Below are positions 1 to 64,000 of a stretch of 64,000 bases of DNA, piece by piece. The notes beneath the pieces are model-generated. The model searched no databases. It saw only the letters and a list, made by a program, of their open reading frames with translations, and was not told where the DNA came from. This stretch comes from Stylophora pistillata (taxonomy: Eukaryota). Position numbers and translations under genes: made by a program. Each line of letters begins with the position of its first letter. The first letter of the stretch is position 1. Location of the stretch: positions 94,282 to 158,281 of the forward strand of contig NW_019217890.1 in the NCBI RefSeq assembly GCF_002571385.2, in the 5' to 3' direction.

Positions 1-1490
1 TATGCCTGTGTTTAAAAAGACTTCCAATATAAGTAGGGTCCGTACCATTTAAGCATTTAAAAAGAAATGTTAACGCCTGGTGTAAGCGCCTACAATATGA
101 GGATGTCATGCTAGCCGTAGTGAGCAGCTTGTCGTATGACATTGACTTGTTGTGCCCGATTAATGTTCTCAAAATATAACAGTTGCTATCTTCGAGACGG
201 TTGCGTTGACCCCGTACTTATGCCTACAAACAAAGTACTGCAGTATTCGAGCCATTGACATTGTTTAATGAGTTTTAGCAGCCTTGTATATAGGGTTCTA
301 GATTTGCCATTCACCTTTCTCTTTTCTGTATAGTTTTAGATATGCCTTTACTTATCAGATTATTAGACTTTGAATCTGTTCAGATTTGACTCCGTTATTT
401 ATAGTTTTCCAGACGCTTTGAAAAAAAAAAAAAAAAAAGGAGTAGACGTGAGCCCAAAGTATGTTATTTTGGATCGTTTTTTACGCTGTTAATATTTTGC
501 ATTGTAGAGGATTTTATGGAAATTATTGCTAAATAAAATTGTTTTTTTTTACTGCAGTATTCGAGATGAGGTAATATAACTGCTTTATAAAGTTTAATCA
601 TTGCATCATGAGAAAGAAAACGCCTTATTCTTCTCAATGCAGAAGCCGCGGCATAGGCTTTCTTTAATAGCTCTGATATGTGTTCTTTATAAGATAGGTC
701 TTTGTCTAGTGTTACTCCAAGAATCTTAATAGATCCGTCGGAGAAATTCTATTCTAGCATTATCAAGAAATAAAGAACAATGATAGGCACGGGGTCCGAC
801 AGATAATGCTTGAGTCTTAGCACTGTTCACTGTTAAATGGTTAGACTCAAACCACGACGAAAGCCAGNNNNNNNNNNNNNNNNNGGCGGTAGTTTACTTT
901 GTCTGTGTCAACCCCCCGTTTAAAGACAGGGGTAAGGCGCGCTTGCTTCCATTCAGACGGCAATAAGCGATTAAGAATGCAGAAGTTGATCAAATTAGTC
1001 ACCTTTTCGGCAAGTACTGGGGATCCCAAACGCAAGATTCGTGGTGAATTGCGGTCTACCCTAACTGCCTTTCTCGGATTAAGGTGACCTCAAATGTAAC
1101 GGATATATGAACTACTGACTGGGGAGTAATTAAACTCGCTAGAGAAGCGTAGATTGCTTATTGCCTTAATACTGGGATGGTCAGTGTAGTCAGTGTCAGA
1201 TCTATGCTCTAACTGAAAGGTATTAGTAAAGTAATCACTAAAATCTTCGACCACACACCCCAGGGTCGGAAACAACACTACTGCCCTCAACGAGTATGTT
1301 TTTACCAGAACTGGTTAGCAAAAGGGGGCTTCATTTTTCTCCGAAATTCGCCCGGACCTTTAGCACTCAAGGAAGCGTCACAGCAGAACCTTTTCACAGC
1401 ATTGAACTTTAGTGACGTAACTTTGTTACGTTGCTGCTTATAGTCATCCCAAGAAGTAGATGTAGGATTCCGCTTGTGAACCAAAAATAT
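1..1490 (-). mobile_element. Degenerate CR1/L2-clade LINE ORF2 (reverse transcriptase) fragment, interrupted by a 298-bp insertion
   Basis: Minus-strand translations give LPSEWKQARLTPVFKRGVDTDKVNYR (pre-RT), KILGVTLDKDLSYKEHISELLKKAYAAASALRRIRRFL..LYKAVILPHLEYCS (551-730) and LEYCSTLFVG..RRLHQALTFLFKCLNG (1-251). Stops and frameshifts present; the RT core is missing. Confidence 0.85.
252..549 (+). mobile_element. Short retroposed insertion (probable 5'-truncated LINE 3' UTR) nested in the LINE
   Basis: Flanked by the 16-bp direct repeat TACTGCAGTATTCGAG (236-251 and 550-565). Ends in AATAAA followed by a GTTTTTTTT tail. Confidence 0.7.
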
Positions 1491-1520
1491 TACTCATGAA
1501 CCAAAACATTTAACCTTCAG

Positions 1521-1765
1521 ATCGGAAGCATTCACTCAGTTTTTAAAGAAAGGTCTTTTTATGTCCGAGCTCTCTTTTGGCACATCTCTTGATGTCGATC
1601 ACTATAATGTACAATACGTAGCTGTTCATCGCTATTGTGACTGGTCTGGGGCTGGGCTTTTATCTGGTGACACCGCTGATCAGCTTACACGTTGGCAGAG
1701 AGGAGACTGATGACTACTTTGACATCTCGATGAATTCACCGTCCACAAGACATCAGCAATTGTGA
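1521..1765 (+). pseudogene. Pseudogenised last exon of a Ctr/SLC31 copper transporter paralog
   Basis: After acceptor ttcag (1516-1520) it reads SEAFTQFLKKGLFMSELSF(+1 frameshift)AHLLMSITIMYNT*LFIAIVTGLGLGFYLVTPLISLHVG. This is colinear with the intact exon at 30374 (RDLVTQFSKTCLFVTELAFAYFLMLVAMTYNTSLFAAVVTGRGVGYFLATPLV) and has the same phase-2 acceptor. TAG at 1619-1621. Confidence 0.85.
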
Positions 1766-2071
1766 AATCTTCTCAAATATCATTAACCGCAAAGCAGGAT
1801 ACAAATACTCTAATCGTGCTATGACGAAGGTAAATCCTTTAAACTATCTGCCGATGAAATTAAGGAGTTTCAACAATTCTTCAGAAATTATATAACCTGT
1901 ATGATCCTAGTACAAAAACCCTTTTACAACAGTCGCTTCCCTTCCTTTAAGATAGACGTTATGTTAGCCCATAAATAAAGATAGAAGTCTCGATCGATCG
2001 TATAGTCTGGTGACTAAAACAAATTATTGATGACTTCATTCCCTGGTATGTACTCTTCTCTCCGAACTTAC

Positions 2072-2396
2072 GGACCAGTCGTTATTTATCGACTGGTTGG
2101 AGGGGGGGGGGGAGATTTTGGGAGAATAACATGATTTTCAGGGGGAACGGAGTGTCATTAGTCGCCAAAAGAGTTTAAACGGGGGACTATTGAAAATCGA
2201 CTGCAAATTAACTACCAATAAGAAGAGATCATCAGTAAATTATAGAGCGTCAGGGAGGATCAAACAATTTTTTTTAAATCGTGACACAACCAAAATCTTC
2301 CGATCTCCCCACCCAGGGGAGATCAGAATTAGAGATAGTCATTAATTAGAGATAGTCATTATTAATCCCCCAGGCGATTAATAATGACTCGTCCCT
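2072..2396. mobile_element. MITE-like element with imperfect terminal inverted repeats and G-/C-rich subtermini
   Basis: GGACCAGTCGTTATTTATCG at the left and CGATTAATAATGACTCGTCC at the right. A related degenerate copy lies at ~28331-28560. Confidence 0.6.
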
Positions 2397-2757
2397 CAGA
2401 AAATGACGTCAACAGATCATTCTTCTTGGCTTTCGCCGCCTTCAATACGAGACGTGCAATAAGGTTTGGAACGCTTTGAGATGAACAATGGTACCTTACC
2501 CCTGACCTTGGTCAATTGTCCAATTTGACGTTACTTTTGCTCAGCGTGTGATGTTTATGACTTCGTAATTACGTGTTATTGTCGCCGCCCGATACAATTG
2601 TTCTGCGGAATTAAAAAAAAAAAAAAATTCACTAAGTCACTGTTTGATTGATTGATTCTCCTGTACCTTAATTAGTTTCTTTATAGCTTTTTGTCTTTGG
2701 ACATTTGTCCACCCTATGTAAACAGAACCATTTCTTGGAACCGGTAGATGGTTTAAG

Positions 2758-2764
2758 TATAAAA
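2758..2764 (+). promoter_or_regulatory. Candidate TATA box of the ZP-domain gene
   Basis: TATAAAA ~90 bp upstream of the ATG at 2850. Motif only; TSS unknown. Confidence 0.3.
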
Positions 2765-2849
2765 AATTAGCTAACAAAAGGGAACCTTACATAAGCTAAC
2801 GCCTCACTGTGGAGCACGTCAGTTCCTTGCTGCGAAATCATTTTGCGGA

Positions 2850-5800
2850 ATGTTTTCTTCCTTTATCCTGAGTTTTATCGTAGTGACGTTTTCACGTCAG
2901 ACGACAGCGTCGCATTTTCGCGGTGGTATCATCACGTGGAAACCGGGTGGAAATAATTCGAATAAGGTAAAAAAGAAAATTACGCAGGTGTATTGAGTGA
3001 CCTTCTAGGAACGTAACATGTGTCGGAAAAAAAGATGTCGCCACTTCAGATTAGTTGTCATTACAGCAGCTAAATGGGTTGTACAGTTTGTGGTGAGAAA
3101 AGAATTATATCACAAGGACTCGATTTTGAAGTTTAAGAGCTTAGATCAAAAAAAAGAAACTCGATTATCGAGGAGCTAAATTTACGCTTGCAAGACTGGT
3201 TAGTCTTTTACTCGCCTATTTAGCTTAAATTTTGTGCGACTTATTTGTTTAAAAATCTCGCCAGCCTCGGAGCTCATGGCTTCGGTAACTAGTTTCGCAA
3301 GAATTCGAAGAATGCTGAGCGCATGACTAATTAGATAATAGCGTGCAATCGTAGCGCATTTACTTCGGATGGGCAACCTGTAACAATTTATGGCTGCTTT
3401 ACAGAGTATCAACGATTATGTGGACGGGATAAAAAGCTTGCAGCAACAAAAATCGCTAACTTTCTCTAATAAGCTCGTATGACCAGTCGATTAGATGGTA
3501 AAACACTGACAAACTGATTAACAAATTGTGCATCTAGTAAATGCAAACAGTGTTAAGCGCAATAAGCCATTGCATAGATTGGTTGCATAATCATCTCAGG
3601 ATGAATTAAAATTGCTAACCCTGGTACCTTTAGTGTGGTAATTCTGTTAACAACCGTTAGTACCGTGATTTGAATAGCCAAGGCAATGGCTACGTCGTTC
3701 AGAGCACTTCAAATTCCGGAAGTAACTTTCAGGTTTTCTCGGAAATAACCTACAACTTTAATTGGCTTGAACGTTTACTTAATGTGGAAAGGTATGTTAT
3801 AGCTGTGAAATATACTTATCACACCACACTTTGGTTTCTATGAAACATTATATCATGCAAATGAACCCTATGATAATATTTTATCGCAAAAAGCGACTGG
3901 AAATTTGAATTATTCAAACTTTGTTTTGAACACAATTCTAAATGCTAGAGACTGCAGAACAGTGTAAATTCCTCCCTTTTTTAATGTCTTAGGCGATTTA
4001 ACAAGTGATTTAATCTTATCCTGATTACCTTGAATTATTTTTCCTGAGAGCTCAATTCAAATTATTTTATATATATATATATATATATAAAAAGTTTAAA
4101 AAAATTGCGAGGATGGACAACTTCTGACGTAAAAAATATAAATAATTTAATAAAAAACGTNNNNNNNNNNNNNNNNNNNNNNNNNNNNNNNNNNNNNNNN
4201 NNNNNNNNNNNNNNNNNNNNNNNNNNNNNNNNNNNNNNNNNNNNNNNNNNNNNNNNNNNNNNNNNNNNNNNNNNNNNNNNNNNNNNNNNNNNNNNNNNNN
4301 NNNNNNNNNNNNNNNNNNNNNNNNNNNNNNNNNNNNNNNNNNNNNNNNNNNNNNNNNNNNNNNNNNNNNNNNNNNNNNNNNNNNNNNNNNNNNNNNNNNN
4401 NNNNNNNNNNNNNNNNNNNNNNNNNNNNNNNNNNNNNNNNNNNNNNNNNNNNNNNNNNNNNNNNNNNNNNNNNNNNNNNNNNNNNNNNNNNNNNNNNNNN
4501 NNNNNNNNNNNNNNNNNNNNNNNNNNNNNNNNNNNNNNNNNNNNNNNNNNNNNNNNNNNNNNNNNNNNNNNNNNNNNNNNNNNNNNNNNNNNNNNNNNNN
4601 NNNNNNNNNNNNNNNNNNNNNNNNNNNNNNNNNNNNNNNNNNNNNNNNNNNNNNNNNNNNNNNNNNNNNNNNNNNNNNNNNNNNNNNNNNNNNNNNNNNN
4701 NNNNNNNNNNNNNNNNNNNNNNNNNNNNNNNNNNNNNNNNNNNNNNNNNNNNNNNNNNNNNNNNNNNNNNNNNNNNNNNNNNNNNNNNNNNNNNNNNNNN
4801 NNNNNNNNNNNNNNNNNNNNNNNNNNNNNNNNNNNNNNNNNNNNNNNNNNNNNNNNNNNNNNNNNNNNNNNNNNNNNNNNNNNNGTCTGAGCGGGTTACC
4901 CGTTTTGTGTGTTTTGATGTTTCCAAATGCAACTCCTGGTCTCGCTTCTTTATTTAAAACCCATTTGGCTACTTCGGGAGAAATCTCACCTTTTCCTAGC
5001 CATTTGGAGCACCAACTCTCTACTAATGCCAAATGTTTAGAGGTTGGGTCTGATTGCAAAGGTTCATAATGCAACTGATTGTTAAGCTGACCAAACATTT
5101 TTTTCCTAGTTTATTCTAGTTTGAGCACTCTGGCATGGCTTAGACGATACCACGAATGTTGGATCGTTTGGGGTGACCGTCTCGGTTCTCCTCCATCGTA
5201 GCATCACGGCACTGCACTGATGAGGCCCAGAAGGCCGAAACAGTACTGTCTGCAGTATCATATATATATATATGGTAGCAGTTAGGGGGAAATAGTTATT
5301 CCATATAGATTCAATTTTGTATACCATATATATACCATATATATTGTACCATATATATTGTATACCATATATATATGGTAGCAGTTAGGGGGAAATAGTT
5401 ATGCCATATAGATTCAATTTTGTACTTCGAGTAGCTTTAAACTAAAGATTTTCTTTCTCTTTGATCAAGAATCATTTTTCAAAGCAGAAGCAAGGAAAGC
5501 TCCTCGCTTTGAAAATAGCGAATATCAGGGAGCTAACTTTGCCTTTACGTAATTATTCACTCTAGAATTTTCACTTATTGTGTGGTTGAAAATTTCGCCA
5601 GCCTAACTCTTGGTTTCACAGCCAGTTTCACAAGAATTTAAAGAATGCTGAGTGCATGATTATTGATGCACAGAATCAGTCATTCATAGAGTAGTGCGTG
5701 TATTTTGGAAGAGCTACATCTCAAATTTTCTAAAAGTATTAACAATTCTGTGGACAAAAATTACAATAACAAATTGCATCTTTTTTTCTTAGCCAAGTTC

Positions 5801-8800
5801 CTATGATTACTCGATTAGATGATAAAACACTGGCAAAAGTGTTTGATCATTGTGTACTTAACTAAAGCAAACAAAGCTCGGCGCATTAAGTTATTACGTA
5901 GAATTTGTCACGAAATTTCATATTTTACCATCGCATTCGTCCTAAGATGATACAAATTGCTTACGCTGGTTCCTACAGCTTGTGAATCCGCTAAAAAGTT
6001 TTTTAATAATTAAAAGATTAAAAAAATGCATCGCAACTCATAGTTCTTCAAATTCCGGAAGTAACTTCCGCGTTTTCTCGGAATTTTTGTCGCGAGTTTG
6101 TATTATATCAACGTTTACTTAAGGTAGAGAGGTATCTGAAGGCATTTAAGCATACTCATTACACCTGTCACTTTAGGTTCTATTGACCATTTTATCATGC
6201 AAACGCACCTTAAGTCAATTTTATCGCTAAACGTGACTAGACTTTGAAACATTCAAGCTTTGTGTGTCGTTAAAAAGTTCTGAATGCTTCAGGTAGCGCA
6301 AGTGCGTTAATTCGCTGCCCTTGTCACAACGTTTTAAGACCTTTGTGCAGCGATTTAATTTTACCAGTCTGTGTTCTACTCATACTTGCAACATCGTTCC
6401 TCTGAAAGCTTACTTTGATTTATTTGCGCCATTATCTAGACAGCAGCATGATATATTCAATAGAAACAGATGTTTTTTGTCTTGTTACGAGCGTGACGAA
6501 AAGAGAAAGTTCTGAGTCTTTATGAGGAATCAAATCGCCCACCTTCAGATTCCGTGTTTTGATGCTCCAAAGGTGTGGGGGTCGGCTCTTAGTAGGGACT
6601 TCTTTGTCCCACGCTTATTCCTGAACGAAAAAAAAATATATTTCTTTTTCTTTACCGAGCTCAGATCTATCAGATATTTTAGCATTGTCACAAGTGCTTT
6701 CGGTATTCTTTCAAACGCTGACGCTGTTTTAATGTACTCAGTTTGAATATTCGAAAGTTTACAGACACCGAGATAAACTGCTATATAATTGCCGGCCACT
6801 TTTGCTCAGTATTTGAATTCCCAGTTCATTATATAGCCAACAGCACTCATATTTACATCTCTTACAAATCAAATTCGAAATACGGTGTGGAAAGTATGCG
6901 CGGACTGGAATCTCATCGACTGTAAGTTGATATAAGATTAACAACAGTAAGGGGAGCAATGAAATGGAATAAACATGTCTAGTATTGATTAACGTTTGAA
7001 CTGGTTTCAGGTTCTTTTTAACTTCCGGCTGGGTTTCCGAAGATCGTATTCTAATTCTTATTTCTGTGACAACTCGATGGTTGCAAGCCAAAGTATCGTA
7101 GGAAGGGGAGACAGCTGGAGTGCAAGTCATGACAAAGGATATTATTCAAGTTTTACTGTGGCAGATACTGGATATCATTGCACCGATTTCAGTGTTCAAG
7201 AGGACTGGACACAGGGGGAAAACAGTTTTGAGCATACTTTCCCGGATGAAGGACCCTGGCTGATAAGGTGAGTTAAGCAAAATACACTCTATCTGTCGAC
7301 AATTTCGAGCTATCGTGGTCGTTTAAACAATTCCTTTGTATTGTACCATCCACATTCACTGCTCAATACCCGAACAACAAAAAATTAGGGCAATATGAGA
7401 TGATGAAACAAACAAATCATCAGAAAAGTAGTGACACAGGATCGGGAAACAAGCACGGTGCCCCCATGCTCAATTTCACCTTTTCAATGTCCAATGCATC
7501 GTTATATTTATGAGATAACAAACAGTTTAAAATCTGGATAGTGTTTTTTTTCTTTTAAGGGAATCACCTGTGACGAATTTCAAAATGATAAAGGGTCATC
7601 CCATGGACAGACGAGTCACGCATGGCTTATATCCTATTACCTAGTTATTGGAAAGCCTCTTCGTGGAGCAATTTGAATTTGACTTTAAGTATTTAACTTA
7701 GTGTCAGTGTAAAATGTAAATATCAACTGATAAAATCTAATTTTGTTTTCGCTGTATCCAGTTATTCAAGTTGCTGTTGGATCTCCCTGGCAAATGGAGG
7801 CAATGGTGATTGGTTTCTCTCAACCTCTGTCAACCTGACAAAGCGTCAAGATAACGGAAGAATCAACTCGTCTCCAATCTCAGCGCTATCTCCCATCGTG
7901 CGACACCAGCAAGGCTGTTCGAAGACAATCACTATTCCTGCTGAGGACTCGGACGGTGATAAAGTTCGCTGTCGATGGTCGACTGGTTCTCGAAGAGAAT
8001 GTGGTAGTGTATGTCAGAGATTTCAAAGCGGCAATTTGGATGAAGTAAGTTTAGCTGACCTGTTAAGAACGTTAAGGCAAATTCTTCCTAATTTCTGCCT
8101 TTTAGAATTTTCAACTTTGTCGATCGTAATCCGTGTTTATCATTGCCTCGTTTATCTTACCAATACTGAGAACTTTAATGCTCTGTTGCACTCCTCTTCT
8201 TTTGAGGAGGTATTGCGCGATGCAAAGTTAGATGCTTCCTTGAATTAAATAAAAAAGTTTTGGACGCCCATTGTTCAACTGTAATATTACTACGAATCAA
8301 CCATTTCCTTACAAGAATGCCAATGTATCATCAAATTCAAAATTCCTATGGAATATTTTTCTTTGTTCCACGATCGTGATAACACGAAGAAACATTTTTA
8401 ATTTCTTTGGTAAAAAGGCTTCTGAAATAATAAAAAAAATTATCATTTTTTGGTCGCTTTGCATTTTTCACATATTCTAATCTTACTTTTATTATTTTTT
8501 TTATCCGATCTAAATAGGAGAAATGCACTTTGAGTCTCTATAGCAATGCAGCTCTTGGTTGGCATGCAGTGGCTATTACCTTGGAAGACTACCCAGCTTC
8601 AACGACCAACTTCCAAAGCGCCACCCCATTCAGTCATGTAAGCCTGCAGTTTCTTGTTCACGTGAGTCCATCTTCCGGGCCCTGTAATAGGGCTCCAGTC
8701 CTTATCGGCCAAACCCCAAACGACGGGTCTTGTGAGGAAGTGTCAAATGGTGACACTTTCAAAAGCATTATTGAAGCAAAACATATCGACTCCTCTAGAA

Positions 8801-11800
8801 GGTATGTGTAACTGCTGCACCCTTTCCATGCTAGAATTTGATGGATATGAAAGTGACACTTTCAGTTTAACAATGACTTAGCAAACCTGCTTTTTGTGGG
8901 TCAGTTCCTGGAAATAGCAAATCCTGATAAGTTAGTAAATGAGCTCATCAGAATTCAAAGCATCCTTCTGTTGAAATGTAGCCTATTTTTGTACAACCGA
9001 CGATGGATATCTCAGAGGTCGTTTTTTGACAGCGATGCTCTTACCATGTGTATAGTCAAAGTAATGTTAGTATCTAACGAGCAGGCAATGAAATAGACAA
9101 AGATTATCAACTTACCCAGCACTTTTGAATACGTTTCGGTCTGAGATATGTTCTGGGCAAACTCAAGAAGCATATGCTTTTGAGCTAAGCCAATCAACTT
9201 CCGGCCCGAGATTCACGTACCGTAGTCCTGATCAGTAAGGAAGAATGAGAAAGCTTATTTCCTCTGCAGTGTTCAACATTTTACTCTGTTTTAGCATTGT
9301 TGAGATTATCACTGTCACACCACTTTATATGGTTATTACCGGCCTCCTGAACTACACTGATCAGATCGGGGACACAGTATTCTACAGGAATGCGTCGTGG
9401 AATCCACGATTATCTCAGAAGGGACGACATATCTTTTGTTTCAAGGCAGTTGACAACTACGGGTGGGTCAACAAAGTTATTGTTTTTGTAAATCTATTTT
9501 CTTTTCAGTGTATCATACTTCAAAACGCCTCCATTTAATGAAAAGGTAATTGGATCTTTTTCGTGGTCGCTTTTCCCTAAAGAAAGTAACAGTGCATATT
9601 TGCAGATTAAGCAAGTTCTTACTCACTCCTCGCATGTTTCCTGGATAACAGCTGCCTCAATTTAAATATCCTTAAGACTCTTTGATTTTCTTTGGTATAT
9701 AATTTGATGTATTTTTATCTATGTACAACAATTCACATTTCAGGATTGAAAGCGAGCAGAGATGCATTACCATTATCGTGGGATCAAGTAAGCTTGCATT
9801 TTAAGTGATATTCTGCTGGTTTCTCGGTGTCCGAAATTAGACAATTGATTTCCTACACGAAAAGCTCTTTTGCAGTGCAGGCCTGATTCTTATGTCCCCT
9901 TGTTGTGGTTCTTTTCAGATAACACTCCAAATCCGTTATTGTATTCTCGTGTTCCTGTGGTCCCTCGCTTGTCATGGCCGTGGTGGTTTGGATTTGTGGA
10001 CTTTAACATAACGTTTGACCAACAGGTATTAAATGAAAAGCTGAACTATACACGCAGATTGATTGGTTCTTATTCATGATCTATTTGAGGATAGACGAGC
10101 AGATGACGCTGACAAAAATATCTTATGATCTTATAGTTTAAAACAATAAGCGATCATAGAATATGTCAGAATGCGGTAAGAACAGTGACACATTCTGCTG
10201 TGCTGCATGCACCACTTTTTGGTTCTTACTCAACAAACACATAGTGGCACAGAATCTCTGTTAAGTATTTACAAACTAAAATGAAAACAATGCCTGTACT
10301 TCCATGAAAGCTTCTAATTATAAGTTTAAATACAAGTGGCTAACTAGTTTGTTTCCATAACACAGATCAAAAGACCACGCCATTCCAAGTTTATACGGAT
10401 CGTCTTGGAAGACCACGTAATATACAAACTTGACACACGCTCTTCGAGTGACGTTACCGTTGATAAATTTAGCCTTAGATTCCGCCTGCCGCAAGTTGTT
10501 CTTAGTATGCGGGGAAATTATTCCATTACCATGGACCGTGGCGTTGTGGTGGGCCTCGGGTGTACATCGGATGGTCCGCCTTCACCAGGCATGAGCTCTT
10601 TAAAAGACTGGCCTTTTGATGTTGGAGTTTGTTCTAAGGGCACTTACATGGATCATAATTATCGGTGTAATGGTAAGAACATTGGGTTTTGCATGGAGTA
10701 TTACTGTAATAAATTACAATTTGGAGTAGACTTGCCATTACTGTGCGTAAATATTTAGCCACGAAATTCAAGTTTGTCGTTTGCAATCCTTTTTAGTCTT
10801 ATCCATTTTTAAAAACTCCTGCCCGATATTGAATCAGTGTTGCCTTCCATGGAATAGGGAAATGTTAGATGTTGAGCTCGGTAAAGCGAAAAGGAAAAGG
10901 ATGATTCATTTTGTCACTAGAGCGGGGCAAAGAAATAGTCTGAGATCCCTCGTGAGAAATCGGCCCTTAGAACTTTATGCCTAAAAAACCCCACTTGAGA
11001 TTAGCACTCTGGTGAAGCCGTTTATTCCTCGTGAATATCCAGATACTTAAACCCTTAAGTTACGCTGCTTGGCTGGTCACGCGTTCTCTAACTTGCCAGA
11101 AGAAGTCTCAATTTAGCTCATAGGGTCTTACAAAGTCGCCGTATCACATGTCTGTTACACAGTTAGAAGCCCATAGAAGAGATATTTACTTTCTTTCTCA
11201 CATCTTAGCTATTACTGGAATTAACTCTGTTACACGGGTCGTTACAACCCCCATGTACTAATTTAAGGTGATGGGATAAATGTTAACTTGAGTTGCTTTT
11301 CTTCTAGATGTAAATGAATGCTCCAAGGCGCCGTCTATTCTGAGTCGCAAGAAAAGAAATCCTTGGGGATGGTATTGGCAATATTACACTACTTCTGCGC
11401 AAGGTGCATGTATACTTTACCTCGGGTAACTCTACGTAACTTAGTGCGCAAAAGCGTCCTTTTTTCAGGGAAAACTAACGAGTTTGTCTCATTTTATTTG
11501 ACAGCCATGGTGTCAAGTATGCAAACAAGTAGTTTTTCACCCACACCAGGTAATTCAGCGGTATTCAGAAGTAAATAATTAGGAGTGGTATTTATGGTGT
11601 CTTTCAGCTTGAAGATGTTGCTGTTTCCGCTGCAGTTGTTTTTAGTGGTTTTTCGCGCTCTAAGAGGCAAAATCTTAGAGTGAGACATATGTGACGTTAA
11701 ACTGTACTGATTTCTTTTCTTTAGCTTTCGCAGTTGCTATGACTTCGTCGATTTCTGGTAAGAACAATTTTGATTTTGAATTATAAAGAAAATAAAAAGA

Positions 11801-14800
11801 ATGAAAGAGAATTGTAAAAATAAATGTGTGCAGGGAACATTAGAATACTAAATATTACATTATTGCATAGCGATCATGTCTGATCAGTAAACAACCTAAA
11901 GAAATAAAGGATCAGAATTTCTTTCAATTTTTTTCTTGGAGCGTGAGACGTTAGCATAGTTGTTTGTACTCAAGACTCTAAATTTTCGACAGAGGCCTGG
12001 GTTCCACTCCATGCCCGATCATTGTTACTGTGCTTTCGGGCCAAGGGAACAATGCCATCTTGCTTGGGCGAGACACTTTATTCACGCAATGCCCCTTCCA
12101 ACACTCATTGTGTGCGGGTTGTTGTCAGGGAAACTTCCGAAATACTGTCCATAGGGAGCATTTACGGTAACATCTTTCAGGAGAGATAACACCGCTCTTA
12201 GTAACTTCAACATTCGTAACCAAGAGAGGCTCAACTGGCAGTGAATGGCAAGACCCTTAGAGTAAGAACTTTCTAATCTGATCTATGCTTCCTGTTAACA
12301 GGAGTCTGTTCGCATTACCTCTATCAACAAAATGGTCAGTTTACCAGTCCAAACTACCCTGGCCGTTACTCAAATAACTTGTATTGCACCTGGCTAATTG
12401 AGGCCCCATATGGCTACTACATATATCTACAATTTGGATCATTTCATCTTGAGAGTTGTTGTGACTGGGTTCAAATATTCGATGGTAGCTCAGCATACAG
12501 CTCTAGAATTATAAGCGAAAACGGCTATCAGCAACCCTGGGGAGTGTGTAGCACTGGAAGGTTTCTGTTCGTGCAGTTCACTACAGATTGGAGTTCTACG
12601 TATTCGGGATTTTCAGCAACCTACCAAGCTGTATCACATGGTAAATATATGCTATGTTATTTCTTTGTAAATCTGAATATTTTCATCAACATTACTCATA
12701 TTATTAATTTCTGTAATAAGTCTGACATAGCCTTCCTCCAAGTGAAGCAGTAAAATTGCACGTGTAAACTCTCAGAGTGTTAGCTAGATGGGAATCTTGT
12801 GTGGTACCCGTTTTTTACAATGAGCCATATAAGGTATAAAGAAACAGGTCTGGAAATATGTTAATCTACAACTTGAAGAGTAACTAGAGTGAATTAAGAC
12901 GGGGGACGGACAACTGATGGACCAACTCACTGTTAGTGACATAGTACTTGCATCAGTCTAGAGTAACTCTTAAAGTTCATCCTTTCGTGGGTGCAGCTAT
13001 CAACCCAAGTTTCTTATCTAATATAGATCTTTCAATCTACACTGAAATGCGCACGATGATTTACTAAAAAGAGACACTTATGAAACGACAGAAATTGAAG
13101 CAATATGACGTCCTCCCCAACTTTAGTTTTACGGATACTCCCCACTCTCTCAACATACTGCTAAAAAAAACGATATCCCTCCCTCCTTATCCCCTTTTCC
13201 CCTCCCCCCTCCCCCCACACTCTCGAAGCTGTTTGTATAGTTTCCTTCATCATGTAATACAGTCAGACAAATTGTAATCCCTTGACTCACAGCTTCCGGC
13301 GTCGGCCAAGTTTTTACTTCAGCTGTTAATGGAGCGTGTTATGGTAGCAGTCTCAAGCCATCTGAAAAATTCACAAATTGTGAGTCAATTAAATTAATTT
13401 GAATTTGCTATTTACTCGCATAAGCTATAGGCTTATGCGAGTAAATAGCAAATCTGTTGTTCAGTTTCCCATACAAGTTAGAAAGTTTTCGCTATAGCTA
13501 AGTCTAATTCTTTGTATTTTAGAAATCTTAAGTTCATACAACCACAGTTGTGATGCAAATGTTCCTGTAAAAGATTAATTAAAAATTTTAATGTAAATTT
13601 TTAACAATTCATGCCTGCATTATAAAACATCCAAGGCATCCTATCGTTAATAAGGCTCAGTCGTTATTATATGACCCGTCTGGACCTGCTCGCGCAGTCC
13701 CAGAGAAATCAATAGTGATAGCTGACGAATGTAGGACCGGATGGGTTGGCGTCAGCCGGTCCGGAAAAAGCCGTCCGGCCCTTCTGCCCTCATGTCGCTT
13801 TGCTGCTAAAACTTAAAGGAAAAAAGAAATGAGAAAAAAACAGTCGAGTTTTTCGGGGAATTGCGAGTTTCTTGTTTTGACCTGAAAAAGTAAAGGAATA
13901 GTTTTAATTGCAGAATTGTTACTTTTGCTTGTGTGACTGCGTATGCCCGTCTATCGCGTCGTATTTAGGTTGACACGTTCATACGATAAAATGCTTATTG
14001 ACTGAGTTTGGTCGGGCCGGACAGGAAAATGTTTCGCTCTCGGACATGAGGCACGAACCTCGCTGTGCTCGGTCCGTACGTCATGACATCGAGCCCTGAA
14101 TATTTTCCCGTTCAGCCCTCCTACTCAGTCAATAACTACATTTTCTACAATCTTAATAAATTATTATACAATTAAGGAAAACGATTCCTTCCATTCATGC
14201 TAGCTTAAATTGCAATTGCAATAAACATTTCCATCCTAGCTGTTTCAATTTCATTCTTGTACTTAAAGGACAGAGCTGGTAAAATTTTATTTGTTCCTTT
14301 TTATTTTTCATAGTGGTATCCCCGACGAGATCTTCTACGCATATTCCATTGACATCCTCAGTTATTGGTAAATTATGGAAAAATTTCATCCTCTTTGATT
14401 ATTGAAACTAATGGTAAATAGAGCACCATAGTCCAAGACTGCGTGAGCGTGTGCGTGTGCGTGCTCGGCGCGTGTGCGTACATGTCCGTGTGTGTAAGCG
14501 CGTGAGTATGTAAAACAATGGGCAAGTTTAGTTGGCCTGAAGTTACTATAGTAGCAGGAAGCGGACAAGTTCAATAAAGATAACTCATATTAGGAACTTA
14601 TCGAGTTGTTACGTGTCTATCGTTATGCCAGTGATTGTTTAAATTACACAGTCCACGTAATTTTTATCATTTTCATTGTCATCTTCCTTACATCTATCAG
14701 AGTCTGTCAATAGTAACTTTTATTACTTTGTAATTCTATTTTCTCTTTTCTTCAATTTTTGCCAAAACTGTATATTTGACCTTCAAGTCTAAACCTGAGG

Positions 14801-17800
14801 TACTCTGCAGCTGGAAGACAAACTCCTTCTCTCCTTTTTGTTACCAGGTGCCTGTTCATATTACCTTTACCAACGAAATGGCCGATTTACAAGTCCAGGC
14901 CATCCCAACCGTTACTCAAATAGGCAGCATTGTACCTGGTTAATCGAGGTTCCTTATGGCCACTTCATATATCTACAATTTGGATCATTTCATCTTGAGG
15001 GTTGTTGTGACTGGGTTCAAATATTCGATGGGAGCTCAGCATACAGCTCTAGAATTACAAGTAAAAACGGCTATCAGCAACCTTGGGGAGTGTGTAGTAG
15101 TGGAAGGTTTCTGTTCGTGCAATTCACTACTGACGGGAGTGTTACGTATTCAGGCTTTTCAGCAACCTACCAAGCTGTACCACATGGTAAAGAAATATGT
15201 GTGTCTGCCTATCCCTTCATATTTTTTTTTTTTTTTTTTTGGAATAAATTAATTTGTATTCACTTGATTAACTTTGATGAATAAGAAAAGAAAAATGTAT
15301 GAAAGAAAACATTACGTGCTACCCAAACGTGCATTTGTGTCACCCATCTTTCAAATTGTACTGGATAATGTGTTGTAATTCGTCACCTCAAACGACTGCA
15401 AGATAGAGACATGGCCGACTGTCTGACTAAAGTTTTTGTAGAAATTTTTATTCATTGCGCGTTTCATTGAAGAAAAACACATCGGGCACCAATTCACAGG
15501 CTGAATGAAAGAATATCAAAGTTAACGCAAGCTTTAGCCTCGAGTTACTTTAAGAGACATTTTTACAGCGGACCCCACCCTACTGTTTAAAAATTCGTGA
15601 CCTTTCTCATTATCATGTCACTCTTTGACAGAGTACGATTTGTATGATGCACGATCCTCGCAATAGAGAGCGCTATTAATGTAATAGCGAAAATCAGACC
15701 TGAAAAAAAAAAAAACATGATTTGTCACAAATTACAAATTTTTTCCTTGAACTCAGCCTCCGGTGTCCACCAAGTCTATGCTTCAAGTGCTGTTGGATCG
15801 TGTTATGGAATTAGTTCGATACCCTACTTACAACAAACACGTGGTTAGTACGTTCAATAACTACTTGTAATATGCTGCAGTTTGATGAAATATATATTAG
15901 TCTTTAACATAAGAACTAAGCATTTAATCAGATATACTGCGCGAGAACGAGACTAAGGAGTACGATCCTACCTTACAGAATCTTTTTCGTAGCACATTTC
16001 AACTCCTTACTCAAATTTTACATATTACCGATTTAGTGTCCCTTTTAAGACTGTTTGACCACTTTAAACAGTCTTCATGTCGTGATAAAAGTGTAATCAA
16101 TACATATTTTAATTTCCTAAACGTAGGATTTTGTAGTTTTTATCACGTTATTCGTAAACGGAAATGTGAACGGAAACCACTGCACCTTGTATCGCATTCG
16201 TTGGAAACCCCGACGATTTTCGCGCTGACACTTACATAGGGAATACAAACTGATAGTGTGGGTGCTTGATCACAGCCAAACGGGAGAAAAATATCTCTGC
16301 AACTTTAGTTTTCCTTTTCTTTTGATGAAAAACTACAACCAAATTCGTCGATGAAATGAACTTCAGCGCAGAGCTTAATTGTCAATAACCTCAGATTAAA
16401 GTATGTAGTATATTGTAACATGTAAGAACAGTTACTAAACATGATGTGTTCGTTTAGATTCCTTAGCGATAACTCCGACGAGGTCATCTGCCTATATTCC
16501 ATGGACAGTTTCTGCTAATGGTATAGTTGTTTATACTCACCCAGTATTGTTGGATACATTGTAACAAATGGTATTCGGTATTCACGATTTAAAAATGTCT
16601 GTTGCTTTAAATTTTTGGCAGTATTTTTTGTTAACAGGAGCATTTTGCAAGAGTATCTTAAGAACGATTATAGCAACGTATTAACAAGAAAGCTTTGAAC
16701 ACCTTCGACCTATATGAGGATTCGTGGAAGCTGAATTTTTCTCAAAAAGGAGAACTTAATAAAAATACCGAGTTTGAACGTATCTAAGAAGCCTCAAGGG
16801 TCAAACAAACTCCGCTCGTTTTTAAGGCCTATTTAGGTTATGGATTTTTACTCTCCTAACATCCCTCTCTGTTCCCACGTACGCTCCAGTTTTCATTCGC
16901 GTTTAAACTGAAAAGAGTCATCTCTGCAAAAGGCCTATTTAGGTTATGGATTTTTACTCTCCTAACATCCCTCTTTGTTCCCACGTACGCTCCAGTTTTC
17001 ATTCGCGTTTAAACTGAAAAGAGTTATCTCTGCAAAACAAGGACCAACCGAAGATGGAAAGTATTTTTCCTTTTATCGTCATTAATTTTATTCCAGAGTG
17101 CACGAGTCACTACTTTTTGGAAGATTTTGGAAGATCAGTTAACTATGTTGGGAACAATGTCACATGCGACAGAGGTCTTTCCCATGGTTGGTACAGATTT
17201 CGTGGTGCAGCAGGAACTCAAATGCCCTCCTCCTGTGTGGGAATGAATCGTTGTGGAACGCATGCCCCAGGGTGGTTAAATGGTGCGCATCCCACCGTAG
17301 CTGACGGGATTGTCCGTGTCTCAGTGTGCTTCCACTGGAATTGGCGATGTTGTAGATGGTCTACGACCATCCGCGTGCGCAACTGCGGTGGGTTTTATGT
17401 ATACGAACTAGGATCACCGCCGTATTGTCATTTGCGTTACTGCGGAGGTAGGAAATTATCAGTTACTGAATACCTAAGTCACTAATTCCTAGTTTTTAAT
17501 GTTCGTGTTTACATAGCTGGTTAAATTCTGATGTGTTTACGGTAAGGTTTCCAACCATTTTTTTACAACTACTCACCCCAACTAATAACATTTGGTTTTG
17601 GAACTTGTGATGACATTATTTTGAGGTGTTAGACCTCGCGAAGGATGATATGAAAATATCTTAATTGTCCCTAATTAAGACAAAATAGAAAATGACTGAG
17701 AAACTAGAAAGACAGGAATAAAATAAAATGTATACCAATTCAACATCAAACCAAACTAAGCTGATCACCAAGAAAGAAAATTTAGATATTGCAAGGTGGA

Positions 17801-18050
17801 GATTCGCTGGTTTCGTATTTTCTGAACGTTTTCAGCAAGTACCGTACAGTCAACTCCAGTGATGCGTAAATCTCTTGGCTTGAACACATCGTCATACGCA
17901 AGAGCAAGTAAGTGTCTACATTGTTTAATTAAATGAACTATGAATTCATTACAATGACTGGAACTCAACGCGATCTGTCCCTAATTGAGACAAAATAGAA
18001 AATGACTGAGAAACTAGAAAGATAGGAATAAAATATTTTATTAAAAACTA

Positions 18051-18105
<55 letters not shown>

Positions 18106-18218
18106 CAGCCAATATACCATAATCTACAAATATGGCAAGCGTACGTTTCAGCTTAAGATTAAAAGGGAGCTAAAAATTTAATAAAACTTAATAATTTAAT
18201 TTAACGTTTTTAATAAAA

Positions 18219-18255
<37 letters not shown>

Positions 18256-18256
18256 T

Positions 18257-18330
<74 letters not shown>

Positions 18331-21300
18331 TTAAATGTATACCAATTTAACATCAAACCAAACTAAGCTGACCACCAAGAAAGAACATTTAGATATTGCA
18401 GAGATGGCGATTCGCTAGCTTCGTATTTTCTGAACGTTTTTAGCAAGTACCGTGCAGTCAACTCCAGTGATGAGTATTTCTCCTGGCTTGAACACATCGT
18501 CATACGCAGGAGCAAGTGAGTGTCTACATTGTTTAATTAAATGAACTATGAATTCATTACAATGATTGGAACTCAACGCGATCTGTTTGCTGACGATTAC
18601 ATCATGGTCGGTGTTTCTTTTTCTTTCCATTTTGTAAAAAAGAAAGCAGCAAACAAAAATAATTAATAGATGAGGAGGAGAACGTAGAAAAGTCCTGATT
18701 GATCAGTTTCTATAGACTCAGAAAAATGGAAACACTAAAAGTGATAGAACGACAAACTTACCAGAATCAATAGAAGGGTTTAATTCAATTGTTTTCGATC
18801 TTCTTTCTCCGTTCTACTTCACAGACTCATTGTACATAAAATCAACGGTTGCTATGCTAACGTCTGTCGCGTCCAGTACACCATTTGTACTACACCTACC
18901 CGCCAATTGCCAGCATGATTGTGTTAACAACTGGGGAAGCTATTACTGTACTTGCCGTCAAGGATACAGGTTGGAGGCGGATGGGAAAACATGTCAGGGT
19001 AAGTTTACACATCACCGACGGACTGCTTTCATATCTTGCAATGTCCACCGATAGCATACTGGTCTTAATTATGCCAAATAGAATGAAACGAAACCACAGG
19101 TATAAAAATCATCGTCATCACGTGAACAATAGTTGTAACGTACGTAACAGTACACCGAGAGACTTTAATTTCGCATACATTTTATCATAAGGCATCAAAA
19201 ACGGTGAGGGAAAGTGCGAAGAGTGACATTGTTTTTAGTTCCTTTGATCGCTTATTCGCTTACCTTGATGTCATCGTAACGTCGATTAGGTTGCTTTTAT
19301 TTGATGAAAGGATACATTTGATTAACCTTACAAAGGAAACAATTTCTGTGTTGCGCCAATACACGAAATACTTTGGCAAACCGCGATTTTTAAGTGGCGC
19401 GAAATTTAAACACACTGATAATATCTTGAAGTTAAAATTTTCGTCATAAAAAGTTAAAAATATGACGTTCATAGGATTTTTCGTGCGGAAATGCTCTCCT
19501 ACGGGAACACGTTTAACTGTAGTCACGTCTAAAAATTAAAAGGGGATTCTTGGGATTTTCCACAATGCACCGTTTTTGATTAACTCCTTTACATTTAGTT
19601 CTGTAATTTATAACAACTTTATTTGCATACAGTTGGAAGATCAAAAAAGTATAAATGCAAATAGGGTGCCAGCAGGGAAGAACTTAATCTTCATGTAAAG
19701 TTGACCCCCCAATAGAAATAAAAATTCTATATACATACTTAAAATATATACACTATGTTGTCATCGATAAAACTATAGCAATCTAAAATGTATAGATATA
19801 ACCAAATAATTAATTTAAGCCTGAGTACGAAACAGAATCCTTAATGAGCATGTTATATAGACGTCTCTTAAAGTTGCTAACACTGACTGCTTCAACGATA
19901 TCTTTCGGCAAAGAGTTCCACTCATCAATGTACCTGTGCCAAAATGAGTACTTAAGAATATATGTTCGTGCATAGGGTTTCCAAATTTTATATCTGTTGG
20001 TACATCTTGTGCGGCAAGAAGAAAACTTTAAATAATCATCTAGACGTACAACACAAAAGCCCTTGATATACTTAAAAAGTTGTGTCAGACTTAAAAGACT
20101 TCGACGGGTTTTGAGATCCATCCATCTTAGTTTCGACAATCTTTCGTCGTAAGTAATGTCCTTGCTAAGAATCCTCCTAGAGGCACTACGTTGAATCCGC
20201 TCTAGTTTATCTGACAATTGTTGTTGATGGGGATTCTAAGCAGGGCACGCATATTCAATTATCGGACGATATATACCCTATTTTTATAGCTTCAGAGCAT
20301 CTGCCAAAGGTGCGTTTAAGTAAGCTTTTGCAGCAACTGATAGAACATGGGATTTCCATGAAAGATCGCATGAAAGGGTTACACCAAGATGCTTGTGCGA
20401 GGAAACTTTCGTCAATGGAACCGAGTTAATGTTATAAGAACAGGTAGTTGCTCCCTCGATCTTGTAATTCTCATGAATTCACATTTGTCAATGTTTAAAT
20501 TCAGAGACCATGAACTGCACCAGCCATTCATTTGATTTAAGCCTTGTTGAACAGGAGTAGAAACAATTAATGTCAATAGAATCAGAGTTATACAGTAGCG
20601 TATCATCAGCCCCAAAATAGAGCCTTGAGGCACACCTGAGATGACATTTCCCCAATCGGAGAATGCATGCACCATCAATGACAACTCTCTACTTTCGATC
20701 ATAAAGGAAATCACTCAACCAGAGGAGAATATTTTCTTTGATACCAAAAAGTTGTAGCTTTGCCAAAAGAAGTTTGTGGGAAACAGAGTCGGCAAAGGCT
20801 TTAGCAAAGTCCAAGAAGACTACATCAATTTCTTTCTTCCAGAGACGTTTATCAGAGTTCAATCAGTTAGTTACCGTGCTTCTTCCAAATCTCACAAACC
20901 TTTTATGTCTTTATCAACCGACAGATATCAACGAATGCTTAACCCAAAATGGCGGCTGCACCCATGAGTGTGTGAACATCCCAGGAGGCCACTACTGCAA
21001 ATGCCCCGAGGGCGTTACAATGGGCTTTGATAACAAGACGTGTCATGGTATGTAAATTTTTGTAAAAGGAAAATTGCGCACAGATTCCTCTCATAGCTAT
21101 CTATAAGATTCTCTACATTGCTGTACTGCATCTTTATACATTACCATTTGGTACAGAAAAGTTTTCAGACAGAGTTCTATTAACTTTGTTGAAACTAACG
21201 GGGAGATAAGTATTTTTGAATAATTAAAACAGTGAAATGGCTTTCTCTGGCAGAAACTTCAATTGTGAATTAATATTTTTCGTTCTTTTCAGAACCTGGT

Positions 21301-23758
21301 ATTACAGTGAAATGCACTGATGAAGCCATGTTTATTTTTCTGGAGAGAAAATCTTTCCAGGGCTTTGATCCAAACAAGCTCACTCTGCTTTACCCGTCAT
21401 GCCGTGCCTCTTACAACGATTCCCACATATCCTTGCGAACGAGTCTCAACGACTGTGGAACCACACATAACGAAAGTGAGGACGCGATAACTTTCCACAA
21501 CAAAGTGCAGAGTGTCCAATCCTACTCCGGCAACATCATAACTCGGGAACAAAACGTGTCAATTCCTTTCTACTGCAGTTATGGACGTAAAGCCCAGCTT
21601 CGAAATCCAAGTTTCCGAATCTGGAAGAACTATTTCACAGCTTCGGAAGGTAAACTCTTACCAGGAAATGCTCATTTGATTTAATTTGTTTTAGGATAAG
21701 ACATTGACTCGATTATTAAGAGTTATCGCTCAGTTCAGTAATTTAAGGGAGTAATATTTAAGGAGCGGCATTCATTGAATCAGTCTTTGAAGAAAAACCC
21801 TTGGCTCGTCTCTTTGTTAACGAGATGGTACTCCTTTAGCCGTCACCTGACATTGTGGTGGAGTTTGACGACCTTTATTGCTTTCTGGGATCATCGTATA
21901 GTGTACTTACGAAGACAAAAAGGAAAAAAGTACTGAATGAGCTTTCCGCTTTTAGTTTTCGCTCAAAATTAATTGGATTTTCTGTCAATCTTTTTATTGT
22001 TCCCAACAACCACCAGAGTCTGGTGAGACTTGACATTTACAGATCTCATAGAAAGACCGCAAATTTTAATTTATTTTCATAGGTGGATATGGTAACTTCA
22101 CATTCACGATGGATCTATTCAAGACGGGCAGATATCTTACAACGTACAGCTATAATGACTATCCAATCACGGTCCATCTTCGGGATCGCTTGTTTCTTCA
22201 GTTAGCGGTCCGTTCATACCAGTCTAACTTGGTTCTCTTTGTCGACACCTGCAAGGCGACTCCCTCTCCTGATCCGTACTCAGTTCCTCAGTATATCTTC
22301 TTACAAAGAGGGTAAATATGTCGTGTTTTGTGAAACGCTTATCGAACAATGTTTCCTATAAATATTCGCTTTTTATGCAGTTTTCCCTTGAACGAACGAG
22401 TTGAACTACATGAGGCTAACTCAGTGTGTAAAGAATTTTTATCAGTACAAAATAGAATCAAATGTTTTTGAAGTCCATTTTCTTTTTGTTTTTAAACGAT
22501 TTTATTGGGCATATCAGATAAATATTTGAACAAGGCAAAAGTACAATAATACAATAACAAATAGAAAACAGAAGAGAAACTGAGATAAAACTGCACCCAA
22601 AAGGAAAGGCGCGAATGGGACGTAAAGTCCCATGCGAGGCGCCGCCCATTATGAATTAAAAAACACTATAAAATAGAAAATCACAATAATACAGAATAAA
22701 TAAATAAATCATTTCAACTGCCGAACAAAAAGTGCTAATTGGTGGAATGTTCGAATATTCGAGTACATAGTAATCAGCGGGAAATCAAGCCACCGAAAAA
22801 ATCTGTAAATTAAAATTTTTTGTCCGTGTAAGTTTTTCAAGGTGCAAAACTTTGGTTTCTAGTGGTTTACGTATCATCCCATCTACAAATTCATAATTAT
22901 AATTCTCTTTGCTTGGCTGCAGATGTAAGCTTGATGCTACCCTCAATTATTCGTACTCCATCAGCTCCAAACAGCGTTTTAGCATTCAAGCGTTTCGTTT
23001 TATTGAAGAACATCCAGTGGTACATCTTCACTGTGAAGTTCTGGCTTGCCACCGCAACACTGCCCGCTCCCGCTGCCTCCAGGGATGCTCCCGCTATCGT
23101 GGACGGAGAGACGAAGTTCCTGGTTCTGAGAGTACTCAGATGTACAAAATTTCGTCTGGACCAATCAAATTCCAAAAAGGGTCGAGCGGAACGAATAGAG
23201 AAAAAAAGAGCGAAGGTGAGCGAGGAAGTGGAGAGTCGTGGGTAACGATTTACTGAATAATTATGTGGAAAGTTTAGATGTCGATAGATACTTCAAACAT
23301 GTACTTGAATCGCTATCACGATAGTTAGATTGACCATGGAATCAGCTCGAAAGAATTGCCACCCTTTCTCAACTCGATACAGGTTGCCAAACACCACACA
23401 AACGTTAATTGACCGTATCAGATCTTTAAATAATTTACTGAAGCAACTGTGAAGTTACTAAACCCGAGTCACTTTTTTTTTTGTCATCCTTTTAGCTGAA
23501 ACTCAAACCAATATGGGGATCATTACAGTAGCGGCGGCATCCGGCGGAATTCTTCTCCTCCTGGTAATCATTTTGGTAATTGTCATCATTCGAATCAAGA
23601 AGCGTCTGAAGGGAGCTTTCGCAGATCGCAACAAAGTCTATGCCATGGAACAGTGTAGCAAATACGTCAAGCAAGAGAACAACAACTTGGGCTTCACTCA
23701 GGATGACGAACTGAACGAGATGGGAGACAAGTCGTTTATTATGAAACCGCTTGCTTAG
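2850..23758 (+). CDS. Large type I membrane CUB/D8C/EGF/zona pellucida (ZP) domain protein, uromodulin/OIT3/CUZD1-like, ~1508 aa, 24 exons
   Basis: Exons: 2850-2966 (signal peptide MFSSFILSFIVVTFSRQTTA then SHFRGGIITWKP), 7011-7267, 7762-8044, 8518-8801, 9295-9462, 9744-9787, 9919-10025, 10366-10672, 11308-11403 (DVNEC..RKKR), 11505-11549, 11725-11757, 12302-12640 (CUB), 13293-13379, 14848-15186 (CUB), 15757-15843, 17097-17447 (D8C: GWYRF..CGTHAPGWL..VRNCGGFYVY..LRYC), 17836-17907, 18444-18515, 18825-18998 (EGF C2-C6), 20925-21047 (cbEGF), 21293-21649 (ZP-N), 22083-22311 and 22923-23215 (ZP-C, RGRR cleavage site), 23496-23758 (TM plus tail). All introns are GT-AG and the phases join into one 4527-nt ORF. 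The small exons are the least certain. Confidence 0.88.
4067..5105 (-). mobile_element. Penelope-like retroelement fragment (mostly in an assembly gap) ending at a (TA)n microsatellite
   Basis: Minus strand 4885-5098 gives YEPLQSDPTSK..ARPGVAFGNIKTHKTGNPLR, resembling the Penelope RT N-terminal motif YGLPKIHK..PLRPI. The other side of the gap ends in (TA)n at 4068-4089. Confidence 0.7.
5211..5256 (+). ncRNA. Minimal type I hammerhead ribozyme (Penelope pLTR/retrozyme-type)
   Basis: ACTGCA-CTGATGA-GGCC-CAGAA-GGCC-GAA-ACAG-TA-CTGT-C-TGCAGT: 6-bp stem I, intact CUGAUGA and GAAA core, 4-bp stem II, palindromic stem III, GUC triplet. Predicted cleavage after C5250. Followed by (TA)n. Confidence 0.85.
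13403..13453. repeat. Perfect 23-bp inverted repeat with 5-nt loop
   Basis: ATTTGCTATTTACTCGCATAAGC-TATAG-GCTTATGCGAGTAAATAGCAAAT. Confidence 0.95.
13640..14140. mobile_element. GC-rich non-autonomous element ending in a ~140-bp imperfect palindrome
   Basis: TTATTGACTGAGT (13995) and ACTCAGTCAATAA (to 14135) enclose further inverted segments. The left boundary is approximate. Confidence 0.5.
16824..17035 (+). repeat. Tandem duplication, 2 x 106 bp
   Basis: AAGGCCTATTTAGGTTATGG...ATCTCTGCAA occurs twice with about 2 differences, just upstream of the D8C exon. Confidence 0.9.
17666..18585 (+). repeat. Recent tandem duplication of a ~310-bp unit containing a 72-nt Ser/Thr-rich mini-exon
   Basis: Units start TGTCCCTAATT(A/G)AGACAAAATAGAAAATG at ~17666 and ~17975 and are near-identical, introns included. 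The second unit carries a 297-bp insertion. Confidence 0.9.
18036..18332. mobile_element. Palindromic non-autonomous element inserted without target-site duplication
   Basis: Empty site in the upstream duplicate is GGAATAAAATA|AAATGTATACC. The filled site has the 297-bp insert at the bar. The insert has inverted pair TTTTATTAAAAAC/GTTTTTAATAAAA, then a ~115-bp hairpin AACAATTATTCC...GGAATAATTGTT. Confidence 0.85.
19580..20900 (-). mobile_element. Degenerate 5'-truncated CR1/L2-clade LINE in an intron of the ZP gene
   Basis: Minus-strand RT motifs GRSTVTN, IDVVFLDFAKAF, SGVPQGSILG, WSLNLNIDKC and the C-terminal LERIQRSASR..YDERL..SFWHRYIDEWNSLP. Internal deletions and stops; 3' boundary approximate. 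Confidence 0.85.
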
Positions 23759-37800: not shown

Positions 37801-40800
37801 TTCAATGAGGTCGAACGGCGGTTCTCCATCGACCATCCAATCAGAGAGGTACTTACCGATGCCACCTGAGGAAAGAATAAAAAATAAAAGCAAAGAAACG
37901 GGAAGTGAAAAATGAAAACACAAGGTTTAATGGATTGGGTCACGCATGCATAGGTTACAAAATTTAACGCAAAAACCAACAGTTTATACTATACTATTTA
38001 TACAGTAATAAACCCCAACAATGGCTGAAGATAGTTGAAAGTATCAATGCAAGTGCACTTTAGTTTGCTTTACGCCGGCAAACACGTCATTTCTCTGAGT
38101 TTGAACCATATGGTTTGCTTCTGCTGTCAATTCTGGCTGTCAATTAAGGCAACAAATAACGAAATGGAGTGTTTTCTTTAAAACTTGGAGCTATCATAGA
38201 GTTCAATTTTAATGCGCATAGAGTTCAATTTTAATGCGCTATATAAGAACTTATTATTAAATCATGATTTTGAACGGTGCAATTATGTTTCACACGGTGA
38301 TGTTATTTTATCTTTTTAATCTCCTTTGCCGATTGTCATTTACCTGCGAGACCGATCCCGTAACCCGTCCCGAGAGCTAGCCACATATTAGGTACCTCTG
38401 GATCGGGACCAAGCAAGGGAATGGCGTCGGGCGCGTAAGTTATAGGCCCTGAAACGCTACTTATTATTTCGGCATTGGCGAGCACTGGTGTTCTCTTCAT
38501 TGAGTTGGTTATGTAATCACTGATGCGGTCTATATCACTTTCAAATAACTCCTTTCCAAATCCCTCAGGGACAGAGTCCCACCTTTGAGAAACAGACAAA
38601 ATAAATGAATAAGGTTTTTTGCCATAGTTTTGCCCGAGAATTTTAGATAATTGTCAGATTAAACACGAGCTAGCTTGTTTGGTTCTCACCACCCTTCCTC
38701 CATTTTCATTTCGTCTGCGCTTTCATAGGGACCAAACAGAATGCCTTGCTTTTCCTGACGAGAGTAAACTGAACCTTCTAGGTCCCTCATGAAAGGAAGC
38801 TCCTTCTTCAAACTTGCCACTTCAGGGATCGACCCCGTCACGAGAAACTGGTGATGAACCACACCTAAAGAAAGTTCGGCTCCTACCATGCAACCAATCT
38901 CTCTGCCCCAAAAACCTGGAAACAAAAGGACGATGTTGCTTAACAGCGTGACTATAAATGTCAAAGAAAACAGATTAACCTAAAATTTTCAGTGACGCAG
39001 ATAATTACCTGCTGCATTAACAACATGTTTAGCTCTTATTGTGCCGTGCGGTGTTGTCACGTCCCATTTACCATCAGATCTGAAGTTCAATCCTGTGACT
39101 GGGGCTGGCATGTATATTTCGGCCCCGTACATCCGCGCCCCTTTCGCGAGGGCCTGTGTCAAGGAATACGGATCAATGTAGCCATCCTCTGAAAAGTAAA
39201 TTTTCAAACTTTCTGTCGTGTATTAAATTTATATGCAAGGAATTGAAAATATTGATTGGTTCCTGAATAGTCTTCCGGGAAATATCCGACTGTATTTCCT
39301 TTATTTCCGTTTTCTTGCGTACCTTTAAATGACCAGATGCAAGAAACAATGTTCATCCTCTCCTACCCTTTGTTACATTTTCGCGACTTTAATACCCACC
39401 GGGGAAGTACAAAGCTCCTAAGACATCGTCGACATTCAGAAGAGGATGCAATTGAGCTACTTCCTCTGTCGTGATTAATCTTTGTGGTGCCTTCATCCAA
39501 CCGTGCCTTTGCATCTGATACTTTGCCTCTTCCAGTCTCTCCGGCGTTGTACAAATCCTAATGCTGCCACACATGTGAAACCCGACGTCCTGTATAAAAA
39601 TGCGTTTAATTGAGAACTAAGTTCAATAGTCAGAGAAGTGGAGTCTGCACGTCGACCCAATCATATGCGTTTGTCTTAGCTAAGACAGTTCACTCTCACT
39701 GTATCTTTACCCAATAAAATGAATACCGGTGGAATATTAGGTAGGCCCGATAAAATATTGGGAATTGCAGATCTGCGAAGCACTAATATCAGAATCCCGC
39801 TAAGAAGTGATCTTCACAAATATCATTCTGTTATATTTTGTGAAACCTATGCCCCTTTACCACTTTTATTCAGCATTGCCTACATGAGAGGGTGTTGCTT
39901 TGCACTTCAGCCGTGGCATATTGTAATGGAATGAAACAGGCGTTACGAAAGGGATAACACAGTGAATCATCTGCTGCAAGAAAGACAAAGAGAAGATCGT
40001 ACCTACGAACCTGCGTTCCCCGTAAGACCTTCTCCCTAGGTTGACAAAACCTTAACGCAACACACGAGGTACACATAGCGCTATTGTTACGAGACTATAT
40101 CTGATAAGTCAAAGTTAACCCAAGACAGATTATCATCGGGATAAGGCCTCTGTGGAGAATTCAGTCTTTCTGCTGAGTCTTCTCTCGATGTGACATTTGA
40201 AAATAAAGGAATTCTAAGTGTTCCCATGATCAGTCTAACCTGTCCAGTTTCCTGTCCTAGCTGTTTGTACAAGGACATGCTATGATGAGTTAGAGGCTTC
40301 ATGTTTACCACCGGATTATAGTGAGACGTAACACCAGCCTGGAAATAAAAAAAAAAGAAAACTTAGGCTACAAACAAACCTCTCACTTTGTTGCTTTTAT
40401 TTAAAGCACCGTCGACGGGGCGTTTAATTACGGTCGCTTGAAATGAGTGTCGCTTCTAGCTGAGGAATATGGAAGACAAAGCCTTTCCTATTTGCAAACA
40501 AATTTTTAATTCAACCGCGATTAATAACTCGTGTCAACGTCTCTTTTTTTAGCGAACCAGTACTTCAAGATTAGTTAGCCTCATTTTGACATATTGTTTC
40601 GTGGATTTCCTTTTCTACTCCAATAAATTCTGTCCTTACGCAACCATCTTGAGAACTTAATGCTTACAAATGGCATTTTCTTTCTCTCTTAGACATTACC
40701 GAGTGCCAAGTTGAGCCAGCTGTGAGTTCTGACTTCTCCAGTAAGATCACGTCTTTCATTCCAGCTTTGGCCAAGTGATAAGCAATACTAGTGCCTAGGA

Positions 40801-40862
40801 CTCCCCCGCCGATAATAACAGCCTCACCATCCTCTTTCAGTTGTTTACTCAGCTTTTGTTCA
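31830..40862 (-). CDS. DMGDH: Dimethylglycine dehydrogenase (FAD-dependent oxidoreductase + aminomethyltransferase/THF domain); 5' exon not found, possibly in gap 40990-41566
   Basis: Exons 40862-40700 ([16 protein letters not shown]), 40338-40240, 39589-39400, 39188-39009 ([16 protein letters not shown]), 38915-38690 (RDLEGS..LFGPYE), 38582-38344 ([19 protein letters not shown]), 37865-37654, 36767-36510 ([16 protein letters not shown]), 36027-35897, 35037-34820, 34251-34094 (GELGWEL..LRLEKG), 32453-32394, 32301-32167, 32066-31830. All GT-AG and in frame. Confidence 0.93.
32504..33849 (+). mobile_element. 5'-truncated Penelope-like retrotransposon with GIY-YIG endonuclease and inverted pseudo-LTR, in a DMGDH intron
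   Basis: ORF 32948-33697 encodes RT thumb ([16 protein letters not shown]) and GIY-YIG ([31 protein letters not shown]....PTLN). 32502-32688 is the reverse complement of ~33641-33828. 13-bp TSD TTTAATAATGAAA at 32491-32503 and 33850-33862. Confidence 0.92.
35260..35503. mobile_element. MITE
   Basis: Imperfect TIRs CAGGGTCCAGTTGTTCGAAG ... CTTTGAACAACCGGGCCCAG. Confidence 0.65.
35552..35892 (+). mobile_element. tRNA-derived SINE with (TGTA)n tail, antisense to DMGDH
   Basis: A-box GGTTAGCTCAATTGGTTAGAGC, B-box-like GGTTCGCTCCCC, and 3' end GGGAGTGGTCAATTAACGTATGTATGTA. A partial copy lies at ~43985-44110. Confidence 0.8.
37180..37505. mobile_element. MITE with long (~65-bp) imperfect TIRs and CAG...CTG ends
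   Basis: CAGGAGCCCATTACCCGGAGCTTCCATCT...CCCTGTCCCGTATCTTT and AAAGATACGGGACAGGG...AGATGGAAGCTCCGGGTAATGGGCTCCTG. Flanks GTGTTAG/GTGTTTG resemble a decayed TSD. Confidence 0.8.
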
Positions 40863-43800
40863 CTACAATGCAAGAATAAGGTAAAGTCCAATACATAAGC
40901 ATCCGGTATATCTCATAATTCAGGCGTATTCCAAAATTAATTAAGTCTGTATGATGACATAAATCATTGACGAAGTGAAGAATATTCCCNNNNNNNNNNN
41001 NNNNNNNNNNNNNNNNNNNNNNNNNNNNNNNNNNNNNNNNNNNNNNNNNNNNNNNNNNNNNNNNNNNNNNNNNNNNNNNNNNNNNNNNNNNNNNNNNNNN
41101 NNNNNNNNNNNNNNNNNNNNNNNNNNNNNNNNNNNNNNNNNNNNNNNNNNNNNNNNNNNNNNNNNNNNNNNNNNNNNNNNNNNNNNNNNNNNNNNNNNNN
41201 NNNNNNNNNNNNNNNNNNNNNNNNNNNNNNNNNNNNNNNNNNNNNNNNNNNNNNNNNNNNNNNNNNNNNNNNNNNNNNNNNNNNNNNNNNNNNNNNNNNN
41301 NNNNNNNNNNNNNNNNNNNNNNNNNNNNNNNNNNNNNNNNNNNNNNNNNNNNNNNNNNNNNNNNNNNNNNNNNNNNNNNNNNNNNNNNNNNNNNNNNNNN
41401 NNNNNNNNNNNNNNNNNNNNNNNNNNNNNNNNNNNNNNNNNNNNNNNNNNNNNNNNNNNNNNNNNNNNNNNNNNNNNNNNNNNNNNNNNNNNNNNNNNNN
41501 NNNNNNNNNNNNNNNNNNNNNNNNNNNNNNNNNNNNNNNNNNNNNNNNNNNNNNNNNNNNNNNNNNACCCAAGTACCACTGACATATTCTACGATAGCAA
41601 TCACGTGCATCGTTACAAAAGTGAGCTGAGGTCAAGCGGTTTTGAAGCTTTAGATTTGTCTGCCCGTTATCTTTTTGTTCTCTTATCATGATCATTAATC
41701 ATTCGAGTGATTCTCATGCGAGCTATTCAGCTGGATGGGTCGATTAGCTTGCTCAACCGTGAACGAAATGCATTCACTTTGCGAACTCCAACAATATTCA
41801 TACATTTGCAACCATTTTACTCGCACCATTGATCACTTTATATACCACAGAAGCTCATGTTAAAAAATTATCTTGCATTCGTTTAGATTTTCAACTTACT
41901 TTATTAGGTTTCCATGCCAAATGAAAATAAATCACGCAATGGATTAAATACCAGTCTGTTTTTCCGAGACACGCGGTATCGCTGTCAACCGGTTTTGTGC
42001 AGCCTTCGTGCGGATCGTTCGACTCTTCTAAAGGTTCTGAAGTATCCCCATCGCTGTCATATAAGTTTAAGGCATTCGAGTCACTCTCTTCTGAAAAAAC
42101 ATCGTCCGAGCTGCCTTATCGATTCTATGGAGGAAACTGTGTTGCGCAATATTTTAGTTCCACCGCTTACGTCACGACTCCTCGGTATTGTTTTCACCAG
42201 AAGTGGAATTTCAGTTAAAAATGCCGATTTCTCCTTAAAAGAAGTCGAATTGGGAAAAACGAATTGCAAATTCGTATTCTAAACCACTTTTTACATAGTG
42301 TAAGAAAAACATGTATTTTTGGGTTTACATGCCCTTTAAAATATTTGTTTATGTAAAGTTAAGCTTACGTTCATAATTAAACCATCTGCTATAAGTTACA
42401 GTTTTTATTAGATAGGGATCTTCTTATAAAAGCTCAGTAGAACTTGCTAAGATCTCCAGCCATAATATTATAGCTTATTTTAGCAGGCTTATAATTAAAG
42501 CTATGTAATTCAATGACAAATAAAAAGCATAGCGTGACAAAGCGTGACAAACAATTCTAGAATAAGCTTTGATTACTTTGGGTATCCGCGAAAATAAGTT
42601 CCTACTACGTGTCGCATGGAATATGGAAACTTGTTCGTGCTTTCCGTCTAAAAACACGTAGGAACAGTAGTTCTGCAGGATTTACGTAAGTGTTCTCCCA
42701 AAGTTGTTTATGCCAAGGGAAACTCGTATTATCTTCTATATCTTGTATCACGTATGATTTAGCTACCATTATGTATAAAAGAACCTTGAATCAAGCAATA
42801 AAGTAGATTCAGTTGATTGTAAAGCAGTTGAGTGTCCTCCACCCAGTGTGTGAGCTCGCGGTATACCCAACGTTTGCCTAAGCATCGAAACAGCTCGACG
42901 CTAATCGAAATTATATGACATATTGTTTAATAACGTAGCCAATATTGTATACGGTTTGTGCTGCATCCTATCGAAAAATTAAATATTGCCGTTAGTTTAC
43001 TAAGGGTTACTAAGGCCAGATGGACTTGTAATCAACCTCTTCTAATGCTTTGCTGGCCCTTAAACGTGGCTGTTACGTGACCGCTTATGGAAATTCAACC
43101 GAACTTCATTTTCTAATCTCCTACGGCATTAGACTGTTTTACCTCGAGTCTTGAGAAGAAGAGTTCAAGCCAAATCGACCAGTCGACAAAACTCTTGAGT
43201 CAGCTTTCCTAAATTTTTCTCTCAACGCGGCACGATATATCGGGGTCCAAGTCGAACGCGATCGTAACAAGCTTGACATGATGAACAAGACAACTAAGAC
43301 ACATTCACCTCAGGAAGTTAAATATTGCACATCTTTGTCGATCTTTGAATTCAACTGAACAACGTAGCCTGTGCTCAAGGGAATAAAATTATATATAGCT
43401 GGCTAGACTGTCTTTGAAAGTCAACAATTGTGCATCAACTGTGACAATCCCTGTCAAACCGGTTTTTTTTTTCCTGCATGCAAGGCTTAAGTCACACAAA
43501 CGAGTACATCAAGAATAGTTAATTTTCACTGGGTACCGTTTCTCAGAATTCTTCTATCAAAAAATGACTTGAAACTAATGTATAGCAGTGTATCTGCAAC
43601 GTTAAACGATCTTCAGCAGTTGTATTTTGAAAGATATGAGTTGCCTAAAGATATCGGTACCATGGCAATATCTTAAGAGCCACCAACCATAAATATCTAT
43701 GGAGAGGCTGTCTGCCATATATATCATCATCTTGAAGCTTTATTCTTCTAGTTAATTTCCTCCAATTATCTATATTGCCCCACGCGCGGCGTCTGGGTGA

Positions 43801-45229
43801 AAAATCATCAAACAATGCCAACCGTACAAAAACATTACTAAGAAATGTAATTTATGTCTTTTTGAAAAATTCACGATATGCAAAAAGGAACTTTGCAGTC
43901 TAAACAAGCGAAATGGGCTAGCAAGTTCATGCCCCCATAGAAACAGATACCTCCCAAGAACTTCATAATAAAGTAACAATCTCCGATTCTCGGATAGGGA
44001 CGAATAACTGGAGGTCCCTCCTCCAGCAGGGTTGGGGTAGGAGACGTTAATTTCCCACACACGAGATTACTGTTTGATGGAATATCCTTTCCTGGGGTGG
44101 GATGGGTGGGAAGGTGAGATCGATAGACTCAGGTGGCTGCCAGAGGCGCCTGATATGCTGACGTCTGTTCTCAACCTTACACTGCGCTCGTATTTCAGCC
44201 TCTGGGCTGCAAGTGGTCAGATATAAACTATATTCATATTCATATATTCGATTATACATACCAGTCACCTGACTTATATGGAAAAGAAGCGTTGTTTTCA
44301 TATCTCCTAGCAACCGTATTCCAGCTTTTACAGCCAGTCATTGTAATTTACCGGTCAATCGTTGAAATTACCTGATGGGTGTGGTCATAGTTTCGTCCCT
44401 ACGAAACAGAGCTGTCGTAATAAAACGATGAACTTCCTCTAAAGTCTTGAACTAGTTTGTTATAATTACCAATGCTCCTCCAAGAGTTGAGCACTCTTTG
44501 AAATACATTCAAATCAAGTGCTTAACGCACGAAACTCAGAGTTGCAGCGAATCATGTGTGTTTCCTTCTAGTCACTTAATGTTATATATATATATATTTA
44601 TAAATCAAGATAGACGTCATCTTAAAGCTTTATCCTAGTAGTTTAAGTCCTCAAAGTTTCTTTCTTGGCCCGCCATAAGAAGTGCGTCAATGTTGAAGAG
44701 AGTTTGGGCTATCGTGACATTAAATGTGATGCGATCCGTTGACGGCTGTCACGCAAGAGGTCATCACATCTCGCACCCTCTCAGACATATCAAGCTTGAC
44801 TTTATCGATCAGTGGGAGCTTTCCTCCATAGACGGGTAACTTTAACAGGTATCATCATTTTATCGTGTTCCTTGCACCAAATTCTTCTCGCCCCAAATTG
44901 TGTGTAACGTACAATTCTCGCTTGAAGAAACCGAAGGAGGAGTAGAGCATTAAAAGCAAGCTATAGCCCTGCAAGACTACTGAAATGATGCCTTCTCCGT
45001 TTTCTAGAAATTTCATCATCCTCGTCATCTGGGTTGAATTACATTTTACAGAAATCTACTGGAAATAGAGATAAGAGAAGAGCTAGTTGGCAGACATTTC
45101 ACCCTTGGAGCTTCAAACCACCCCCTTCCTAAAAAAAAACAATAACGAAACACGAAACAAAACAAAACAAAACAAAACAGAAGAAACAAACAAACAAACA
45201 AAAACCAGGGTAGATCTGAGTCTATTTAA

Positions 45230-45712
45230 GATTTCCATTCCTTTTTCTCAGTTTCTAAGACTTCGTCGTTTATGTAGTGATGACTCTGATTTCCACCACA
45301 AATCAGAGTCAATGTGCCAGTTTTTCGATAAACATGGTTACCCTGTTTCTGTCGTTCAAGCGGGTTACCACCGCGCCCAACTTATTGATCGACATTCAGC
45401 ACTACAAACATCGCATAAGGAAGATTCCAACGGCATTCCATTCACTCTCATGTTTCACCCTCACAACCACTCAGCCAGCTAAATTCATCATTCTTAAAAA
45501 CTTTAAATTACTTCAAAACGATCCAGAGACAAGCACTATCTTTTCGCAGCCCTCCGCTCGTTTCATTCAAACGCGACAAAAACATAGGCAATTTTTTGGT
45601 CAGAAGTTCTTTTCAGACTAATGACCAACCAGGCACTTTTAAATGCGCTCGTGCACGATGCAAAACGTGTCCTTTCATTCACAACACTGATAAAATATCG
45701 GGACCTAAACGN
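45230..45712 (+). mobile_element. Penelope-like retroelement internal fragment (RT thumb to linker)
   Basis: SIPFSQFLRLRRLCSDDSDF..FFDKHGYP..IPFTLMFHP, then frameshifted ILKNFKLLQNDPET and a C..C..C segment. Confidence 0.8.
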
Positions 45713-46634
45713 NNGACATGATAAGAAAAGACAAATCTGCATGAAACGAAACCACTTTTTCAATGATAGATGGCTAAGTTTTAAGTTTGTATACATTTTC
45801 TCAGATCTGAAAACTAACACCACGTCGCGTAGAAGTGATACAGAACTTATCCAAAAAAGTTTAGATTAAATTAAGATGTTTTAACTTATAAGAGAAAACG
45901 GTGGAAAATTAACATGCCTCTGATGTTTTTATCCCTCAGGAATAAAAATTAATCCTCAAACACAACTCCTTTAACTGAAGAATAATTCTTTTAATCATAG
46001 TTTTGTCTTGTTTGTTTACTTAAGGCGAAAAAACTCAAATTATCGAACTGTCACATTCCACACTCGTAGTTCACAATTCAGGGGGAATCAACGATTTAGA
46101 ATGCAACGGCGTATATATCTTTAGCAGCAAGAAAATTTCCTTGAGGCGGTGACAAGTTTCGAAAATGGTCACGCCTAGGTCCTCAGTCAATCGTAAATTC
46201 CTTGTGGTCTGTTTTATGGATAACTTATGACGATGTGGCTGACCAGCTAACATAGAAAACCCCATACAAAGAACAAACTATTACTGCGGGGAAAGGAATA
46301 CGAAATACCCTTATTTACAATTTCTTTTGAAATCAATAATGAAATGACATCGCTATAGTAAAATTTGTGATATTTCCAGGTTTGCCAGTCGCATCAAGAT
46401 CTGAGAGACATTCATACAGTCATACAATCGTACACCTCTTTACTTATTTTCTTTCGATCTATAAATATCTTCATTTGATAATCTCCCGAATTTTCATCAT
46501 CCATCTATTTACTTGTCTATATTGAAAGAGAAAACATACAAAAAAATCTAACGAGTCGAGCTGAAAGGTCATACAAAGATTGCTCCATCGCTTCAAAAAA
46601 AATCTCACAAAAAAGACTCCTAACATCTAACCTG

Positions 46635-49536
46635 CTAATAATCAGTCAGCTTCAGTGCTGTTACAATGGTAACAATTGAAGTGAAACTATATCGTGAGCG
46701 CCAGTTGTTTCCTTTACTTTCTGACACGGCCACAAGGCTACTTCTGCTTGTTTTGAAAAACCACACGTCACCTCGATATACCAAAGTCGACTTTACTACA
46801 GAATCTACGCGCCAGAAGTATTTGGTCAGAGGCTCCAGAGTTGTCCTCAGATGTAGTACATTCCCACCATCTACAACCGATCCAAGGTACTCGGGCGAGT
46901 AAAGTGAAGCGCTGTTAACCCTCTCCTTATCAGTTCCAAAATAAACACGATGAACAGACGTTCCGTATCCATTCAGCCACATAAGAGTGTCCCTCCGATC
47001 TGGTCTTATCTTCACACTATGGTCAGGGGGGACAGGCGTACTAGCTTTGAATAGCTGCCGTCCCGGTATCCAGTAGTTTGTCAACTCGGGGTGATAGCTG
47101 TACGGTCCAACATTGTGCCCTATGTACGTGGAATTGGATAAAGGCCGAAAGTCGAAGTTATCCGGATCGACCAGTTGATCTCTAACATTTCCAATTACGT
47201 TGAACTTCACAACACTCCCGGCCAAAGGGTACAACTCTCCTCCGTGTTTGCCACCGTTTGCCTTATCAGCTGCGTTAAACATGACTACAGTTCCGTTGTT
47301 GATCGGCACAGGGTTTTCGCGAACATAACGTAAAACACACAAGGAACATTTATCACCTTGGTGGTCACCGTCTTTTTCGTTTCTTTTATCAAACACAAGG
47401 TTCTGCTGCACTGTGTGATTGTCTCCTTTTACCATCATACCGTTACATTTCCATACCACTTTACTGTGCATTGTTCCATTACGTCCAACCGGCAGAGGGG
47501 GTTGTCCGTCAAATCTCACACCGTACTTAACACTAGAATGCACCCAGTTTTGCTGCAGAATTGCATGCGTTTGCGATTTGATTTGTAATTGAACGTGGCT
47601 GCCGTCATGCTGAAAGGTTATCAAAAAACAAAGTGAATGAATGCCGAAAGGTAGTATAGACTCGAAATTCATCCATCCTTGCCTTATGACAAATAGGGGA
47701 CTCAACTCAAGAGCTTCAAGATTGCAGAATTGCATAAAAGGGGTTTATGTTTCCAAATCACGACAGCGACTATCGCCCTCGGCGATCGCAGATCCTGCCC
47801 AATGAAAACCAAAATTTTGACCACGGCTAATGGCTTTGTGAAACAAGTTTCAAGTACAGTGAAAATACGACGTTCTTCACACGTCAAAAGTATCCAGCTG
47901 CTTAGAATTTGAATGAAATTAATCGTTTCTTAAAATACTTATTAGACTTCTTTCATCGGAATAAAATGTCTTAAGGACCAATACCAATTAAAGCTAGTTT
48001 ATTGTGGCGTCAAACTCAAACCACAGGTGACGCCAGTTTCGAAAATGCAACCCCTCCTATATATGGTGGTAGTGGGCGAGCGCGGTTACTTCGAATTCCG
48101 AGCCACCCCCTCCCCCCTTGAATATAGACAGGTGATAGAGATAATGATCTCGTTCTCTATGACGATCTGAATTTCACAACGAAAATACTTCTGGCCAAGA
48201 AAAGAGGAGTAGTTACCTGTATAATACCCCAGCATTGATGGTGCAAATGATTAAGCCGCACTGTGGGCCGCAGACCAGGTCTTATGCCACTGCTGGCTCC
48301 GTTGTACCGCAAGGTGTTTCTCACAAAAATGTCGCCAATCCCATTAGAAATAACTGTGCCGAGCCCTCCACTCCTGTAAACCATGTTTGCTGCAGTCCAG
48401 TCGTTGTACTCGAACAAGTTGTTTTCCAGAGTCACATCCAAACCGCTAAACTCTAAGGCAGCACCATCGGTACCCAAGAAAGTGTTGTTGAAAACCGTCA
48501 AAGTATTTAAAGTAATTTTCTTTGTATTCGCGTTCATTTTAGTCCATTCAGCTGGAGCAGTGTCGCCAAGCATTCGTCGCGTATACGACGGGTAGTTGAA
48601 GATGATTGAGTGGAAAGTCAAGTTATTCACTGTATTCTCTTCATCTATTGTTGAGGCCCACAGCGTTGTTCCAAAGAACTTCAGCGTTTGGAAAACCACG
48701 TGACTACAATTGGTAATGTTAAATGCGTACGTCATCACTTTACCTCTGACGTCACGTCCCTCAGGGGATTTACCATCTCCCGTCATTACAAATACTGTTC
48801 TAGAGGCTTTGTCGTAAAACCACTCCTCGGGTTGGTCAAGAAATTCCAGCTTGTCTTCAAGAAAATATTGATTGGCTCCAGGAAAGAACTTGATGCGACC
48901 AAATGTGTCCCTGTAAGTGAATGATGCATTCCCGGGATTGTGACTTTGAACTACGGCTGTGAAGGTATTAAAACTCCCAATGTTAAGAACTGCCATAGCA
49001 CCCGTCGCGTTGAGACCGCTTCCGGCCAAGTCCTTTGAGCCATCATCCACCATAACACCTCGTGTGGACAAGGTGGACGACTTCGCCCAGTAGCTGGCGT
49101 TGAATACCGTTTTGTTGGACCACAGTGCGTTTGGCCAGCGAGCATTTGTCATCATCTCACCATCGATAAATAACTGCCAGATCTCTTGGTCTACGACAGC
49201 CTTAAAAGCGCCACTGTCATCTTTCACCCACCCTCCCTTAGGCTGTAGTTGAACGGTACCATCGATGATGGGATATTCGTCCTCGATTCCACTTATGATA
49301 ATTGGTTTTTCAGGGGTACCGTGTTTGTTCGTGACAGTCACGCGCTCGTGGTAACCCCCTCTGGGAATAATGCATTCATCTCCCGGGGCAGTAAGCTGGT
49401 CAACACATGATTGAATGGTTGTAAATTTAGACCGAATGGTGGTAAATGTGAAAGAACCTTCGTAAGAGCAGCCAATAAACAGACTACTCATACAGATAAA
49501 AAATAGTAACGAATTCTGACTTGTATAACGGGCCAT
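46635..49536 (-). CDS. Secreted bacterial-like right-handed beta-helix (pectin lyase-like fold) protein with C-terminal FN3-like module, ~764 aa, 2 coding exons
   Basis: Exons 49536-48217 and 47609-46635 (phase 0, ..WGIIQ|HDGSHVQ..). Hydrophobic signal peptide; TIQSCVDQLTAPGDECIIPRGGYHERV..GTPEKPIII; QLFIDGEMMTNARWPN; YFLEDKLEFLDQPEEWFYD; Asn/Gly beta-helix-like repeats; DFRPLSNS; HRVYFG..LEPLTKYFWRVD..GDVWFFKT. Acceptor ttacag just before the ATG and a candidate donor near 50253 imply a 5' UTR intron. Confidence 0.82.
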
Positions 49537-51771
49537 GTTTTCCTGTAAGAAAACGAAAATATTGGACTGTAGTGCAATCATATAAAGTTAATTAACAACA
49601 ATTGTGAGCATTCCCTTTTAACAGTTTTACTATAAAAATTAATCATCTGGCTTGGTAAAACAAATTTTTTGAAAAGGGAGGGATATACAACGTTTTTACC
49701 TCTAAAATCGCTTAAAATTATCTCAGTGAAAAGCCTGTTTTGACCAAACTCCTGGATACTTGGTAAAAGTAATCACCGAACAGAGTCAGTGTAATGCCGA
49801 ATTACGACTCATTGTGCAATTGTGCTCATGGTTACATCATCATCACGTTTCAAAATCAGTATAAATGCCTAAACAAGATATACACTTCTAAGTAGATATC
49901 TCCCTCGTCAAACCAACTCTCTAAGGAATAAAATCGAATCGGTTTTTTTCTCAATTAGAGAATGATTCCTCGATTTTGTTCTAACATGGCCATCGCTCCT
50001 TCTTACACAATGTAAAGAGAAGTTACCGGCAGAAAATGAAAATAAAACACTCATCACTGATTAAAAGCTTTAGTTTCTAAATGGCCATGTACCCTAATGT
50101 AAATATCTATCCATATTTTGAAATCTTGTGATAAGTTGCAGATCCGTGTTGTGTGACATCTGAAGAGGTACTGCCGTATCAAAAGCCTACGTCGATTTTC
50201 CCTGGAAAGAAAGCTCCCATCGAGAATGGTCGACCTGGATTACAGATTCTTACCTCTGTATCATTGTTCGTCAATAGGATCAACGATGGAACCGGTCATG
50301 AATGATGAACTGTCGCCTAAGTTCCATGCCCGTCCAGAGGTCTGAGAATGAGTGGGTCCGAATCGGTAACCAGGGTCACGCGGTAATGAACGATTTCATC
50401 ACTGTTTCAGGGAATAATTCGAACCATTGTACAAGTGCATGTATGTGCAAATTGTCTGCTTCTGACAATTTTTTTCCTCTTTTTGTGATTCATCAGTTAA
50501 AAGCTGAGTTGGATCAGACCTATAAAATAACCTGCAATCTTCTTTTTTGTTTAAAAAAGCTAGCCACCTTTGGGGATAAAGCACTGAATCAAAAGCATTA
50601 CCTTATGCACATGTGAGCACTGGAGTAGTGGGATATAGAAAAGACAGTGAGAACAGAACAAGGAGCAAGATGCTGATTGAAAATTCCAGTTTGTGTCAAT
50701 ATACCATAACACAAAATTTAAATTCATGAGCAAATTTGACTCCATACTAAGTCTCAAACTACAAACACATTCAATTTCTTGCTGTTCACCCTGGGTTTCT
50801 ATTAGACTCAAAGCCACCTACAACAGTTTAACTTAAAAAAAAATTTTCTCCAGTCATCAAACCCTAGCAGTCTAAGTTTCTGATAAATAGCTATTTGAAG
50901 TAAGTGTAAAGGTACTCAGAAAATAGTATAATATTTATAGCTCTTGCTGCATTGTTTAAATATCGAGTTGCCCTAGTCCAGGCTTACAAAATGTCCTAAT
51001 AATTAATAATTAAAAAACTACAGTAAAAAATGATGGATTATGGATGACAGCATAACGGCATGACTAAAATTTGATATCCATACTAGCTACATACAAGAGT
51101 TAAAAAACAACATATTTTGCCTTGTTATCATTCCCAAGTTATTCAAAGGAACCATAATGATAAAAGTGAATTTCTTTGGAATTCATTTCTAATCCAAAAT
51201 TATTCTAACAAGTAAGACTTCAATGATGATCAACAGCTTCAAGGCTTCTAAAAAGTAATGGTCTATACATGAAGCTTGAAGTAATGGCTCTTTCAGAAAT
51301 TAATGAAGTAACCACTCTCTGTTTGATGGAAGACTATGTCATAACTGGTTATAATCACCCTGGGTGAGGGCAAAATAAAACTGGAGCTCTAATTTTCAAT
51401 TTCAAGCAGTCACCCTGATAATAACCTGAGATATTATACTGAAGCTATAACTCTCCTTGCGCTTATTGAATGTTGCTGAAAAACCCTGTCTGCTTTATCT
51501 CAGGAATCACTCGACAATAGTCACTTTGCCTTTAGGAAATGATTGTTAATTAGAACAAAAATTATTGAAAATTCTGTTTGCATATGAAATGGTTCAAGTC
51601 AGGAGATAATGTGGGCCAATTCAAAATTTGTGAATGATTACACCTACGATTGTTCATTACTTGGAAGTTGTGATCTGCAGTTAGTGATAAAAAAAAAATT
51701 GACAGCCACAAAAAAGCATATCCTTGTTTACACCACCAATGAATTCATGTATGTAGGTGAAAACACAACTG

Positions 51772-51952
51772 CAGGGCTTGACACTAACAGTAGCCAACTA
51801 GCCACAAACTAGTAAAAATTCAGATTTGGCTAGTGCTTTTCGATTTCCACTGGCCAGTTTGGCTAGTAAACAAAACTGAAATTGTTGTAACATCTAAGTT
51901 GTCACTAGTCACTGCATGGGCTAGTAAGTTAAAAAGTTAGTGTTGAGCCCTG
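51772..51952. mobile_element. MITE (hAT-like ends)
   Basis: CAGGGCTTGACACTAAC ... GTTAGTGTTGAGCCCTG. Confidence 0.6.
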
Positions 51953-52129
51953 AACCATGTGCATAACAGTCCATGATAAACTTCAAAAGACATACAGCTT
52001 TAAGAAACATCAAATGTAAAAGGATTAAAGGAACAGAGTGGAGCAGTTTTCAACTGACCATACACAGTAATCCTGAATTGTCTTGTTTTTACTTCACTTC
52101 ACTCTCTGAATGGTCCAGATACCACTCAC

Positions 52130-52349
52130 AATAGGCCATTTTACAGTTGTGTACTTAGTTGCCAAGCCTTTGATTCAGAGTGAGGCCGAAGGTGACCTTG
52201 TTGTGATAGAGACCTGTATCTACTTGGTATGATAACAAAGTGATTTACATTTGAAAGGCAGCAAGATTTGTATCATAACAAGGTCAACCCTAACCTCACT
52301 CCCACTCAAAGGCTTGGCAACCAAGCACCCAACTGTAAAATGGACTATT
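52130..52349. mobile_element. Fold-back MITE
   Basis: AATAGGCCATTTTACAGTTG..TTGCCAAGCCTTTGA ... TCAAAGGCTTGGCAA..CAACTGTAAAATGGACTATT. Confidence 0.75.
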
Positions 52350-52637
52350 CTCTCATTGGAAACCTGAAGCATATCAAGACTGTTACATTTTTTCATTATC
52401 TAATAAGCTAAGTTTTGGTCTTAAGATATTCAATTTCATAGTCCCCTGTTAGGGCTGCGCTTTCCTCTATGATTTCAACTCTGGTAAAAAACAGGCTTTA
52501 GAAGAAATTGGGTGCTGAATGATAAAATCCAAGACATGTGAGATGCTGAATCCAGCTACAGAACTTCTTAATTGTGTTTTGAATATTGCAAGGTACTATT
52601 TACGACATGGAAATGTTTTTTTGGAGTTGCACAACTA

Positions 52638-53489
52638 TCAGAGGTCTTTGCTTTCCTGAAGATACGTTTTCTTGTAATTTGTTCCATCTCCTGGCAAAGC
52701 TGAACTTACAGTGGGCCAGATCCAAGCTAAATACCACCTCTCTCCAAAGACGTCTAAGAAATTTTGCTTCCAACCAAGGTCGTATTCTTTTTTTTTCTTC
52801 TTTCTCTCCTACGAAGTTTGACCGCGGGAAATAATTCCAATTTGAAAGAGCAGCAAGCCACTAAAGAGAATGAACGCAAAAATGGAAAGCCCCGTCATAA
52901 AGGAAACGAAAAATCCGTAAAGAGTTGTGTACCCTAACATCCACATTAGGATTGGAGTCACCATGGTAAGCACTGTTGCAAAACTGAAACTGCCAATTTC
53001 CGACGTCACATATTCATGATGAAAAATATTGGCATAAAGAGCTCCTAACCAAAGGTACAACGCTAGAAACATGTAATAGCGATAATTCCTGAAGCCAACA
53101 CATTTCCCTGCGAAAACACAATGGTGATCTCGCTTCAAAACACATTCATTGCAGACTTGACAATGATGTGCTCTTGGAGGTGAATTCAGCTGACAGAAAG
53201 GACAATACGACCAACCGGGCTTCAATACAGACGGCATTCCCAGATTTTTTCCTGTTGTATCCGTTGTGATCAAAAAGAAAAAGTTGGCGAACACGTTCAA
53301 CCACAAGAAAAACCCGGAAAACACGTGTAAATACCACCATGTAGAGAACGCTTCGTGGTAGAGCGGTAGCACAACAAAAAGTTCGAAGAGTGCTATCACC
53401 CAAAGCATAACGATCATGAATAAGAATGCTACATAATCGGAGGATTTCTGAGGAATGTACGCTTGCAACCAGCCTTTTTCCCTCTCCAT
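52638..53489 (-). CDS. ZDHHC24: DHHC palmitoyltransferase, ZDHHC24-like, single coding exon, containing an in-frame TAG at 52811-52809
   Basis: CPFCQLNSPPRAHHCQVCNECVLKRDHHCVFAGKCVGFRNYRYY plus 4-5 TM segments. After RGQTS* the same frame continues ERKKKKKEYDLGWKQNFLDVFGERWYLAWIWPTVSSALPGDG.. to TGA at 52640-52638. Confidence 0.85.
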
Positions 53490-54062
53490 TATCGCCACGG
53501 ATGTACAAATAAATATAAATTTTCAACTCGACGCTCAGCTCAAGCGAGGGAAAAATTAACGCCCGGGCGTCCCCCGGGAAGAGTACTGAGGTATTCAGCG
53601 GACACGCGCCTAAGGCTAAATGTTCTATGTAAGTGTCACAGAAAACTCAACGATGGAATTGAAAAATGACGTAAAATGTTTCCCGCGCGAAATGTAACTA
53701 TCACTAGTGAGACTATTGATGACTCACGTCCTGTAAAGTCCCACAACAGCCTGCTTTACGGGAAGATTCGTGCACAGTGATGTAGTTTATCTTTGTCCAA
53801 TTATTGAAAAAAGAAAAGGACAACAAGCATGAGAGAATGGAAAATGAATAATGGGATAATAAGAGATGAGATAAAATAAAATATGAGTAGTGTAGATGGG
53901 TCCAGATGCCGAATCTGCAACCCCTCTCATGGGAGGGGGATAAGATACGTGGGCATATAGAGAGGGGGAAGTAAATGCAATCATACAAAAGAAATAAGAA
54001 TATATATAAAAAAAATGCTTTGCGTTTTATTAGAATTTTTTCAATTATTTTCAATGTAAAAA

Positions 54063-55631
54063 TTAATTGATGTGTTTTGTAACCACTGAATCCATCCTTC
54101 GGTAATCAGGCCACTGTTTCTGAGTATCATAGCCAAGAGTTCTCATAACAGGAGCAATTCTGTTGGTACGTTCCAATAAAGATGATGAAAGTCTTTCAGA
54201 CCATTTGTACAGTGCTTTCAAGTTTACAGCTTCTTTCACTTGATCGGTTGACTTTTCAAGGCTGAAAATTATGAAACAAAGAAACAAGCGTAGGCATAGA
54301 TACTATATACGAAAAAGAAGAAAACTCTATGATTTTTTCTTTGCCCTTTAATTGCAACTCAGGAAGAGGGGCACACCTTCAGTCTTCCAGTAAAACTATG
54401 GCAAGCAACACTCCTGCCAGAGAGCTCTGATTCGTGTCCAATGGCCCCTTGGTCACTAAAACGCGAAAGGAATTTGAGTGGTACGCACGTACAATGATTA
54501 AGATAACAGCATTGGGAAGGCTTCGAATGCCTACTCACCCCCTCTCGCGATACCAAAATGAGCCGGGATCTGAACGAGTTCGCATAACTCAGGAAAAGTC
54601 GAATCTTCCTGCGCAATGATTCTTGCGTAATTAGTAACTTTTCACGGTTAGAATCGCAAGAGTCGAAAAGGATATCGAAAAAATGTAAACGAGGATTTTC
54701 ACGATTGCCTGAATCATCTACGTGCATGATTTCACTGACCTACACATTGCATGCAATATTCGGTGTTTTTGTCCGATCAAACAATGGCTGCTTTTTACCT
54801 TGATAGGATGACACCTCCTGATTTCCCTATCATAGTTTCATGATGGATCACCACGTCATTCCAAGGAACGTCCAAAAATTCTAGGACCATTTCCATGCTC
54901 TCTGCAGGGAACAGCACCAGATGTTCATAAGGAATTCTCAAACACCTTGAATGACCTAAAGCTACGCACTGAGCGTTCATCTCACCTGTGGCATCATTCC
55001 ATGTTCGCAATAAAATTTCTGGACGATGATTGTTGACGCCTCGAATAACAACTCCTCTCTCCATTATGGAGTGGACAACAGCGCGTCCGTCTCTTACCAT
55101 GAAAACAAATTTGGATTTAGGAAATATTCTGGCTAGATAGCTAAGATTCCTGAAAGTTAAAGGATCGTTGTTGCACAGTCTTGGCGCGGGATCGCCATGT
55201 TTAGCAATGATTTCTCCTATGAGCGCGGCCACTGCGGAATCCAACAGCTCTTGAGTCACACCAGCTTCCTCTCTTCGTTGCTTTTCCCGCTCGCTGAAAA
55301 GGCTGAATATCTTTGGAATACCCACAAGGATTTTCGGTATCACCCTTGTCTCCTGCCCGCATCTGATTTTAGGATGCGCATCCAGCATGGCTCTCATGAG
55401 AGTGGTCCCACTTCGCGGAAAGCCACCGACGAAAATAAGAGGAGTAGAACGGTCCACGTGATGTTGTAATGGAGGATGACCATTATCTACTGTTGATACT
55501 GTGTGGACGTCCTTGTTTTCTTCATGTTTACAGGACCTTGACAACAGCCTTAACAAGAAAATGGTCATGAGCGATGAAAGGCCGCACGCGACAGCGAGAA
55601 ATTTCCAAAGTTTCCGTTGTGACAAGTACAT
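54063..55631 (-). CDS. TPST: Protein-tyrosine (tyrosylprotein) sulfotransferase, type II Golgi membrane protein, 2 exons
   Basis: Exons 55631-54799 and 54261-54063. N-terminal TM, PLIFVGGFPRSGTTLMRAMLDAHP (5'-PSB), RCGQETRVIP, MVRDGRAVVHS (3'-PB), YEHLVL, EKSTDQV, IAPVMRTLGYD. Confidence 0.92.
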
Positions 55632-57397
55632 GTTAGCAGTAATTCTAATATCAAACGTTTCGATGCCATAAACGTAATCTTGAGAAGTTTGCAACAGTGG
55701 ATTTGAAAGCTTACCACTTTAGCACAGTATATTTTAATTAGTCGACCTTTGACAGTGTTGAAACGCCAGCGACTATGTTCCTTCTTCTCAAATGATTTCA
55801 ATGGATTCTTTTTCAACCGGGTCAATGCATTGAAGCCGAACTGGTGGACGAGACAATGACAAGTTTCAAACCATGCGCTGAGTCTGGCTACACTTTCAAC
55901 TGAAAGAAACGGTTCTGTGATTTCGATTCGTTCAAAATTTTCGATGGAATACACGCAAACTCAAGAGTTCCAGTTCAGATGATTTCAAAGGGAACCTTGC
56001 TACCGCAGCGGATTTCAGTTGGGTGACCTTTGGCAGTGTTGAAATCTTCACGATTATTATCTGACTTCTCAAATTAATTAAATTTTCTTCGAGCGTCGTT
56101 CTTCAACAAAGCGCCGTCGTTTATAGGAAACCCGCAAACACCTGTCGCTACCCGATCCACGGCATCATCGAACCTTTAATTTGTTTTAAGACATTTGTGG
56201 TATGTTTATAGGTTTCCGTAAATATCATTATACTTCCCAGCTGGATACACGTTGCCTTAAATTTGAAACCTCAGCTGTTGCTTGGTCACAAACTGAGAAC
56301 TGGTTTGCTAAGACAATAGGCAACAGGTAAAGACATTGAACACAACCAAAACATACAAAAAACTACACTTGCACCCGCAGACTAAATTTTATTGGCCAAT
56401 CTCTTCACCTCTCAAGTGAAACAGGCCACATGATTTTAAGCCAATGTCGGTGCACTTCACACCAGTGGAATCAAGTGTTCTAATTGGTGCCTTTGAGTAT
56501 CGCTCCCGGTCCCCGAGCCAATTTCTTGACACAGTCACATACAATAGCTTTGACAAAGCAGTTTAATCTACAAGTACTAAAATTATTATAGAAATAAACT
56601 ATTTCAATCAAAATACACTACTATTATGCAAGTATACCGTTAAAAAAATTCTGTTCATAATTTATAACGTTTATCGTTAATAATGGTTTTCTGCTCACTG
56701 AAGTTAAGAGATAATTAAATTCATCTTTCCTCGCTTTATCTTCTTACGTTAATATTTCAATAATACTGATTTTATGTGCGACTATAAAATTAACTATGAA
56801 ACAACTCCTTGATTCTGATCTCAGAAAAATGTACAGTAAATACATCTGGCACAAGCAAATGGAATCAAGATCATCTCCAACTATACAAAATATCATAAAT
56901 AATGTTTCAAAAATCAATTTTGTTTGTTATAGGGCTGTAAAAATGGAATGTAAATGAAAGTTAAAAGCTTATAGCATTTAAAAATAATAAAAAAATTGCA
57001 CAGGGTGCTACATTCGGCAATCCGTTTGCTTAATAAGTATATTAACTTTGGAGCTTGCATAAGATTGGTAATAACAGCCACTGATAAATTTTGTCATATA
57101 ATTATATATATCCATATACTTTTTTTCCCTATCTTCTTGCCATGCTTTGATACGCGCTTTGTTGTGTGTTGCTGACCAGTGGGATTTCCAACAGCAGTGC
57201 AGCGAGTGATGTATTACAAAGATTCAACTACATCCACAACAGCTACTGGCGAGTAGAATGGAAAGGGAAACATATCGTTATCGGAGTCCAGGTTATTGAA
57301 GACATTCGGAAATGTTACCAATATGTTCAGGTGGTCGAAGCTTGCCGTAACTTGCAGCTCCTTAGTCAACTCGAAAAAGGGCAGATTGGCCTTTAAA

Positions 57398-60300
57398 TTA
57401 GAAGATCTGGTGGGGCTTTTTTGTGCTAAGTCCATTTTTTCCTGATGCTTTGCTATTGAACAAGTCGCGGATGAGGGCAGACTTCTCAGTTTCCAGTTGA
57501 GCAATTTTGCCTCCCTTCTCAGAAACCTCCTGGAGATGAAAGAATATGTTTATAAGTAACACGAATCAATGTTCCTTCGTGGCCTCAAAGTAACTCTGTT
57601 TATCAAGAATCTGAAGGTGAAGTAAGCAGATAATTAACAGAATTAATTATTAATTGAACAGCTCTTAACACTTAATTCAATTCCTATGAGTGACAATTAA
57701 GACAGAATTCCTCCTCACAGTATCAATATGATATCAAGCAGACAACCTCGTTCCCAGGGTCTCTCGACTTCCCGCACTGCTCCAGGGGTCGGGAAGATGA
57801 GAGACCCTGCGAACGAGGTTAATCCAGCAGACAGGTGAAAGGAATAGAAAATTAGCAGTCCAGTAGCAAATTCTCCAAACTAACAATCATTATAAGAATT
57901 GTATAGTAATGCAGTGCCCAGTGGCCGCCTTACTTTTGCTCTTGGGAAACTCAGGAATCTTAATTCTTTCATAAAAAGCATACGCTGGCCATCCTGGATT
58001 TCACAGTTTCAGAGCACTGGGCTCCCTTCAATTTTCCTTAGAGCATAGCCTTGGTAAGGGGAACTATTAATGAGAACTTGGGAATGAAAGGGTAAAAAAA
58101 GGACTGCTATAAAAAAAAATGCAACAAAATTGAAATAGAGAGACACAAAAAGCACTAGTACTAAGTTTACCAGGGAGGCACTTGTTACTTTTGCTATTCA
58201 GAAAATTGATAAAAAGTTTATTTAAGGCTAAAAACTTGAAATATATTAATAAAGAACAATAAAAATGAGATGAAATAGAAATATTTCTACACTCTAAGAT
58301 TTAGCCACATAAACAGGCAACTGCAGCCACATATGAGAGCTAAAAGTACCATGAATGCTAGAAAAAGGCTACAGTTAAATTATTCAATAGAGACCTTTTT
58401 GAGACGTTCGACTTCATCTTGCAGCCTTTGTCTTTCATTATTAGCATCTGAATTTGAAGTTGGTGATGCCTGAGGAAAAAAAAATTATCCATATTATTTG
58501 AAGGAGGTTAAGCATCAGAGCAGGATGAAAGGCCAAAATTTCTCTGATTATAATCAATCCTGAGAGTCAAACTTGGGATGATAAAAGCAAGTCAGATACC
58601 TTCACTGGTGCTTTCCCTTCAATGATTCTTTCTAAAGACTGATTAACACTCTGTATGTGATGTTTGTGCTCTTTGAAAGAGTCATCATCCAAACCAAGTT
58701 CTCTTCTTCTTGTCTTGTGGAGTAAAAGTTCATACTGAAACTGCAGGAGGGTAGAAGAACACAATAAACACATAACATCCAAAACTTAGCCTGGACTGGC
58801 AAAAAAGTTCAGAAATCTTTTCTTAGTAACTAGATGCATAACTACGTGAACTCTGGCTTCTTTGCTTTGGAATATTTACAAAGGCATGTAATCTGATGAA
58901 GAGTGTTAATTGTTTAATTTACATTAATTTTTGACAAATTTAAGCGAGATACTTGATGATGCTCATGGATAGGTTTTAAGCTTACATTAGATAGTTCAGT
59001 AGATGGTTAGTTTGATATAGCATAGTTCTTGATAGAAGGTTCATTAAAAAATATTCGTTTGTAAGTTGATTTCTATTGGACTGACGCAATCTGAAAACGC
59101 TCAACATCTTTTAGTGTGAGTCTACCCCAAACAGTGTTTTTGTGTGTAGTTTGAGCATACAGGAAGACATGTTTACTCTTGAATCACGGGGCATCTCTCT
59201 GGCCGCCATGATAACCATGCACTTTGAAGTTTACCTGGGTATATACTTCCTGATTGAATGCCGTATAGTTGTTTTCTTACTGTGCAACTGAAAAAGCATA
59301 CTCAGCACAGCTTTACTTGCTAGACTGCGTTTTGTGTCTCAAGATGGAAAATAACGAAGCCCAATTTATAACTTGGGCATTCCACAGGTAGCCCGAGTAA
59401 TTAATAAAATTGTAAGCCCTACAGACCTTTTGCAACATGCACGGTGTTCATTTTGATTATGATTTCTGTTAGAGTTCTTTTTTTTTTGTTAATATGTCAA
59501 TTAGCACTTTTTGCCATGCTTTAATTTGCATCATCAACAATCCTGGCTATCTTTACTGGTTTGCTGTGGGCCAAAAAGGCTCCTTTGCATGTTACCATTC
59601 TCATCACAGAATGCTTTTCTCAGCTAACAGATTAAAGTGAATAGCAGATATCATGGAGTCATGCAGCCATGCATGTGCCTCCTCTATCAAGTGAAAACTT
59701 TATTTTTCTGGTTCCCGAGTAGAAATTCTTCCTACGGTCACAATACAAAACTACATGAATGAACTGCTTTTACATATCATTCTCAAGTCATTCCAAACAA
59801 GTTAGAGACGTACGTGTTCAAACCTGTGATGCAATATTATCATGATGATGACAGCATGAATTATACCTGTTCTAGAGAATACTGGTCACCATTTTGAAGG
59901 TGCAACTTCTCTTCCTGAATAGCTGTGATTCTTTTAAAATACCACTTTCTAGCTTTTTCGATGACCTGAAGACCATTTTGTAAAAGGTCATGCTCATCAT
60001 CAAGCTCTTGTAATCTAGCATCCTGCAATATAACAGGAATAAAGAATATTCTCAGCATTCTTGATTTGAAATCAAACCAGAGATATGGTATGACCAATAA
60101 AGTTAATTCAAGGCTCTATTACTGTACTTACATTTTAATTAGGACTATTAATGGACAGCATTCACTTTTCAAGAGAGATTGAACATGGCCACCATCAAAA
60201 TAAATCAAAGAGTAACAAAGAAGCAAAGAGACAAAAAACTTTGATGTCAAATCATTGAGTTTGAGCACCAACATTGGACCCTTAAAGCTAGTCTCTTTGA

Positions 60301-63300
60301 TCTTAAGGATTTTCAATATCTCCCTCATACTTAATATGTGCATGATGTCATTGTACAATGTAAGTTGCACAAAGTGTTCTTCTGCAGTGTTCACCCACTT
60401 CTAGCAGCCTACCTACAACAAAATTTATGAAAATTGCATTTTCCAACCAAAATAACCCTTACCAAATCTTATTTGAATGGATTGATACATGTATACAGTC
60501 AATATTTGTTGAATAGTTGTCAAACAAATTACTGTACTCTTACCTAGGGCATAATATATTACACACGCATGCAAAGAATTTGTTTTAACCATAAGAACCA
60601 CTTTGGAGAACAAAACTGCCCTAAGATTATCAATATTGAATACTTAATCAATAACCAATATCCCAGAGACATATGTCTGTAAACATGACTACTTACTATG
60701 AAGGACAATAATAATTTAATCAACTAATTTTTTAATCACATTAATAAATTTGATTGCTTCTAATAAGAAATGATACACTAAAATTTGTTATATATGCTTT
60801 ATATTCTGTATTTCAATTGAATAGTGGGTTATTAAAAAAAAATTAAGTTTTAATCAAAATATAAAAATTAAGCTCAACATTTGGTTTAAGCAGAGAGTGC
60901 TTTAATTCCAAGGCTGCCATTTGATTTATTTGCTTCAGATTTTGTTAAACTGCATGAATTTCATGTGCCCAATTGAGGACTCTTTTGTAAATCACTTATC
61001 AGTGAAATTGATATCTTCAATAAAGATTATTATCACATCACAATTTCTTTACTTCTAAGTCTGTTACAGGCATTTTATTCCACTACAAAAGAAAAAACCT
61101 TGGGTAAACTCATACTTCTTTACAGATACAAAGTACAAGTGAAGATACAGATATGATCTTCACAGGCGAGCTAGAATTTAAATAAATTTCAGAAAATAAG
61201 CCTGCAAAATTTCAGGCTTTGAGTGGATTCAAATGCAATATTTTCTCACAGATACTACAGTAGTTGGGCCCTTCTACCAACTGAACTACAAAGCCACATG
61301 TTGGGAGTGAGGCAAGTTACACAAGCTCATGAATTACCTTGTCAAAATTCTGGATTTCAGTGGTGGCAGCAGGATGTTTAATGTGTCCATTTAAATTTGC
61401 TGGTACACTACTGCTGATTTCTTTACCAACAAAGTAAACCTTTGTCGTAGAATTTGATCTTCCTTTCGGGCTTCCATTTGCAGATGATGGACCTGCAAGT
61501 GAATACAAGCATGAAATCAGTTTGGCACACGCAGTGACAATTCACTGAAAATAATAGAAACATTTTAAACAGTTTGAATTTCTCCTGAAAGGAACAGCAT
61601 GGTCTCCCTTTTTTTAATAGTTTTGTTTCTTTTTTTAGCTGAATTAACATTTAGCAGAATTGCTTATACCAGTTCTGTAATCAGTCTAGATCTTTGTACT
61701 AGAGTCCTAAAAAACCTAAATTATCTCACAGATGCCGACTTGAGTCAGTCAGTAATTAGGGTAGTCTCTTTTCTACGACTTCACAACAGAAAGGGCATGC
61801 CTCATACCAAGAATGCAAACAGGGTCTAGTTTGTATGATGTAGAATACTATGAGAAATCATGGGTTTAACAAACAAATTATCCAACATTAAAGCCAAAGT
61901 TGTCAGCCCTTGCAATGGGTCTCAAATCTTGTTTACAAAGCATTCTACTTCTACTCAGAAGTTTCAAATTCCTTTCGGTTCTCTAAGTCCAGGATTAAAA
62001 TTCCTACAGCTGAGGGTCTCAGTCAAAAGGTAGCTGTCCAGAAAGAAAAGCTCCGGAATAAGCTTTGTGTATACAATGTATCCTTATGCTGTCATTTGAA
62101 AATATTGCAAAGAGGAGGTTGCTTTGCAAAACGGAGTGGACAAAGAGAGAATCATGTAACTAGAACTCAATATTTCCTTGTCATTTATAATTCTTGTAAA
62201 AATTGAAGTAAATTGGTGTCATTGAGATTTGTATATAGTCAACACAAGTTGTGTACATGTATGTAGTTTCTGTCTGATTTACAAACTGGGGTCTAAGTGC
62301 AAGCTTTCATTTTCCTATTTCCCACCTATTCTGATGAAGATGCTGATTATTTATTTATTTATTTTTTTGCCCTTAAGAGGGATAGAATTCCAACCATCAC
62401 TGGTAACACCCCTTCAATAAAAATTAACAATAGTAAGCATCCCTTTTCTTCCTCCAACGTCCTTCAACGTATATATTGTGATCAGATGCAGTTGGTCAAA
62501 GATTTGATGTAGTTCAGAAACCTAGCATAGTGTATTGGAGTGCTTGAAAATTATTTCCATAATCTCGTAAAAAATATTAGACATTGCAAAATGTGGGTTA
62601 GCTTGAGGGCCTTAAAGCCAAGATGCCCGTCTACTAAGAGTGGATGAGAAAATCCAATATTTTCTTGAAAGAGGTTAAAGGGTAGAAGCTCTTGTGAAGT
62701 GAGGATGTATATTGACATCGTAGAGGATATATTTAAGACAATGCTGCACCATCCTGCTTATATTGCTGCATTACCCTTGCTTTCAACATCCTCTCCTGTT
62801 TTAAGTTTATTTCTAGAACTACCTGTAGCATTTCTAATTTAAGCAACGGATGCTTCCTTGAATTTTTTTGAAAAGCTTATTTTGTTTATCACAAAAACGT
62901 AATGTGGCGTATGTTTAGACAAGGCTCAATTACATAAATTTCTAGAAAGAACCACAGCAGGCCAAGACATGAAATCTGTAATCGCAGAGAGTTGACTAAT
63001 CTCTACAAGAATTCCAAAATGTTAGTTAATATTGTTATCAATCACACGCAACAAAGAAGCTATGTCATATTGGCAATGTAAAATAAACACTTTTCCATGG
63101 CTGAAGATGTTGGCGTTATAATGGCCTGAACAGTCCAATTTTAATGTTTTGACGCATTGTTTAGACATAATCGAGGTCGTCATGCAGAGAGGCCACCTGG
63201 TATTTTGATAACCGTGATCTCTATTGTGTTCAATTATCTGGTGTTGCTTACACATTTGGCACGTTCAATTTTCGTGTCCAAAGTCAAGATTATAACTAAA

Positions 63301-64000
63301 TCGTTTAGCGTTTATCTGACGCCAAACGAATTATAATGTTGTAAATACTAATCAGGCTTAGAACCTCTGAAGGATAGGAAAAAAAACTACTTCAAATCAA
63401 GAGGGTGGTAGTTTAAACATAATAAATTCTCAAGCAAAATTGAACGAATGCAAAAGATCAGAAAAATAAACAATGTCTCGCCACTAGCTCTGTAGTACTG
63501 TTCCATTGAACTAATTTTAAACATATGCGACATCCTTTGACGTAAAAACGTCGAAATATGGACATATGTTAAATCGCCTGGTATGTTTTGATCCGCGCTC
63601 TATTTAGATTAGGACACCTTTACTGTTTTCAATTAACGCGCGATCGTTTATGAAGTAAAGCGCCCCGAAAAAAAAAATTCCTTTCGTTTGCTGGTCAGAT
63701 TTAATTAGAAAATTCGGACCGCAAAGTGAAAATTGGTGGTTATTTATAGTTTCAAGGACGAAGTTCCCATGAATATCATTTACTTCTAGCCCACCGTGTC
63801 GTAACAAAAGAAACACTTACTTGCACTTCCGGAGCTATCGTTCCCGCTTGTGCGTTGATTCGAAGTATTAATAGTCAGAGAACGCCTCTTTTCTTGACTT
63901 TCATCCTTTCTATCCCTTAATTTGTTAATGACATGAGCCTTAGTTCTGTTTTCGTTGCCTGCAAATGAGTCCTCGCTAGAATCGGAAGTCCAACCTTTAG
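57398..64000 (-). CDS. SAPCD2: Suppressor APC domain-containing protein (SAPCD2-like), 3' exons; 5' end outside the window
   Basis: Exons (>64000)-63821, 61492-61338, 60022-59867 (LQELDDEHDLLQNGLQVIEKARKWYFKRI), 58740-58600, 58469-58395 and 57529-57398 (EVSEKGGKIAQLETEKSALIRDLF..HQIF*), matching the recalled SAPCD2 C-terminal coiled coil. Phases join in frame. Confidence 0.85.
57743..57820. mobile_element. Very short MITE nested in an older repeat in the last SAPCD2 intron
   Basis: CAACCTCGTTCCCAGGGTCTCT ... AGAGACCCTGCGAACGAGGTT. Confidence 0.7.

What the first reader, a model, noticed from the sequence alone, without database searches (positions are those of the whole stretch)
11308..18998. 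Split calcium-binding EGF domain that clasps a furin site and a ~530-aa modular cassette
Seen in sequence: exon 11308-11403 opens with the cbEGF signature DVNEC but has no further Cys. It continues SKAPSILSRKKR-NPWGWYWQYY. Ten exons later, exon 18825-18998 ends in [32 protein letters not shown], which is exactly C2-C6 of a cbEGF with no C1. The next exon is a normal 6-Cys cbEGF for comparison. In between lie Ser/Thr linkers, CUB, CUB and D8C (~530 aa). Established: EGF disulfides pair C1-C3, C2-C4, C5-C6, and R-X-K/R-R is a furin site. Inference: the EGF folds from two distant halves with the cassette looped out of its C1-C2 loop. Furin cleavage at RKKR would give a branched, disulfide-linked two-chain protein with two arms on a ZP stalk, one arm starting with a new Trp/Tyr-rich N-terminus. 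A second site (RGRR) after ZP-C would allow release or polymerisation. I do not know of this architecture being described.
Basis: partly seen in the sequence, partly recalled or inferred. Interest (0 to 1): 0.88.

Follow-up and report, generated by a model that had tools for sequence, protein, structure and literature searches.

The report
Coral ZP protein with interrupted EGF domain
A coral (Stylophora pistillata) uromodulin-like filament protein has one calcium-binding EGF domain whose first cysteine lies 569 residues before the other five. A conserved furin site and a variable set of CUB and D10C domains sit in between, and this layout is shared by a whole family of stony-coral genes, but nobody has yet shown that the two halves join.

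Summary
The window lies in Stylophora pistillata, and the gene is LOC111327813 (XP_022787831.1, 1547 aa).

- **Exon chain.** RNA contigs from two independent polyA studies join the N-terminal exon to the DVNEC exon. They continue through the Ser/Thr linkers, CUB1 and CUB2 to the D10C exon, with GT..AG at every joint. Both database models give the same chain as far as the 5-Cys EGF, the cbEGF, the ZP module and the TM segment.
- **Family trait.** About 35 scleractinian proteins in two deep clades share the split. It reads Cys hairpin, D[IV][DN]EC, an insert of 20-1004 aa, then a C1-less EGF. Insert cysteine counts are nearly always even.
- **Paralog.** A tandem paralog about 10 kb upstream has the same two exons with only a 91-aa linker between them.
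- **Outgroup.** Amphioxus relatives carry intact cbEGFs at this position.
- **Cysteine parity.** There are 17 Cys before the insert, 22 inside it and 5 after it. Both halves of the Ca2+ site are conserved. Both points favour closure across the insert.
- **Furin site.** An RxKR (once KKR) site lies 5-9 residues after C1 in every member whose insert holds folded domains.
- **Structure prediction.** It gives only weak support.

Disulfide pairing and cleavage are untested. I rate this a new variant of a known kind, because laminin L4 domains are inserted into LE domains. Interest is moderate to high.

The parts
2850..10672 (+). Exons 1-8: signal peptide (MFSSFILSF...), then the roughly 500-aa N-terminal beta-sandwich region that begins SHFRGG. 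It has a weak SIBA-E_N match and 14 conserved Cys. Exon blocks: 2850-2969, 7014-7266, 7760-8045, 8518-8800, 9293-9463, 9745-9787, 9921-10026, 10366-10672.
   Evidence: Mapping of XP_022787831.1 (P0112) onto the window; Pfam; Cys columns; AF2 secondary structure of the paralog
10627..10668 (+). Two-Cys hairpin VCSKGTYMDHNYRC (C-x2-G-x-Y-x6-C). It resembles the C5-C6 end of an EGF and lies directly before DVNEC.
   Evidence: conserved in all coral family members
11308..11403 (+). Phase 1-1 exon holding the N-terminal half of the split cbEGF, (D)VNEC. The C1 codon is at 11319-11321.
   Evidence: RNA joints 10672>11308 and 11403>11505 in runs X2 and X7; raw reads of X21 also show 10672>11308
11346..11357 (+). 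RKKR, a furin-type site 9 residues after C1
   Evidence: conserved across the family
11358..11387 (+). Trp/Tyr-rich segment NPWGWYWQYY, which would be the new N-terminus after cleavage
   Evidence: family equivalents are YAWWWP, NIWYWPY and SYWWWQY
11505..11757 (+). Two Ser/Thr linker mini-exons (11505-11549 and 11725-11757)
   Evidence: RNA joints
12302..12640 (+). CUB domain 1 (5 Cys)
   Evidence: Pfam CUB 3e-22; RNA joints
13293..14367 (+). Mini-exons 13293-13379 (one Cys) and 14314-14367 (Ser/Thr)
14848..15186 (+). CUB domain 2 (5 Cys), a tandem duplicate of the CUB1 unit
   Evidence: Pfam CUB 3e-22; RNA joints
15757..16520 (+). Mini-exons 15757-15843 (one Cys) and 16458-16520 (Ser/Thr)
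   Evidence: The loose end at 16520 reads into the D10C exon.
17097..17447 (+). D8C/D10C domain (10 Cys)
   Evidence: Pfam D8C_UMOD 6e-23; the loose-end consensus in X2 and X7 equals the exon start
17836..18515 (+). Two duplicated Ser/Thr mini-exons (17836-17907 and 18444-18515)
   Evidence: annotation only, not covered by the reads laid
18825..18998 (+). Phase 1-1 exon: a Ser/Thr linker, the PFVLHLP motif and the C-terminal half of the split cbEGF (C2-C6 at 18899-18994)
20925..21047 (+). Complete 6-Cys cbEGF, in the position of uromodulin EGF IV
21292..23214 (+). ZP module: ZP-N (21292-21651) and ZP-C (22085-22312 plus 22924-23214). The consensus furin site RGRR is at 23098-23109 and the external hydrophobic patch SSGPIKF at 23152-23172.
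   Evidence: Pfam; the top Foldseek hit of the paralog model is uromodulin 4WRN
23495..23755 (+). Last exon: transmembrane helix (23516-23590) and cytoplasmic tail
   Evidence: helix in the AF2 model of the paralog

Best explanation
The gene encodes a type I membrane, uromodulin-like ZP filament protein of a stony coral. The first cbEGF after the N-terminal beta-sandwich region carries a phase-1 intron in its C1-C2 loop. Symmetrical phase 1-1 exons have been shuffled into that intron: mucin-like Ser/Thr linkers, two CUB units and a D10C. The most likely working model has four steps. (1) The hairpin-DVNEC segment docks on the 5-Cys EGF body through the canonical C1-C3 disulfide and a shared Ca2+ site, so the 569-aa cassette is a giant loop clasped at its base. 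(2) A proprotein convertase cuts at RKKR, 9 residues after C1, and opens the loop. (3) The product is two disulfide-linked chains: the N-terminal arm, and the cassette-EGF-EGF-ZP chain that starts with a Trp/Tyr-rich end. (4) Cleavage at RGRR after ZP-C releases the ectodomain for ZP polymerisation, as in uromodulin. Shown here: the exon chain, the domains, the family-wide layout and the conservation. Inferred: disulfide closure, both cleavages and polymerisation.
For: Exon chain:
- polyA RNA contigs of two studies (X2, X7) show GT..AG joints 10672>11308>...>16520, with a loose end reading into 17097. Seven of these joints also appear in raw reads of X21 and/or X24; the three linker joints 11403>11505, 11549>11725 and 11757>12302 do not. 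One 645-nt contig links the N-terminal exon, the DVNEC exon, the linkers and CUB1.
- PFX27261.1 and XP_022787831.1 hold the whole chain.
- Two cDNA-like contigs from other runs encode an uninterrupted 1387-aa ortholog with the same order.

Family layout:
- The tandem paralog XP_022787832.1 has VDEC..RKKR, a 91-aa linker and then PANCQHDC...
- About 35 scleractinian proteins have inserts of 20-1004 aa holding 0-6 CUB and 0-2 D10C domains. Cys counts are even in all but two.
- Amphioxus homologs have intact cbEGFs directly after the N-terminal region.

Closure:
- Cys parity is 17 / 22 / 5. The N-terminal region is self-contained with 14 conserved Cys.
- D523, E526, C527, C623, N625 and G628 are invariant or nearly so. 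The [10 protein letters not shown] hydroxylation/Ca motif is kept.

Furin site:
- It is present in both deep clades and in every member whose insert holds folded domains.
- It lies in a stretch with pLDDT below 30 in the paralog model.

Docking:
- Complex prediction on residues 359-478 and 1020-1108 of P0047 with 2 Ca scored 0.39; the best of 3 controls scored 0.01. The verdict was weak support. The mark was reached by 51 of 78 solved complexes and 2 of 108 mismatched pairs. At 0.60 or under it was reached by only 5 of those 78 and by all 4 mismatches that passed. The runs agree in at least 73% of contacts, and partner pLDDT is at least 80.

ZP module:
- The top structural hits are uromodulin structures (4WRN, E = 4e-16).
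Against: - No disulfide map, no protein-level data and no model coordinates are available.
- The complex score is in the range where passes are more often wrong than right without a good prior.
- AF2 of the short-loop paralog P0082 gave pLDDT below 50 for the hairpin, DIDEC and the loop. AF2 of P0054 gave only about 66 for the hairpin and VDEC.
- Two gene models have odd Cys counts in the insert (P0053, P0056).
- Seven family members lack the dibasic site, so cleavage is not essential to the fold.
- Junctions 17447>17836>18444>18825>20925 rest on annotation and on the ortholog transcript, not on reads laid here.
Confidence: 0.55

Rival explanations
1. The architecture is real, but the two odd cysteines do not pair within the molecule. 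Cys527 and one Cys of the 5-Cys EGF stay free or form disulfides between subunits that cross-link the ZP filaments. The DVNEC motif is then a relic of a degraded EGF.
For: The structure predictions are weak or uninformative about docking. ZP matrices are known to use intermolecular disulfides (general knowledge; mentioned in PMC4890752).
Against: Both halves of the Ca2+ site (D-x-N-E and C-x-N-x4-Y-x-C) are conserved across two deep clades. A relic should decay. The halves always co-occur. Controls in the complex test scored 0.01 against 0.39.
Confidence: 0.17
2. RKKR is a maturation site that releases the roughly 515-aa N-terminal region as a separate soluble protein or propeptide. There is no covalent clasp.
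For: The conserved RxKR site lies in a disordered stretch right after the N-terminal region. One Logan fragment (P0006) has two dibasic sites that bracket an acidic peptide, which looks like a propeptide.
Against: Release would leave an unpaired Cys on each product (parity 17 and 5). The site always lies after C1, never before the DVNEC motif.
Confidence: 0.15
3. The long insert is mostly an effect of alternative splicing. The main product skips the cassette, or uses inner splice sites, so that the EGF is effectively contiguous.
For: All cassette exons are phase 1-1, so any of them can be skipped in frame. RefSeq lists many isoforms with different CUB and D10C counts in Acropora and Pocillopora. 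One GenBank model of the paralog skips the VDEC and EGF exons (P0003).
Against: Only inclusion joints were seen in four RNA runs over 10550-16549. RNA runs hold 0.23-0.31 of the sampled words, against an exonic share of about 0.23. Even the shortest family inserts are 20-22 aa, far longer than a normal C1-C2 loop.
Confidence: 0.08
4. Artefact: two separate genes, or a mis-called exon.
For: None found.
Against: RNA contigs bridge the N-terminal exon, the DVNEC exon and CUB1. Two independent annotations and an ortholog cDNA agree.
Confidence: 0.02

Closest known systems
Laminin L4 (domain IV) nested in an LE (laminin-type EGF-like) domain
   Same: A folded domain is inserted between two cysteines of one EGF-like domain, whose halves are far apart in sequence yet form one disulfide-bonded unit. 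L4 sits between Cys3 and Cys4 of an 8-Cys LE (PMC5338690).
   Different: Here the host is a calcium-binding EGF. The insertion point is the C1-C2 loop. The insert is a variable, alternatively composed multi-domain cassette with mucin-like linkers, and a conserved furin site sits at its start. Closure is not shown here.
Uromodulin / GP2 (EGF, D10C, EGF IV, ZP, consensus furin-type cleavage site, membrane anchor)
   Same: D8C/D10C, an EGF directly before ZP-N, a ZP-N/ZP-C module, a basic cleavage site followed by a hydrophobic patch, and a membrane anchor. The best structural matches are UMOD structures.
   Different: UMOD has contiguous EGFs, a GPI anchor instead of a TM helix, no CUB domains, no SibA-like N-terminal region and no internal furin site in an EGF loop. 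Sequence identity is only about 26% over the ZP region.
Complement C1r-type EGF (Pfam cEGF) with an unusually long, flexible C1-C2 loop
   Same: The C1-C2 loop is the EGF site that tolerates extra length. Pfam cEGF matches the 5-Cys half. That the C1r loop is long is from my own recollection of the literature, not checked here.
   Different: The C1r loop is about a dozen residues with no domains and no cleavage site. Here the loop is 20-1004 residues.
CUZD1 / DMBT1 / OIT3 (the names given by automatic annotation)
   Same: They share CUB, EGF, D8C and ZP building blocks.
   Different: None has the SibA-like N-terminal region or a split EGF. The names are best-hit labels, not orthology.

Membership tests
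Calcium-binding EGF (PF07645) | N-terminal D/N-x-D/N-E/Q-x-C1 motif | tested here: met
   DVNEC at the start of exon 11308-11403. D523, E526 and C527 are nearly invariant in 39 sequences.
Calcium-binding EGF (PF07645) | C3-x-D/N-x4-F/Y-x-C4 (Ca ligand and hydroxylation motif) and C5-x-C... G-Y | tested here: met
   [16 protein letters not shown] in exon 18825-18998. EGF_CA matches profile positions 10-43.
Calcium-binding EGF (PF07645) | Six cysteines in one contiguous domain of about 40 aa | tested here: not met
   C1 and C2 are 569 aa and eleven exons apart. The shortest family loop is 20 aa.
Calcium-binding EGF (PF07645) | Disulfides C1-C3, C2-C4 and C5-C6 | not testable with these tools
   Only indirect evidence: Cys parity 17 / 22 / 5, and the complex prediction of 0.39 against 0.01 for the best of 3 controls, a weak pass.
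Polymerising ZP-module proteins (uromodulin type) | ZP-N and ZP-C domains | tested here: met
   PF23344 5e-15 and PF00100 4e-18 / 1e-8. Foldseek top hit 4WRN, E = 4e-16, for the paralog model.
Polymerising ZP-module proteins (uromodulin type) | Basic cleavage site after ZP-C, followed by an external hydrophobic patch and a membrane anchor | tested here: met
   RGRR 23098-23109, SSGPIKF 23152-23172 and the TM helix 23516-23590.
Polymerising ZP-module proteins (uromodulin type) | Forms filaments | not testable with these tools
   No experimental data.
Furin / proprotein convertase substrate | R-X-K/R-R motif in an exposed, flexible segment | tested here: met
   RKKR at 11346-11357. The equivalent stretch of the paralog has pLDDT below 30. 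It is conserved in two deep clades.
Furin / proprotein convertase substrate | Cleavage observed | not testable with these tools
   No proteomic data were searched or available.
Nested domain insertion in an EGF-like domain (laminin LE/L4 type) | Insert lies between cysteines of a single EGF-like domain whose halves reunite | tested here: inconclusive
   The position between C1 and C2 is shown. Reunion is inferred only.

The most novel reading that the evidence does not exclude
A conserved 'clasp and cut' device. A cbEGF closes around a variable, alternatively spliced cargo of CUB and D10C domains. A convertase then opens the loop, so each ZP filament subunit carries two disulfide-tethered arms. 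The newly exposed Trp/Tyr-rich N-terminus acts as a functional element, for example an anchor for membrane, glycan or mineral. The site is kept in every member whose insert holds folded domains, which would mean that cleavage is needed to deploy them.
Probability: 0.3. Interest if true: 0.75.

Novelty: new variant of a known kind. Interest (0 to 1): 0.6.

Why it matters
Stony corals have expanded uromodulin-like ZP proteins. These are found in skeletal matrix proteomes (PMC4890752) and are mostly expressed in the oral epidermis (PMC13581030), and their function is unknown. If the clasp model holds, three things follow:

- The C1-C2 loop of a cbEGF can host up to about 1000 residues of shuffled domains.
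- This would be a natural example of exon shuffling into a phase-1 intron inside a domain rather than between domains.
- It would give a simple route to branched, two-armed filament subunits.

The model also yields concrete predictions that are cheap to test in existing coral mucus and skeleton proteomes.

Tried and rejected
- **Two genes or a mis-called exon.** Rejected by the RNA joints and by two annotations.
- **An overlooked exon completing either EGF half.** No further EGF-like ORF lies in 11404-18824. RNA depth between 11404 and 12301 shows only the two linker exons. The stretch 18516-18824 was not covered by the reads laid.
- **AF2 of the short-loop paralog P0082.** pLDDT was below 50 over the hairpin, DIDEC and the loop. 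The model is uninformative, and that gene model is truncated.
- **AF2 of P0054.** It gives no coordinates or contacts, so the C1-C3 distance could not be read.
- **Foldseek.** It only recovered the ZP/uromodulin and Ig-like array similarities.
- **Literature.** Searches for the accessions and for 'Oncoprotein-induced transcript 3' with Stylophora found nothing. A search for the long loop of the C1r EGF found no usable paper.
- **Earlier findings.** The search of earlier findings returned nothing.
- **tRNA scan.** ARAGORN found no tRNA in the highly expressed intronic repeat.
- **Joined model.** Exons were searched one by one by reference, and the full-length work used database proteins returned by the tools.


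Full report
**What is in the sequence.** The window is Stylophora pistillata contig C107:94282-158281. A 26-exon gene lies on the + strand from 2850 to 23755.

- Exon 11308-11403 reads (D)VNECSKAPSILSRKKRNPWGWYWQYYTTSAQ and has one Cys.
- Exon 18825-18998 ends in [32 protein letters not shown] and has five Cys.
- Pfam EGF_CA matches the second exon only over profile positions 10-43 of 43, so the DxxEC/C1 part is absent there.
- The next exon is a full 6-Cys cbEGF. ZP-N, ZP-C and a TM helix follow.
- Between the two halves lie CUB, CUB and D8C (ten Cys, so D10C), with Ser/Thr-rich mini-exons around them.
- Every exon from 11308 to 18998 is phase 1-1 with AG/GT borders. They map one after another onto residues 524-1126 of XP_022787831.1.

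There are eleven intervening exons, because 11725-11757 was missed. The insert is 569 aa. The upstream exon ends at 10672 in a two-Cys hairpin, CSKGTYMDHNYRC, that runs straight into DVNEC. That hairpin looks like the C5-C6 end of a preceding EGF.

**Is it one transcript?** RNA runs of this coral hold 0.23-0.31 of the sampled words of 11250-19050, and the exonic share of that stretch is about 0.23. I laid four RNA runs on 10550-16549.

- Contigs of two polyA studies (X2, X7) show these GT..AG joints: 10672>11308, 11403>11505, 11549>11725, 11757>12302, 12640>13293, 13379>14314, 14367>14848, 15186>15757 and 15843>16458. Seven of them also appear in raw reads of X21 and/or X24. The three linker joints (11403>11505, 11549>11725, 11757>12302) rest on the contigs alone.
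- A loose end at 16520 has a consensus equal to the start of the D10C exon at 17097.
- One 645-nt contig links the N-terminal exon, the DVNEC exon, the linkers and CUB1.
- No skipping joints appeared.

The joints from 17447 to 20925 were outside the 6-kb limit. They rest on the two independent database models, PFX27261.1 and XP_022787831.1. They also rest on two cDNA-like contigs from other runs, which encode an uninterrupted 1387-aa ortholog in the same order. Exons were searched by reference, and full-length work used proteins returned by the tools.

**It is a family trait.**

- A tandem paralog lies about 10 kb upstream (XP_022787832.1). It has a 96-nt exon, VDECSTPLSILSRKKRSHYWYY.... About 1.5 kb later it has a 174-nt exon...[14 protein letters not shown].... 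Only two Ser/Thr mini-exons lie between them, giving a 91-aa insert with no Cys.
- Eight more distant paralogs in this genome also carry DI[DN]EC and the 5-Cys EGF on separate exons.
- A search of 1.8 billion representatives, followed by a full-length search, gave about 35 scleractinian proteins from Acropora, Montipora, Porites, Orbicella, Oculina, Desmophyllum and Pocillopora. All have the hairpin, D[IV][DN]EC, an insert of 20-1004 aa, [LP]-x-x-C-x-Q-x-C-x-N-T-x-G-S-Y-x-C-x-C, a cbEGF, the ZP module and a TM helix.
- The inserts hold 0-6 CUB and 0-2 D10C domains. They differ between RefSeq isoforms of one gene, so the cassette is shuffled and probably alternatively spliced.
- Amphioxus homologs have the same N-terminal region followed directly by intact cbEGFs. 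An intact EGF is therefore the likely ancestral state.

**Do the halves belong together?** Four indirect lines say yes.

1. They always co-occur.
2. Cysteine parity fits. The N-terminal region has 14 conserved Cys and is self-contained in amphioxus. With the hairpin (2) and DVNEC (1), 17 Cys lie before the insert. The insert has 22, and inserts are even in all but two family models. The EGF body has 5.
3. Both halves of the composite Ca2+ site are conserved (D523, E526, C527; C623, N625, G628).
4. The hairpin supplies the aromatic residue that normally packs on the next cbEGF. This last point is inference from general knowledge of tandem cbEGFs.

Direct modelling was weak. Complex prediction used residues 359-478 and 1020-1108 of P0047 with 2 Ca.

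- It scored 0.39, against 0.01 for the best of 3 controls. The verdict was weak support.
- The mark was reached by 51 of 78 solved complexes and 2 of 108 mismatched pairs.
- At 0.60 or under it was reached by only 5 of those 78 and by all 4 mismatches that passed.
- The runs agree in at least 73% of contacts, and partner pLDDT is at least 80.

AF2 of the paralog gave pLDDT of about 66 for the hairpin and VDEC, below 30 for the insert and about 79 for the EGF body. AF2 of a truncated short-loop paralog was uninformative. No coordinates are returned, so the C1-C3 distance could not be measured.

**The furin site.** RKKR (11346-11357) lies 9 residues after C1, in a stretch predicted to be disordered.

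- An RxKR (once KKR) site, followed by a Trp/Tyr-rich run, is present in both deep clades of the family.
- It is present in every member whose insert holds CUB or D10C.
- It is missing only in members with short, domain-free inserts of 20-89 aa.

This points to selection for opening the loop when it carries folded cargo, but cleavage itself is untested. RGRR after ZP-C, followed by SSGPIKF and a TM helix, is the usual ZP release arrangement (PMC4890752). The best structural matches of the C-terminal part are uromodulin structures.

**Comparison and verdict.** Nested insertion into an EGF-like domain is known. Laminin L4 sits between Cys3 and Cys4 of an LE domain (PMC5338690). Three features are new here:

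- the host domain (a cbEGF) and the insertion site (the C1-C2 loop);
- the variable multi-domain cargo;
- the conserved convertase site.

Coral ZP and uromodulin-like proteins are mentioned in skeletal proteome and expression papers, but I found no description of this feature. I rate the architecture as certain, closure at about 0.65-0.7, cleavage at about 0.6, and the whole model at 0.55. It is a new variant of a known kind, of moderate to high interest.

Noticed in passing
G000:C107:75800-90800 (loci L014, L015): A tandem paralog (XP_022787832.1, 1065 aa) has the same N-terminal region, split EGF and RKKR but no CUB or D10C cassette. A second GenBank model of it (PFX27260.1) skips the VDEC, 5-Cys EGF and cbEGF exons.
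   Followed up: yes
window 12302-16520 and 17836-18515: There are internal tandem duplications inside the cassette. The unit CUB + 29-aa one-Cys mini-exon + Ser/Thr mini-exon occurs twice, and the 24-aa exon STVQSTPVM... occurs twice. Each CUB has an extra Cys (SCCDW / GCCDW) that may pair with the single Cys of the following mini-exon.
   Followed up: partly
window 15640-15715 (intron): A short repeat has enormous RNA depth in all four runs (word depth about 24,000 in X2). Its loose ends look like a tRNA T-arm (GGGATTCGAACC), so it is probably a SINE or another dispersed expressed repeat. ARAGORN calls no tRNA there.
   Followed up: partly
window 54798-55718 (-): A sulfotransferase ORF (Sulfotransfer_3, 2e-44) carries a tyrosylprotein-sulfotransferase-like motif. 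Its proximity to a gene with a Tyr-rich post-furin segment is probably coincidental.
   Followed up: no
window 52812-53522 (-); 31500-39000 (-): A DHHC palmitoyltransferase exon lies at 52812-53522. A multi-exon gene with DAO and GCV_T domains (sarcosine/dimethylglycine dehydrogenase-like) lies at 31500-39000.
   Followed up: no
window 46638-47744 (-) and 48160-49587 (-): Two long open frames (369 and 476 aa) have no Pfam match.
   Followed up: no
protein P0006 (Logan fragment, 391 aa, source unknown): A relative has two dibasic sites after DVNEC (RYRR ... RQKR) that bracket an acidic 20-aa peptide, before WISYWQ and a D8C domain. This suggests excision of a small peptide in some lineages.
   Followed up: no

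Follow-up and report, generated by a model that had tools for sequence, protein, structure and literature searches.

Fucose-containing sulfated polysaccharides of brown algae and diatoms are described, in the available parts of PMC7896085, PMC11685898 and PMC13668718, as a breakdown-resistant marine carbon sink that is degraded by specialist bacteria. For the GH141 enzyme BT1002, D523 and D564 are reported to be essential, and the fucoidan-active GH141*6 enzymes are marked by three signatures, of which two are xDGx and xRxDx (available parts of PMC12786026 and PMC5593877). Fucoidanases from the invertebrates Lambis, Patinopecten, Littorina and sea urchin are given as unclassified in the available part of PMC11943901. 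Here we describe a coral gene, located in a window of 64,000 nucleotides from Stylophora pistillata (contig NW_019217890.1, positions 94,282 to 158,281), whose product looks like a member of an unnamed family adjoining GH141. With confidence that is about evenly balanced, we propose that it is a secreted, possibly GPI-anchored GH141-like hydrolase of sulfated fucose-rich polysaccharides, descended from a marine-bacterial gene that was gained long before corals.

The gene lies on the minus strand and encodes 764 amino acids and a stop codon in two coding exons (Table 1). A sequence-only reading of the same DNA had proposed this model together with a GT-AG coding intron and a probable 5' UTR intron, and RNA contigs bear out both introns, with the coding intron spliced out in contigs from three studies (X1 is recorded as polyA RNA; X4 and X8 were taken as RNA by guess). 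Raw reads, for which we sampled approximately 2% of each run, covered the 3' end only. The 5' UTR exon contains upstream ATGs at 50299 and 50264; the 750-aa NCBI model P0001 begins at the latter and uses another acceptor, and we set it aside as the RNA contigs favour the acceptor at 49542. An unspliced contig (X16, 46829-51800) joins the gene to the end of a neighbouring host transcript, and its depth over the gene resembles that over the neighbours. This is a spliced, transcribed and host-integrated coral gene, with the spliced transcripts and the linkage to flanking host genes whose absence the earlier reading had named as counter-evidence. The next two genes encode a DHHC palmitoyltransferase and a sulfotransferase in open frames that run to 237 and 307 aa, respectively; the neighbourhood is therefore not uniformly exon-fragmented, a description that was overstated.

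Table 1. Features of the gene and its predicted product; positions are those of the window.
Feature	Position	Strand	Basis
5' UTR exon	50254..50316	-	Covered by 30 nt of RNA contig X1 and 63 nt of X8; the RNA-covered part, not a mapped start
5' UTR intron, 711 nt, GT..AG	49543..50253	-	Skipped in X1 and X8
Coding exon 1, 1320 nt, aa 1-440	48217..49536	-	Predicted signal peptide, first beta-helix coils, insertion domain, mid beta-helix
Predicted signal peptide, ~aa 1-25	49462..49536	-	Hydropathy; start common to probable orthologues
GH141-type insertion domain, ~aa 110-265 (approximate limits)	48742..49209	-	Profile match to 5mqp/9rx2; model; weak GH141_M
Asp379	48400..48402	-	Kept in 97% of 148 homologues
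Coding intron, 607 nt, GT..AG, phase 0, Gln440/His441 boundary	47610..48216	-	Skipped in X1, X4 and X8
Coding exon 2, aa 441-764 and stop	46635..47609	-	Gene model
Asp442, predicted catalytic, xDGx motif	47604..47606	-	99% of 148 homologues
Arg472-Phe-Asp474, xRxDx motif; Asp474 predicted second catalytic	47508..47516	-	R472 100%, D474 99% of 148
C-terminal FN3-type beta-sandwich, aa 619-729	46743..47075	-	Separate model, pLDDT 81.5
Ser-rich spacer and hydrophobic tail, aa 728-764, possible GPI signal	46638..46748	-	Hydropathy; pLDDT <50
3' UTR, reaching at least 46007	46007..46634	-	RNA contigs X1, X4 and X2; raw reads X23 and X24

The protein is predicted to be secreted and possibly GPI-anchored. 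Its N terminus has a hydrophobic stretch (Kyte-Doolittle 11-mer of 2.5, residues 11-21) and a start methionine shared with the probable orthologues P0002-P0004, in agreement with the signal peptide first suggested from the sequence. The proposed Ser-rich and then hydrophobic C terminus is also present, with 8 Ser per 24 residues followed by a 13-residue hydrophobic run (11-mer of 2.08), but the run ends in a charged K-L-T-D-Y, which makes it a weak GPI-type tail; the orthologue P0014 has a stronger one (2.75). We built a fold model from P0001, which differs from the 764-aa protein solely at the N terminus, and obtained a parallel, right-handed beta-helix with an insertion domain (pLDDT 92.6). 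The top Foldseek match was GH141 BT1002 (5mqp; E 3.8e-16), consistent with the carbohydrate-active beta-helix fold that had been proposed from five motifs, all of which are present in the translation, and a VIA comparison with 5mqp gave Z 28.7 and rmsd 2.5 over 446 aligned residues. The best PDB matches of the family profile were 9rx2 (1.7e-23) and 5mqp (1.9e-19). The insertion domain contains the ARWPN and YFLE..LD.P.EW motifs, and Pfam GH141_M scored 17.8 bits on aa 220-249, under its cut-off of 27; no GH141_M match was found in the genome, whereas a few homologues do pass the cut-off, and the coral protein has no above-cut-off match in Pfam or NCBIfam. The best structural match of the C-terminal domain had Z 9.2 and rmsd 2.7 over 93 aligned residues, with mostly FN3 domains in the top rows, and its ESM Atlas matches were all <0.9. 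Together, these models predict a GH141-like beta-helix that carries an insertion domain and, towards the C terminus, an FN3-type domain.

Residue conservation, scored over 148 homologues, picked out the acidic and arginine residues listed in Table 1 as well as K468 (94%) and K501 (95%). D442 is matched in the alignment by the Asp in YDVAG of 5mqp and in DGNG of 9rx2, and stands opposite 5mqp chain residue 528, which corresponds to BT1002 D523 if an inferred offset of 5 holds. D474 aligns with GIRTD of 9rx2 but in 5mqp falls on chain residue 559 and not on the expected D564 position, which leaves 9rx2 and the RxD motif as the basis of its match. Of the GH141*6 signatures, the third, HQxWxxxD, is missing from the equivalent region, which reads YPSYTRRMLG..; a HHQCW string at aa 433-437 was considered as the HQxW signature and rejected, as it is located elsewhere and fits positional chance. 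In the mechanism that we propose, the polymer would sit along the beta-helix groove, the conserved basic residues R321, K468, R472, K501 and H505 would hold sulfate or carboxylate groups, and D442 and D474 may pair as acid/base and nucleophile in the way proposed for GH141.

The same residues could serve a beta-helix polysaccharide lyase of the PL6, PL9 or FdlA kind, in which D379, D442 and D474 would hold calcium or substrate and beta-elimination would fall to K468/R472 or K501/H505, the target being a sulfated glycan that contains uronic acid, for instance fucoglucuronomannan or alginate. The strong conservation of Lys, Arg and His would suit such an enzyme, and PL6 structures are level with 5mqp on Z in VIA (28.4), but over 342 aligned residues. 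Some bacterial homologues carry CBM96 modules (6 of the 51 proteins scanned), and CBM96 binds alginate. A beta-helix fucoidan lyase is also described in the available part of PMC9410043. FdlA is absent among the fold matches listed. We judge a lyase distinctly improbable: the sequence profile and the insertion domain indicate GH141, PL6 lyases reached 3e-7 or weaker in the profile search and were restricted to the first, N-terminal coils, both Asp positions fit the GH141 motifs, and no lyase family was found among the bacterial gene neighbours scanned with Pfam. If the beta-helix and FN3 scaffold instead served non-catalytic glycan binding or adhesion, the FN3-type domain and the possible GPI anchor would be accounted for, and beta-helix adhesins exist (PfbA matched the fold with Z 23.6). 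The near-invariant acidic and basic residues, from bacteria to corals, resemble an active site and make a purely binding role very unlikely. An endo-acting hydrolase of sulfated fucose-rich glycans is, as a candidate, our best reading.

To characterize the bacterial relatives, which span the whole protein at approximately 31-36% identity and some of which carry T9SS tails, we collapsed 79 metagenome loci at 75% identity and counted the groups with at least three other ORFs, leaving out three eukaryote-like groups (L058/L071, L065 and L069) and nine with fewer than three other ORFs; L024, cut by a contig end, was counted among the short forms. The survey covered 80 of the 402 metagenome matches and, among strong representative matches, 150 of 467. 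Sulfatases lay nearby in 10 of 12 long-form groups, which share the architecture of the coral protein, and in 2 of 16 short or cut groups (Fisher p 0.0003), and GH29/GH95 fucosidases in 7 of 12 and 0 of 16, respectively (Fisher p 0.0007), counts in which the groups are related by descent and are not phylogenetically independent. The remaining 2 of the 12 long-form groups were without sulfatases. At one locus a neighbour is a 9rx2-like GH141 with 18% identity to the family in the profile alignment. A Fusobacteria copy (ZRK30) adjoins sulfatases, a sulfatase maturase, a sugar ABC transporter and a fucose isomerase. With the coral protein as query, a pattern scan of prokaryote genomes returned two weak Clostridia matches and nothing else, and 0 of 401 genomes of one prokaryote phylum matched at 1e-60, a figure that applies to that phylum and says nothing on others. 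The substrate, which the sequence-only reading had left unknown, is probably sulfated and fucose-rich, as judged from bacterial genes at about one-third identity to the coral protein. GH29 matches are present in the coral genome, and the coral's own fucosidases and sulfatases might complete the breakdown of the products. The likely job of such an enzyme would be to digest or clear algal and diatom exudates and particles at the gut or body surface.

It is possible, but in our view unlikely, that a GH141-like hydrolase acts on another target in the animal, such as mucus or matrix glycans of its own, glycans on the symbiont surface or a sulfated galactan. GH141 covers fucosidase, xylanase and endo-fucanase activities (PMC12786026). 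The ZRK30 locus also has galactitol/tagatose pathway genes and the L063 locus a tagatose aldolase subunit, and the possible membrane anchor of this coral copy, a feature of 2 among the 93 eukaryote-side proteins examined, would hint that it acts at a surface. Against such targets, GH29/GH95 enzymes are the commonest hydrolase neighbours, and the largest named expansion of the family is in krill, which are particle feeders without algal symbionts.

We found named eukaryotic relatives in corals, the jellyfish Sanderia, the hydrozoans Clytia and Hydractinia, sponges of two classes (Sycon and Amphimedon), krill (13 clusters), the choanoflagellate Acanthoeca and the diplonemid Lacrimia; no mollusc or echinoderm member was named among the matches listed. 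The motifs had been held to be typical of marine bacteria and not of animals, a view that the cnidarian, sponge and krill homologues contradict, and the broad eukaryotic distribution that had been put forward as evidence against transfer is in part what we see. With relatives in sponges, jellyfish, krill, single-celled eukaryotes and marine bacteria, the gene is probably old and not a recent coral acquisition. After selecting sequences with an initial FastTree of 199 sequences, we built trees under LG+F+G4 with no site mixture; of the 84 sequences, 33 did not pass the composition test. The 14 named eukaryotic sequences form one group without any of the 10 independently bacterial sequences; 32 of the 46 tips marked as eukaryotic took that label from similarity or from an earlier tree, a procedure with some circularity. 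Separate acquisition by anthozoans (AU p=3e-5) or by cnidarians (p=9e-6) was rejected, the constrained-tree searches being shorter (12 iterations) than the free-tree search. A recent transfer from a bacterium to corals or cnidarians, or a contaminant, would explain the few introns and the full-length bacterial homologues. Against this stand the tree tests, the krill and sponge copies (approximately 37-42% identity), which are nearer to the coral protein than bacteria are, splicing in three studies and the neighbour-like depth of the unspliced contig X16; the reading is largely refuted, and we regard it as extremely improbable. Of the horizontal transfer first proposed, full-length bacterial homologues are supported and a lineage-level domestication is not.

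A bacterial and ancient origin is likely. The best tree nests the eukaryotic group within bacteria, as the transfer proposal had anticipated, but with weak support (39/66 and 85/48), and such nesting is not statistically required, as bacterial monophyly was not rejected (AU p=0.52). The introns of paralogues sit at other positions, and one sponge-group copy is intronless. An alternative is that no transfer took place around the base of the animals, and that the family either came down from early eukaryotes with wide loss or moved between eukaryotes. The diplonemid and the choanoflagellate group together inside the eukaryotic group, the two sponge classes stand apart in the best tree and bacterial monophyly is compatible with the data, all of which would fit that history; the outgroup sister sequences and the solved GH141 relatives are all bacterial, however, and animal monophyly (p=0.16) was also not rejected, so that we consider it somewhat unlikely.

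We found no paper on this coral GH141-like family in animals or on 9rx2, and no mention of the family in the main text of the krill genome paper, whose supplements may list the expansion. Tentatively, and at less than even confidence, we suggest that sponges, cnidarians, krill and choanoflagellates own an endo-fucanase family that stems from one pre-animal gain from marine bacteria and expanded in particle feeders. If so, marine animals, and not specialist bacteria alone, would start the breakdown of fucoidan-type carbon, and the invertebrate fucoidanases that lack an assignment would have a candidate in this family. As an animal family that is conserved and expressed, with predicted catalytic residues and a setting in fucan loci, it offers a concrete, testable gene, including the krill clusters, and it suggests that corals have an enzyme of their own for algal exudates or mucus-like glycans.

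[quoted passage not shown] It differs from both in its low identity (approximately 14-18%, below the Pfam GH141_M cut-off), in its added C-terminal FN3-type domain and in the basic residues around the site. Like PL6 lyases (chondroitinase B and AlyGC) and FdlA, it has a beta-helix, a similar Z and conserved Lys/Arg, but its insertion domain has no match there, and the sequence likeness is confined to the first coils. With the invertebrate fucoidanases it would share animal-associated fucoidan cleavage, a predicted likeness. The GH141*6 endo-fucanases Wf141_1/2/4 (PMC12786026) and the 9rx2-type proteins have the xDGx and xRxDx motifs in common with the coral family, and both kinds occur at loci rich in sulfatases and fucosidases, the two sometimes adjoining; the coral family, in contrast, is without HQxWxxxD at the equivalent place and occurs in eukaryotes.

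The predicted gene structure was borne out: a two-exon, minus-strand coding sequence with a GT-AG intron, preceded by a 5′ UTR intron (see table). Among eight runs compared, the expected spliced transcripts were recovered: the coding intron is absent from RNA contigs of runs X1, X4 and X8 (three studies), and the 5′ UTR intron is spliced out in X1 and X8. X2 contigs ended near the splice junction and no joint was seen there, and coverage by raw reads from X23 and X24 was limited to the 3′ end of the gene. The database protein P0001, recorded as Stylophora pistillata, is identical to the product over most of its length; its model takes an upstream ATG and a different acceptor, losing the signal peptide, and the RNA favours the start and acceptor of the sequence-only reading. 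Three ATGs stand upstream of the coding start, within the 5′ UTR exon or close to it (50264, 50299 and 50327, minus strand); the one at 50264 begins an out-of-frame 21-codon uORF whose overlap with the true start could reduce translation.

Gene model of the coral beta-helix protein (window coordinates)
Feature	Coordinates	Strand	Remarks
CDS part 1	49536..48217	minus	
CDS part 2	47609..46635	minus	product 764 aa
Coding intron	between 48217 and 47609	minus	607 nt, GT-AG, phase 0
5′ UTR intron		minus	711 nt, GT-AG

The gene is not a contaminant, because in unspliced contigs of X15 and X16, two runs of a single study that are treated as DNA, its depth is about that of the flanking genes, and an unspliced X16 contig (46829-51800) continues from it into the neighbouring host transcript at its 3′ end. 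Its neighbours on the minus strand (52809-55718) are a DHHC palmitoyltransferase gene and a sulfotransferase-family gene with a spliced 537-nt intron (54262-54798); that the latter lies close to a predicted sulfated-glycan enzyme is probably a coincidence. A very high-copy repeat (51772-52349, summed depth >100,000), which looks like a small non-autonomous element, sits within the transcribed 3′ region of the DHHC gene. Elsewhere in the window are fragments that we take to resemble retroelement endonuclease tails (45087-45721 and 32930-33697) and a plus-strand multi-exon gene (7700-21700) with exons that are CUB-like and ZP-like by eye.

Among the matches listed, which are mostly unnamed, named cnidarian homologues came from Stylophora, Oculina (6 clusters), Desmophyllum, Sanderia, Clytia and Hydractinia, and others from Sycon, Amphimedon, krill (13 clusters), Acanthoeca and Lacrimia. 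Vertebrates, insects, plants, fungi, molluscs and echinoderms were all absent from the named entries in these lists, which does not by itself establish patchiness. The Acanthoeca and Lacrimia records are transcriptome-derived and could in principle be contaminants; their sequences cluster with other eukaryote-side sequences. In a maximum-likelihood tree (84 sequences, 658 columns), 46 eukaryote-labelled tips fell into a single split, with SH-aLRT 74.5 and UFBoot 95 (99.5/100 when the unplaced P0296 is included), although just 14 of these tips are named and the other labels, taken from an earlier tree or from similarity, are partly circular. Free of this circularity, all 14 named eukaryotes fell inside the split and all 10 independently bacterial sequences outside it.

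The sequence-only reading had proposed horizontal acquisition from bacteria. The family is likely of ancient bacterial origin, since the outgroup and the solved relatives are bacterial, but nesting within bacteria does not prove it. AU tests rejected neither animal (p=0.16) nor bacterial (p=0.52) monophyly; they did reject trees in which anthozoans (p=3e-5) or cnidarians (p=9e-6) acquired the gene separately. The coral genome holds two paralogues whose introns occupy different positions, and an Amphimedon-group copy is intronless within low-coding-density DNA, which fits an intron-poor ancestor that gained introns later. The paralogue on contig C416 (L010:4640, G000:C416) has an in-frame TAA just past its RFD motif, explaining its 483-aa database model, with intact coding sequence downstream; this could reflect a null allele, a recent pseudogene or an error in the assembly. 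A third paralogue (L011 and L012, G000:C50:160000-169900) has about six exons and intact catalytic motifs.

Neither Pfam nor NCBIfam matched the coral protein above cut-off. An AlphaFold2 model built on a 93-sequence alignment (pLDDT 92.6) had as its top Foldseek match the GH141 enzyme BT1002 (5mqp; E 3.8e-16), on which it superposed by VIA over 446 residues (2.5 A, Z 28.7). A lyase mechanism is one main rival; PL6 lyases tied with 5mqp by VIA (Z 28.4), but over 342 aligned residues, and the first matches of a 148-sequence family profile were the GH141-type structure 9rx2 (1.7e-23), 5mqp (1.9e-19) and the xylosidase 3vst (3.7e-18). We regard a lyase as unlikely. The folded part ends with an FN3-type sandwich at aa 619-729 (Z 9.2; such folds are common), beyond which the model shows a disordered tail with a moderately hydrophobic terminal run. 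Of 108 eukaryote-side proteins examined, 93 had a last motif that could be recognised; among these, four had tails of at least 15 residues, hydrophobic only in the coral protein and its orthologue P0014; the GPI anchor suggested earlier, if real, would thus be a late gain within one coral subgroup.

For bacterial context, 80 of 402 metagenome matches were taken in (79 loci). Pfam or NCBIfam scans of 208 neighbour entries (57, 102 and 49, partly overlapping) yielded confirmed sulfatases and fucosidases, which then served as seeds across all ORFs. Loci were collapsed at 75% identity, retaining groups with at least three other ORFs. Sulfatases accompanied 10 of 12 long-form groups (with the FN3-type domain, as in the coral protein) versus 2 of 16 short or cut groups (Fisher p 0.0003), and GH29/GH95 enzymes 7 of 12 versus 0 of 16 (p 0.0007), the groups being non-independent. 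In several loci two or three copies of the family occur together, and L080 additionally contains a 9rx2-like GH141. The accessible parts of two papers define fucoidan loci by sulfatases with GH29/GH95/GH141 (PMC11685898, PMC13668718); we infer a sulfated, fucose-rich substrate. A different sulfated substrate, the other main rival, seems rather unlikely. The ZRK30 plasmid copy is accompanied by sulfatases, a maturase, an ABC transporter and a fucose isomerase, and also by galactitol/tagatose genes. Short-form bacterial members (P0183, L039, L047, L062 and L101) lack both FN3-type domain and sulfatase context, and one of them forms a fusion with two Cu/Zn superoxide dismutase domains. A 2.6-Mb Clostridia genome bin (G001; L008, L021-L023) has 33 family-profile matches, all distant, and is possibly a specialist polysaccharide degrader.

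For the coral protein we favour an endo-hydrolase acting on sulfated fucose-rich glycans, a reading to which we give roughly an even chance. What the sequence-only reading had observed was confirmed, and its interpretation supported in part. In the literature covered, mainly open-access main texts, no description of the family in animals was listed. The family matters because, in the accessible parts of the sources, the fucoidanase activities of invertebrates have no classification (PMC11943901) and fucans from diatoms reportedly withstand degradation (PMC7896085).

Seven residues are conserved across the 148 homologues: D379 (97%), D442 (99%), K468 (94%), R472 (100%), D474 (99%), K501 (95%) and H505 (93%). 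The coral protein did not reach the Pfam GH141 threshold, and profile scores separate near-complete members (about 400 or more) from the next relatives (200 or less); we therefore keep the family apart, as an apparently unnamed GH141-related family common to marine animals, protists and bacteria. In BT1002, D523 and D564 are essential, according to the accessible parts of PMC12786026 and PMC5593877. D442 lines up with GH141's first catalytic Asp, and D474 may correspond, by indirect comparison, to D564. The fucoidan-active branch GH141*6 is characterized, in the accessible part of PMC12786026, by xHQxWxxxD, xDGx and xRxDx; although the coral protein lacks the first of these signatures, it shares xDGx and xRxDx and is predicted to work like GH141.
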